Shown here piece after piece: positions 1 through 64,000 of a stretch of 64,000 nucleotides of DNA. The DNA is from Heteronotia binoei (Eukaryota). The notes beneath the pieces were generated by a model, which had not been told where the DNA came from, made no database searches, and was given only the letters and a program-made list of their open reading frames with translations. The stretch's first letter is position 1. Every line of letters starts with the position of its first letter. The stretch spans positions 43,710,001 to 43,774,000 of the forward strand of contig NC_083240.1 of NCBI RefSeq assembly GCF_032191835.1, written 5' to 3'. A program made the translations under genes and the position numbers.

Positions 1-204
1 TGTTCTTCACATATGTCCTGAGCTGTGTAACTTTAAAGGCATATATCAGGCCATGCTAGAAACCTGAAGATGTATATTGGCTGTTATGCAGTAACCTCGG
101 CAATCAAAGTAACCAAGCCTAGCGTAGCCTCACAAACGCTGCAATTATGTAATTTCAAAATACCCCACATGTGGGCAAATCCTTTCTCAGCGTATTTCCT
201 GTAC

Positions 205-295
205 CTGACTAAAGAGCACTATGTTGTGAAGAACATGGCTTCTTCCCTGACATAAGACCACTTTCTGTACATAATTCTGATCTATCATAAACATA
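205..295 (-). CDS. Candidate internal exon of the unidentified minus-strand gene (MFMIDQNYVQKVVLCQGRSHVLHNIVLFSQ)
   Basis: tttgtAG acceptor at 297-296, CAG|GTacag donor at 204; 91 nt, open frame, phase 2 to phase 0. No homology recognised. Confidence 0.35.
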
Positions 296-390
296 CTACA
301 AACTTATTCTGTGTATTTAACCAATGTTTTCCATTCCATGAGCATATGTACACTTTTAAAACATAATCGGCAATGTACAACACTGCTATT

Positions 391-1085
391 GAGAGCCAGT
401 TTGATGTAGTGAGAGCCAGTTTGGTGCAGTGGTTAAATGCACGGACTCTAATCTGAGAGAACTGGGTTTGATTCCCCACTGCTCTACATGCAGCTGCTGG
501 TTTGACTTTGGGTCAATCAGTTCTTGAAATAGCTGCTTTTTCAAGAGTAGTTCTCAAAACAGCTCACTCATCCCCAACTACCTCACTGGTTGTCTGTTGT
601 GAGGAGAGGAAGGAAAAGAAGATATTGCATTTATATCCCGCCCTCCACTCTGAAGAGTCTTAGAGCGGCTCACAATCTCCTTTACCTTCCTCCCCTACAA
701 CAGACACCCTGTGAGGTGGGTGGGGCTGGAGAGGGCTCTCACAGCAGCTGCCCTTTCAAGGACAACCTCTGCCAGAGCTATGGCTGACCCAAGGCCATGC
801 TAGCAGGTGCAAGTGGAGGAGTGGGGAATCAAACCCAATTCTCCCGGATAAGAGTCTGCACACTTAACCACTATGCCAAACTAGCTCTGCAGATTTATAA
901 CCCACCCTTCTCTCTGAATCAGACTCACAATCTCCTATATCTTCTACCCCTACAACAGACACCCTGTGAGATGGGTGGAGCTAAGAGAGCTCTTACAGCA
1001 CCTGCCCTTTCCAGGACAACTCCTATGAGAGCTGTGGCTGACTCAAGGCCATTCCAGCAGCTGCATGTGGAGCAGTGGGGAATCA
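391..1085. mobile_element. Cluster of three Squam3-like tRNA-derived SINEs (one plus, two minus)
   Basis: Head gagagccagtttggtgcagtggttaa and body ccttgaaagggcagctgct/cctcacagggtgtctgttg matching ~15 other copies in the window. Confidence 0.85.
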
Positions 1086-1348
1086 AATATAAAGGAGATC
1101 GTAAGCCTCTCCGAGATTCCTTCGGGTAGTAAAGCGCAGGGTATCAAACCAGTCTCTTCTTCTTCTTTCTCTAGATTTATCTCCCTGGATTAGCCACTAT
1201 GACAGTCATGCAAGTAGGAGCCCACAAAGATCAGCTAGAATTTCTCCATACATGGCTGCCCATCTCTCACCTGCCACCTTCTCTGGCTGCGACCGGTTCT
1301 CCCCACAAGTCCATCTTGGAGTTCCCCCTGCTCTGACTGAACTTCATG

Positions 1349-3272
1349 AACCTCAGCTTGAGATCCTGCAGAGCCGCTGCCAGTCTGAGTAGACAATAAT
1401 GTCTTTAATGGACCAACGGTCTGATTCAGTAGAAGGCAGCTTCATATGTGAGAGGGACAGTGGCTCAGTGGTAGAGCATCTGCTTGGTAAGCAGAAGGTC
1501 CCAGGTTCAATCCCTGGCATCAACAATTAAAAAGGGTCTAGGCAAGTAAGCCTGAAAAACCTCAGCTTGAGGCCCTGGAAGAGCCGCTGACAGTCTGAGG
1601 AGACAAGTCTGACTTTGATGGACCAAAGAGGGTCTGATTCAGCTTCATATGACCAAAGAGGGTCTGAGACGGCAGCTTCATATGTCTAAGGGGAGGGTCG
1701 GTGGCTCAGTGGTAGAGCATTGGCTTGGTAAGCAAAGGTCCCAGGTTCAATCCCTGGCCCCTCCAACTAAGAAGGGTCTAGGCAAATAGGCGTGAAAAAC
1801 CTCAGCAAGACCCTGGAAAGCCTCTGCCAGTCTTAGATGGACTGAGGGTCTGATTCAGTAGAAGGCAGCTTCGTATGTTCATATGTAAACAAAAGGTCCC
1901 AGGTTCAATCCCCAGCATCTCCAACTAAAAAGGGTCCAGGCAAGTAGGCATGAAAAACCTCAGCTGGAGACCCTGGAGAGCCGCTGCCAGTCTGAGTGGA
2001 CAATACTGACTTTGATGGACCCAGGAGGGTCTGATTCAGTAGAAGGCAGTTTCATATGCTCATATATGTTGGAGAGGGACGGTGGCTCAGTGGTAGAGCA
2101 TCTGCTTGGTAAGCAGAAGGTCTCAGGTTCAATCCCTGGCATCTCCAATTAAAAAGGGTCCAGGCAATTAGGCGTGAAAAACCTCAGCTTGAGACCCCAA
2201 GAGCCTCTGCCAGTCTGAGTAGACTTTGATGGACCGAGGGTCTGATTCTGATTCAGTAGAAGGCAGCTTCATACATTCATATGTAAGCACAAGGTCCCAA
2301 GTTCAATTCCCCAACACCTCCAACTAACAAGGGTCCAGGCAAATCGGCGTGAAAAACCTCAGCTTGAGACCCTGGAGAGCCGCTGCCAGTCTGAGTAGAC
2401 AAGACTGACTTTGATGGACCCAGGAGGGTCTGATTCAGTAGAAGGCAGCTTCAGATCTAGAGATAGATAGCTAGACAGACAGACAGACAGATAGATAAAG
2501 GGAGGAGGGATGGTGGCTCAGTGGTATAGCATCTGCTTGGTAAGCAGAAGGTCCCAGGTTCAATCCCCGGCATCTCCAACTAACACGGGTCCAGGCAAGT
2601 AGGCGTGAAAAACCTCAGCTTGAGACACTGGAGAGCCGCTGCCAGTCTGAGTAGACAAGACTGACTTTGATGGACCCAGGAGGGTCTGATTCAGTAGAAG
2701 GCACCTTCAGATGTAGAGATAGATAGCTAGACAGACAGACAGACAGAGGAGGGATGGTGGCTCCGTGGTAGAGCATCTGCTTGGGAAGCAGAAGGTCCCA
2801 GGTTCAACCCCTGGCATCTCCAAAAAAGGGTCCAGGCAAATAGGTGTGAAAAGCCTCAGCTTGAGACCCTGGAGAGCCGCTGCCAGTCTGAGTAGACAAG
2901 ACTGACTTTGATGGACCGAGGAGGGTCTGATTCAGTGGAAGGCAGCTACATACATTCATATGTAAGCAGAAGGTCCCAGGTTCAATCCCCGGCACCTCCA
3001 ACTAACAAGGATCTGATTCAGTAGAAGGCAGCTTCAGATGTAGAGATAGACAGACAGACAGACAGAGGAGGGACGGTGGCTCAGTGGTAGAGCATCTGCT
3101 TGGGAAGCAGAAGGTCCCAGGTTCAATCCCTGGCATCTCCAAAAAAGGGTCCAGGCAAGTAGGTGTGAAAAACCTCAGCTGGAGAACCTGGAGAGCCGCT
3201 GCCAGTCTGAGAAGACAAGACTGGCTTTGATGGACCAAAGGTCTGATTCAGCACAAGGCAGCTCCAGATGTT
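1349..3272 (+). repeat. Head-to-tail array of ~10 Squam2-like tRNA-derived SINE units in intron 1 of the minus-strand gene
   Basis: Repeated gggacggtggctcagtggtagagcatctgcttggtaagcagaaggtcccaggttcaatcc (Pol III A/B boxes) ... ctgattcagtagaaggcagcttcatatg; full and 5'-truncated units; (GACA)n spacers. Confidence 0.92.
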
Positions 3273-3321
3273 CATCCGTGTTTATGGCGGGAGCGCGCGT
3301 CGCAGCTTGTCCCCGACTCAC

Positions 3322-3459
3322 CTCTTGGGCCCCGGTCGAGGTCGTCGTCGGCTTCCTCTTGGCCGCCCGTCTCTTCACCTTAATCCCGTAGGCGGCTCGG
3401 AGCTGCTGCTGCACGGCCAGTAGGGCCAGGCCTCTCCCGCGGTCTCCCCCGGCCGCCAT
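3322..3459 (-). CDS. First coding exon of an unidentified gene (MAAGGDRGRGLALLAVQQQLRAAYGIKVKRRAAKRKPTTTSTGAQE)
   Basis: ATG in good Kozak context (gggATGg) inside a CpG island, 46 open codons, consensus donor GAG|GTGAGT at 3321; gene runs off the left edge. Confidence 0.7.
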
Positions 3460-3700
3460 CCCAACAGCCCCCGCGCGGTCACCCCTCAGCCTCCGACGCC
3501 ACGCAACAGTTCCAACGCCCCGCCTCTGGATCCTCCGCTCTGATTGGCCCGCTGCCCCGTTCGAAATGGCAGGACCCCGCCAGCCCCCAACGGCTGGCGG
3601 GCTCCTATGATGGATGCCTGAACGTTTTTCTTTAGGATGATCGTGCGCGCGCGGTGATAAAAGGCTGCGGTAATGACGGGGGAACGGCATCTCAGGGTCT
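3460..3700 (-). promoter_or_regulatory. CpG-island promoter/5' UTR of the unidentified gene
   Basis: High CpG density, CCAAT box on minus strand (ATTGG at 3543-3547), GC box ccccgcc. Confidence 0.6.
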
Positions 3701-3808
3701 ATTGGGTCGTTAGCTGTTGTCTTTCCAGATGGGGGCGGAACCGTTGATTGTAAATTCAGGCGATCTCTGAGAACACCTAAGTGGCTCGTGCGCTTTATTT
3801 CTATAGGG

Positions 3809-4136
3809 CAGGGGTGGCCAAATTTGCTTAATATAAGAACCACTTAGAATAAACGTCAGAGAGCCGCCATATATGAATTTCAGATGTTTGAGAGCTGTAA
3901 GATATGAACATCAGATGTTGGAGAGCTGCAAGACAGGAAGGCAGGCAAATAAATGGGTGGAGAGGTGCAAAGAAAGCAACTTTAAATGCCTTTTCCAAGC
4001 TACCAACTGGCTTGGCTTGGAGAAGTTTTTTAAAGAGACAAATGTCTTCTCCAACAAGGCATTGCGGGGTTCAAGAGCCACACAATATATGTCAAAGAGC
4101 AACATTTAGCTCCCGAGCCACAGTTTGGCCCCCCTG
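3809..4136. mobile_element. Non-autonomous hAT DNA transposon (MITE)
   Basis: TIR caggggtggccaaa / tttggcccccctg; 8-bp TSD ctataggg / ctataggc; related copy at 19772-20089. Confidence 0.85.
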
Positions 4137-5064
4137 CTATAGGCTGTTTTTACACTGACAGCTTGCTTCTTTCCATATTGGAAAGTCACCTTTTACATTA
4201 CATAATGGGTTCAGCGCTGTCTTGCATCAGAGCTTCCTGAAACATCTACATTTGTTTAGGTGAAATAGATGCCAACTCCGCTGTTGCCTCAGTTTTCTTG
4301 AAACCAGTTTTGAACTGGGGTTTTCTGCAGATTCAGAGCTAAAGCTGTAAGTCTAAAAAAGCTTTCCTCCGAATTATTCAACTCCTCCCCAAAGCACGAT
4401 CTGACCCTAGCTCCTTATTGGATCTGGTTCTGAAATTATTTCCACTGCCTAAGGAGGAGGGGATGTTTGCCCAAACCAGTTACCATCCAAGTCCTGTATT
4501 CTGATGGTTTACCTGCCTAGTGTCCTATTCTGCTTCCAGTGCTGGCTTGTTGTACATCTTTTTCTGACTTTACTCACAAAGTTCTGAGGCTGAAAAGTTC
4601 TGAGGTTTCAGCCATTGCGATCCAGTTCTGCAGCTCGTGATCATTTTGGGAATTATCCTAAGCGAGTCTACTGAGAAGTAGGTTTAACCAGTGGTGGGAT
4701 TCAAATAAATTAACAACAGGTTCTATGTCCTAATGACCATTTAAACTATACCAAAAGATATACCGAAAGGTAGTTGAAGACATGTGTGGTCTGAAGGCTT
4801 GCTGAACAGCATGCTGAAGGTCCCAGGGTCGGTCCCTAACATTTCCATTTTAAAAAAGGTAGTTGGTGATATGGGAAAGAAGGCGACATGGTACAGCCAG
4901 GTTTCGTCAAGTCATGCAAGCTAAGCAGGCTCAGTACTTGGAAGGGAGACCACCAAGGAAGGCTCTGCAGAGGAAGGCCATGGCAAACCACCACTGCTTC
5001 TCACTCACCTTGGAATAATAGAATCACAGAGTTGCAAGGAACCTCCAGGTCATCTAGTCTTACC

Positions 5065-5255
5065 CAGCGTTCCCTCTAAGCTGAGTTAGTGTGGGCTAGC
5101 TCACAATTTTTTAGCCTCTGGCTTACACATTTTTGTCCTAACTCAGGAAAAATGGCCCCCAAGCAAACTAATTTATGCACTAGCTTGCATCTTTAATGCC
5201 AGTAGCACACAAAGAATTTTTGCTTACAAGACTCCACAGCTTAGAGGGAGCATTG
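5065..5255. mobile_element. hAT-type MITE, CAGTGTTCCCTCTAAGCTG family
   Basis: ~19-bp TIRs; TSD gtcttacc / gtctcacc. Confidence 0.85.
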
Positions 5256-5557
5256 GTCTCACCCCCTTGTATAATGCAGAAAATTTGCAAATACCTCCCT
5301 CTAGGTCCACAGGATCCGCATTGCTGTCTGATGGTCATCTATCCTCTGTTTTAAAACCTCCAAAAAACCACCACCTCCTGAGGTGGAAGCGGGGGTTCCC
5401 AATTTCGCACTCTCCTTCCCGCCCTCAAACAGCAATGTCCTCATGCGATATCACAGATGTGATGCTGTCACATGAAAGGGCAAGTTGACCGTAGAGTTTT
5501 GACATCAAACCAGAGCATCTTGTGCGATGTCACCAATGTGATGATGTCACTGCCATA

Positions 5558-5675
5558 CAGGGCTTTTTTGAGCAGGAACGCACAGGAACACAGTTCCGGC
5601 TGGATTGGCATCAGGGGGTGTGGCCTAGTATGCAAATGAGCCCCTGCTGGGCTTTTTCTACAAAAAAAAGCCCTA
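5558..5675. mobile_element. Short hAT-type MITE, CAGGGCTTTTT family
   Basis: TIR cagggcttttt / aaaaagcccta; TSD ctgccata / ctgccatg; second copy at 27197. Confidence 0.8.
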
Positions 5676-6205
5676 CTGCCATGAGTTTGTATGCAGAATC
5701 CCTCCCTCCCACCAGCAGAATGTGAGTACCTGGCAACCCTAAGGCACGTACATGCACAGGAGACAATGTGAAAGATGCCTACCTAATGCCCTGGAGAGCT
5801 GCTACCAGCGCCAGCCAAAGCAGACAAGACTGACCTTGAGAGACAGAAGGTAGCTTCAGGTGTAGATGTGTTAACTCCCCCCCCCCACATCAGCACTGCC
5901 TTGGTTTCTATGAGCAAAACTTGGTGGGAAATAAATAAATAATGCTTCTTTACGTATACTTTAAAGAACAAACACTGTCTAGGCTTCATAACCAACTCCA
6001 AGCAGGCTGCAAAGAGATCTGGGCCCTGATCCCTGGCCTGAGACCTGAAACAAGGGAGGCACGATTTCGTGAACCGACTTCTAGACCGTCTTTTGGCTGA
6101 ACATGGTCCCTCACTCTACTGCAGTAGAGTATATTCAAACAAATAATGGGCAGTATATTAGAGTCCCTGCAGTAGAGTATATTAGAACAGATCATGGATA
6201 ATAAA

Positions 6206-6468
6206 AAAGTTAAAGGCGGAAGTACCAGTCGTTTCCAACTCTGGGGTGACGTTGCTTTCACAACGTTTTCACGGCAGACTTTTTACGGGGTGGTTTACCA
6301 TTGCCTTCCCCAGTCATCTACACTTCCTCCCCCAGCAAGCTGGGACTCATTTGACTGACCTCGGAAGGATGGAAGGCTGAGTCAACCTCGAGCCGGCTAC
6401 CTGAACCGTGAGCAGAGGGCTCCGACTGCAGTACTGCAAGCTTTACCACTCTGCGCCACGGGGCTCTT
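6206..6468 (-). mobile_element. Sauria-type SINE (tRNA head, Bov-B/RTE-like tail)
   Basis: Reverse complement reads aagagccccgtggcgcagagtggtaaagc ... ggggaaggcaatgg ... ccccagagttggaaacgactgg. Confidence 0.85.
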
Positions 6469-6620
6469 ACAATGGACAATAAGGATTAAAGAAAAACCAC
6501 AAACACCATATTGCTACCTTTGAGTGCAATCACATGCTGCAGAGGCCTGGTTGGCGGCCTCCCAGCCCCATATTGGAACAAACCACAGCACCGCTGCTGC
6601 AAATTGACTGCAGTCGCTGG

Positions 6621-6801
6621 CAGTGTTCCCTCTAAGCTGAGTTAGTGTGAGCTACCTCACAGTTTTTAGCCTGGCTCACACATTTTTTTTGTCTTAGCTC
6701 AGGAAAAATGGCCCCAGAGCCAACTAATCTATGCAGTAGCTCACAACTTTGATGCCAGTAGAATTTTTGCTCATTTTTGCCCCAGTTTAGAGGGATTACT
6801 G
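6621..6801. mobile_element. hAT-type MITE, CAGTGTTCCCTCTAAGCTG family (degenerate right end)
   Basis: Left TIR exact, body matches 5065 copy; no clean TSD. Confidence 0.75.
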
Positions 6802-6962
6802 CTGGACAGAAAAGATGGCCTGAACTCTGGCACAAGAAACGGACTCTCGCGGTGCCAAGCTTCACCAAAATGCCCACCCCCTCTTATGGAGACTGTAAGA
6901 ACTGCAGGCGCGAAGGACGACTTGTCGCCACCTGCCATCTACCGGCAGAGAAGCTGAACATT

Positions 6963-7275
6963 GCAGGACTCAAATGTCACCTTTAAGACCAACCAAGTTT
7001 TATTGAGAACTTCAGCTTTTATGTGCTCTCTAAGCACACTTCATCAGACCAAGGGGATCAGGTATTGACTTACCTGCCTAGTGTCCTATTCTGCTTTCAG
7101 TCCTGGCTTGTTGTACATCTTTTTCTCAATACCTGATCCCCTCTTCTGATGAAGTGCTCTTAGAGAGCACACGAAAGCTTACGTTCTCAATAAAACTTGG
7201 TTGGTCTTAAAGGTGCCACTGGACTCCTGCTTTGTTCAACTGCTTCAGACCAACACGACTGCCCACTTGGATCTA
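6963..7275 (+). mobile_element. Penelope-like element terminus: inverted arm + 57-nt spacer + direct arm with hammerhead motif
   Basis: 6963-7068 is the reverse complement of 7126-7230; direct arm has ctgatga..gaaagcttacg and aataaa; flanks similar (ctaccggcagagaagctgaaca / ctatcggcacagaaactgttca). Confidence 0.75.
7143..7183 (+). ncRNA. Degenerate minimal type I hammerhead ribozyme motif
   Basis: CTGATGA-A-gtgctc/gagcac stem-ac-GAAA-GC-TT-ACG; stem I and the stem II junction are damaged relative to the 31748 copy. Confidence 0.45.
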
Positions 7276-8089
7276 TCGGCACAGAAACTGTTCAGGGTGT
7301 TGGGGCCAGCCGCCAGCGTTAACAACATGAGATTTTGGTTATGAGAGCTTCTGCACGAGAAATTTTTCTGCCCATGTTACAAGCTCACAAACAAGCCAGT
7401 TTTAGCACCAGGTTCCCCTTTTTCGTTCCCTGTAACCTAAAGTTACCCATGAATTGTGGGGGGGACCCCACATAAAATGCCAAGTTGTATGTTCCTGTTT
7501 TCCTCCATGAGCTTCTGGGGTGGTGGTGAGACATAGGATTTTAGAATTTTAAACGCTCGCTTGCTAAGTAATCTTGGGCCACTCACACGCTCCCAGCCCA
7601 GTCTACCTCATAGGGTTGTGGTGTGCATAAAATTGAGGAGAGGAGAATAATGTAAGCCACAATGGGTCCCTGGGAGTGAGAAGGGCAGGGTGTAAGTGAG
7701 GGAAATGAATCAGTGGTGCTTGTTTAAGGCTCTGGTGAGGAGCTTCCAGTCTGCAGAAATCCCAAGGAAACGATATACAAGATCTAGGTTTGCTTACAAG
7801 GAGATTGTAAGAAGCAATGATGGAGCTTACAGAAATAGCAGGCAAAGCTCCCATCCGCTGGGTCTTGAATGCAAACCTGCACAGTGAAACTTAGCCAAAC
7901 TCCGAGACAAAACACACAGCTAAAAACTAAGCATCTTCTATCCTCGTTGCTGGCTATGAGCCAGGAAATCATTAATCAAGCTACCCCCAAACACTGGGGT
8001 GAGCCAGACCATCCTGCACCTGGAGTCGAATGGTGAAAAGGACGGCTAGCAGGGAAGACCTCCAAGACGGCCTCCACAGACTGGGTGAG

Positions 8090-8270
8090 TGGGTGACAAT
8101 GTGGCAAATGAAGTTCAGTGTTGGTAAATGTTAGGTGGTGCACGCTGGGACAAAAAATCCCAGCTTCAGGTATAGACTAATGGGGTCTGAACTTGCTGGG
8201 ACTGAGAGGGGAAAAGATCTTGGGGTCACGGTGGATAGCTCAATGAAAGCGTCAACCCAGTGGGCTGCAG
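8090..8270 (+). mobile_element. CR1 LINE ORF2 fragment
   Basis: tggcaaatgaagttcagtgttggtaaatg ... gaaaagatcttggggtcacggtggatagc, typical post-RT CR1 sequence (WQMKF..KC; EKDLGV..D). Confidence 0.7.
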
Positions 8271-8990
8271 TCTTTCCTTTCCGTGTACCCTGAAAAACTC
8301 ATGGATTCGCCAATCCTGAGCAGCAGAGGACACTTATTTTTAATGCCAAAGGCATGAGACAAATTTCGCAATGACTAGAGTGATCTTAGGATCGTTATCA
8401 CTGAGGAAAAGAGGCAGGGTTTCCGAAGTGGGGGTGGGGGGGAAGGTTGGTTGAATAAAGGCTTACTATAGGAATCCTTCGTAACCTCAAGAAATCTGCA
8501 TTCTAGCAGAGCGTGAAAGGATGCCTCAATCCTGTTAAGGCCACAAGAGCAGATTCTGTCAGCGTAGAAACTATTTAAAAAATCTCCCTTGCAAAACCAT
8601 GGTAGGTATAATGTTCTGTCTTGCAAACAAAAATACTCTGCAGTAATGAGGCATGCTAAGTGCATATGAGGTTTTAAAAAAAAGATTTTGGGTAAGGGAG
8701 ACCAAAAAATGGGGGTGAGCTTACTCTGCGGGCTCTCGGGTTCAGACTACCATGGTTGATTTCAAGGATTCGCTTTCTGATTAGAGAAAATGCTTTGGGG
8801 TTTTGCCCATCTCAAAAATATTATCAATCGGCATTCTAACGTTCATCAGTTTTTCATCCAGGACTTTCATCCAGATTGATCTGTGGGTATCCTGATTTAA
8901 TGCGGCTAACAAACCATCTTCAGCAAAAGGCTGTTTCAATCTCAGTTTGAAGACAAAGAGCCATGCTCGCTTCCAAGAATATTAGTCTAA
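8265..8990 (-). mobile_element. Non-LTR retrotransposon 3' fragment with C-terminal Cys/His knuckle
   Basis: Minus frame DRICSCGLNRIEASFHALLEC; homologous plus-strand copy at ~32372-32645. Confidence 0.6.
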
Positions 8991-9004
8991 ATTTTTTGCT
9001 AGGA

Positions 9005-9395
9005 CACTGTATACGCAGTTGTGGAAGCAAGAAAAAATACCAGAGAAATGGGATTGGATTGTGAAAGTTTTATCATGGAGTGAGATGGATAAGTTAACAA
9101 GAACTTTAAGAGACTATGATTTAGACGTGTTTAAAAATGAGTGGAAGAGATTTAAAGGATATATAGAGCAAGAGTGGAACGTAAAAAGACATTGGACAAT
9201 TTTTTAGTATGAATGAGAAGAGAAAGACATTGAACTTTGATTGGTTGGGGGGTACCTTTATAATTGAACTCAAATATATAACTTCGGTGGAAGTCTAGTA
9301 ATGGAGGGAGGGGGGATTGAAAATATCATATGGGTTAGAGATAGAAAGGATATAATTAAATATTGTAACCATATGTTATCAATAAATTGTTAAGG
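9005..9395 (+). mobile_element. L1-type LINE 3' end
   Basis: WKQEKIPEKWDWIVKVLSWSEMDKLTRTLR..FKNEWKRF, the WK..P..W..E(M)DKLT C-terminus of reptile/fish L1 ORF2, then AT-rich UTR with AATAAA. Confidence 0.7.
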
Positions 9396-9786
9396 ACGTA
9401 AATTCTGCTCATAATACTGTTTGACACAGTAGGGAATCCTATAGACATAAAACTGGTTTCATTGGTTGGGACTGGGTGGGACTGCACTTCATCAAACTTT
9501 GGCCCATCAAACTATCAATCAAGAGTATTTGGTTGAGTCTGCTCCTCTCTCTAACCCAAGTGGCTGTTCCTACCCAGCAAAGCTGGTTTTGTCAGTGAAA
9601 GGCAAACAACCTTAGTTCTGGCAGTTACTGGCTCTCCCTACTCTCCTCCTATTGGCTGAACTGCCTGTTGCACTAATTCACAGAGGAGAGAAAGAAAACC
9701 TTCCTTTGATTTGCTGAGGGAGGGAGGAAGGGAGGGAGACAGCCAGAGAAAGGCTTCTCTTGATTGGCTGAGGACTCCTTCCTATT

Positions 9787-10290
9787 AAGAACATAAAAGA
9801 AGCCATGTTGGATCAGGGCCAGCACTCTGTCGCACAGTGGCCAAAAGAACCTGGCGCCATCAGGAGATCCAACAATGGGGCCAGGAAACTAGAAGCCCTT
9901 CTACTGCTGTCCCCCAAGCACCAAGAATAAAGAACATTACTGCCCCAGACAGATAGTTCCATCTATACCTCGTGGCTAATAGCCACTGACAGACTTCTGC
10001 TCTGTATGTTTATCCAATCCCTTGAAGCTGTCTTTGCTTGTAGCTGCCACCATTACCTGTGCAGTGAATTCCATGTGTTAATCACTCTTTGGATGAAGAA
10101 GCACTTCCTTTTATCTGTTCTAACCTGACTGCTCAGCAATTTCACTGAGTGTCCATGAGTGCTGGTACTGTGAGAAAAGGAGAAAAGTACTTTTTTTTCT
10201 CTACCCTCTCTATCCCATCCATAATCTTGTAAATCTCTGTCGTATCACCTCTTGGTCAATGTTTCTTCAAGCTAAAGAGCCCCAAGAGAG
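9787..10290 (-). mobile_element. CR1 LINE 3' end
   Basis: Begins taagaacataa (reverse of ttatgttctta tail); matches CR1 copies at 45688 and 55070. Confidence 0.85.
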
Positions 10291-11391
10291 AGACTATTGG
10301 GCTGAAAGGTATCACTACAGGCCTCTGAGGCAGAACTCATTCGGGCCAGTCATGGCTATGACTGCCAGTTCCAGGATCTCTGGTGGCATTTCAGGAGGGC
10401 ATAGCAGTTAGGGCTTCAGAGCAGGGTCTGCCAGATCCAGGTTCTTGCTTTGGAAGCTGACTGGGTGATTTTGGACCAGTCACAAACTTCCAGCCTAACC
10501 TGCCTTATAGAGTTGTGAGAAAAGAATGATGAAAGCTGCGTTGTAAAGACTGTCCTTTGCCTATGTAGTGGCTGCAGGGAGGGGGAAGGCAATGGAAATA
10601 TGAAGTCAGAGGGGCAGATAAAGGGAAGGAGATAGGGTTGCCAACTACAGGTTCAGAAATTCCTGGAGATTTAAGGGGTGGGGCCTGGAGAAGGTGGGGT
10701 TTGAGGATGGGTGGGACCTCAGACCGGCACAATGCCATTTTCCCCTGGGGAACCACTGTTGCCAAGCTCCAGGTGATTGCTGGGATCACTCAGAATTACA
10801 ACTGCCCTCCAAATGGCAGAGATCAGCACCTCTTGAGGTGTGTGGCACTAATCCTCTGAATCCCAGCGACAGGAGGCGACGTCAGGGAAGGGCCTTGACC
10901 TCTATGCCCTGTTGGCCATCCAGAGGAATTGATTGGCCACTGGATGCAGGACTAAATGGACTATTGGTCTGATCCAGCTCTTCTTATGTTTGCTTAATTA
11001 ATTAACACAGTTCCCATGTTGGCACCCCTAACAAGATTTCTGAGTTTAGTGGCAAGTAATTGTAATACTTTTGCTCCCTAGCAACATCCTAGCAACCTCA
11101 GGAGGAGGAGCCTGTCTCAGTGAAATAATCAGCAAAATGTTTAGGTACCTGGGGAGTTAACGTTTAACCTATAATTGGGGTGATTTTATGGCAACAGTAA
11201 TATGTCATGTTGAACTTTCTTGCTCTGTAATTGCAGTATGTGTGTATGGATGTGCGTTACTGTGTGTGTGAGGAGAGGGGAGAGAGAAATTCTACCTGCA
11301 TTATCCAGCTGAGCACTACGGGGTATATGGGGATTTAGAGAACCACAATCTTAAGCCTTTTAAAATCTGATTTTTTTCATTCTGCCCAATC

Positions 11392-12357
11392 ATGATTGAA
11401 AACCCAAACTGTTCCAGTGGAATGACTGAAGTTTGGAACAGGCAGTTGGTTCTTTCTTTGGGGGTTCCTGAGCTGACCATCACCGTCGTCTCTGTGGCCT
11501 TCAACTCTGCTGTCATCGTGACCGTTGTGCTTTCTAAAGAGCTCCACAAGCCCATCTTCATTCTGTTCTGCAACTTGGCCATCTCCGATCTTCTCTCCAG
11601 CTTCTCGAACTTCTGGATCACCACCGTGTTTCTCCTCGACCCAGAAAGCACTGTCCGTGGGTGCCAAGGCCTCCTCAAGCCTTATGCCTTCTACACCATG
11701 TCAATTCTGGCCACCATCTACAATTTAGTCATCATTGGGATTGAGCGTTACTTGGCGGTGTCTGAATGCCTGAGGATGAGAAGCAGGGTCACCAGAAACC
11801 AGACCTTGGGTGTTGCCCTGGTGGCTTGGTTGCTTGCGCTCTCCTTGGGCTTCATGCCCCTGATGGGGTGGAATTGTCTAGAGAAGCCCAACGTCTCTGC
11901 TCTTTACAGCCCTCTTTGCATTGACTACTTGATCTTCATCACCATCCCCCACTGTGCAGTGGCTTTAACCTTGCCGCTCTTCACCTACATCAACATCATT
12001 GGCTTCTTGAGAAAGCATACGATGGCCATGGTGGCCCTGGGGCAAGCTCAAGCTACCTACAAGTTGGCTGAAGTCCAGGTAGCCCGGACCAGTGTGTTCA
12101 TCTGGCTCCTAGCTTTGCTCTCCTACACGCCCTTCTTTATTGGAGTTCTGTTGGACTTAGCTTATGAAGACTGCCCCGGCGATCTCTCTCAAGGGGTCTA
12201 TGTATTCCGGAACCTTACAACTATGATGATCACTATAAATTCTTTGGGGAACCCCATCATATATACTCTAAAAATGAAAAAATTGAGGCGCAGACTCAAG
12301 TTTTTGAAAAACCCCTCCACCAATCGTATCCATGTGCTGGCAGTTGGACACACATAG
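11392..12357 (+). CDS. Intronless class A GPCR, EDG (LPAR/S1PR)- or GPR3/6/12-like orphan, 321 aa
   Basis: Seven hydrophobic segments; NLAISDL (D2.50), IGIERY, W4.50 and PLMGWNC, Y5.58, SYTP (for CWxP), NSLGNPIIY, basic helix 8; N-glycosylation NCS; intact ORF; AATAAA near 12657. Confidence 0.93.
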   Translation: MIENPNCSSGMTEVWNRQLVLSLGVPELTITVVSVAFNSAVIVTVVLSKELHKPIFILFCNLAISDLLSSFSNFWITTVFLLDPESTVRGCQGLLKPYAFYTMSILATIYNLVIIGIERYLAVSECLRMRSRVTRNQTLGVALVAWLLALSLGFMPLMGWNCLEKPNVSALYSPLCIDYLIFITIPHCAVALTLPLFTYINIIGFLRKHTMAMVALGQAQATYKLAEVQVARTSVFIWLLALLSYTPFFIGVLLDLAYEDCPGDLSQGVYVFRNLTTMMITINSLGNPIIYTLKMKKLRRRLKFLKNPSTNRIHVLAVGHT

Positions 12358-13773
12358 CCGTTGCTTGCAGCGGCACAAGCTGCGAAAAGTCCTGCAGTTT
12401 TCCATCCACCCATCTAGAAATACTCAGGCAGGCACAAGTGTGCCTTTTTATGGAGGCTAAAAGGAACAGTATTGTTTGGGGGAGCAGAATTCCCATCTTA
12501 GAATCTCAGTGTAAATGATTTCAGCACCGGGACAGGTGGACAGTTCACCACTACTGGAAGGAAATTGGATCATTTGTCTCCAAGATCTTGCTATGAAATC
12601 CAAAATGTGGTAGGATTCGTGAATGTGGTTGTTTGGGGCAAATTATATAGTTTAGTAATAAATAATTTTGCAGTGTGTTATCAGAGCACAGAAACTCAAT
12701 CAACAACTATTTTCTTTTTATTAAAGAACCAGCACAAATGACTTTATAAAGAATGAGTGGATTAAAGAGCTTTATATCCAGGGAGAGAGTCAGAAAGATT
12801 TGTTAATTTATTCCCCCATTTGGCCCTGACAACAAACCTGTGGAGTAGATTTGGCTGAGAGACTGTGACTAGCCCAAGGTCACAGTGAGTGTTATGGCTG
12901 AGTGGTGATTCAGACTCCAGTTTCCCGTGTCTTAGTCTGCCACTTTGACCACTACATCACCCTGGTTCACTAATATTCCTATTATACAAATTCCCCTCCC
13001 CCCCAAGGTATGAAGCTTACTCGTGCATTTTTGTCTCTGGGGGGAGGAATCTTTCAGACTTTCTACACTTTTATGGGAATGCATGTGGGTCTTCTTTTTC
13101 ATTTGGAAATGTAAATATATTTTTGAAATTATGACTGGATTAATTTTCCATTTGTGTTATTATGAGAGACTTGCTGATGTGCCAGAATAAATATGTTCGG
13201 TCGGAAACTAAACATCAGATGTCTGACAGCTGCAAGACATGAAGAAATATTACACACACGTCTTTTATTAAAACTCTTAATACTTTCTTTGCACAGAAAG
13301 ATAAAAGACATATGTAGGCACTTTACAACACAACCATGCTAGAAGGAGACTTAAAAAAAAAAAATAACTGGGAATAACAATGCCCATAAGATCAGCATAG
13401 GGAAAGGTTAGGGAATTATCTTTTGGCACCAGTGGGAGAAGGAAACACACCTGTACCATAAATCATTGACCCGTTTCCATCATTATGCATCTCTCTTTGC
13501 CTTGACGCCAAGATTAGTAAATACAGCTCCAACAAGAGCTATGAAACTAAGGGGGAACCCTCTTTAATTCCATCCCTCCGCTCCTTCCAGAGGCTTCCTC
13601 GGCTCTTGCAGTCTCTTTCCCCACTCTAGGTCTCCAGATGACCTCTGTAGTGGTGGTGAAGAGCTTTCAAGCCTCCTCCTCCTTCCCTGCTTTACCCACA
13701 ATGAAAATAGTTGCCTGCCTATGGGTCAGCACTCAGAGGCTGACTGAGGTCCCAATGCTAAGCATGCTTACTT

Positions 13774-13935
13774 GGGGAGGGACGGTGGCTCAGTGGTAGA
13801 GCATCTGCTTGGGAAGCAGAAGGTCCCAGGTTCAATCCCTGGCATCTCCAAAAAAGGGTCCAGGCAAATAGGTGTGGAAAACCTCAGCTTGATGGACCAA
13901 AGGTCTGATTCAGTAGAAGGCAGCTTCATATGTTC
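13774..13935 (+). mobile_element. Squam2-like SINE (internally deleted)
   Basis: gggagggacggtggctcagtggtagagc head, ctgattcagtagaaggcagcttcatatg tail. Confidence 0.85.
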
Positions 13936-15242
13936 AAGAGTAAGCCTGCATTAGGTTCCTTCTCAGCCTCTGGGAGCTGCAGAATATTTGTGGCTCCTGA
14001 CCTGCAATTTGGCCACCCCTGTGCTAGAGTATTGGACTAGGATCTGGGAAACGCAGGTTCAGATCCCCACTTTGCCACACCACTTTGATGGTGGACCTTG
14101 GGCCAGTTTAACCTGCTATTCTATTATAGAGTCATTCTGTGGAGTACAACGAGTAAGCTGCTTTGGCTTCATGCTGCAAAGAGAAGTGGGGTATAAATGA
14201 AGTACATGTGCTAGTGAGTCAAATCTGCTTGAGAATCCTTGACAAAGATATGCAGCAAAAACAAAACCCTCAGTAATCTTTTGGAGGTTTTTGATAAAAT
14301 GATTGATCTCGCCTCGCCTCCTCTCCCCAACGTTTGAGCTCACGGGGAGATGGGCTTGTTTACTTGGCCCTTTATTAATTTTAATTTAAATAATTTCTTC
14401 TTTCAGTATTATTAACCTTTAGCCAGGAAGGGCCCAGCTTGCCTTCCTTAATTTAATCTGCACTGCACAGGAAACGTTTCACAGTGTTTGCTGATCACTG
14501 AACGTTAGCGTTTTTATGGGTATTAATCTCGTCCTTCAGCATCAATGGCAACCTGGAGACCATCTGGAATGATTGTTTTGGCTCCTCCCTTTCAGTTCAC
14601 TTCTTTTGTTCTCTGGCTCCCCCCCCCCCCATTGACTGCTAGTTATTTTTTTCTGCATATGCCTCCTCCCCTTCGTAGTCTCGTATCTACTTATTCAGCT
14701 TCTCCATAACATTTTACTAGGTTTTGCATTTCGTTCAAAAACTTCCATGTTCAAGGGCAGTCTACCTCACTGCTGAGGAGGAAGAATTCTTCAGGGCAGG
14801 ATGCTCGGGTCATGGGATCCATGCACCTCGAGAACCTGTCCCTCATCAGGAAGGTGGCCATCATGCTGGAGGTGCCTAGGGCTTCCGGCATCCCCTGGAG
14901 CAGTGCTGCACAAAATTCTAGTGGGTACAGGCTGCAGAGTTTCTGATGCCCTGGAGGGCTCCCCCAATGCATCCCTGGCCATCCTATTTTGAGGCCACGC
15001 GTAGCTTGGGGGAGCAGGGTGCCCATCCCAGCTTGGAGGCATGCCATCTTGCTGGTAAGAGGGACAAGTACCCACTGCCCCCCCCCCACTTCACACAGTG
15101 TAAAATGAAATAAAATAAGGCACATCCATCCATGCAAAGATTTCATTCTCCTAGCCTATCTTTACCTTGGGTTATTTTTGGAAAGCTTATTCTAATCACT
15201 TCAGACATTTGTCCCAATCCCAGTCTCCAGAGGTCCCTCCCC

Positions 15243-15545
15243 TCTGTTTGGTGTAGTGGTTGCAAGTGGTGCAAGTAGTGCAAATGGTGTAGTGGTGAAG
15301 TGTGCGGACTCTTATCTGGGAGAACCAGGTTCGATTCCCCACTCCTCCACTTGCAGCCGCTGGATTGGCCTTGGGTCAGCCATAGCTCTGGCACAGCTGT
15401 CCTTGAAAGGGCAGCTTCCGGGAGAGCTCTCTCAGCCCCACCCACCTCACAGCGTGTCTGTTGTGAGGGGAGAAGATATAGGAGATTGTAAGCCACTCTG
15501 ATTCAGAGAGAAGGGCGGGGTATAAATCTGCAGTCTTCTTCTTCC
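15243..15545 (+). mobile_element. Squam3-like SINE
   Basis: Full body ending gggcggggtataaatctgcagtcttcttctt; head partly duplicated. Confidence 0.85.
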
Positions 15546-15878
15546 CCCAGTCGCTGTCACCTGCAAACTGGTCTACCATGCCTTGAATCAGCTCAGGACT
15601 CCGTGGGACACCTGACTGCTATAGGGGGGTCCAGCATCCTCCCCCATCCCGCTACGTTTTCTGCCCCCCTCCATAGCCATCGGCACATCAGAAAAAGAAA
15701 CTGGGACCTAAAATTTGCGAGCAGTTAAAAGTTACGGTAAATATGAAGGACTGCATACACAATTAGAATGGTGTCAAGCACACCTACAAAAAGGAGCAAG
15801 AAGCCCATTAACAGGGAATAGAGAATAATAAGATTCATAAAGAATTTAAATATTGTGTTCAGTCTCAGCAAGACAGGA

Positions 15879-16683
15879 TAGGGTTGCCAAGTCCAATTCA
15901 AGAAATATCTGGGGAGTTTGGGGGTGGAGCCAGGAGGCTTTGGGGGTCCAGCCAGGAGACTGTGGGGTGGAGCCAGGAGCAAGGGTGTGACAAACATAAT
16001 TGGCCTCCCAACATAATTGGGAGTTCTGGCCATCACATTTAAAGGGACCGCACACCTTTTAAATGCCTTCCTTCCATAGGAAATAATGAAGGATAGGGGC
16101 ACCTTCTTTTGGGGCATTCGATGAAATTGCTGAGCAGTCGGGTTAGAATGGATAAAAGGAGGTACTTCTTCACCCAAAGAGTGATTAACATGTGGAATTC
16201 ACTGCCACAGGAGGTGGTAGCAGCTACAAGCATAGCCAGTTTCAAGAGGGGGTTAGATAAAAATATGGAGCAGAAGTCCATCAGTGGCTATTAGCCACAG
16301 TGTGCATATATGTGTGTGTGTGTGAGTATATATATATAAATTTTGGCCACTGTGTGACACAGAGTGTTGGACTGGATGGGCCATTGGCCTGATCCAACAT
16401 GGCTTCTCTTATGTTCTTATGGACCCCTTGGTCCAATCTTTTTGAAACGTGGGGGGGGTATTTTGGAGAGAGGTTCTGGATGCTCTGTCTCAAAAAACAG
16501 CCCCCCCCAGAGCCCCACAGATCAATTCTCCATTATTTTCTATGGGAATAAGTCTCCATAGGGAATAATGGAGTGCCCAGCAGACATTTCCTTCCCCTCC
16601 CCCTGCTTTCTGATGACCCTGAAGCGGGGAGAGGGCCTCCAAACCGGGGATCCCCTGCCCCCACCTGGGGATTGGCAGCCCTA
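15879..16683 (+). mobile_element. TAGGGTTGCCA-TIR hAT (Blackjack-like) MITE containing a nested CR1 3' fragment
   Basis: TIR tagggttgcca / tggcagcccta; perfect 8-bp TSD agacagga (15871-15878, 16684-16691). Confidence 0.92.
16112..16421 (+). mobile_element. CR1 LINE 3' fragment nested in MITE
   Basis: GHSMKLLSSRVRMDKRRYFFTQRVINMWNSLP ORF2 end; tail cttctcttatgttcttatg. Confidence 0.9.
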
Positions 16684-17070
16684 AGACAGGACCGCACAGA
16701 AAACATGTGTCACCATTTGATCTTCTCGTAGAAAGCTTCCCTCTCTGCTGCTGAGGTGCAGGGCCTGGTCCCAGGGAACACGGTGCCCCAAGCAGGCCTG
16801 CTACCCACCACCCCCGAACCCTAATATTACATACTGAAATAAATTATAATTGCACCATAGCTGAAGGAAAACCCAAAACATCTCAGAAAAAAACAGCACA
16901 AGACTACAGCACCTTCTGAAAAGCTGCCTCTGACACAGCGAATTGAATTGTTCTGGGAACACTACTGGAAGAGTCACTTGTTACTTCTAATTGGGAGAAT
17001 GAAAAGTACCATCGATAACTCAATGGTTTGGGAAATTGTGGGAGTATGTAAAAAAAAGAAAAAAGAAAAA

Positions 17071-17362
17071 GGTAAAGGTAGTCTCCTGTGCAAGCACCAG
17101 TCGTTTCCGACTCTGGGGTGACGTTGCTTTCACGGCGGACTTTTTATGGGGTGGTTTGCCATTGCCTTCCCCAGTCATCTATGCTTCCCCCCGCCCCCAG
17201 CAAGCTGGGGACTCATTTCGCTGACCTCGGAAGGATGGAAGTCCTGCAAGTCAACCTGGAGCTGGCTACCTGAACCAGCTTCCGCTGGAATTGAACTCAG
17301 GTCGTGAGCAGAGAGCTTCGACTGCAGTACTGCAGCTTTACCACTCTGCGCCACGGGGCTCT
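17071..17362 (-). mobile_element. Sauria-type SINE
   Basis: ggtaaaggtagtctcctgtgcaagcaccagtcgtttccgactctgggg ... ctgcgccacggggctctt. Confidence 0.88.
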
Positions 17363-17384
17363 TCCCTGTGTATGTAGAAATGGA

Positions 17385-17640
17385 TAAACTAGCTGAAAAG
17401 ATTCAGTCATTACAAGCACACCAATTCTGTTCTAGTTTTATGACAAAATGGCCACCCTTTCTTGATTATGCTTTCGAATGAAACCTGCTGGATTTGGACA
17501 TTCCAAAAATGTATAAAAGTATTATATTATTTTAAGATTATTGCTTAATTCATCCTGAATTCACGTTTTCTTGAATTACTATTTTTTTTGGGGGGGGGGG
17601 CTGTAATGTTTCATATATATTGGATAAAAATTAAAATGAA
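17385..17640 (+). mobile_element. L1-type LINE 3' remnant
   Basis: MDKLAEKIQ..FMTKWPPFLDY stop, followed by AT-rich UTR. Confidence 0.55.
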
Positions 17641-17693
17641 GTATTTTAAAAATAGAATGAGATGAGACAACTGAAGCATTATGGGGGTGTAAA

Positions 17694-17694
17694 A

Positions 17695-17770
<76 letters not shown>
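17694..17770. repeat. (TATC)n microsatellite, ~19 units
   Basis: Pure tetranucleotide run. Confidence 0.97.
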
Positions 17771-17789
17771 ATGCCATCCAGAGAAGACC

Positions 17790-18900
17790 AGTGTGAAATT
17801 CTGGAAGCAAAAATGGAAGAGGAATTAATTACGGCCGATCAGTCCATGAAAATGCAAAAGAAAATCAATTTAAAGTACTTGCAGGACTTAAACTTATGAG
17901 AAAAAAAGAGGGGGAGAAATCTAAAGAACTTGTAAAGAACAAATGCGGATGAATTCAAGAGTTAGAAACTGAAGTACAAGATATTCAACATCAGCTTCAG
18001 GCAGCCCAGCATAATCTCTAGGAGCAAAAAGAACTAAATGAAAAACTAAGGCAAGAAAATGACGTATTGCTTCTTCAAGCACAATGACTCAGTGCATATT
18101 TACAAAAAGCAGGGGATACCTGCAAGGAACAGAAGCAAGAAATCATGATTTTGAAAAACTGAAGAGACAGTTTTTGAGGAGAGATCCGTTTTCCTTTCAA
18201 TGAGATTTGCCATCTAATACCAGGCATTCAATGTAGTAGATAGAGCAGTTAGCTTCTTAATTAGCTAACCCTGATAAAACTTGACTTCTCAGTTAAGGCT
18301 GTTCCACTAAACCCATGCCCGCCGATTGCCCAGGCTTTACGGCTATCTTTTTCGTTCATGACCTTAATTATTATTGTTTATTTTGCCCCCCTTAATGAGA
18401 AGTCGGAGCTTGATGCAGTTTGGGTGACGTTTTCTGATTACATTTTGTCGGCAATCAGGGAATTTCATATAGCACAATTTTTGATCTTAGGTGACTTTAA
18501 TGCTCGAATTGCCAATGATCCTCAGAAATGGATCTCATATTTCAGTTTTGAAGTGTCAGATTCCCTCCCATTCCAGTTGTGTTTGCCTCTTCAATCCAGT
18601 GACTCTTTAATTAATAATGCAGGTTTCAAACTAATTGAATTTTGCATAACTCATAACATCATAACACCTAATGGTCATTCTAAATTCTCAGCTGCAACTG
18701 ACTTCACCTTTTTTTCCTCGGGGCTGTACGTAGTGTGATTATTGCTTAGCCTCACCTTAGCTTATATTATCTATCGATAATTCTGTAATCGAACCATGCA
18801 CAGAAAGTGACCATCTGCCCCTCACTATACATTTAAGCATGGATCAGGCAGACACCAAGCTATCACCCTCATTCTACAATGGCCTGAGTATGTCTTGAAA
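17790..18900 (+). mobile_element. Decayed non-LTR retrotransposon 5' part: coiled-coil ORF1-like region plus apurinic endonuclease domain
   Basis: ILGDFNARI and, after a frameshift, SDHLPL motifs of APE endonucleases; upstream E/K/Q-rich frame with stops. Confidence 0.7.
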
Positions 18901-19771
18901 AAAATAAAATGGTCAGCATCTGCGACTGAGCAAGCCTTGCAAAGCAAGCTGTTATGCAGAAGGAAGCAAAAGAGAGGGAGAAGAAAGCAGATGACAGCCA
19001 GTTGCTCGGGGGCCTGATTTGGCCTCTGGGCTGCATGTTTGACACCCCTTGCCTAAACCCTGATGTTTAAGAATAGGTTCTGGGGCTGACTGTCCCCCTA
19101 AAGAAGGCCTGCTTCTGGATTATAACCAGAGTCGCTTGGAGCATTGCAGTAGAATGGGAGATCTTTACACTCTGGCATTGGGGGGCTTTGTGGCCTGTTG
19201 CTCATTGTTGGGAGTGAGTTCACCCCATTCGGTAAGGCCATGGGGAGCGCATCCAGTCACTCCAGATCTGCATGGATGTATGAGCACCTATTCAAAAGGT
19301 GCTGGTGTGCATCGCCCACATTTGGAGCTGAGTCGCCCTGTCTGTTTCTAGGATGCTTTGATCTCCCGGAGACATCAGAGAGCTGTAAGGAGAATATCCA
19401 ATGGGTCCCCTTTGCAGGATATCAGGGGAGAAACTGGGGGTGGGGCCATTGGTCAAGTTCAGCTGAGTGTGAGGATGGCTGCCAAGCAAAGGAGCCAGCT
19501 ACGGTAGCAGTAGTTCCGCCCCCCCTCCATCTGTTCTGCAGCTGCCAGTTCTCTGCAAGGGAGGGGCTCTGACTCTGTTGCAACAGTGGGAGATCTCCAG
19601 GCTCCACCTCTCACTTAATCTTTTTTGAGAAAAAAAAACTTGGCCGTGGGTTCATTATACGTAACTTTTATAACATTTTGAGATGCTGCCAAAGGCTTTT
19701 TATAAATCTACTGTTAGTACAATGGATTCCAATATCTTGTTTTTTCAAAGAGTTTTGATTAATGTTTGGAC

Positions 19772-20089
19772 CAGGAGTGAGCAAACTGTGGCTCGGGAGC
19801 TGCATGTGGCTCTTTCACACATATTGTGTGGCTCTTGAAGCCCCCTCTGCCCCATTAGCCAAATTGGAGATGGCATTTCTCTCTATAAATCAATTCTCCA
19901 AGCCAAGCCAGCTGGCAATTTGGAGAATGCATTTAAAGTTGCTTTCTTTCCACCTCTCCCTCCCTGCTCCCTCTCCTCCTCTGTTTGCTTTCTTTCCACC
20001 TTTCTTTCAATTTTTCCTTCCTTCCGGCTCCCAAACATCAGACATTTATTCTATGTGGCTCTTACATTAAGCAAGTTTGTCCACCTCTG
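19772..20089. mobile_element. hAT MITE related to 3809-4136, opposite orientation
   Basis: caggagtgagcaaactgtggctcgggagc ... cttacattaagcaagtttgtccacctctg. Confidence 0.75.
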
Positions 20090-20435
20090 CTCTAGGAATT
20101 TCAGAATATCTGTGGCAAAGCTATAGATTTTTAAAATTCATACAGTGTCAGAATAGCTTGGGGCTTCCAAGTCCCCACCCCACCAATACTCCCAAGGAGG
20201 GCCATGTTCATTCCAAATTGAACATTTTGTAAATGTACATCTTACAGTGCTTTGATAATTCTTCTGTCACTCATTACATGTTTTTAAAAACTAAATAGTT
20301 CAGCCCTGGTATGATGAGGGAGAAAGCTGGGTGGCTACTCTAATATCCCAGCCTTAATAGGTAGGCAAAATGAACACTTATTTAAACATTCTTACCCACT
20401 CCTCTGGGAATTGCACTTTAATTGTGGACATTCTT

Positions 20436-20588
20436 AATGTTTGAGGGGGCACAGTGGGAGGGCTTCTAGTGTCCTGGCCCCACTGGCGGACTTCCTGATG
20501 GCACTTGGGATTTTTTGGCCACTGTGTGACAGTGTTGGACTGGATGGGCCATTGGCCTGATCCAACATGGATTCTCTTATGTTCTTAT
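20436..20588 (+). mobile_element. CR1 LINE 3' UTR fragment
   Basis: ggcctgatccaacatggattctcttatgttctta tail. Confidence 0.8.
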
Positions 20589-21980
20589 TCTGAGCACATT
20601 CCAACATGAAGGTACCAGCTGATATTGCCAACTGCACAGTTGCAAAAGCAGCTCAAATTTTAACATAACTAATTTTAAGTTATGTATAATGTTGTTCACA
20701 CACTCATGTACATCTCTTGGATTTTTTCTTTATCGGATTAGCAGATGAATGCATGAACTACGTTGAAAAGTACAGTATTTTCAGGTAGACATATGTATCA
20801 GATTTAAAGCTCTACATCTCACCTACGAATGCACAGAACTGTCTTTATATCCAGCTAGCCCTTACACATCTGCAATGCAATGGGGCATAAGATCCAACCA
20901 CCAAAACAAGAAAACAGGGACTGTCTTCAGCAGAACTCCCTGGGGAGAAATAAAAACTAAGGCAGACTAGAACAGCTTAGTTTCCGTGGGGCCTCCAGGG
21001 ATATTACCAATTATGTGGCACACCTGCAACGATTACATGTTTATGGCCTCTTCAGAAACAGAGGTAGCTCATTTCACCATAGGGGCCACGGGATAAGAAA
21101 GGAGAGCATCTGTAGGACAGCTGGACCACAAATTGATGGGATCAGAGGCAAAGGAAGTCAGCAAGGTAATTTCCTATGCAGTGACTCCAGTTTAAGCCAG
21201 CTGAAATAATGGACTGGAAAAATTGTGCATTGGATAAATCCTAACCCAGATGTATATATTTACCAGGTAAAACTGTTCACATTAGGTGGCAATCAGGTAT
21301 ATTTTGCCCACATTTTTAACAGCAAATGCATTTTGTGATGCTTACAACAAGCTAACAGTGTAACCTGAAATATTGGGCAAGAGAATGATGTGCAACTGGC
21401 TAATATTCATCAGGTTCCTGCTAATACATCCATTTACTTTGTACTAAATATTAACCAAGAAAAGTTATTTAAGGTTAATCTTAAATCATTGTGACACATA
21501 AACATTGGGTCAAATTTTAATGTTCACTTCTGTATTTTAAGTCATTACTGGCAACACACAAATTTACAGCAGGTAAATGCTGTGCTAATCAAAAACGTGA
21601 GCAGTCCCTAAGAAACACTGTATAGAAACAGGAGTCTGAGAACAATAATGTCTAGTGGACCACTAACATTCTTTGCCAAGTGTAAAGTATAAGCATAATA
21701 TTGAGGTAATCTGGTAACCTGTTTCTATGTTATTAAAAATAGAATCTAACACTGTCATATGGAGACTTCCCCCCACATGCAAGTTCTATATATAGTTAAT
21801 GGAATAATTCCTCCACTCTGCCTTTGCTGCATTTCTGGCACAAGTTATCGGTTTAGCTACAGCTTCTTTGCAGCAGCAATATTATTTTGATTCAACTATA
21901 AATCTCACACAGTTCACAGAAGATCCTCTGTGCTTTATCAGCAAAGGACAAAAAAGTAATTAAACAAGAACTGTAAAGTA

Positions 21981-22408
21981 TTATTGTCCAGAACAGTCCG
22001 TATATGTAGTAACCATGTTTCCTCGACGCTGGGTGACAGTTCTGCAGTGCTTACTAGATCCGTGGAATTTGTTTCCTGTTCGCACTGTTTGCCTATGTGT
22101 GCTGTCAAATCCACTGAAGGAAAACATTTTTTCCATGTCTTCAAACATGTCATCAAACAGTCCACCCCCAAAGGAAAATTCTTGGAAAGAACGTCTTTGC
22201 CTGCTGTGTGCCTGCTGAGTGCTGTGAAAGTCATTCCCGAAGTGTTTCTTTGCTTGTGCATTGTGGTTTTGGCCAAAGAAATCAAAGTCTTTAAACAAGT
22301 CATCAAAATTGAAGTTAAATGGCTGCTGGAAAGTGTTTCCATTACTTCTTCCATGGCCAAACTGGTCATACTCTCTTCGTTTATTTTCATCTGACAATGT
22401 TTCATAGG
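21981..22408 (-). CDS. DNAJB9: DnaJ homolog subfamily B member 9 (ERdj4), last coding exon
   Basis: ttttacAG acceptor, phase 1; AYETLSDENKRREYDQFG, G/F-rich region, RTVTQRRGNMVTTYTDCSGQ then TAA. Confidence 0.97.
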
Positions 22409-23659
22409 CTGTAAAATAATGCAAGAAACATTTTTACGATCTTGAACAAGGGAAACTAAAAACAGTAGCAAAGCTTTGTTTGTGTGAATACCTGTACCTG
22501 TTTTTCTAAAGCTTCTCTGCTAGTAGGGCTGAAGAACTAAGTGCATTCAAGAACAATAAAGCAATTTCAGTGAAGAAACCGCTTTATGTCAATCTAGCAG
22601 AATGATATGGATGTTTTTAAAATATTGAACTATTAAAAATTATTTCCATGCCAATTTAAATCAACAGAAAAATTAATTTGGAAAAAATGGTAGTCACAAA
22701 GCAGAAAGTTCACTACTATTCCTGTCAAGTATTTACAGTTAGATACATTTAACTGGAAATGTTAAACAAAAATATTTCCTGGATGAGTCCATTTATGCTT
22801 GTAAATTTAGTTTCCTTTAAAGCAGAGCATGTTTTCAGAGTAGCACCATCTCCCTTATCCAAAACGGATCCCAAAACTGTGCAACAATGATTCATAGATT
22901 TATACACAAAAAAAAGTTACTGTGGATTGACAGACAGCACTAAGGGGCGCAATCAGGCAATGTTAGTAGCACAAGAAGAAGAAATTCCAATGAGACAAGG
23001 AGGAAATGGCTGGCCTGCCAGAATGGTATTGAGAACTCGCAAATACATAAAAGGCGGCCTCGGATTCAGTGGGAGCTCACAGGAGCACAGCTCCTGAACC
23101 TTTCTGAGAGTTCTATCTCCTTGTCCATTGAATAGTATGTGCAGCTGCATAACAATCCCTGGATGAGCTCCACCACCTATTTTTCTACAAAATGACCCCT
23201 GCATAAAGGAATTAGCTTTCACAGAGACAATGCACACCATTCAATTCCAAATGTCTAAACTCAATTTGCTTGAATGGATCAGCTCAGAACAGGAGATACT
23301 CTCAATTAACCTTTGCCCGTTAGAACTATTCATCAACAGCAAGCAGGAGAATGGATAAAATAAGCTCTAACTAAAGCTTACGTAACAGTTTGCAAGGATG
23401 ACTCAACAAATACTGTTGACAGGAGGGAAGTTAATGTTCATTCCCTAGAGGGACAAAGCTACCATCCCTTAAGACAAGGTACTAGTTCCCTTGAGGTCTG
23501 AGAACTACCAGTACATAGATACCCCAACACAAATAACTGAATGTCTTTGGCATGTTTTGAGAAGCTAAGTATTGACACAGAATAAGAACAAAAACCCTTG
23601 GAAAAGACAATGATAAAAGAGTAGCAAAATGCTACCTAATTTCATGGAATTATGCTTAC

Positions 23660-23876
23660 CTTCTGCAATTTGCCGGAACTTTGCTTCAGCTCCAGGACTC
23701 TTATTTTTGTCTGGATGATACTTCATTGCTAGTTTATGAAATGCCTTCTTAATCTGGCGATCAGATGCATTTTTGGGAACACCAAGGATGTCATAATAAT
23801 TCTCTGCAGCCAGTATTAATTCTGTTATCATTAAAATACAGAGGGCAAATATGAAGACAGATTGTGTCGTGGCCAT
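23660..23876 (-). CDS. DNAJB9: DNAJB9 first coding exon (signal peptide + J domain)
   Basis: [23 protein letters not shown] signal, [15 protein letters not shown] (HPD); acceptor at 23890, donor G|GTAAGC at 23659; joined CDS 645 nt = 214 aa. Confidence 0.97.
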
Positions 23877-24639
23877 TGTTAAACCACACCTGGGGATTAA
23901 AAAAAAAAAGTTATTTTCCTCAACCTGTATGTCACTATATTTACTTACAGCTACATAGTAGTTTTAAATAAAAGTTTAGGAAACAGTTTTACTTTTTAAG
24001 TAGCCTCAGAGTGCTGCTGCTCACAAAAGCGAGGGGCCCTACAGTTGTCTATTTCTTTGCCACAGTCAATATAACTAGATATTTTGAGAACTATTGAAGA
24101 GTACCCAGTTTTCTTCACACATTTATAGTTCTAATTTTCGAAGATATTTATATATGATCACACACCAGGCAAAGTTAGGCACTCTTGAATTCCATTAATT
24201 GTACTAGAAGTCCGTGCTTGAATATGGGACATAAAATGACTTTTGTTTGGCTGTGCCCAGGATGCTTCTGAACCTATTTTTTATAAACTCACAAAATCCA
24301 TGATGACTTTCAAGATAAACTCTCAGTTTTCTGTTCATAGAGACACATAATTCTTCACAAGGGCCAATGTAGAATTTAAGAATGAAAAGCAGCACCAAAC
24401 CAGCACATACTGAGGCTTGTCCATCTGTCCCTCGCATCAAAAGGATAACTGAAGGTTCCTATTTTGACATCTGAAAAGTTGAGTCCATTGGTTTGTAGTG
24501 TTTTACAAAAGATGAAAACTTTGTCATAAAACACTGTTCCAAAAGTCAATCTATTAAAAAACAAGGTTTCAAACCTGTACTTTTCCAGCTGCCAACATTT
24601 CTCTCATCTAAAACTGCCAAAACTTGTGTGTGGACTCAT

Positions 24640-24875
24640 CTGAGAGAAATGGGTTTGATTCCCCATTCCTGCACTTAAAGCTGCTGGAATGGCCTTGGGT
24701 TAGGCATAGCTATCACAGGAGTTGTCCTTGAAAGGGCAGCTTCTGGGAGAGCTCTCTCAGCCCCACCCACCTCACAGGGTGTCTGTTGTGGGGGGAGAAG
24801 ATATAGGAGATTGTAAGCTGTTCTGAGTCTGAGAGAAAGGCGGGGTATAAATCTGTAGTCGTCTTCTTCTTTCTC
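24640..24875 (+). mobile_element. Squam3-like SINE (5' truncated)
   Basis: Body and 3' end match other copies. Confidence 0.8.
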
Positions 24876-25206
24876 CAACCAAGGTATGATTTCAATATGT
24901 ATGCCATTATTGTTTTCCCTTAATACCCTTTGTGTATTTTTCCACATTCTTGGGAATGTGTGCTTTTTCCACATTCTTGGGAAATCTGCCTATTTCTCGC
25001 CACTGTTGATCCAAAAACAGCTTATATGATTGTTCTCCCCCCGCCCCCCCATTTTGTCCTCTCAATTACAATCCTGTGAGGTAAGTTAGGCTAAGAGTAC
25101 AACTAACTCAAAGTCACCCAGTGAACTTCCATGACAGACTGAAGATCTGGATCCAGGTCTCAAGTATGCTAGTCCAACACACTAACTACCATCCCACACT
25201 GCCTCT

Positions 25207-25410
25207 AAGGGACGGTGGCTCAGTGCATCTGCTTGGTAAGCAAGAAGGTCCCAGGTTCAATCCCCGGCATCTCCAACTAAAAAGAGTCCAGGCAAATAGG
25301 TGTGAAAAACCTCAGCTTGAGACCCTGGAGAGCCGCTGCCAGTCTGAGTAGACAATACTGACTTTGATGGACCGAGGGTCTGATTCAGTAGAAGGCAGTA
25401 GAAGGCAGGT
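25207..25410 (+). mobile_element. Squam2-like SINE
   Basis: Matches array unit; a minus copy lies at 27524-27718 in the same intron. Confidence 0.85.
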
Positions 25411-27196
25411 AGAAACTGATTAGGAATGGTAAGGAGGAAGAAAATTATACCAACTATTAAAAAAATACCATTGAACATCCTGTTGTCTATTTTCTAAAGC
25501 TAAGCTGTGGTAAGTGGAAAAGCAGAAATGGTCCAGAACAGCATGGGACAATACCAGAGACTAAATACAGATCATTCAACTAAGGATCCATGAATTCTCA
25601 GAAATGACTTTGGAACATTCTGAGAACTGGTAAGCAACATGTTTAAGAACTGGCTCAGTTGACAGGACTAGAAGAGAAAACATATTGTCTGAACATAGCC
25701 CAAGTAACAGGGCTAAAAACACATCTGATTGCAGTTCTTATTTATCATATGGCAGAGTTACACACAGCAAATATACAATATAAAACTACACTACACTTGA
25801 TCTTAGCCAAAAGTCCAAGAAGCAATACTGTTACATCTCCCTCCCTAGAAAGCACAATGCTCATATTATTCCTATGACAAATGCAAACTGTTTGGCAGGC
25901 TGCCCCACAATGGTATTGGGGTCCTGGTATTTTGCCTCATTTAAACAACAGCCCTGCACAGCTGCCAAAATCTTTGTAATCTTCTGATTGCAGGTTTAAT
26001 GTAAAGCTGAAGGCTAAGCTGAACTTTAGCTGCAGCAAGACATCACATATTCCTCATAGTAAAACTTATAATCTGAAAAATAAAAATTAGAAGCTGCCAC
26101 CATGAAATCATCGTTAAGACAATAAAAGGAAACTAAATTCTATTCTTACCTACTTGAAATAGATTCTGCACAACAAAATGTCAAAGGTTTAGCTATCAGT
26201 AGCTTTTTCAAAAAAGGCCATCACCTCCTCTAGATATCAACTCCAGAGTAAGTGGCTGAGCTATATCATCTGTGTCTATAACTGACTAGGACAAGGAACT
26301 TGATTAGATTAGTATGTGACCATTCCAGAGCGACCACTGATTGACTTTGGCTATCAATTCTGCAACAGAATCAGAGAGTGATATTAGTCACTCATTATGA
26401 TCCAATGCATACTTTGAGATGCTCATGTATAGAATATCATGGTCATTTGAGATGGATGTGCATACAATTTCATGGTCATAAGGCATCATCTATGAAAACA
26501 TGCTTTCAAGCATTTTCTGACAATGCATACTGTGAATGTGACGTCTTAAATTCACAGTATGTATGCTCAGAAAAAATATTAACTTCATCCATCTTTCTTT
26601 GGTCCCTCTGTACAGCAACAGCTGCCACAGCAGACAAAATCAACTACTGTCTAATATCATAGTTATAGTCTTACTTCCTGTTTTGCAAGCCATAGGAAAT
26701 TTAGCCTTATGACTACATTAAAACACAAAATCACAAAGAAAACCATGCAACCATAAAGTTATATCAGATACTTTTTGAAAGCATAACCTTTGATATGAAT
26801 ATATTTCCGCAGTCTTCATCAAATAGTTATTTAAAAATCTGTATGTTTCCTTAAGAGCACTTATTTTGCACACCTATCAAACTCCAAAACTATGCTTTGG
26901 ATTAGAAAATAAAAGACTGAAACCAGAAAAACTGAACTTTGTTCATTGATCTTACTGTTAATAGACAAGATCTACCAACTTAAGGGTCAACTTAAAGGGA
27001 AACCACAATTTAACAATTTTTAGCAACTGTAATAAAGCACAACTTGTTGACTTGACACAACTTGTTGACAGCTTCTCCAACCATAAGAATTCACATGTGA
27101 CAGTTGTTGCTTTGAGATGAGAGACTCTTCGCATTTTGGAGGTCAGCATGAAGGGAAAGCACAAGAGTATTCCACACCAACAGCAAACGGAGAAAC

Positions 27197-27315
27197 CAGG
27201 GCTTTTTTTTGAGCAGCAACACACGGAAACACAATTCCTGCTGGCATGGCATCAGGGGGTGTAGCCTAATATGCAAATGAATTCCTGCTGGGCTTTTTCT
27301 ACCAAAAAAGCCCTG
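27197..27315. mobile_element. Short hAT-type MITE, CAGGGCTTTTT family
   Basis: TIR cagggcttttt / aaaaagccctg; TSD ggagaaac / ggagtaac. Confidence 0.85.
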
Positions 27316-27523
27316 GGAGTAACTGATATGTCACAGTAGCTTAGAACGAAAAAAAACCCAACTTCTCTCAGAACCAATGTTAGCAGGGCAGGGTCCCAAA
27401 GAGTTCTTCAGAGAGCTAAAACTTGCTATCAGGGAAGTTATTCTACAGCAGGAAGAAATTCCACTGGATCAGCCAAATTCATCTATTACAACAAAAATTT
27501 AAGTCCTGTAGGAAAACCTCACA

Positions 27524-27718
27524 TATGAAGCTGCCTTCTACTGAATCAGACCCTGGGTCCATCAAAGTCAGTATTGTCTAGTCAGACTGGCAGCGGCTCT
27601 CCAGAGTCTCCAGCTGAGGTTTTTCACACCTACTTGCCTGGACCCTTTTTAGCTGGAGATGCTGGGGAGACTTTCTGCTTACCAAGCAGATGCTCTACCA
27701 CTGAGTCACCGTCCCTGC
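27524..27718 (-). mobile_element. Squam2-like SINE
   Basis: catatgaagctgccttctactgaatcag ... ctaccactgagtcaccgtccc. Confidence 0.85.
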
Positions 27719-28728
27719 CCTTGTTTCTGCTACACTGGGATAGAGAATGGAGAAACTGTTGAAACTCTAGGGAAAAGCAGAATATGTTGTGGTCATGATG
27801 AGCAGCAGCTGTTTATACAATAAACATTCTTCCTATCAAGGTAGTGTCTCACAGCAGAGGAAAAAGAAGAAGGACAAAACAAGCAGGAATCAAATATTGT
27901 GCTTCTTTTAGGTTTCTGCTTTATACAGTGTCAAATTTGGTTGGTCCTAATTAAAAAAAATGACACATTTCTTGCTTTTGTTTTGTTTCATTAACTTCTG
28001 GTCTGACAGACAAAGCTCATCATTTGGTCAAGTTAGCCATACAGCGTCTACACAACAGGAAACTCACTATAAACAACAGCTGAAAGACACAGACACAAGT
28101 CCACAAAGGATGCCTCAAACGGAGAAATGAAACAGAAAGCCACTTTCAAAAGGATGATGTAGGGCAAAAGGGCCAAATTCCATATCCATAACAGGCACAA
28201 CTCGCTGGACAAAAAACACACCTTCTGACACTATCTAGAGCACCATTCTCCTTTGCATTAGCTCCTTCTGCTAGAAGAATTTGTAGGAAAGCAAGTATTT
28301 AATTTAGACACTCAAAGAAACTCAGGGAAGCACCTACATACCCACCTCACACACACCATTAACTTCTCAAAACAAGTGAAGCATTTTAAAGACTGAACCC
28401 GATTTTATTTCAGCTTAAACTGTCATGGTCCCCAGCCCACAAAAATGTATTCCAATGATAAAATGGGCTCTAAACCTTGGCATAGACATACTGACTCAGA
28501 AATAAATCCTACAGATTCACAAGTGATGTTCACCAATCCTACATGATTGCACTTCTGAAGTTTTTACCATGACAACAGTAGCCAGGGAAGCTGGCGGCTG
28601 AGTGGGAATGTGAAGGCCCACTCTGAGAGAAGCTCCAACAGGCCCCCACCCTAACAGCACAACTGTCCTCTCTTCTGTCAGACTAAGTGGTGGGTCAGCC
28701 ACACTAATCGTGTGAGCGCGCCAATCGC

Positions 28729-29234
28729 TTCGGTTGCCAAGTCCGATTCAAGAAATATCTGGGGACTTTAAGGGTGGAGCCAGGAGACACTGGGGGTCCA
28801 GCCAGGAGCAAGGCTGTGACAAGCATAACTGAACGCCAAAGGGAGTTCTGGCCATCACATTTAAAAGGACCGCACACCTTTTCAATGCCTTCCCTCCATT
28901 GGAAGTAATGAAGGATAGGGGCACCTTCTTTGGGGGCTCATAGAATTGGACCCCCTGGTGCAATCTTTTTGAAACTCGGGGAGTATTTGGGGGAGAGGCA
29001 ACGGATGCTATGTTGCAAATTTGGTGCCTCTACCTAAAAAAAAACAGCCCCCGCAGAGCCCCAGATACCGGCGGATGAATTCTCCATTATTTCCTAGGGG
29101 AACAAGTCTCCATAGAGAATAACAGAGTTCCCAGCAGCCATTTCCCTCCCCCCACTTTCTGATGACTCTGAGGCGGGGGAGGGGGCCTCCAACCCGGGGT
29201 ATCTCCTGCCCCCACCTGGGGATTGGCAACCTTA
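28729..29234 (+). mobile_element. TAGGGTTGCCA-TIR hAT MITE, ~75 bp from the DNAJB9 exon 1 donor
   Basis: Colinear with 49609-50091 copy; TIRs degenerate, no clean TSD. Confidence 0.85.
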
Positions 29235-29306
29235 CTTGTACTCCCCAGGAAAGCTCCCATTTTAATCGCTCCCCTCCCGGTCTCCCATGACACCCTCCGG
29301 CCTCAC

Positions 29307-29335
29307 CTGGCGCCCGCTCGCCGGTCCTCCTCTCC
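29307..29335 (-). other. DNAJB9: Probable short non-coding exon 1 of DNAJB9
   Basis: Donor CAG|GTGAGG at 29306; TATATAA on minus strand ~25-30 nt upstream; TSS position inferred. Confidence 0.65.
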
Positions 29336-29718
29336 GTCGCTTTCCTCGCAGCTCCGGCTTATATAACCATCCCCTCAGAGGCGCGGCGCGCGGAAGCGGG
29401 GCGACTCTACTACACGAAGCGCTCTCCGATTGGCCGCCCGACGTCACGGAGCGCTCTCCGATTGGCCGCCCGGCGTCACGCGACGCGGCCGCTTGGGCGC
29501 GCGTGGACTGCTGTTGTTGCCCCGCGAGTCGCTCCAGCGGTTGAGTGACAGCCGTCGGATCGCGACGGCCCCTTCCTTCCGGCGAGGGGGAGGAAGAGAG
29601 GGCGGGACGACGGCGCGTTCCCGGAAGCGGAAGTCCTGCGGTTGTCCTGCCTGAGGACGACAAGGGGGCGGAGTTACCGCTGAGGGACCATCTGGGCGGC
29701 CGCTGAAGGAGCCCGGGG
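29336..29718. promoter_or_regulatory. Bidirectional CpG-island promoter DNAJB9 / THAP5
   Basis: TATA (minus), duplicated CCAAT + TGACG module 29418-29480, GC boxes, tandem ETS-type ccggaagcggaagt near 29620. Confidence 0.85.
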
Positions 29719-29801
29719 ATGCCGCGGTACTGTGCGGCCACCTGCTGCAGGAACCGCGCGGGGCAGAGCGCCCGAGACCAGCGCAAGCTCAGCTTCTACC
29801 C
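29719..29801 (+). CDS. THAP5: THAP domain-containing protein 5, exon 1
   Basis: MPRYCAATCCRNRAGQSARDQRKLSFY(P); donor CC|GTGAGT, phase 2. Confidence 0.95.
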
Positions 29802-29957
29802 GTGAGTGCGGCAGGGAAGGGAAGGGAAGGGACTGCGGGTTCACCAGCCAGGGGGCTCCATGCCACCCCCTTGCACCTTTGCTCGGGAGGAAGCCCGCCT
29901 GCTTTCAGTGGGGATGGCTTGCAAAGGAGAAGACGGTGATATTGGGTTTATATCCCG

Positions 29958-31410
29958 CGCCGTGGCGCAGAGTGTGAAAGCTGCAGTGCTAAACTCTGCT
30001 CGCGACCTGAGTTCGATCCCCGGCGGAAGCTGGGTTTTCAGGTAGCCGGATCGAGGTTGACTCCGCCTTCCCTCCTTCCGAGGTCGGTAAAATGAGTACC
30101 CAGCTGTGGGGGGGAAGGGTAGATGACTGGGGAAGGCAATGGCAAACCACCCCGTAAAAAAGTCTGCCGTGAAAGCAACGTCACCCCAGAGTTGGAAACG
30201 ACTGGTGCTTGCAGTCGTTTACCTTTTAAATGTTTTATTAATAAGAGCCCCATGGTGCAGAGTCTTAAAGCTACAGTATTGCAGTCTGAGCTCTCTGCTC
30301 ACGACCTGAGTTCGATCCCCGGCGGAAGCTGGGTTTTCAGGTAGCCGGATCGAGGTTGACTCCTCCTTCCCTCCTTCCGAGGTCGGTAAAATGAGTACCC
30401 AGCTTGCTGGGGGGAAAGTGTAGATGACTGGGGAAGGCAATGGCTAACCATCCCGTAAAAAAGTCTGCCGTGAAAGCAACGTCACCCCAGAGTCGGAAAC
30501 GACTGGTGCTTGCACAGGGGACTACTTTTACCTTTTAAATGTTTTATTAATAAGAGCCCTGTGGCGCAGAGTGGTAAAGCTGCAGTATTGCAGTCTGAGC
30601 TCTCTGCTCACGACCTGAGTTCGATCCCCGGCAGAAGCTGGGTTTTCAGGTAGCCGGCTCGAGGTTGACTTCACCTTCCATCCTTCCGAGGTGGGTCAAA
30701 TGAATCCCCAGCTTGCTGGTGGGAAAGTGTAATGACCGTGGAAGTTCGGTCCGCGGCAGAAGTTGGGTTTTCAGGTAGCCGGCTCGAGGTTGACTCAGCC
30801 TTCCATCCTTCCAAGGTTGGTAAAATGAGTCCCCAGCTTGCTGGGGGGAAAGTGTAGATGACTGGGGAAGGCAATTGCAAAGCACCCCGTAAAAAGTCTG
30901 CTGTGAAAACATCGTGAAAGCAACATCACCCCAGAGTCGGAAATGACTGGTGCTTGCACAGGGGACCTTTCCTTTCCTTTGTCTTTTAGTACAGCATGCT
31001 TAAATTAGGGTTGCGAGGGCCTCCTGGCCAATGGTGAAGTGGGGTGGGTAGGGTTGCTAGATCCAGGTTGGGAAACTCCTGGATGCTGCGCTAAGTAGCA
31101 TGGTGTACTAAGAGCAAGCCCTGTGGCGCAGAGTGTTAAAGCTGCAGGACTGCAGTCCTAAGCTCTGCTCACAACCTGAGTTTGATCCCCAGTGGAAGCT
31201 GGGTTTTCAAGTAGCCAGCTTGAGGTTGACTCAGCCTTCCATCCTTCCAAGGTCGGTAAAATGAGTCCCCAGCTTGCTAGGGGGAAAGTGTAGATGAGCA
31301 GGGAAGGCAAAGGCAAACCACCCCGTAAAAAAGTCTGCCGTGAAAACATTGTGAAAGCAACATCACCCCAGAGTCAGAAACTACTGATGCTTGCACAGGG
31401 GACCTTTCCT
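29958..31410 (+). repeat. Tandem cluster of ~5 Sauria-type SINEs in THAP5 intron 1
   Basis: Units near 29958, 30243, 30553, 30740 (partial), 31116; spacer ttttaaatgttttattaataagagccc repeated between units 1-2 and 2-3. Confidence 0.9.
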
Positions 31411-31677
31411 TTGCTATACTCTGAATCTCAGGCTGCGATCACACACACTAAATCAGTGGTCCCCAACCTTTTTGGCACCAGGGACAAAGTCAGTTTTTCC
31501 ATGGACTGGGGTGGTGGTGAAGGTGGTGATGGTTTCAGGATGATACAACTGTGCTCTTTATTTTGGTGTGGTGGTTAAGTGAACTGACTCTTATCTGGGA
31601 AAACTGATAAGATTCCCCACTCCTCCACTTGCAGCTGCTGGAATGGCCTTGGGTCAGCCATAGCTCTCATAGGAGTT

Positions 31678-31880
31678 GAACAAAGCCGGAGTCAAGCTGC
31701 ACTTTTTAAGACGAACCAAGTTTTATTCAGACAATACCTGATCCCCTCGTCTGATGAAATGTGCTTAGAGAGCACACGAAAGCTTACGTTCTGAATAAAA
31801 TTTGGTTGGTCTTAAAGGTGCAACTTGACTCCTGCTTTGTTCAACTGCTTCAGACCAACACGGCTGCCCACTTGGATCTA
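31678..31880 (+). mobile_element. Penelope-like element terminus with short inverted 5' arm, inserted in a Squam3-like SINE
   Basis: 13-bp duplication tctcataggagtt (31665-31677, 31881-31893); 31678-31733 is inverse of the 3' part; same sequence as 7126-7275. Confidence 0.8.
31748..31788 (+). ncRNA. Minimal type I hammerhead ribozyme motif
   Basis: cgt-CTGATGA-A-(a)tgtgct tagag agcaca(c)-GAAA-GC-TT-acg: stem I CGU/ACG, 6-bp stem II, palindromic AGCU in place of stem III; one A.C mismatch at base of stem II. Confidence 0.6.
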
Positions 31881-32654
31881 TCTCATAGGAGTTGTCCTTG
31901 AAAGGGCAGCTTCTGGGAGCGCTCTCTCAGCCCCAACTACTTCACAGGGTGTCTGTTGTGGGGGAAGAAGATAAAGGAGATTGTGAGCTGCTCTGAGATT
32001 TAAACTGGAGGGCAGGATATAAATCCAATGTCATTGTCTTATTATTATTACTACTTTGTAATATATAATGAAATAATTCTACAACTCACAGCCCAGTTGC
32101 TAACAGGCCACGGAACAGTAGTGGGGGACCCCTGCACTAAATAATGCACTTTCCAACTGGATCTTGCCAGTTCACACAGTAAAATCCTACTGAAAAGTGC
32201 ACTGAAAGTGGATTGAAAGTGCATTATTTAGTATGTGTGATGGCAGCCTCAGAGCGTCTCACAATTGCTTTTATCTTCCCCCACAACAGGCACCCTGTGA
32301 GGTGGGTGGGGCTGAGAGAGCTCTCCCAGAAACTGCCCTTTAAGGACAGCTCTGCAAGAGCTATGGCTGACCCAATCTGCCCTTGTGGCCTTAACAGGAT
32401 TGATGCTTCCTTTCATGCTCGGCTATAATGCAGATTAAAAAAGAAAGATTATAAAGGATTATTCAACCAACTGTCCCCCCTACTCTGAAACCCTGGCTCT
32501 TCTGTTCAGTGATAAGGATCCTAAGATCACTCTAGCAATTGCCAAATTTGTCCTGGTCCTTTATCTTTTGCATTAAAAAAAAAGTGTCTTCTGTCACTCA
32601 AGATTTGTGAATCAATGAGCTTCTAAGGGTACGAAAGGAAAGGCTGCAGAAGAA

Positions 32655-32900
32655 GATATTGGATTTATATCCCGCAGTGTACTCTGAATCTGAGTCTCAG
32701 AGCGATCACAATCTCCTTTACTTCCCCCCCCTCCACATACACACAACAGACACCCTGTGAGGTGGATGAGGCTGAGAGGGCTCTTGCAGCAGCTGCCCTT
32801 TCAAGGACAACTCCTGCCATTCCAGCAGCTGCAAGTGGAGGAGGCGGAAATCAAACCCAGTTCTGCCAGATAAGAGTCTGCGCACTTAACCACCACACCA
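32655..32900 (-). mobile_element. Squam3-like SINE
   Basis: agaagaagatattggatttatatcccg tail to cttaaccaccacaccaaac head. Confidence 0.85.
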
Positions 32901-33263
32901 AACGGACAAACAAGTATGCTTTAGCATTCCTTTCTTAAGGACGGACATGCACGGCTGGTTCTTTAGCACCACTCTCTCCCACATCATGCACTCTCCCTTA
33001 TTTGATGAGATCCACATAAACACATATGGTCCTGCATGCGCGCACGTTGCTTCTGTTTCTGGGTGCGAGTTCAACAGCCACCTCTCATGTTTGTGTTTTG
33101 TAAATAAGGATGTGTGTCAAGCAGCCGGCGTTTGCAACTATGGACCTCCCTTCGATTGTACTAACAGTTATAGATTACCAGTAGGGACTTGAGAAGATGG
33201 AAGTCGTGAGGTGATGCAGTTTTAAGTTTCCTTCCAAAGGTGAATGGCTGCATTTAGAGCAGT

Positions 33264-33478
33264 GGAGGGACAGTGGCTCAGTGGTAGAGCATCTGCTTGG
33301 GAAGCAGAAGGTCCCAGGTTAAATCCCTGGCATCTCCAAAAAAGGGTCCAGGCAAATAGGTGTGAAAAACCCCAGCTTGAGACCCTGGAGAGCCGCTGCC
33401 AGTCTGAGAAGACAATACTGACTTTGATGGAAAAAAGGTCTGATTTAGTAGAAGGCAGCTTCATATGTTCATATGTAG
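33264..33478 (+). mobile_element. Squam2-like SINE
   Basis: Full-length match to array unit. Confidence 0.88.
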
Positions 33479-33914
33479 CGTCCGTTTGTGGGCCCCTACC
33501 ACTTCAGTTTCTAAATTGCAGCTGGGGCAGTTATGTTTTTGTGACATTTGTCTATGCAAGCCAAGATTGGTCTTTTAAAAAGAAAACTTATGCTACCGAA
33601 GGACAACATAGAACCTATTGAACAGATCAGCGCTTTCCATTTTTCCCCTATGGCTTTTTATGAGTAGGCCCAGTAATTGATTTGCGAGAGTGAGTAACCA
33701 GAGTTTAGCAAACTGTAGCATTCATTAAAACAAATGTTAACAAATTTGAATTAGCATGGCCAACATTAAACAGAAGTCGAGGGCACCATAAAGGCTAACA
33801 AAATTTATTGCAGTATAAGCTTTCATGAGTCAGATCTCATTTCATCATATGCAATTTTGTAAGTCTTTAAGATGCCTTTGTATTTTGTTTTGTTGCAGGC
33901 AAGAGACTAACATT

Positions 33915-34082
33915 GGCTGCAGTTACACACACTAAATAATACGCTATCAGTCCACTTTCAATACACTTTCCAACTGGATTTTACTTGCAAAAGTTTTTAC
34001 TGGATTTTACTGGCAAAATACAGTTGGAAAGCACATTGAAAGTGGATTGAAAGAGCATTATTTAGTGTGTGTGATCACAGCC
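33915..34082. mobile_element. Palindromic MITE with 3-bp TSD (PIF/Harbinger-like)
   Basis: Long imperfect TIRs ggctgcagttacacacactaaataat / attatttagtgtgtgtgatcacagcc; TSD att. Confidence 0.75.
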
Positions 34083-34087
34083 ATTAA

Positions 34088-34386
34088 AGAGCCCTGTGGC
34101 GCAGAGTGGTAAAGCTGCAGAACTGCAGTCTTAAGCTCTACTCATGACCCAAGTCCGATCCCAGCAGAAGCTGGTTCAGGTAGCCGGCTCAAGGTTGACT
34201 CAGCCTTCCATCCTTCTGAGGTAGGTAAAATAAGTCCCCAGCTTGCTGGGGAGAAAGTGTAGATAACTGGGGAAGGCAATGGCAAACCACCCCGTAAAAA
34301 GTTTGCCGTGAAAACGTTGTGAAAGCAGCGTCACCCCAGAGTCAAAAACAACTGGCGTTTGCACAGAGGACTACGTTTACCTTTTT
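34088..34386 (+). mobile_element. Sauria-type SINE
   Basis: aagagccctgtggcgcagagtggtaaagc ... ggactacgtttaccttt. Confidence 0.88.
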
Positions 34387-35139
34387 GATCACAGCCATTG
34401 TCACCCTAAATATAGTTACACCCTTCTAAACCTATTGATTTCAGTTGGCTTAGAAGGGTGTAACTCTCTTTAGGATTCCACTGTAAAGATGCTACTCCTC
34501 TGGACTTACATTAACTGTGAATATCTTGCCACTTGGGAGAAAATGAGGACCAACATAATTTGACAGGTTGGCTAGATTTTAACACTGGAGTCAGTTTTCT
34601 ATGACACATCACAATCCAAGAAGATGAAGAGGCTCACTTCAGAACATATACAGACCTAGGAAACTGCAGAGAGTCTTCAGGCATCACTTCACGTTAAAAG
34701 CCAGCAGGATGTAGCGATCACAGTGTTGAACGTGGGAGGCTTTCAGATCTCTGCTCCTACCTTGGAACCTCACTGGATGACCCTGGACCGGTCAGTCGCT
34801 CCAAGTCTTAACCTTACAGGGTGGTGGTGGTGGTTGAGAGGACAGAATGAGGGAGGGAAGAACAATGTAAGCCTCTGGGCCTCTCTGGGAAGAAAAGTGG
34901 AATATCAATATCTAAATGCATTAAATGAATGTGTCCATTCAAGAAAGGCTATATTAAAGGACATTTCTTCTGAACAGGTCTGAGATTGTCTTTAGAAAGT
35001 AGCCTTTTACACCGGATTCATTTATTTGTTGCATTTACAGTTTGCCTCGTTAACTGAGGGTCAGGACAGATTACAGCTAAAAACTGCAGTAAGAACAGCG
35101 TAACCCATACAACCAACAGTTAACGCACAGTAATTGTAA

Positions 35140-35410
35140 AGCCAGTCTGGTGTAGTGGTTAAGTGTGCGGACTCTTATCTGGGAGAACCGGGTTTGATTC
35201 CCCTCTCTTCCACTTGCAGCTGCTGGAATGGCCTTGGGTTAGCCATAGCTATCGCAGGAGTTGTCCTTGAAAGGGCAGCTGCTGTGAGAGCCCTCTCAGC
35301 CCCACCCACCTCACAGGGTGTCTGTCGTGGGGGGAGAAGGTATAGGAGAATGTAAGCCACTCTGAGTCTCTGATTCAGAGAGAAGGGCGGGGTATAAATC
35401 TGCAGTCTTC
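35140..35410 (+). mobile_element. Squam3-like SINE
   Basis: Full-length; further plus copies at ~36611-36860, 37821-38080, 39199-39720. Confidence 0.88.
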
Positions 35411-36974
35411 TAAACAGAATTAGACAATTTAACACTAAAACACAGTATAATATAGACAGTAATGCTCAAGTTAGATGATAAGAGAACAATGCAATATGAT
35501 GCATCCTTCAGACAGTATAAAATATGGATTATGAAACTGGAAGACAACGCAATAAACATACCATAATACAGTCAATGAAAAATATGTTAAATTCAGCTAT
35601 GATAAATTACAATCTTAAATCGCTTTAGAAAAATGCCCTTATAAATAATTTTATTCTATGTGTTTTGCCAAAGATAAGAGGGTGGGGAAATCCCTCGCAT
35701 CCTTAGGTAAGCTCTTCCACCAGGTAGAAATTACATATGAGCAACTTGTGGCATATTCAGAAGGCTTTGCTCAGACGAAGAGATAACAGAGATAATATCA
35801 CTTCGGTATTTGGTACTGCCCTTACTGGATGATTATCCAGTCATCCCCTTATTTTAGGGTTAGGTGGGCCAAACTGGGCATTCCTGTGTTATCATCTCAT
35901 TGCTTTCAGGTTTCCTAGTAACGTCTGTTTTGGTGGTGGTAGCTAGGAATGGGTGTTTTAAAAAGAACTGAATGTATTTTATGGAGGAAGTCTGGCGGTT
36001 GACCCGCCTGGTGTCATAGTGGCCTGGCTGACAAAAGCAGAGGAAAGGCCTACACATGACAATCAACCAGAGCTATAATGCCAAGCCGACCGGTTGGTCA
36101 GATCTTCAGATACCGTAGTGACTGTGTCAGCAGCTGGTGAATGCTTCCATAGTCTAAAAAGCCGCATTTTCTAGAAAGGCAGTTTCTGATGCTGAGTGGG
36201 AGCAGGGAAATTGGAGAAGAGCTGTTGAAGTTTGCTATTTCAGCACTTGTGCAGTTTGTTTCTGTATTGGTGAGATGAACTTTTGGCTTGATTTCCCCCC
36301 CCCCCGCCACACACACACACACTTTGCAGAAGGAAAACCTGTGCACGTATTTGTACATATACAAGGCACATGTGCCTATGAATGCCACAAGAGAGGATGT
36401 TCTTATTCATGTGAAACTACGTCCACGTCATGAGACTATCTGCAGATACACTGTTTGGTTTGGGCCCAGAACCAAAGTGTCATGGAATTTCCTCCTCGGG
36501 AAGGTTTGTCTGTCTGTCCCCTTCTATCAGAGTCTTCGTCCAGTGTAAGAAAACTATTTTTTGTCTAGCATTCTCTTACTCATTCTCAAACTCATTCTCA
36601 AACTGGCTCTCAGCCAGTTTGGTGTAGTGGTTGTGTGCGGACTCTTATCTGGGAGAACCGGGTTTGATTCCCAGTTGGAATGGCCTTGGGTCGCCCATAG
36701 CTCTCGCAGGAGTTGTCCTTGAAAGAGCAGCTGCTGTGAGAGTTCTCTCAGCCCTACTCACCTCACAGGGTATCTGTTGTGGGGGGAGAGAAGATACAGG
36801 AGATTGTGAGCCGCTCTGAGATTTGGAGTGGAGGGCGGGATATAAATCCAATCTCTTCTTCGTTGACCCTTCCTCCTGTGGGCATTCCATTTTAATTATT
36901 TATATATATTTGTATGTATTTTTAGTCTTGTTTTTATTTATTTTTTTCATTTCCCTACAAATCTTTCGATGCAG

Positions 36975-37164
36975 ATTTCCTCTCCACGATAAAGAGAGAT
37001 TGGAGAAATGGTTACGGAACATGAAACGTGACACCTGGATTCCCAGCAAGCACCAGGTCCTTTGCAGCGACCATTTCACGCCAGACTCCCTTGATGTGCG
37101 ATGGGGGATTCGATATTTGAAAACGACTGCAGTGCCCACTATTTTTTCCATGCCTGATAATGAG
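36975..37164 (+). CDS. THAP5: THAP5 exon 2 (rest of the C2CH THAP domain)
   Basis: gcAG acceptor; FPLHDKERLEKW..VLCSDHF..AVPTIF; donor GAG|GTAAAG; phases 2/0 fit. Confidence 0.96.
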
Positions 37165-39519
37165 GTAAAGTACAACAGACCAAACCTCAAAATACCATGC
37201 GTGACAGATATTCTGAAAATGGGATTTCCTGTCATGGGGAGAGCAGGATTATTCCCATTCACTTTAATGGGATCAGTCTTATAGCCATTTTCTCTTATAT
37301 TTAAGAACACAAGAGAAACCATGTTGGATCAGGCCAGTGGCCCATCCAGTCCAACACTCTGTCTCACACAGTAGCCCAAAAAAACCCCAGGTGCCATCAG
37401 GAGGTCCACCAGTGGGGCCAGGACACTAGAAGCCCTTCCACTCTGCTCCCCTCCCCCAAGCACCAAGAATGTACTGATCTTTGCTTTCCCGTGAGAGGAA
37501 GAAATCTCTTTGCCGAGAGGATTTTGTTGCAGGCTGATTCTGTGGTCAAGCCAAAATTCTATAGAGTTGTGAGCACAAGCTAGTTGGTATAGTTGGTTGA
37601 GCACAAGCTAGTTGGTATAGTTCAGCTAACATTGGCACCCCAACCTGCTGGTTTAATTTAATGGACTTTAAACTCGGGATGGATGACATGCACACACAAC
37701 TCCACAGCAATTGTGCAGTTCTTCCACTGCTCATAGTGTCCTACACATCAATTTGCCTATTCATTGTACAGAAACAAATGTAGCTCAGCATCAGGATCTG
37801 GTAACACTTAGTTCCTTGTTGCCAGTTTGGTGTAGTGGTTAAGTGTGCAGACTCTTATCTGGGAGAACTGGGTTTGATTCCCCACTCCTCCACTTGCACC
37901 TGCTGGAAGGGCCTTGGGTCAGCCATAGCTGTAGTAGAGTTGTCCTTGAAAGGGCAGCTTCTGGGAAAGCTCTCTCATAGGGTATCTGTTGGGGGGGGGG
38001 GAGGTAAAGGAGATTGTGACCACTCTGAGACTCTGAGATTCAGAGTATAGGGTGGGATATAAATCCAATATCATCATCAGTTATTTTAGTTATCTTGGAT
38101 TGTATAGGTGGGGAAATGTTTAAGTATGTTATTGTATTTTATGTTTTTTTAGGAGGGTATTTTATACTATCCTAGATATTTTAGGAGGGTTTTATATGAT
38201 GTGTTATAGTTTTTATACTGGTCTATGACCGTAATAAAAAGTTCATTCATTCATTCAGCATCATCAGTTCTCATTCCCGCTGAACAATCGGTCAGGGCTT
38301 GGAATGGGAATGGAGAGAGGCCTCCATGCCTTCTGTGATTCTAGCCCCAATGCTATATTATGGATGAGCAGAAGGTCTCTTTCCCAGATGAAGATTCTAA
38401 ACAGAAATGCAAAAGAGAAAGCTAAAAGTAATGTTAAAACCCTCCCAGTTTGTTCCAGACAGTTGCCTCATCTGTTATAACATCTCTTAGTTGCTTCTTT
38501 ACTGCTCCCACCCCCTGCCAGACATGGGCACTTTGGGAGGATGGGAACTGCAGTCAGACCTTTTGTGACTTCAGTCATCGCAGTATGGGGCAAGGGCGCA
38601 CCCAAGCTAAAGACTCAGCTACCTAAGTCCAGCTTGCTTTAAGGAGAGAGCCCTCTCAGCCCCACCTACTTCGCGGGATGTCCGTTGCGGGGGCAGTAGA
38701 CCTAGGAGACTAGAAGTCGCTCTGATTCAGAGAGAAGGGCGGGGTATAAATCTGCAGTCTTCTCTTCATTTAAACCCTTGTGCATTTTAAGGCTAGTTTT
38801 GTTCAGGATCCCACTCCAGGAGAAATGTCACCTACTGAAAGCAGGTTTTGAAGGCTCTGGCCCTTCTGTATCCCCTGGTGAAGCCCCATGGAAAGTTTTT
38901 AATTTCAGACTTTAAACAGTTTTTGAAATCATTTCATTTTTGGTGTCTTAGACTATGGCCTGTTAAAATGTAACTACTAAAGTTGGGCTGTCTTACCTGA
39001 CCCATGGGATTTTCTACCCTTTTCCCTTCATATTGACCTTGGGTCTACAGTGGGCCCTGGGGCTGGTCCCTGGGGCCAAAAAGGTGGGGGGCCACTGAAC
39101 CCCTTTTCAGGAGATGCAAGCAGTTGGGGGGGGGGGGGACAAGAAGCCTTTCCAGAGGCTCAGCTCACGGAAGATTGGGTAATGAATGAAGCAATAAGAG
39201 AGAGCCAGTCTGGTGTAGTGGTTAAATGTGCGGGCTCTTACCTGGGAGAACCGGGTTGGATTCCCTACTCCTCCACTTGCAGCTGCTGGAGTGGCCTTGG
39301 GTCAGCCAGAGCTCTCGCAGGAGTTATCCTTGAAAGGGCAGCTGCTGTGAGAGCCCTTTCAGCCCCACCCACCTCACAGGATGTCTGTTATGGGGGAGGA
39401 AGGGAAAGGAGATTGTAGGCCGCTCCGAGACTCTGTCCTTGAAAGGGCAGCTTCTGGGAGAGCCCTCTCAGCCCCACCCACCTCACAAGGTGTCTGTTGT
39501 GGGGGGAGAAGATATAGGA

Positions 39520-39648
39520 CAGGCGTGGCCAACAGTAGCTCTCCAGATGTTTTTGCCTACAACTCCCATCAGCCCCAGCCAGCATGGCCAATGGCTGATG
39601 GGAGTTGTAGGCAAAAAACATCTGGAGAGCTACCATTGGCCACCCCTG
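39520..39648. mobile_element. Palindromic hAT MITE nested in a Squam3-like SINE
   Basis: caggcgtggccaa / ttggccacccctg; perfect TSD atatagga. Confidence 0.88.
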
Positions 39649-39896
39649 ATATAGGAGATTGTAAACCGCTCTCTTTCAGGGAGAAGGACGGGGTATAAAT
39701 CTGCAATTCTTCTTCTTCCAAAGGTTTCCAACTTCTGAGGGAGGAGTCCTTTGTTGGACTAAGCACTTCCTTTTCTGATGAAAGAAAAGCTTTCCTTCCA
39801 ATCCAGCTTATTTAATGTATGAAGCAATAAGAATCAATTGCGGAATGCCTCGTGATAAACAATTTCTTAGTACAATAAAATGTGTTCCTTCCTTAG

Positions 39897-40925
39897 GAAA
39901 AAGGGATCTCCCAGAAAAAGGCACAGGAAAAAAGAACAGAAGATGACAAAGAAAAAAACGCAAGGACTACAGTAGCAAATTCTTTAAAACCTTGTTCACC
40001 AAAGAGGAATAATATAATCGAAGAACGGCTTTACAGGAAAGCACTTTGCACAACTTCAAGCAAGTCTTCTGAACAGAAAACACTACTTCGGAATGCTGTG
40101 AAATCTGATGACATCATTTTATACGCAGATAACTCCATTAGGCAGACTTTTGAGCAGACAAGTCCCGTGGTCATAACGAGTGATGTACAGACTGTAGCAG
40201 CCGGTGATTGCTGCGCCCCAGAAAACATGAGCTTTAACAGCTCTGTAGAGCGTCTCTTTAGCGGTGCAACCACGGTTTTGCAAGCTACAGTTCACAGTCA
40301 TCAATCATGTCTTGAGTGCATCTCAGATCCTAAAGCCACAGTTTTGCAGCCTGCAGATTTGCAACACCTGGATCCATCTGTGGGATTTAGCAATGTGACT
40401 GTACCTATTAACGACTTTCCATCTGATCAGTTAGGGTCTCACATGGCGCGCTGCACAGTGGAAGTGAAGCCATCTAGCGAAAACTCCTTATTGCTCCGCA
40501 CAGTGTCGCAAGCTTTGGAACAGTTTAGTGGCGATAAAGAGTCTGTTATCACCATTATAGTTCCTTCAGAGGATTCAAAAACTCCTTTGTTATTCGAGGG
40601 CTCTGTTGTGCCGGTGGGCCAGGAATTGATTGAAATCGAAGCTGAAGCCTCTACATGTATCACTTGTGACAATGGTCTTGAAGTGCTACAAATGGAGCAT
40701 TCGTATTGTAGGCAAGATGTAGACAGGGAACAACTCTGGCAAAAAATTACAAAGCTGCACTCAAAAATAGCACTTTTAGAAGTCCAGGAGCGGAAAACTT
40801 TAGGCAGACTCAAATCCCTGGAAGCCCTTATTGCCAAGCTGAAGCAGGAAAATCTGCTTTCTGAAGAAAAACTCAAGATTGTTGAAAACTGTTTCACAAC
40901 CTTTGAAGTGACTATGATACAATAA
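39897..40925 (+). CDS. THAP5: THAP5 exon 3 (HCF-1-binding motif and C-terminal coiled coil)
   Basis: ccttccttAG acceptor, open from EKGISQKK; EHSY (D/E-H-x-Y); QLWQKITKLHSKIALLE coiled coil; CFTTFEVTMIQ stop; joined CDS 1302 nt = 433 aa. Confidence 0.95.
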   Translation, partial: EKGISQKKAQEKRTEDDKEKNARTTVANSLKPCSPKRNNIIEERLYRKALCTTSSKSSEQKTLLRNAVKSDDIILYADNSIRQTFEQTSPVVITSDVQTVAAGDCCAPENMSFNSSVERLFSGATTVLQATVHSHQSCLECISDPKATVLQPADLQHLDPSVGFSNVTVPINDFPSDQLGSHMARCTVEVKPSSENSLLLRTVSQALEQFSGDKESVITIIVPSEDSKTPLLFEGSVVPVGQELIEIEAEASTCITCDNGLEVLQMEHSYCRQDVDREQLWQKITKLHSKIALLEVQERKTLGRLKSLEALIAKLKQENLLSEEKLKIVENCFTTFEVTMIQ

Positions 40926-41502
40926 AAGTTTGAAAGCGATTGTTTCAACTAATTTTTTGCTGTTCTCAGAGGGGAGGTGGGAATTGCAGAAAGTGTGTTC
41001 TTGGGGAAAGAAGCCTTTACCCTAAAGATCTGTGGTAGAATATGATCCAAATTCCTGGGGAATGTTTCAAAATCAAGTGTATGGATTTAATATAAGTCCA
41101 GTTTGTAAATCATTATCAAGCTTGAATAAATCTAAAAGTTGTAGTATTCGAATTGAAAGCCCAGCTTTGAAAAATTGAAAGGATGAATTCCATTATCCAA
41201 CACAAAAGTACAGGCCACTATTAGCTTCACAAAAGTACTTGTAGTTCTGAGAATCCTACTTCAGTTTTGTTCTTTTTCTTAGTATTTGTTACATTCCTTT
41301 TTGACAAAAGACATATTTAATAATTAAAGGAAAATGTCCCTTTCCCCCAGTGACCATTGTATTTTATTCAGTGTTTTGGTTTCTGGAGTTTATTGCTTAG
41401 CTGTATTACCCATTAGACAGTAGCACTTCTGAGGTAAATCCAATATTAGTATGTTAGTGAAATGTGGCCACTTAAAAAATCAAGTACAGTGGCACCTCAC
41501 AC

Positions 41503-42085
41503 CAATTTGGTGTAGTGGTTAAGTGTGCGGACTCTTATCTGGGAGAACCAGGTTTGATTCCCCCCTCCTTCACATGCAGCTACTGGAATGGTCTTGAGTC
41601 AGCCAGAGCTCTCTTATCTGGGAAAACCGGGTTTGATTCCCCCCTCCTTCACATGCAGCTACTGGAATGGCCTTGAGTCAGCCAGAGCTCTCTTATCTGG
41701 GAGAACCGGGTTTGATTCCCCCCTCCTTCACATGCAGCTGCTGGAATGGCCTTGAGTCAGCCAGAGCTCTCTTGTCTGGGAGAACCGGGTTTGATTCTCC
41801 CCTCCTCCACTTGCAGCTGCTGGAATGGCCTTGGGTCAGCCAGAGCTCTCTTGTCTGGGAGAACCGGGTTTGATTCCCCACTCCTCCACTTGTAGCTGCT
41901 GGAATGGCCTTTGGTCAGCCATAGCTCTGGCAGAGGCTGTCCTTGAAAGGGCAGCTGCTGTGAGAGCCCTCTCAGCCCCACCCACCTCACAAGGTGTTGT
42001 GGGGGGAGAAGATATAGGAGACTGTAAGCCACTCTGAGTCTGATTCAGAGAGAAGGGCGGGGTATAAATCTGTCGTCGTCTTCAA
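41503..42085 (+). repeat. Squam3-like SINE with five tandem 79-bp copies of its 5' segment
   Basis: Unit starts at 41532, 41611, 41690, 41769, 41848. Confidence 0.92.
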
Positions 42086-42507
42086 AAACTGAATTTTCCC
42101 CTTAAAGATTATAAGTAGTACTTACGGAAGCATGTGATATCAAAACATTTCCTGGGTAAGAAACAGTTAACATCCCCGTGTTTATTTTAGACCTATTTTT
42201 TAAAAAGTGTTCTTAATAACTTGAACTGTAATTGGCCTTTCCATTTGCCCTCCTTTTGCAGTTTTTGCCCATTTCCTGCCTCATTGCTGCCCCCACGATG
42301 TTCCTCGGGGTCTTCTGGCCCGCAGAGGTGCACTTTCGGGGAAGCAAGACTGCAGCAGGGCAGGGAGGCAGGACTGAGCTCTGTTTCTGCAGTGTGGCTC
42401 TGCCTTATTTATCCCTTGAGCTAAAGTTTGGTGTTTTATAGTAAGTTACGAATTGTGTTCCTTAAGTGTCTGCTGTTGGCAGTGTTATAGAGAGGGTTGG
42501 TTTTGGG

Positions 42508-42972
42508 TAAGGTTGCCAATCCCCAGAAGGGGGCAGCGCATCCCCCGGTTTGGAGGCCCTCCCTCCGTTTCAGGGTCATTCCATTATTCCCTATGGAGAC
42601 CGATTCCCTTAGGAAATAATGGAGAATTGATCCTTAGGTATCTGGGGCTCGCTTGGGGGCTAGTTTTTGAGTTAGAGGCACCAAATTTTCAGCATAGCAT
42701 CCGGTGCCTCTTCTCAAAACACCCTCCACATTTCAAAAGGATTGGACCAGGGGCTCCAATTCTCTGAGCCCCAAAAGAAGGTGCCCCTATCTTTCATTAT
42801 ATCCAATGGGGGGAAGGTGTGTAAAAGGTGTGCGGTCCTTTTAAATGTGACGGAGCTCCCTTTGGAGTTCAGTTATGCTTGTCACAACCTTGCTCCTGGC
42901 TCATGCCCCAAAGTCTCCTGGCTCCACCCCCAAAGTCCCCAGATACTTCTTGAATTGGACTTGGCAACTCTA
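42508..42972 (-). mobile_element. TAGGGTTGCCA-TIR hAT MITE
   Basis: TSD gttttggg / attttggg. Confidence 0.88.
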
Positions 42973-43073
42973 ATTTTGGGGTCTTGCTTCAGTAGTGAAT
43001 GTTATTTTTGCATCTGTTATGTATAAATAGGAGCCAAAGACAAAAAGGCTTCAGTGCACATGTAGTAGGTAGG

Positions 43074-43677
43074 TAGTCCCCTGTGCAAGCACCAGTGGTT
43101 TCCAACTCTGTGGTGACGTTGCTTTCACAACGTTTTCACGGCAGACTTTTTATGGGGTGGTTTGCCATTGCCTTCCCCAGTCATCTACACTTTGCCCCCA
43201 GCAAGCTGGGGACTCATTTTACCAACCACTTAAGGATGGAAGGCTGAGTCAACCTTAAGCTGGCTACCTGAACCCAGCTTCCACCGTGATTGAACTCAGA
43301 TCATGAGCAGAGCTTAGGACTGTAGTACTGCAGCTTTGCCACTCTGCACCACAGGGCTCTTTGGATTTGGATTTTAAAACTGTAAAGGTAGTCCCCTGTG
43401 CAAGCACCAGTCGTTTTCGACTCTGGTGTGACGTTGCTTTCACAACATTTTCATGGCAGACTTTTTACGGGGTGGTTTGCCACTGCCTTCCCCAGTCATC
43501 TACACTTTTCCCCCAGCAAACTGGGGACTCATTTTACTGATCTCAGAAGGATGAAAGGTTGAGTTAACCTTGAGCTGGCAACCTGAACCAGCTTCCACTG
43601 GGATCGAACTCAGGTCGTGAGCAGAGGGCTCCGACTGCAGTACTGCAGCTTTACCACTCTGTGCCATGGGGCTCTTG
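43074..43677 (-). mobile_element. Tandem pair of Sauria-type SINEs
   Basis: Two full units 43074-43370 and 43385-43677. Confidence 0.88.
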
Positions 43678-45041
43678 AATTGGACATGGCAACCCTAATT
43701 TGGGGGTTTTGCTTCAATGATGAATGTTATGTATAAGAACAGGAGCAGTGCACATGACCCATAGATAAACTAAATGGACATGAACTGGTAGAGTTTGCAT
43801 ATGGTCTTAACGTTCCAATTGTTATTCCCTTTGTAGCTCTTTCAGGGATTGTGCAGTCACACAGATCAGGTATTGAAAATGCACTCTAAAGGATGCTGCA
43901 ACCAATTCTGGCATTTTGAGGAAGAGATCTAGATTTCAACTAGTATAGACAAGGGGGTTGTGAGGTTTGCCAAGTAGCACTCAGATATACTTCCACTATG
44001 CTACAAGTACAGAACTTCTCCTTGGAGAGGTATTGCTAGGAATAAAGCTATTCGATAAAGGCATTCCTAAATAGCCCCGAAAAGCATGGGCTTTCACACC
44101 TCCCAGATCCATCTAACATAAGCACCCTAAAAGACAGTTCTCATTTAACATGCCAGGAGGCAGGTCAAGCCGATCACAGAGTCTTATCTTGAAGGCCGCT
44201 CTCTTCCTTCAGGCCCAGATGGTGCAAGGAGTGGGAGGAGAGTAGTTCACAGGAGAGTATTCACAGGCCTCTCACCAACCATCTCAAGGACTTTACATAG
44301 CACACAACACACACACACTTCACAGTAGTTAAGGGGAAGATATGGCTAGTGACATGACATAGATCCTGAGGGGCACAGAGACTTGCTGGGGCATCTCATT
44401 TCTCCTTTCTCTTTTATTTTATCTTTCCCTTCCCTGAAAGTCCCTATAGCCTCTCCCTTTTCCTGCTTCCTTCTTTTCAAATCATCAGACAGCCTTCATC
44501 TACCTGCCCTCACCCACCCCATCTTCAGCTTTCCCTCATTCCTGTTGGTAGTATCTCCCTGGCAAAACTCTGGCCAAGTGATACGATGCCAGTTAAGAAC
44601 ATAAGAGAAGCCATGTTGGATCAGGCTAACGGCCCATCCAGTCCACCATTCTCTGCCACACAGCGGTCAAAACCCAGGCGCCATCAGGAGGTCCACCAAT
44701 GGGGCCAGAACTCTAGAAGCCCTCCCAAGAACCAAATTGCTCATTGATGGCGGAGTTGGGCAAATTGTGTGGTGTTGGCCAGGGTAGGCCAAGTTGCCCA
44801 GTGGGTATGCTGCAAGGACTAGCAAAGGGGTGCATCTCACTTTTCCTGTACCCCCCTCCCTATATTTTCCTCTTCCTGGCAGATCCTATGTCCTTGACTT
44901 CCCTTGCTTCCTTCTTTCTACCAACCAACCAACCTTCTGTCTGCCCCCCCCCCCCCCACTCCTTCAGCTATATTTATTACTTATTTACTTCATTTATACA
45001 TTGTTTTATCTCCCCCTGTGGGAACCTGAAGTGGCTTACCT

Positions 45042-45532
45042 CAGTAGTCCCCAACCTTTTTGGCACCAGGGACCAGTTTTGTGGAAGACAATTTTTCCAC
45101 GGACCGGCAGGGGGGGGGGCGAGGAGGTGATGATTTTGGGATGATACGATTGTGCACTTTATTTCTATTAGTTTGGTGTAGTGGTTAAGTGTGCAGACCC
45201 TCATCTGGAAGAACTGAGTTTGATTCTCCATTCCTCCTGGAAGCTGCTGGAATGGCCTTGGGTCAGCCATAGCTATCGCAGGAGTTGTCCTTGAAAGGGC
45301 AGCTGCTGTGAGAGCCCTCTCAGCCCCACCCACCTCACTCACAGGGTGTCTGTTGTGTGGGGAGGAGGAAGATAAAGGAGCTTGTAAGCCACTCTGGGAC
45401 TCTGCGATAAGGAGTGGAGGGTAGGATAAAAATCCTGTGTGGACATCTTATTATTACATTGCAATACATAATGAAATAATTATACAACTCATGGCCCAGT
45501 TGCTAACAGGCCATGGGGGTTGGGGACCCCCG
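45042..45532. mobile_element. hAT MITE (cagtagtccccaacc TIR) containing a Squam3-like SINE (45168-45435)
   Basis: Same family as 31454-32134; TSD gcttacct / acttacat. Confidence 0.8.
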
Positions 45533-45687
45533 ACTTACATCATTCTACTCCTCTCCATTTTATCCTCACACAACCCTGTGAGGCAAGCAGGGCTGAGTGT
45601 GTATGATTGACACAAAGTCACCCAATGAGCTTGCAGAGCAGAATGGGAATTCAGATGCATTATGTCATTGTTATATGCTCCTTTTTA

Positions 45688-46195
45688 AGAACATAAGAGA
45701 AGCCATGTTGGATCAGGCCATAGCCCATCCAGTCCAACACTCTGTGTCACACAGTGGCAAAAAATTTTATATATACACACACACTGTGGCTAATAGCCAC
45801 TGATGGACCTGTGCTCCATATTTTTATCTAAACCCCTCTTGAAGGTGGCTATGCTTGTGGCCGCCACCACCTCCTGTGGCAGTGAATTCCACATGTTAAT
45901 CACCCTTTGGGTGAAGAAGTACTTCCTTTTATCCGTTTTAACCTGTCTGCTCAGCAATTTCATCGAATGCCCACGAGTTCTTGTATTGTGAGAAAGGGAG
46001 AAAAGGACTTCTTTCTCTACTTTCTCCATCCCATGCATTATCTTGTAAACCTCTATCATGTCACCCCGCAGTCGACGTTTCTCCAAGCTAAAGAGTCCCA
46101 AGCGTCTCAACCTTTCTTCATAGGGAAAGTGTTCCAGCCCTTTAATCATTCTAGTTGCCCTTCTCTGGACTTTCTCCAATGCTATAATATTTTTC
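45688..46195 (-). mobile_element. CR1 LINE 3' fragment
   Basis: EKVQRRATRMIKGLEHFPYEERLRRLGLFSLEKRRLRGDMIEVYKIMHG; smaller CR1 3' pieces at ~37303-37470 and 44596-44730. Confidence 0.93.
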
Positions 46196-48767
46196 TTAAA
46201 GACTCACGGTCCTTAGGGGTTTTGAATGGTCTCTCAGTCAAGCATTGCTCAAGTTTACATCTAGATTGGATCCAAACCATGAGATTGGATCCATAATTGT
46301 GTTCATGCTAATGTAATTGTGTTCATGCTAATGTAAGGTCTTCCTTCATGGGACAAGTATCTTTTGGTCTAGTTCTATGGTCTTCCTCCACCCCGATGTC
46401 TGAGCAGGTTCCAGATGTCAAGTACACAAAGACTTGCAGTTCAACATATAGGGTTTTACTGCTTCAGAAATGGGGTTAATTTAGCATGATTTTAGAAGAT
46501 TTCTGCTTTGAACAGGATGAAGGAATGCAACTTTGCATTATTTACTTGTTAGTTGTGCCTAATATGAAAAGTGGAGTCCTTAAAATTATAGGTGGATCGT
46601 GACTCCATGATATAAAATATTGAAAATTTGACCTTCCGTGTAGAAATATATTGCTGTTTTTAGTACCTAAGCAAGGCTGTTAATGATAGCATCTTTTGGA
46701 GGTCATTAATTCATAGAGTCACCATAAGGCAGAAGCAACTTGGGAGAGCACATAACATATTTAGTGCCATTTTACAGTTTTGCTTTTAGCCTGTCTGAAA
46801 TCTCCCCCATCCCAGGCTAGTAATGCAACTCCATTTCCTAAAAATGCTTATCCTGTCTTCCAAAGTTCTTTATCAGAAAGTTACTTTCAGTTCAAACTGG
46901 CAGCTGTCTGTCAGTATTCTTTTACTTGGTATCAGGTATGAGAATTTTGGAACAAGTTTCTTCTCCCTCAGTTTCCTCTTTCCCTTCCATGAAAGCCCTC
47001 ACAGCCTCCCCCTCTTCTCTGCTTCCTTCTCTCCTTTCCGTCAACCAACCAACCAACCTACCTTTATCTGCCCCTTGTCTCTGTCGGCAAAGGGTTCGTT
47101 GAAGTTTCGGAAATGAATAGACTTGGTTCTTTTCAAAACTAAGTTTCCATTTATTGATTACAACAATGCTACTCTCTACACGGGTGCATTGAAACTGATA
47201 ACGCATAAGGCAAAGGCATCGGCATTTATGGGCATACATCAAAGCATTGGGGGTTTAAATCACTTCTCATAATAAAACCACAGTCTGTCTGTTGAAAGTA
47301 ACCATTTCACACGCTCCTTATCTCCAGCATAAGCAGGCTGTCTCTTCCCCCCTGATGGTGTCCTTGCTCGGCTCCAGCAGGCGCCTGAGAAGCGGCTGAA
47401 TGTTTTGCACTTCAAAGACCTTGCTGCCCTTTAGCACCTCAATCACCCTCCTTCCTTCCCCCCTACCTTCTACAATGGCACTGGTATTAGTAAGGCAAAG
47501 ATTTACAGGGTTAGTTGGCAGTAAATAAACATTTCAAAATAACAGAGTTTGCTTCAATGAACACAAGCTGACAGTCTCCCCTCCCCCCCCCCCCCCGATT
47601 TTTAAATTAATTATTTACCTATTGAGGAACAATAGGTAACATCAACAGAAAATAAATTTGTAACCAAACGTAATTCTTCCTTAACATTAGGTTTTCAAAA
47701 ATGGTTACATTGTACAGATCCATCTATGTACCTACAGAGGTAGGGCACGAGCAAATTCCCTATTTTAAATTCGCCTATCAAATTATAAGGCCTCTCCTGG
47801 AGTATTGTCAGAACCTAATTTGTAAGGTTCTCCTCACTGGATGCTCATTCATTTAGCAGAGCTTGCCACACCATGCGTGTTTTGAGGATAAAATGGGGCA
47901 ACTCCCTTGGGAGGAAACTTGAAGAGAGGAACGTAATGGAGGGGAGGAATGCTGCAAATGTGGAATGCTGAGGACTCTGCATATGCTCAGAGTAGGTTTG
48001 GCAACCTCCAGGTGAGGACTGGCCTTCTCCAGGAATTACAGCTGAGCTCCAGACTAGAGATAAATTCCAGGAAATTGAGAAAATGGAAGCTTCGGAGAAC
48101 AGGATCTACTCTATCGTGTGTCATTTTACTGATCTTTCCAACGTTCCCAGGCACCATCCTAGTTAAATCTCCAGGTATTTCCTAAGTCCACCCTGGCAAC
48201 TATAACTTACAAGATGGGCTGCTTTGACTCTCTCACTCATTGAGAGACAGAAATAAACGATAATAAATTAATCCATATTAAAATATACTCCCTACCGGGG
48301 AGGAATTCTAGCAGGAATTCCTTTGCATATTAGGCCACACACTCCTGATGTAGCCAATCCTCCAAGAGCTTACAAGGCTCTTTTTTGTAAGCTCTTGGGG
48401 GATTGGTTACAACAGGGGGTGTGGCCTAATATGCAAAGGAGCTCCTAGAATTCCACCCCTGCCTACCCCCGTTAAGTCCATTCCATAAACCAGGCGCCAG
48501 CCATCAAGTTTTCTCAGCAAAAGGAAGGGACTGCCACTCTCCCTAAACGGCTAAGGCTGTTCCCATTGGCTCCAACGTGAAGAGGCTCCCGCTCATTCTG
48601 ATTGGGCGACTAACCTTTCTTGCAGAAAGGAGAGACAAAAGCTCCCACCTTTGGGATTTCCGCTTTTTTCCCCACCCGGAGCGTCTGCCTCCTCTATCTC
48701 TATTCGCTCAAGAGCCCGGCCTGTTGTTTATCTATTGGGTATAATATATCTCGAGCACCCTCAGGAC

Positions 48768-49588
48768 TAGGCTTCCCAATCCCCAGGTCCCAGCGGGGGA
48801 TCCCCTGGTTTTACAGGCTTCCCCCCTCCCCCAGCCAGCTGGCCGAAGGGGGAAGCTCCACCCCCACAGCCATCATGCACCACCATGAACGATTCCCATA
48901 GGGAATGATGGGGAATTGATCCGCGGGTGTCAGGGGCTCTGGGGGGGCTGTTTTTTGAGGTAGAGGTGCCAAATTTTCTGTATAGCATCTAGTACCTCTC
49001 CCCAAAATACCTGCCAAGTTTCAAAAAGATTGGACCAGGGGGTCCAATTCTATGAGCCCCAAAAGAAGGTGCCCCTATCCTTCATGATTTCCAATGGAGG
49101 GAAGGCATTTAAAAGGTGTGCTGTCCCTTTAAATGTGATGGCCAGAACTCCCTTGTTCATTTATGCTTGTCACAGCCTTGCTCCTGTCTCCACCCCCAAA
49201 GTCTCCTGGCTCCACCCCCAAAGTCCCTAGATATATATATATATTTTGACACAGAAAAGCTTTATTGGTATAAAGTTCAAGGTACAAAGGTGGTAGTACA
49301 TCAGCAGATGCATAGCATATACCAATATATAGTGAGAAAGTGGATACATACAATGTTAACCATTAAAAAACTAATTACAACAGTAGTTGGCATGACATTA
49401 ATATAGCATGGTGTGAGTCATTAGGGTTTCTGCTGTCTTTTGAGACTTTATCTAAGTCATAGGTGAGCTTATCCAAGACAAAATAATCCCATAGTTTCAG
49501 CCACCATGCCTGTCTCGAGGGAGGAGTTTGTTGCTTCCAAACCAGGGCAATTGCAAAGATATTTCTTAAATTGGACTTGGCAACCCTA
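48768..49588 (-). mobile_element. TAGGGTTGCCA-TIR hAT MITE with nested L1-type 3' fragment
   Basis: taggcttcccaa ... ttggcaacccta; interrupted at agatat. Confidence 0.85.
49228..49553 (-). mobile_element. L1-type LINE 3' fragment
   Basis: Minus frame IALVWKQQTPPSRQAWWLKLWDYFVLDKLTY, AATAAA on minus strand, agatat duplicated at both junctions. Confidence 0.7.
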
Positions 49589-49608
49589 TCGGGGCGCCAT
49601 CTTGAAAG

Positions 49609-50091
49609 TAGGGTTGCCAAGTCCAATTCAAGAAATATCTGGGGACTTTGGAGGTGGAGCCAGGAGACATTAGGGGTGGAGCCAAAATCAAGGCTTTGAC
49701 AAGCATAATTGAACTCCAAAGGGACGGCACACCTTTTCAATGCCTTTCTTCCATAGGAAATAATGAAGGATAGGGGCACCTTCTTTTGGGGCTCATAGAA
49801 GTGGTCCCCCTGGTCCAATCTTTTTGAAACTTGGGGGGTATTTTGGGGAGAGGCACTAGATGCTATACTGAAAATCTGGTGCCTCTACCCCAAAAAACAG
49901 CCCCCCCAGAGCCCCAGATACCCACAGATCAATTCTCCATGATTTTCTATGGGAATAAATCTCCAAAGGGAATAACAGAGTTCCCAGCAGACATTTCCCT
50001 CCCCTCCCCCCGCTTTCTGATGACCCTGAAGCGGGGGGAGGGCCTCCAAACCGGGGGATCCCCTGCCCCCACCTGGGGGTTGGCAACCCTA
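49609..50091 (+). mobile_element. TAGGGTTGCCA-TIR hAT MITE, intact
   Basis: Perfect TIRs; perfect TSD cttgaaag (49601-49608, 50092-50099). Confidence 0.95.
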
Positions 50092-50099
50092 CTTGAAAG

Positions 50100-50337
50100 C
50101 CTCCCTTCAACTCTACGTTGAGCTGCTTTGAAAGCCCAGCCGGAGGAGAAGCGCGGGCGGAGGCCTCGGGGCCCCTTTCCACGGGCGAGCAAACGCAACG
50201 CGCCCCGCAGTGGGAGGCCCCGCGCCTCCCTCCCTCCGAAAGGGCGCCTGCCGCGCCGGGGAGCCCCGAAGAAGGGGCGGGGCGGGGCGGGGGAGGGGCG
50301 GGGCCTGGCCGGAGCCCACGTGACCGAGCGGGGCGCC
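50100..50337 (+). promoter_or_regulatory. ZNHIT3 CpG-island promoter
   Basis: Stacked GC boxes 50274-50303, E-box CACGTG ~50317, high CpG. Confidence 0.8.
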
Positions 50338-50420
50338 ATGCAGGCTAGCGGGCGGCGGTGCATCGTGTGCGCGGCGGGGGAGGCGGCCAAGTACCGGTGC
50401 CCGGGCTGCAGGGCCAGCTA
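50338..50420 (+). CDS. ZNHIT3: Zinc finger HIT domain protein 3, exon 1
   Basis: MQASGRRCIVCAAGEAAKYRCPGCRAS(Y); donor TA|GTGAGT. Confidence 0.94.
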
Positions 50421-50729
50421 GTGAGTCTCGGCGGGCGGCAGGATGGGCGGGGAGGCTGCAGAGCCGCGGGCTGGGCGCCCTGGGATTGCAGCTCGGCCGG
50501 GTTGATCCCCTCTGTGCAGGCTCAGAGGCGCCCTCGTTCTGGGCGCGCTTCCCGAGCGGGTGGTGCCTTGGGGCCGCCAGAGCCGGCTCTAGGCGAGGGA
50601 GAGGGGCGGGCGCGTCCCCGAAGATCCCCTCGGCAACCCTCCCGGGCCCTTTCCCTCTGGCCGCAGCCGGCTGAGCCCCCGCCGCTTGCTTCCTCTCTCC
50701 GGGGCGGCCAGGGCAGCAGCCGGCAATGA

Positions 50730-51015
50730 AGAAGAAGAAGAATTGCAGATTTATACCCCGCCCTTCTCTCTGAATCAGACTCAGAGCGGCTTACAATCTC
50801 CTATATCTTCTCCCCCCACAACAGACACCCTGTGAGGTGGGTGGGGCTGAGAGGGCTCTCACAGCAGCTGCTCTTTTAAGGACAACTCCTGCGAGAGCTG
50901 TGGCTAACCCAAGGCCATTCCAGCAGGTGCAGGTGGAGGAGTGGGGAATCAAACCCGGTTCTCCCAGATAAGAGTCCGCACACTTAACCACTACACCAAA
51001 CTGGCACCAAACTGA
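50730..51015 (-). mobile_element. Young-looking Squam3-like SINE with (GAA)n tail
   Basis: Near-consensus, CpGs retained. Confidence 0.9.
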
Positions 51016-51114
51016 AGGCAGGAGGGAGGGGGCCGGGGCGGACTGGCCAGGGGGTCAGCTTGCCCAGTGGCTCCCCTTTGAACTTTACGAAGGTGGGACC
51101 AGAACCAAGGGGTT

Positions 51115-51353
51115 GAAATGAAATCAAAAGTTTCCAGCTCAACATTAGGAAGAACTTCCTGACCGTTAGAGCGATTCCTCGGTGGAACAGGCTTCCTCGG
51201 GAGGTGGTGGGCTCTCCTTCCTTGGGGCTAGATGGCCATCTGAGAGCAATGAGGATCCTGTGAATTTAGGGGCAGGGATTTGTGACTTTCCTGCATTGTG
51301 CAGGGGGTTGGACTAGATGACCTTGGAGGTCCCTTCCAACTCTAGGATTCTAT
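51115..51353 (+). mobile_element. CR1 LINE 3' end (second subfamily)
   Basis: aacattaggaagaacttcctgaccgttagagcg ... ggtcccttccaactctaggattctat. Confidence 0.8.
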
Positions 51354-51354
51354 T

Positions 51355-51645
51355 GAAGGAAAGGTCCCCTGTGCAAGCACCAGTCGTTTCCGACTCTGGG
51401 GTGACGTTGCTTTCACAACGTTTTCATGGCAGACTTTTGACGGGGTGGTTTGCCATTGCCTTCCCCAATCATCTATGCGTCCCCTCCCCCAGCAAGCTGG
51501 GGACTTATTTGACCCACCTCGGAACGAGGGAAGGCTGAGTCAGCCTCGAGCCAGCGACCTGAAAACCCAGCTTCCGCCGGGGATCGAACTCAGGTCATGA
51601 GCAGAGCTTAATACTGCAGCTTTAACAATCTGCACCATGGGGCCC
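51355..51645 (-). mobile_element. Sauria-type SINE
   Basis: aaggtcccctgtgcaagcaccagtcgtttccgactctgggg ... Confidence 0.85.
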
Positions 51646-52911
51646 TTTGAATTTTAGACGATATGTTAAAAATGTTAATGGCCTTTTAGTAGCTTGAAAC
51701 TAGAATAGACATTCCAATATCACTACTGCAAAGCAACTAAACTTTATGTGGCATTTAGGCTTGCCAGCCTCCAGGTGGGACCTGGGGATCTCTGGCTTTT
51801 ACAACTGATCTCCAGCTGGCAGAGAGCAGCTCCCCTGGAGAAAATGCCATCTGTATTTACATTTAGGATCTACTGTATGCTGCCAGTAACGTGTACAATA
51901 TATGTACACTGTCATTACTAAATATATATATACATTTATTTCAGAACTGTTTTAAGTGTACCCACTTCCCACTTACGTATGTTTTAAAAATCTTATTTAT
52001 TTCTTATAAAAATTAAATGATAGTCTTAGAGTTGTGAGTGAGCCCCCGATGTCTCTTGGCAACCAGTATTTTTAGACCCAGTCTGCCACTGGAGGGGATG
52101 CGGTTTTCAGTCTTAGGAGCTCAGCCCTGGTCCTGTGAAGCAGCAGTACATGCACAGAGTGGACATATGCGAATCTGCCTTCTGCAGAGTGGGACCAGCT
52201 CTCATTCCCTGAGATCTTTAACTGGAGCTGCCGGGGCCTTTTGCACTTAAAGCAGATGCTCTGCCACTAAGCTAACTCCGACCTGCCAGAAATTTGGGGT
52301 CATACAGTGACCTTTGTGAGATAAATCCAAGAGGGAGATCTGTGTGTGTTCAAACCTGGCACCCCTTTCTCTGTAAATCTACTTGAGGCAAGATTTGCTC
52401 CCTCCCTGAAACATTATGCACTTTAGGCATCTTTATCACTCCCCTCTTCTGGCTTGAAAATCTCTGGACTTGTTTTTCATCTTGTACAGCCTCAATATGC
52501 TAGGAATGCTATTTCTCATCCTGTGCATCTGATATAATTAAATGGAACTTCAGTTTCAGAGACGGTTCTGCTACTGAATTCTAGTTGCCGAAGAGCAAAT
52601 GGGATGGGAAGTTTGATTGCCTTTCTGACTTGCTGCCATCTGAACAAGATGGGCTATTGAACTGGTTCAACAAGGCAGTTCTTTGACATGGTAATAAAGA
52701 GTGTAACTTCTATGTTCAAAGAGAGCCTGCCTCTAAATACCGGCTTGTGTGTGGGGGGGTTGTGGACTGGGACGTGATAAGAGGACTATAACTTTCATGC
52801 CATTCTGGCCGCTTTGGGAAATGGGATGCTGGACCAGTGATCAGATCCATACGCCTGTATCTTAGGTTCTGATCTGCGTTTCATGGTTTGAATTATTTTC
52901 TTCTGTTGCAG

Positions 52912-52943
52912 TTGTTCGGTGCCTTGCTACAGGAAGCACAAAG
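52912..52943 (+). CDS. ZNHIT3: ZNHIT3 exon 2 (32 nt)
   Basis: ttgcAG acceptor; (Y)CSVPCYRKHK completes the HIT finger; donor G|GTAGGC. Confidence 0.93.
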
Positions 52944-53864
52944 GTAGGCTGATTTTTTTACCTCCTTCATTTCCTATTCTTTGATGTCAGCTTCTGGGAA
53001 AAATTTGAACAGGGACATTTTCTCTAGCAAATTATCTGATTTCCTGAACATGTGATGTGGCATATTTACATGACTGACATTTAATAAACAAGCCTAAAAA
53101 ATGCCACATATTTTTACTTCTCAGTAGCAGCAAATACTTGAACTGATATACTTAGTTAGGAAAAAATATAGTGTGATTTAATTTATTTTCAATCCGTTTC
53201 AAAGCTTTATGCAGAAATAGTTTTAAATGGCAATAATGCTTGTGAAGACACCAAGGCAGTTCATCACGGACTGCTCTTATGTTATTCTATAACATTATTC
53301 GGGGGAAAAGTGAAGGCGTTGAAAACTGTTGATGCATTAGTGTAGACTAGATTTTTTTATTTGTCTTGAATCTCCTTTGGATTGTTGATTGAATTAAATA
53401 CTTAATTATTTTTATTTATTATTGTAAGGCATATAAATGTTTTAATAGTTAAAAATGTTTTTAACTTTGTGTATATAGCTTTACTCCATGCCCCACCATA
53501 CCATTTACAGATCAGTAAAATACACTCTCATTAAACACATCAGACTCCATCAGACTGCCTTAGACTGAATTGTTCTATCAAAGTCCGTTTTGTCTACTCA
53601 GACTGGCAGCGGCTCTCCGGATGGAGGTCTTTCACCTCACTTAACTGCCATTTTTTTTAAACTGGGGATTGAACCTGGGACCTTCTGCATGCCAAACAGC
53701 CCCCTTCTCTCATAGTTCCTGGGGAGGATTTATTGCAAAACATTAACTATAAATTCAAAACGGCCAAATTTGCCTAGTATTTTATTGGTCGTGGGGGCAT
53801 CCATTTCATCATGACTAATTTAACTAAAGAGTGGATCTTTAGAAATGGAAACATTTCTGTGGAA

Positions 53865-54105
53865 AAATAAAAGTCTCAGGGCAGCTCACAATCTTCTTTA
53901 CCTCCCCACCCCCCCACAGACACCCTGTGAGGAGGGTGGGGCCGAGAGAGCTCTTACAGCAGCTGCCCTTTCAAGGAAAACTCCTTCAAGAGCTATGGCT
54001 GACCCAAGGCCATTTCAGCAGCTGCAAGTGGAGGAGTGGGGAATCAAACCCAGTTCTCTCAGATAAGAGTCCGCACACTTAACTACTACCCCAAACTGGC
54101 TCTCA
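53865..54105 (-). mobile_element. Squam3-like SINE
   Basis: Inverted relative to 54405-54680 copy. Confidence 0.85.
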
Positions 54106-54404
54106 AAAGCACCAGAAAAAATTCTGAAAAAGTTTTTCACTCTGCATCTCTGTCCCTTTTGGAGTATGTCTTTGGGTCAGCTCAGAGTTTTGCTGCAGGA
54201 GCCCCACAGGGGGTAATGAAGGCCACGTCCTAAATTTTGGGCAGATGTGCAGTTTGGCCCATTTGCCAACTTGGTACAATGAGCTATTCTGTGGCACCAG
54301 CTGTCACCATGGGTGTTCTTTCCATAGAACTAAGTGGGGGACCAAGTAAGTATGTTTGGGGGAGTGTGGTGTGTAAGCAAATTGGGAGATATAACATCAA
54401 TTTG

Positions 54405-54680
54405 GAGCCAGTTTGGTGTAGTGGTTAAGCACGTGGGCTCTTATCTGGGAGAACTGGGTTTGATTCTCCATTCCTCCACTTGCACCTGCTGGAATGGCCT
54501 TGGGTCAGCCATAATTCTGGCAGAGGTTGTCCTTGAAAGGGCAGCTGCTGTGAGAGCCCTCAGCCCCACCCACCTCACAGGTTCTCTGTTGTGGGAGAAG
54601 ATAAAGGCGATTGTAAGCCACTCTGAGTCTCTGATTCAGAGAGAAGGGTGGGGTATAAATCTGCAATTCTTCTTTATCTT
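54405..54680 (+). mobile_element. Squam3-like SINE
   Basis: Full-length, ~115 bp before ZNHIT3 exon 3. Confidence 0.87.
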
Positions 54681-54795
54681 GTAAGTACCTTAACATGACC
54701 TGCCTTGAGCCCATTGGGAAGGGGTGATAAAAATGTGAAGTAATCAATGTATAGCTTGAATATCCCTGATTCAGAGTTGTTTGTCTTTTGACCAG

Positions 54796-54888
54796 AACAA
54801 TGCCTATCAAAAGCAGATCCCCTTCCACGGCCTGGGAGTACAGAGGTTTTGAGGGGTGTTCAGAGGGAGAAATCATTCGACGCTGAAG
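54796..54888 (+). CDS. ZNHIT3: ZNHIT3 exon 3
   Basis: ttttgaccAG acceptor; (E)QCLSKADPLPRPGSTEVLRGVQREKSFDAE; donor G|GTATTT; phases 1/1. Confidence 0.85.
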
Positions 54889-55069
54889 GTATTTACACCT
54901 TTTTGATCCTGCTTGCAGTAATGGAACCTTCCCCCACTTCCCCCTTTGACTGTGGCTGTTCGGGTCTTAGCAAAGGAAACCTGGGTTTGAATCCCCGTCT
55001 GCCATGGGTGACTGTGGGCCCATCATAGCATCTCAGCCTAACCTACCTCACAGGGTGGTTGTGAAGATA

Positions 55070-55447
55070 TTGCTGAGCATTCAGATTAGAACTGATAAAA
55101 GGAAGTCGTTCTTCACCCAAAGGGTGATTTAACACATGGAATTCAATGCCACAGGAGGAGGTGGCAGCTACAAGCATAGCCAGCTTCAAGAGGGGATTGG
55201 ATAAGCATATGGAGCAGAGGTCCATCAGTGGCTATTAGCCACAGCTTATTGTTGTAACTCTGTCTGGGGCAGTGATGCTCTGTATTCTGGGTGCTTGGGG
55301 GGGTACAGTGGGCAGGCTTCTAGCGTCCTGGCCCCGCTGGTGGACCTCCTGATGGCACTTCGGTTTTTTGGCCACTGTGTGACACGGAGTGTTGGATTGG
55401 ATGGGCCATTGGCCTGATCCAACATGGCTCTTCTCTTATGTTCTTAT
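55070..55447 (+). mobile_element. CR1 LINE 3' end
   Basis: Tail ctcttatgttcttat. Confidence 0.85.
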
Positions 55448-56022
55448 ACAGTGGAGGAGGAAGGAGTCATGTGATAAGATGCCTTGGCTCTGTGCAAGGC
55501 AGAGAAGAGGGATAGAATCGGTTTTTAAAAACCAAACGGTTAATTACATTTCACAGTAAGATTGCATGAAAAAGGGGGTTTATTTGCTGGTGAGTGGAGG
55601 GGGGAAAACTAGGTGAGCGGTTCCTTCTCCCCAAGAGAGGCTCAGTTCTAAGGCTGGCTATTTAGTCTAAACAGATTTGGTCACTTGATGGGTCAAATTT
55701 CTAAAAAAAACCAACAAATTAAGGCATTTGTGGTTGAAGTGTCACAGCCCTGAAGAGATGTTCTGCTATGGGACGAGGTTTGCCTCAGTGTTTTTAGTCC
55801 CACCTTTCCTCCGCGCATCTGATCGGTTCCCCTGGTTCTTCTCCCCCCTCATTTATCCTCACAACTGCCCTGTGAGGTGGGGTAGGCTGAGAGAGTGACT
55901 ACCCCAGGGGAGCTTCACTGTAGAGGGGGTTAGAATTGGGGTTACTGTTAAGCATTTTAAGGCCTCTGGTGTCATTTTCTCACCCTTTCCCCCCACTTTC
56001 ATTTTAAATGTCATTTCTGCAG

Positions 56023-56103
56023 CAAGTCCTTGGCCAGCGGGTGACATTTTGACAGACGATGAGGAGGAAGATAAGGTGCCTTTGCAGAACCTCCAGCGCC
56101 TAA
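56023..56103 (+). CDS. ZNHIT3: ZNHIT3 exon 4
   Basis: SPWPAGDILTDDEEEDKVPLQNLQRL; ctgcAG / A|GTAAG; phases 1/1. Confidence 0.92.
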
Positions 56104-56947
56104 GTAAGCTTTTCGGAGTCAAACCCTGTCGTTTTTTGCTGTGAATCCAAACAAAATTGAATTTTGAAATCATGCCCCCAGTTTCATTGGGGAAAACATT
56201 CGTCCTAAATATTCTATCGATAAATTCTCCAGTCCTCACTCCCACCCCCTCCAGGTTTGTGCACTTTATTGTGCTGGCACTGTTAAAAAATGGAATGCCA
56301 TGTGTGTTAGCATACCAGTTGCAGCTTCCTGCACTTGGATTTGTGGCAGAGGGCAGGCAGTTTTACCCCTTCCATTTGCAATTGCTTTCTGCTTTTGTCC
56401 CTGCGGGTCAGTTGTTTCCTAAGCTTTTTCTAGTTCACAACGGAGCTGGAAGAAAAGTTTAAAGCAGAGCAAAAGGGTGGGAAGCCCTGAGGAAAGGCTG
56501 CCCCTTGCACACATTTTGAGTTTTCCCTGCAAAGTCCCCACTCCAGTCTTTCGGAATATGTTTTGATGGAAATATGGTGTTCTTAAAGACTAGAAGACGT
56601 ATTGCAGGCACGGGACACAGTTCTGACTCAGTAGTACAGTGGAGGGTCCCAGGTTGACTCCTGAGCATCTTTGACTAAAGGACTCTTTTTCTTGCAGAGT
56701 TATAAGGGGAAATATGCAGCCTGCACCTTCAGGGAACCAAAACTGCAGCAGAGCAAAGGCCGGAATCACATCATTTAATAAAAACACCCGGAACTATCAA
56801 ATAAAATGCATAAACAGTGCTAATGCTGTAAATCTAAGAGTTTGCTGTTCTGGACTGCAGCTACCTCATATTGTGTTCCTGCTGCAATGTTAAGCTATCA
56901 CACTGCCCAACGTTTCTTACAGTCCAGCAGAAACGAAAGGCAGTGGC

Positions 56948-57141
56948 CGGTGTTCCCTGTAAGCTGAGTTAGCGAGAGCTAGCTCACAGATTTTAAGTCT
57001 TCAGCTCACACATTTTTGTCTTAGCTCAGGAAGGATGACCCCAGAGCACACTAATTTATGCAGGAGCTCACAACTTCAATTCCAGTAGCTCACAAAGCAG
57101 AACTTTTGCTCGCAAGACTCTGCAGCTTAGAGGGAACACTG
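56948..57141. mobile_element. hAT-type MITE, CAGTGTTCCCTCTAAGCTG family
   Basis: Perfect TSD gcagtggc. Confidence 0.9.
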
Positions 57142-57407
57142 GCAGTGGCTCGACCCAGACTAGTTTGTGACTGTGTAGCTTGTCCTCAAACAAGTCCCAA
57201 TTTCAGATGTTCTGACATCAGTTCACGGTAGAGCTGTGGTAGAAGCAATGTCCATCAACTGGAATTTGCAAGACTAGAAAGCCATTTAATGTATTCTGGG
57301 ACTTGTCACAGGCATTAAAAGACACAGGAAGCTCTGTCTGTCTGAGCCAAGGGCAGGTCAGCCTTGTCCTTTGGGGATCTGAACTCTTGCTGCTTCTTTC
57401 CCAACAG

Positions 57408-57598
57408 AGGACTCGGAAGAGCTGCAAGGCCTTCTCCTCAATCCCCACCTCCGGCAGCTGCTTCTGACTGTCGACCAGGCCACAGACAAGAGCTCCCTCA
57501 TGAGGAAGTGCATGCAAGAGCCGCTGTTTGTGGAGTTTGCCGACTGCTGCCTGCAGATCGTTGAGCCGCCTGAGAAGGAGAAGGAGCTTCTGGAATGA
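57408..57598 (+). CDS. ZNHIT3: ZNHIT3 exon 5 (last)
   Basis: (K)[37 protein letters not shown]; TGA; joined CDS 480 nt = 159 aa. Confidence 0.96.
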
Positions 57599-58734
57599 AA
57601 CTGGGTCAGGGACAGACAGAGGATGGGAGGAGAGAGTTTGTGCCCCCCCGCTCTCAGTCTCTTTCTTTTGGAGATGCCACTGCTGGCTCTGGGCCTCAAT
57701 TTGGGGGAGGGGAGTGTTTATATCCCAGACGCCATTTTTCTTTCCTGCTCCAAATGCCACCTTCCAGTTTTAGCTATCTTGGAAATGGTATCTAAGAAGT
57801 GTTAGATTTGTAACATGTGGAAGGCTGCTTCGTGATTAAAGTGGGGCTTCCCTACCTGTTTAAAACCCAGATTGTACACTTCATTGGAACTGTGGTGAAG
57901 TCAGACTTCTAGTGGGCCCAGTCAGGCCAAAATGGGTTGCAGATTAGCTTAGACACAAAGGTGAAAACCATCCCTGGGCTTGTGTGGCTTCTGGGTGAAA
58001 ACCATCCCTGGGCATGTGTGGCTTCCAAAACCCACAAACGGAGGCCATCCTAATTCACCAAGGGGCTTAAAAAATACTTCTTGTTCATCTTCCTTTGACC
58101 AGGGCGGGGGAGCCCAACCAGGACTGTGGCAGAGAAAGTCTGTTTAAGATCATTAGAAAACATTCCTAAAACAATGCTGCCTTTAATTCATGACAGTTGT
58201 TCTGGTGTGTTCTTACACAGTGTCTTGGGTGATAGTTACAGGCATCTTAATGAAATGTTCATGCCCAGCTCCAAACAACAAGCCCTTGGAGTTTCGGCCC
58301 CACCTCTTTCCGTGGAGCTTGTTCCCAGCCTTTCTGCTTGGGGCTGGAAGGTTTAGCACCAGGACAGAAACTTGCTTCAAGTCCACGCAAGAGGGAAGGA
58401 TGGGGGTGATGCACCCTGTCTATCCACTGGGTAGGCGCTAGGCCCCACGGCCAGCAAAAAAGTCTCTGCATTTGTACATGCGGTGAGAATGTACCCACAA
58501 GCTTTTTAGTGGGGCAAAATGGTGGCTTCCCTGGAGAATGTGCCTTTGTCCCATGCCCCAGAGCAAGGGGGCATGGCAGATCTGAACATTTTCTGCTGGG
58601 TCCCCCCCCATGTGCAGAGTCTGCATGTTTAAGGATGGTGTAAGCTGGGCATCGCCAGCTAAAAAGCTGTGAGAAAGAGACAGCTGGATGAGAAAATGCC
58701 ATTCAGATATTTCTGAATGGCCAGAAGTTCACTT

Positions 58735-58863
58735 TCAGGCAGTGAGTAGCTTGTGGCTGTCGAGCAAAATTTGGTTGAAGCCGGTCCTGGGGGAGGCGTG
58801 GCTGTGCGGCCGGGTGTCAGCGTAAAGCAGGGGCGATTTCTTGCAGTGGAACTTGACGGAGCC
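58735..58863 (-). CDS. MYO19: Unconventional myosin XIX, last exon
   Basis: [32 protein letters not shown] stop; cttctgcccAG acceptor, phase 0. Confidence 0.93.
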
Positions 58864-59680
58864 CTGGGCAGAAGAAGAGGACTGTTAAGGTTCGCCTGGA
58901 AAACAGGTGAGACTCTCCTGTCCAAGAGCGGCATTTTCCAAACTTCTAGTAGCCGAGCCTCACATTCAGAATTGAAACTGAAAATGTTTACCAAGTAGGA
59001 GAGGCCCGCTTAACTACCAAACCCTAAACAGGACACATTTTGCTTGGTGTAAGCTCTGGAGAGGAAATTCCCCAAACAGGAAGTCACCACCAAAAAGGCC
59101 CTTGCTTCACTCCAGAAGGTGAGAAAGCTGGATGGACTCTGAGGAGTGAGGAGAGCTTCTAAAGTATGGATGCAGCTGCCTTCTACCAAGCCGGACCTCT
59201 GGTGTCCCACCCAGGCCTGGTCTTAGATGAGCAGCCACGCTGGTCTGCAGGAGAGTGGCAGGACTCAAGTCCAGGAGCACCTGAAAGACCCACAAGATTT
59301 GAAAGGTCTGAGCCTTCAAGGCTCCAAGCCTCCCTTTGTATCTCATGAGGTTTTATTTTCCAAAGCTTTCTCCCCTGGGAATCTTGCCGGTCTTTTAAGG
59401 TGCCCCTGGACTTAACTGTGTGACTTCCGAATGGAGATGGGCCCTTCCCAACGCCTGTGATCTTTCAATGGGAGAAGCCAAGGATGAAACGTGGAGCCTC
59501 AGGCATCCAAAGCAGACGCTGCACCCCTGAGCCGCAGCCCTGTTGATAGCTTTTAAAGCAGCAGCACTTTGACTTGCGTCTCAAAGCCAATTTTTTTTGT
59601 GCAGATAAGCCTCCTGAAGCCACCGTACTATGTAACATGGTGGGATGTGTCCAGCTTCTACCAAGAACGGTCACCCATAC

Positions 59681-59983
59681 CTGTGGCAGTGCTCTGACCG
59701 AGGTGATGCCCCTCTCCAGCATCTTGGTCTCAGCCTTGTGCTGGTGGCTGCACTGGACAACTTGGAGGCAGGCCAGAAAGGTGAGGCTTCTCTGGAACCC
59801 GCCCAGTGTCACAGGCGCACTTGACAGCACCAGTCCAAGAGGCCAGAACTGGATAATTGCTCTTGGTGGCCCAGATTTTTCCGATTCGCTGCAAGCCCAG
59901 CTTGAGGGAATAGCCTCTCTGGAAACACAGGGATTCCCTTCGATGTCATCCAGTTCTTCTGCAGCCAGCATCTCGATCTTCGT
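59681..59983 (-). CDS. MYO19: MYO19 penultimate exon (membrane-targeting tail)
   Basis: TKIEMLAAEELDD..FWPLGLVLSSAP..GITSVRALPQ; cttcctAG acceptor, CAG|GTATGG donor; 303 nt, phases 0/0. Confidence 0.92.
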
Positions 59984-60161
59984 CTAGGAAGAGAAGAGCA
60001 TTCTAACTCATTCACAGCAATAGAGAAGTAGGTAATAATTGTCTCCCCTCCATCCCTGTTTCAGCCCATGAGAGCTTTTCATCCCTCCAGCTCTTTACCA
60101 AGTTTTTGGGGAAGAATCTGCAGGTTGATGAGCGTTTTTTTTTTTTTAAATCAGTTTAAGA

Positions 60162-60545
60162 CAGTGGTGTCAATTTGTTATGAGGACCGGATCTGACATA
60201 AATGAGACCTTGCTGGGCTGGGCCATTTGTGCTCCTATTTAAGATTAGGTAGCAGAGATGTAAACTTTACAAAGAACACACATAGGTATATAATATAGTT
60301 GTGCAAATGAGCATGGTAAAGCAAACTGCCTTCCCCCCCTTCCTCTCCAAGGGAAGAGCCTCAGTCAGGGGAGAAAATAGAGGTTTTGCTCTGTGCTGTT
60401 GAGCAAGCCTTGCAAAGCAAGCTGTGATGCAGACGGGAGCAAGAGAGAGGGAGAAGGAAGCAGATGACAGCCAGTTGCTCAGAGGCCTGATAGGAGCCCT
60501 CCAGGGGCCCAATTTGGCTCTGGGGCCATATGTTTAACACCCCTG
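60162..60545. mobile_element. hAT (Charlie-like) non-autonomous element
   Basis: cagtggtgtcaa ... tttaacacccctg; homologous to 60685 copy and to a fragment at ~18925-19050; TSD not seen. Confidence 0.75.
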
Positions 60546-60684
60546 GGCTGCCTCCAGGTCTCTGCAGGCTTTGGAAGGGTCAGGCTTGGTGCAAGCCCAG
60601 TACTGGCAATGTTGAATTTGAAGCCTTCAAAAATACGCAAAGAGCCGGCTGTGGCTGGAAATCATGCTCACCCCTGCCCTAGTG

Positions 60685-61283
60685 CAGGGGCGTCAAACTC
60701 ATGAGGGCCGAATCTGACATAAATGAGACCTTATTGGGCTGGGCTGGATCATGTTGGACCAGGCCACGTATGCACCTGTTTAAGATTAGGTAGCGCAAAC
60801 AAACTTTATAAAGGAATACAGAGAACCACAAAGGGTTTTAAAAAAAACTTAAAACATCAGCACTCATTGGTCTTAAAGATGCTTTCTTTCTATCTCTCCC
60901 ATGGGATTAAGGGAACTGGGCAAAGGAAACTCTGCCTCTTTCCTTCCTTCCCCAAGGGAGGAGGAGGGAGAGGAGCCTCAGCCAGTAGAAGGAAGAGAGG
61001 CTTGGCTCAATAGCTCTGCTGTGCAACTGAGAGAGCCTGGCAAAGCAAGCTTTTCCTCTCCCCCTCCTTTCCTTTCCAAGGAAGGAGCCTCAGCCAATGA
61101 GGAAAATAGAGGTTTTGCTTTGTAGTTTCTGTGCGACTGAGCAAGTCTTGCAAAGCAAGCTGTGATGCAGAAGGAAGCAAGAGAGAGGGAGAAGGAAGCA
61201 GATGACAGCCAGTTGCTCGGGGGTCTGATAGGAGCCCTCTGGGAGCCTGATTCAGCCCCTGGGCCGCATGTTTGACACTCCTA
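60685..61283. mobile_element. hAT (Charlie-like) non-autonomous element
   Basis: caggggcgtcaaac / gtttgacactccta; perfect TSD ccctagtg. Confidence 0.88.
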
Positions 61284-62011
61284 CCCTAGTGAATGGTGGC
61301 AGAAATGAGAGATGGAGTACTTCTTAAAAATATGAAGCCAGAACAGCAGAAGAGGAAGGAAGGAAGGAAGGAAGGAAGTGGGTGGGAAGAAGGGAGGGAG
61401 AGGTGGAAAGAAAGCAATTTTAACTGTATTCTCCAAACTGCTGGCTGGCTTGGTGGAGTGATTTAAAGAGACAGATGCCTTCTCTAAGCTGGCCAATGGA
61501 GTGGATGGGGGCTCCAAGGCCACCCCTGTTCTGGACTCTTGGTTTTTTTCTACTGCTACAGACAGACTAACCCAGTGCTACTCATCTTGATCTTAAACAA
61601 AGTTTCACTTATGTGCAATTTATTTTGCAATTCTTGCCATTTTGCATCTACAAGGAAGGAAATAAGGTGAGGGGAACTATATATGGCATTCAACCCCCCC
61701 TCCCCCCAAAAAAAATTACTCTGGATGCTCTGATTTCACCAAGTATTGGTACACCTGGAGCCCTTGCAATCATATGGTCTAGAAACTTGAATTTAATTTT
61801 AAAGAACAGTTCTTAGAAAGATGAAACCTGCACACCAGGTTTTATCCAATAAAAGCTCTGATACACTGATTTTGAGCAGTAAATAGTTGTTGTTCATCAC
61901 TTATTGCCCAGCAGACAAAGCCTGTGCTTTCTCTATCCTTCCTGGGAATCCCATCAGACATCCCAGCTTCCAACAAGCTGCAGGTCAACTTTAACAACTC
62001 CGCTCCCTCAC

Positions 62012-62097
62012 CTTCCATTTTCTCCATGTCCGTTTTATGACCGTAGCAGCTTTGCACAGTTTCTGGAAACGTCTCCTGGCTAGCCACCCACGAACAG
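62012..62097 (-). CDS. MYO19: MYO19 exon (IQ motifs)
   Basis: (A)VRGWLARRRFQKLCKAATVIKRTWRKWK; tgtcAG / AAG|GTGAGG; phases 1/0. Confidence 0.92.
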
Positions 62098-62992
62098 CTG
62101 ACAAGAGGGGTGGGGGTGGGGAACAAACTGTGTTAAGAGAATCTGCTGGAATATGCACCACAAAATGAGAGGGAGGGAGGAATGCCCAAAACACACATGC
62201 AAGGAACAGCTGTGATCAATAATAACAATACTTTTAATTTATATCCCGTCCTCCCTGCCGAGGCAGGCTCAGGGCGGCTCACAACATATTAATTCAATAT
62301 AATACAATAAAATCATATAATTCAATAAATACTACATTATAAAACCATCAACCAACATGCAATTAATAGTCACACCAGTACACTGTTAAGCAGCCTCTCT
62401 TATCTATCCCCCCACCTCCAAATTAAAAGTTGGAGACTACTATTGCTCTTATATAAAAAAATAGTTTTATCATGTAAGGAATATTCACTTTCAAGCCCCT
62501 TTTCTGTACATTCCCACATGAGATACTGTTGAGGACCTTGAGCAGAGACACAGCAAGCCTAGAGCAGATACACGGACTTTTCTGACCACTGGTCACTTCT
62601 CCATGACTGAACCAGCCAATATGGCCAGAGCAAGGGCTGATAGGGAAAAGGCTAGGCTGCAACAGGGCTCATGCAGAGAGGCAGCAGGCAGCCTCTTTTG
62701 ATGGGTATTTTGGGGCTTTCCATCCCAAGCACCCCCCTGTTAAAGAAGTCTTAGATCTCAAGGGAGTTGCTGCTGCCACTCTAAGTAGGGAATGCGGAGC
62801 CAGATGAACCCCTGGTCTGACTGCAGAAGGCAGCTTCCTGTGAGCAGAGCCACCCCATTCTGGTTCTGCAATAGCACTGGGGGTCGTGCCCTCCATCGGC
62901 TGACCTTTGGCCATGCACTGTGCAGCTTCAAACTACATCGCTGGGTGGTTGCAAGGGCAAAAAGGCACCCCCCCCCCAATCTGCCCCACATG

Positions 62993-63186
62993 CAGTGTTC
63001 CCTCTAAGCCGAGTTAGCATGAGCTAGCTCACCAATTTTTAGCCTCCAGCTCACACATTTTTGTCTTAGCTCAGGAAGGATGACCCCAGAGCACACTAAT
63101 TTATGCAGCAGCTCACAACTTTAATGCCAGGAGCTCACAAAGTAGAATTTTTGCTCACAAGACTCTGCAGCTTAGAGGGAACACTG
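62993..63186. mobile_element. hAT-type MITE, CAGTGTTCCCTCTAAGCTG family
   Basis: Perfect TIRs and TSD cccacatg. Confidence 0.92.
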
Positions 63187-63584
63187 CCCACATGCCTCAG
63201 AGGAAGGACAGAGTAAGAATCACCACCTGTGACCTGGAGAATGAACTCTGCAGGATTCAGCTGACCTCCCCTTCCCTGCCCATCTATATTTCTCTGCCAC
63301 TTTGGTGTAGTGGTGAAGTGTGCAGACTCTTATCTGGGAGAACCGGGTTTGATTCCCCACTCCTCCACTTGCACCTGCTGGAATGGCCCTCTCAGCCCCA
63401 TCCACCTCACAGGCTGCTTGTTGTGGGGGGAGGAAGTCTGCTCTGAGATTCAGAGTATAGGGCAGGATCTTCAAGCCCAGCAGACGGGGAAAGAACATCT
63501 GAAACAGCCCTGTATTCCGCTGAACCTGCCTCTGATTCTGAACTGCTTCCATGCATGTCTTTGCTGGTTAACCCCACCCGTCTG

Positions 63585-63800
63585 CAGTGTTCCCTCTAAG
63601 CTGAGTGAGTGTGAGATAACTCACCGATTTTTAGCCTCCAGCTCATGCGTTTTTGTTTTAGCTCAGGAAGGATGACCCCAAAGCACACTAATGTATGCAG
63701 CAGCTCACAACTTTAATACCAGTAGCTCATAACTTTAATGCCAGGAGCTCACAAAGTAGAATTTTTGCTCACAAGTCTCTGCAGCTTAGACGGAACACTG
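63585..63800. mobile_element. hAT-type MITE, CAGTGTTCCCTCTAAGCTG family
   Basis: Perfect TSD cccgtctg. Confidence 0.92.
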
Positions 63801-63824
63801 CCCGTCTGTCACCTTTTCTCTCAC

Positions 63825-63954
63825 CTGATTGGATGGCTGTGGCAGCCTGTCTCTGCTTCGCCTGCTTCCGCCTCTTAAACTGCCACCAGCAGCACTGGAT
63901 GCAGAAAGCTCTCTCAGAGAAGGCCTGGGCTCGCCTAGCTTCCAGGAGCTCCAA
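63825..63954 (-). CDS. MYO19: MYO19 exon (end of motor domain, first IQ motif)
   Basis: LELLEARRAQAFSERAFCIQCCWWQFKRRKQAKQRQAATAIQS; ccttgcAG / G|GTGAGA; phases 0/1. Confidence 0.92.
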
Positions 63955-64000
63955 CTGCAAGGAGAAACGTAAAACCTTCGGGTGAACCTGGGCACGGTCA

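Follow-up and report, generated by a model that had tools for sequence, protein, structure and literature searches.

The window, the whole 64,000-nucleotide stretch of gecko DNA that was analysed, contains an open reading frame for a receptor of the EDG type, and the question raised by this locus is whether the frame encodes a working receptor, to which group it belongs and what kind of signal it would respond to. A preliminary description, made from the letters of the DNA, had proposed a non-mammalian MECA/EDG lineage without the headgroup pair at positions 3.28/3.29, located beside DNAJB9 and perhaps constitutively active like GPR3, GPR6 and GPR12. The lineage and the missing pair have held up, and the DNAJB9 setting and the GPR3/6/12-like activity have not. 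It is likely that the gene is a working gecko member of an ancient family of orphan class A G protein-coupled receptors (GPCRs) that spans the gnathostomes and belongs to the MECA cluster, with LPAR1 as the nearest characterised relative.

The receptor gene and its family

The 321-residue frame was found open throughout, with a translation that matched protein P0001 of the homologue search at 100%. It gave a Pfam 7tm_1 match (E value 2.9e-29, 102.8 bits, cutoff 30.5) that places it in class A, and the AlphaFold model showed seven transmembrane helices followed by helix 8 (pLDDT 83.6, pTM 0.83), so that the description of an intact GPCR was borne out. An in-frame stop eight codons upstream fixes M1 as the start, and the N-terminal pattern M..NC...W lines up in the orthologue alignment. 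A search for sequencing runs listed none from RNA, and Logan contigs with gecko and bird orthologues (L007-L009), compared with the genomic loci for splicing, were colinear with genomic DNA. The class A microswitches N38 (1.50), D66 (2.50), E118-R119-Y120, W146 (4.50), Y199 (5.58) and N287-P288-x-x-Y291 are all present. Coordinates are listed in Table 1.

Table 1. Features of the receptor gene and of its surroundings, in positions of the window.
Feature	Position	Strand	Remarks
Nearest in-frame stop 5' of the ATG	11368..11370	+	8 codons before the ATG
Complete single-exon coding sequence, orphan MECA/EDG-like class A GPCR	11392..12357	+	321 aa plus stop; reading frame uninterrupted
P97-Y98 codons (3.28/3.29); R-Q in LPARs, R-E in S1PRs	11680..11685	+	Family: A26/P25 at 3.28, Y 55/55 at 3.29
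E118-R119-Y120, E/DRY motif	11743..11751	+	From alignments
ECL2, C162 to C176 (C-x13-C)	11875..11919	+	V168 in place of the canonical second ECL2 cysteine; C176 family-specific
I185-P186, one-residue TM5 insertion, then invariant proline	11944..11949	+	Absent from LPAR, S1PR, GPR3/6/12 and CNR
E227 (6.30), potential ionic-lock partner of R3.50	12070..12072	+	E in 55/55; M/P/S/T/D in other MECA groups
S244-Y245-T246-P247, TM6 SYxP replacing CWxP (W6.48 to Y)	12121..12132	+	S 55/55, Y 55/55, P 55/55
R273-N274 (7.35/7.36), basic/polar pair topping TM7	12208..12213	+	R54/K1; N 55/55
N287-P288-I-I-Y291, NPxxY	12250..12264	+	From alignments
AATAAA, candidate polyadenylation signal	12657..12662	+	300 nt 3' of the stop codon; inferred from sequence
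DNAJB9 (-) and THAP5 (+) block, ~37.5 kb	14737..52275	.	DnaJ and THAP Pfam matches; parts the GPCR from ZNHIT3
Last ZNHIT3 exon	~57.40-57.60 kb (context 57403..63960)	+	tblastn with gar and bird flanks as queries; gene calls
MYO19 exons	58.74-63.96 kb (context 57403..63960)	-	tblastn with gar and bird flanks as queries; gene calls

Orthologues at 50-89% identity were found in squamates, turtles, crocodilians, birds (one 192-member cluster), amphibians, coelacanth and shark, and further searches added gar, sturgeon and one teleost, a gymnotiform; teleost members are rare. No mammalian protein was present among the best 120 hits, which covered annotated proteins, and this shark-to-bird range agrees with the non-mammalian lineage of the MECA/EDG group that had been proposed. 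The family is at least as old as the jawed vertebrates. Its border is sharp, with E values in an exhaustive representative search dropping from 2.6e-37, in the lowest-scoring of the five family clusters, to 3.9e-20 in the first outsider; a search of the ESM Atlas returned generic class A clusters only. When relatives of P0125, the bowfin sister protein, were searched for, P0125 alone was recovered, and its flanks had no recognisable genes in common with the gar locus. Automatic names of family members are inconsistent, being LPAR1/2/3-, S1PR2- or MC5R-like.

The top PDB sequence, profile and fold matches all belonged to the LPAR, S1PR, CNR, GPR3/6/12, MCR or ADORA groups, which places the family in the MECA cluster. 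LPAR1 was the nearest solved receptor (~25-27% identity), with a family-profile E value of 1.4e-34 compared to 5e-25 for S1PR1 and 1e-23 for CB1, and the nearest solved structures by sequence and Foldseek were LPA1, CB1/2, S1PR1, A2A and GPR3/6. In phylogenetic trees, which were built without MCR, vertebrate ADORA and GPR119 sequences, the family was monophyletic (100/100 support) on a stem of ~1.4 substitutions per site and lay outside the block formed by LPAR, S1PR, GPR3/6/12 and CNR. Orthology to LPAR1-3 was discarded with the family excluded from a 100/100 LPAR clade, orthology to the S1PRs with the family not inside their clade, and orthology to GPR3/6/12 with separate 100%-supported clades and the AU test given below; within the scope of these trees, CNR orthology was likewise not found, and the gene did not group as a clear orthologue of a characterised receptor.

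The AU tests (LG+F+G4, 45 rows) did not reject a position as sister to LPAR (p = 0.11) or to EDG (p = 0.17), and union with GPR3/6/12 was the sole constrained topology rejected at 5%, marginally (p = 0.042). The best tree set the family beside long amphioxus branches, a placement that may be due to long-branch attraction. Several deep placements within MECA are compatible with the AU tests.

Signature residues, ligand and activation

All the motifs named in the preliminary description were located in the gecko receptor (IGIERY at residues 115-120, PLMGWNC at 156-162 and NSLGNPIIY at 283-291), and of its counts only the ECL2 spacing had to be corrected. Counting back from R119 (3.50), positions 3.28/3.29 are P97/Y98, and in the HMMER alignment these face the R-Q pair of LPAR1. 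As previously stated, the pair is R/Q in the LPAR (9/9) and R/E in the S1PR (6/6) representatives of alignment A2, and both residues are replaced in 55/55 family members, with A (26 members) or P (25 members) at 3.28 and Y throughout at 3.29. The replacement of CWxP by SYTP in TM6 was also found, and it is family-wide, not gecko-specific: 55/55 members carry S-Y-x-P, with P6.50 alone kept. This loss does not disqualify the family from class A, yet it is unusual within MECA. Position 3.25 is L94, so a cysteine is indeed missing there, but this does not distinguish the family, as the LPAR, S1PR, GPR3/6/12 and CNR representatives also lack it. Absence of the C3.25-ECL2 disulfide and of P5.50 is a MECA trait found in the LPAR, S1PR, GPR3 and CNR representatives as well; since Y199 is Y5.58, position 5.50 is A191 and not P186.

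ECL2 is longer than the short C-x6-C loop, as had been noted, but 13 and not 12 residues separate C162 from C176, and the spacing reaches 16 residues elsewhere in the family. It is the most conserved of all segments (10/21 columns invariant), compared with 0 invariant columns in the intracellular loops, and is probably closed by a C162-C176 disulfide; on both grounds ECL2 may be a lid. The family-wide signatures are A/P at 3.28, Y3.29, A6.44, S6.47, Y6.48, E6.30, R7.35-N7.36, the TM5 insertion followed by a proline and the relocated ECL2 cysteine. Y3.29, S6.47, Y6.48 and C176 are invariant in the 55 members, from shark to bird, and these features are neither due to chance nor specific to the gecko. 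N274 aligns, in the HMMER alignment, with an LPAR1 lysine one position after an E; this lysine is reportedly K7.36 in the LPAR1 structure paper.

Kinship with lipid receptors and pocket residues read off the alignments point, tentatively and at well below even odds, to a receptor gated by an amphipathic, lipid-like compound, which would be held differently from LPA or S1P. In such a receptor the R3.28 and Q/E3.29 headgroup clamp would have been replaced by A/P and Tyr, above a lower pocket predicted to be hydrophobic and aromatic, with candidate polar contacts near the entrance (Y3.29, Y3.32, D/N178, D6.58 and R7.35-N7.36) and ECL2 acting as a lid over the pocket. With R7.35 at the pocket mouth in 54/55 members, an anionic headgroup could still be bound. 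Signalling would proceed via the standard ERY and NPxxY motifs through a remodelled transmission switch (A6.44, S6.47, Y6.48 and the TM5 insertion with its proline), and conservation of the lock partner E6.30 suggests that the receptor rests off and is not strongly constitutive. Taken as a whole, a plausible reading, to which we give somewhat less than even credence, is that the family forms a separate pre-gnathostome MECA branch and not a diverged LPAR. Its messenger would then be neither LPA nor S1P and would be recognised by way of a Tyr/Asp/Arg entrance under the ECL2 lid, with activation by a Tyr6.48/Ala6.44 switch. If this were true, sharks, amphibians, reptiles and birds would still use a receptor-ligand axis that mammals have discarded.

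Replacement of both core microswitches, W6.48 and F6.44, throughout the family would also suit an orphan of the GPR3/6/12 kind, either free of added ligand or holding a membrane lipid permanently, in which Y6.48/A6.44 keep the receptor active. GPR3, GPR6 and GPR12 are among the structural and sequence neighbours, and Foldseek matched the model best to active-state complexes, a weak indication given the state bias of AlphaFold. Nevertheless, union with these receptors was the one topology rejected by the AU test, and the classic inactive-state lock of E6.30 beside ERY appears to be kept, in contrast to the T/S found at 6.30 in the GPR3/6/12 representatives, which is indirect evidence. High conservation of the extracellular face, of ECL2 above all, also fits recognition of a ligand from outside, and constitutive activity, which had been suggested from the start, is considered rather unlikely.

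A true LPA- or S1P-type lysophospholipid receptor, binding phosphate by R7.35 and tyrosines instead of R3.28, is more doubtful still. LPAR1 was far ahead as the best profile match and has the ECL2 WNC, ERY and NPIIY contexts in common with the family, a sister position to LPAR was not rejected, and the arginine at 7.35 adjoins the position of the LPAR1 lysine. Against this explanation, the 3.28/3.29 pair of the 15 LPAR and S1PR representatives is lost from every family member, D3.33 of the LPARs is Thr, and the N-terminus, of only 16 residues, is modelled as a coil without a helical cap. In LPAR1 and S1PR1 such a cap reportedly adds further phosphate contacts, according to the structure papers.

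Selection and genomic neighbourhood

Gecko-gecko comparisons gave pairwise dN/dS values of 0.25, 0.25 and 0.18, and more distant pairs gave 0.12-0.18; the whole range of 0.12-0.25 is far from the value near 1 that had been named as evidence against a working gene, and the gecko GPCR is under purifying selection. Three-taxon arithmetic on these distances gave ~0.4 for the window lineage and ~0.12 for the Gekko japonicus lineage. All 57 family-invariant residues are kept in the gecko copy, which departs at one site only (Q27E) from the columns conserved at 90% or more. The terminal cysteine of helix 8, present in 16/25 orthologues, is Asn in this copy.

The gene order in gar and bird is carbonic anhydrase, GPCR, ZNHIT3 and MYO19. 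ZNHIT3 adjoins the GPCR in leopard gecko and turtle, a carbonic anhydrase gene adjoins it in the gymnotiform teleost, and in the sturgeon the GPCR and ZNHIT3 form one fused gene model. The receptor has been located beside these three genes since before the gar-tetrapod split. A conserved neighbourhood was thus found, but it is not the DNAJB9 surroundings first taken as the landmark of the locus, which are derived in the gecko lineage. The 37.5-kb DNAJB9-THAP5 block, whose equivalent in Eublepharis is only ~4.8 kb by blastn colinearity, is an insertion starting 2.4 kb 3' of the GPCR stop codon, and DNAJB9 was discarded as a meaningful neighbour.

Drift of the gecko gene towards loss, with a frame open by chance and regulation disturbed by this large downstream insertion, would fit the higher dN/dS of the window branch and the missing helix 8 cysteine, but is very improbable given the full-length frame, the near-complete retention of conserved residues, pairwise dN/dS well under 1 and the absence of the same cysteine from intact genes of other squamates.

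Relation to known receptors

Literature searches on the naming and function of the family yielded one source, a 2019 Ensembl census (PMC6504862), and no ligand, coupling or basal-activity data. In the census the vertebrate GPCR clades that have no human orthologue run to dozens, so that the present find is, as a category, not very surprising. Among the MECA clades missing from mammals it includes 'GPR119B' and 'GPR187A/B' (GPR188 in the main text), and 'GPR119B' (gar 1, reptiles 2, birds 3) has the only non-mammalian pattern with both gar and birds. The census probably listed the clade studied here, possibly as 'GPR119B'; the comparison, based on gar and bird occurrence, is by taxon pattern and not by sequence. 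Motifs, synteny, selection analysis and function are not covered by the census. Should the name be the right one, it misleads; among the best 60 PDB sequence/profile hits and the 50 hits listed by Foldseek there was no GPR119 chain, and the trees were built without GPR119. A 2006 paper on chicken GPCRs reported EDG receptors one-to-one with human and did not mention the family gene.

The automatic LPAR1-, LPAR2-, LPAR3-, S1PR2- and MC5R-like names carried by family members in hundreds of non-mammalian genomes imply a known ligand, and by the present evidence none of them applies; inferring lysophospholipid signalling in birds, reptiles and frogs from such names would mislead. Current models of class A activation give W6.48 and F6.44 a central role, and the joint change of these residues offers a natural experiment in rebuilding the toggle switch. 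The family is also a target for deorphanisation, with Y98, R273, Y245 and C162/C176 as positions for mutation.

GPR3, GPR6 and GPR12 (with GPR185/GPR12L and GPR186) are, like the family, orphan MECA receptors, some with extra non-mammalian members, in which the R3.28 clamp is missing, whereas they keep C6.47-W6.48 and F6.44, lack E6.30 and share ~22-27% identity with it, their union being marginally rejected. The S1PR1-5 receptors were the second-best group by sequence and profile and have the same MECA architecture and D6.58 in common with the family, which in contrast lies outside their clade, lacks R3.28/E3.29 and has I for N2.60 and Y for W6.48. LPAR1 (EDG2), within LPAR1-3, is the best match by sequence, profile and structure, with a sister position compatible with the AU test, and the two groups share the absence of C3.25 and P5.50, the ECL2 WNC, ERY/ERH, NPIIY, a single coding exon and a similar size. 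However, the family is ~25-27% identical to LPAR1-3 and outside their 100%-supported clade, with A/P and Y for R3.28/Q3.29, T for D3.33, SYxP for CWxP and A for F6.44; the C-x6-C of the LPAR ECL2 is C-x13-16-C in the family, which also has an extra TM5 residue with P186, E6.30 and a short N-terminus predicted to lack the cap helix.

The receptor gene and its orthologues

The 321-codon open reading frame of the receptor gene is uninterrupted, with an in-frame stop 8 codons 5' of the ATG and an AATAAA motif 300 nt 3' of the stop codon, and its product matches the Pfam 7tm_1 domain (E 2.9e-29). Every motif quoted in the preliminary description (IGIERY, PLMGWNC, NSLGNPIIY and SYTP) was found in this protein, which is confirmed as a member of a real and constrained orphan receptor family. 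The AlphaFold2 model, generated from a 123-sequence alignment, contains seven helices and helix 8 (mean pLDDT 83.6, pTM 0.83); the N-terminus has only 16 residues and is predicted as coil, without the cap helix that is a trait of lipid MECA receptors.

Full-length matches of a word-based search showed identities to the window protein of 80-89% in other geckos (Gekko japonicus was the best named match, 89%), 62-72% in other squamates, 61-65% in turtles and an alligator, 53-62% in birds (one cluster has 192 members), 51-55% in amphibians, and 52% in both the coelacanth and one sawshark. Mammals were absent among the best 120 matches of this search and, as far as annotated proteins indicate, the family would have been lost in them. 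When 1.84 billion cluster representatives were searched exhaustively, only five clusters reached E 2.6e-37 or better, a tetrapod/coelacanth/shark cluster and others including gar, sturgeon, junco and a gymnotiform teleost (35% identity), and the next match was found at E 3.9e-20 with 28% identity. The automatic names of the orthologues are in conflict (LPAR1-like, LPAR1-A-like, LPAR1-B-like, LPAR2-like, LPAR3-like, S1PR2-like and MC5R-like). Some public gene models of the family contain errors: the sturgeon model P0124 is named after ZNHIT3, to which the N-terminal half of the receptor is fused, and the junco model P0122 is extended at its N-terminus by about 50 residues. Logan contigs with orthologues were colinear with genomic DNA and uninformative.

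Pairwise dN/dS ratios (Nei-Gojobori) were 0.25 for the window protein against either G. japonicus or Eublepharis, 0.18 between these two geckos and 0.12-0.18 in comparisons that involved turtle, bird or gar. All the 57 residues that are invariant in a 25-species alignment are kept in the window protein, and Q27E is its single departure from columns with at least 90% conservation. Three-taxon arithmetic on the pairwise distances gave branch values of about 0.4 for the window and about 0.12 for G. japonicus, a possible sign that the window lineage has undergone some relaxation or change. The likely palmitoylation site at the end of helix 8 is a cysteine in 16 of 25 orthologues, Asn (N307, in 'LKFLKN') in H. 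binoei, G. japonicus and Paroedura, and Ser, Leu, His or Gln in several other squamates.

Genomic neighbourhood

The gene order carbonic anhydrase (-), GPCR (+), ZNHIT3 (+), MYO19 (-) was found in gar and bustard; in gar and one bird, ZNHIT3 follows the GPCR at a distance of about 1.7-2.4 kb. ZNHIT3 lies 5.5 kb downstream in the leopard gecko and on the other side of the GPCR in the softshell turtle, and the teleost copy adjoins a carbonic anhydrase gene. The ancestral home of the family is the ZNHIT3/MYO19 neighbourhood. In the window, DNAJB9 and THAP5 are located between the GPCR and ZNHIT3. The proximity to DNAJB9 noted in the preliminary description is not upheld as context of the family: colinearity with Eublepharis extends to position 14736 of the window and resumes at 52276, and the 37.5 kb between these points correspond to 4.8 kb there; the adjacency is therefore lineage-specific, and the two-gene DNAJB9-THAP5 block looks like a translocation or insertion. 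The branch with raised dN/dS belongs to this same lineage. Two short interspersed repeat families that look like SINEs have many copies in the window and are also present in the G. japonicus locus, with 75-87% identity.

Features located in the window
Feature	Position	Strand	Remark
GPCR open reading frame	11392-12357	+	
N274-L-T	12211-12219		7.36-7.38, top of TM7
N307	12310-12312		end of helix 8
Segment larger than its counterpart in Eublepharis	14737-52275		
DNAJB9 exons	21981-22424, 23565-23876	-	DnaJ domain
THAP5	36.8-40.9 kb	+	THAP domain
ZNHIT3 last exon	~57.4-57.6 kb		
MYO19 exons	58.7-64 kb		
Repeats of ~230-280 bp (examples)	601-888, 15285-15548, 24626-24876, 35140-35400, 39200-39435, 50728-51005, 54400-54661	both	
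Repeats of ~165-200 bp (examples)	9787-9981, 20430-20588, 37302-37470, 55233-55448	both	

Signature residues and proposed mechanism

Positions 3.28/3.29 of the window protein, counted back from R119 (3.50), are P97/Y98 as originally described, and they stand opposite the R-Q pair of LPAR1 in the HMMER alignment. In the alignment with named clades (A2), the family has A or P at 3.28 and, in 55/55 members, Y at 3.29, whereas R/Q was found in 9/9 LPAR and R/E in 6/6 S1PR sequences. The family has Y at 3.32 and T at 3.33, the latter in contrast to D in LPAR. E6.30 is present in 55/55 members (M, P, S, T or D in other MECA groups), A6.44, S6.47 and Y6.48 replace the F, C and W of the others, D6.58 is conserved, and R7.35 (54/55, with K in the remaining one) is followed by N7.36 (55/55). 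TM5 carries a one-residue insertion and then an invariant P186, shared among relatives only by the bowfin protein P0125, plus P195, which is seen in none of the relatives.

The most conserved segment is ECL2, 10 of whose 21 columns are invariant across the range from shark to bird; the intracellular loops have no invariant column. The extracellular side has four conserved cysteines (C7, C162, C176 and C261). The canonical second ECL2 cysteine is V168 in the family, whereas LPAR, S1PR, GPR3/6/12, CNR and P0125 keep it, and C176 is family-specific. The C-x12-C spacing reported earlier needs correction, C162 and C176 being 13 residues apart, and the lack of C3.25 is true of the window protein but not peculiar to it, as a general MECA trait found in all the LPAR, S1PR, GPR3/6/12 and CNR representatives. 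The N274-L-T sequon is kept in 25/25 aligned orthologues; glycosylation seems unlikely because the sequon sits 7 residues into a modelled helix, and its conservation may reflect a pocket role of the Asn and Thr side chains.

The mechanism proposed here assumes both how the side chains are oriented and which cysteines pair. An amphipathic ligand is suggested by kinship with lipid receptors and by a lower pocket that would be hydrophobic and aromatic (I2.60, F2.64, I3.36, F182, I183, F6.51, F6.52, V6.55, A7.39 and I7.42). Because the clamp of R3.28 and Q/E3.29 is lost, phosphate binding of the LPA or S1P type is less likely; conserved Y98, Y101, D/N178, D255 and R273-N274 could form an alternative polar entrance, with R273 as a possible partner of an anionic headgroup. 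ECL2, which is under strong constraint and probably closed by a disulfide between C162 and C176, may serve as a lid or belong to the binding site. The altered pocket and the non-mammalian lineage of the preliminary interpretation were supported, and its proposal of constitutive activity was not. Gating by a ligand seems to us more probable than constitutive activity, since ERY and NPxxY are intact, E6.30 could lock R3.50 and ECL2 is constrained. With both W6.48 and F6.44 replaced, the usual toggle and PIF-type relay would have to work differently in the family.

Relationship to known receptors

The family formed one clade with full support in trees of 146 rows (quick tree, 100% SH-aLRT) and 72 rows (careful tree, LG+C20+F+G4 PMSF, 100/100), and the stem leading to it was about 1.4 substitutions per site long. 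Clades of 100% support that exclude the family were recovered for each of LPAR, GPR3/6/12 and CNR. In the best trees, built without MCR, vertebrate ADORA and GPR119 sequences, the family fell outside the LPAR + S1PR + GPR3/6/12 + CNR block, beside the bowfin singleton P0125 and amphioxus MECA-like receptors. This deep position is not secure: AU tests (LG+F+G4, 45 rows) did not reject grouping of the family with LPAR (p 0.112), LPAR + S1PR (p 0.169) or LPAR + S1PR + GPR3/6/12 (p 0.137); grouping with GPR3/6/12 was marginally rejected (p 0.042).

P0125 (L010:10001-10933) has 28% identity to the window protein by phmmer, no other relatives in a word search of 5.8 billion proteins and no gene calls in the 10 kb that flank it on each side. 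It shares Y6.48, K7.35, N7.36, E6.30 and the TM5 insertion with proline, and differs from the family in keeping the ancestral ECL2 cysteine. Given these shared features, P0125 is a very divergent relative rather than another known family. It may represent a duplicate that evolves fast, or a sister lineage surviving as a relic.

The rhodopsin-like GPCRs of a 2019 Ensembl census (PMC6504862) include MECA clades that have no human orthologue. Judged by taxon pattern, 'GPR119B' (gar 1, reptiles 2, birds 3) would be the most likely name of the family there, and 'GPR187B' a less likely one. The former name, if it applies, is misleading, because GPR119 was absent among the best 60 PDB sequence and profile matches and among the 50 Foldseek matches listed. 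A 2006 chicken GPCR survey described EDG receptors as one-to-one with human and did not mention this gene, and no functional or descriptive study of the family was found in the literature searched.

Against the PDB, a profile of 25 orthologues matched LPAR1 (1.4e-34) far ahead of all other entries, among them S1PR1 (5e-25) and CB1 (1e-23), and the top Foldseek ranks were LPA1, CB1/2, S1PR1, A2A and GPR3/6. In our reading, this is a distinct MECA/EDG-like family without characterised orthologue, probably counted in the 2019 census (PMC6504862), whose nearest characterised receptor is LPAR1.
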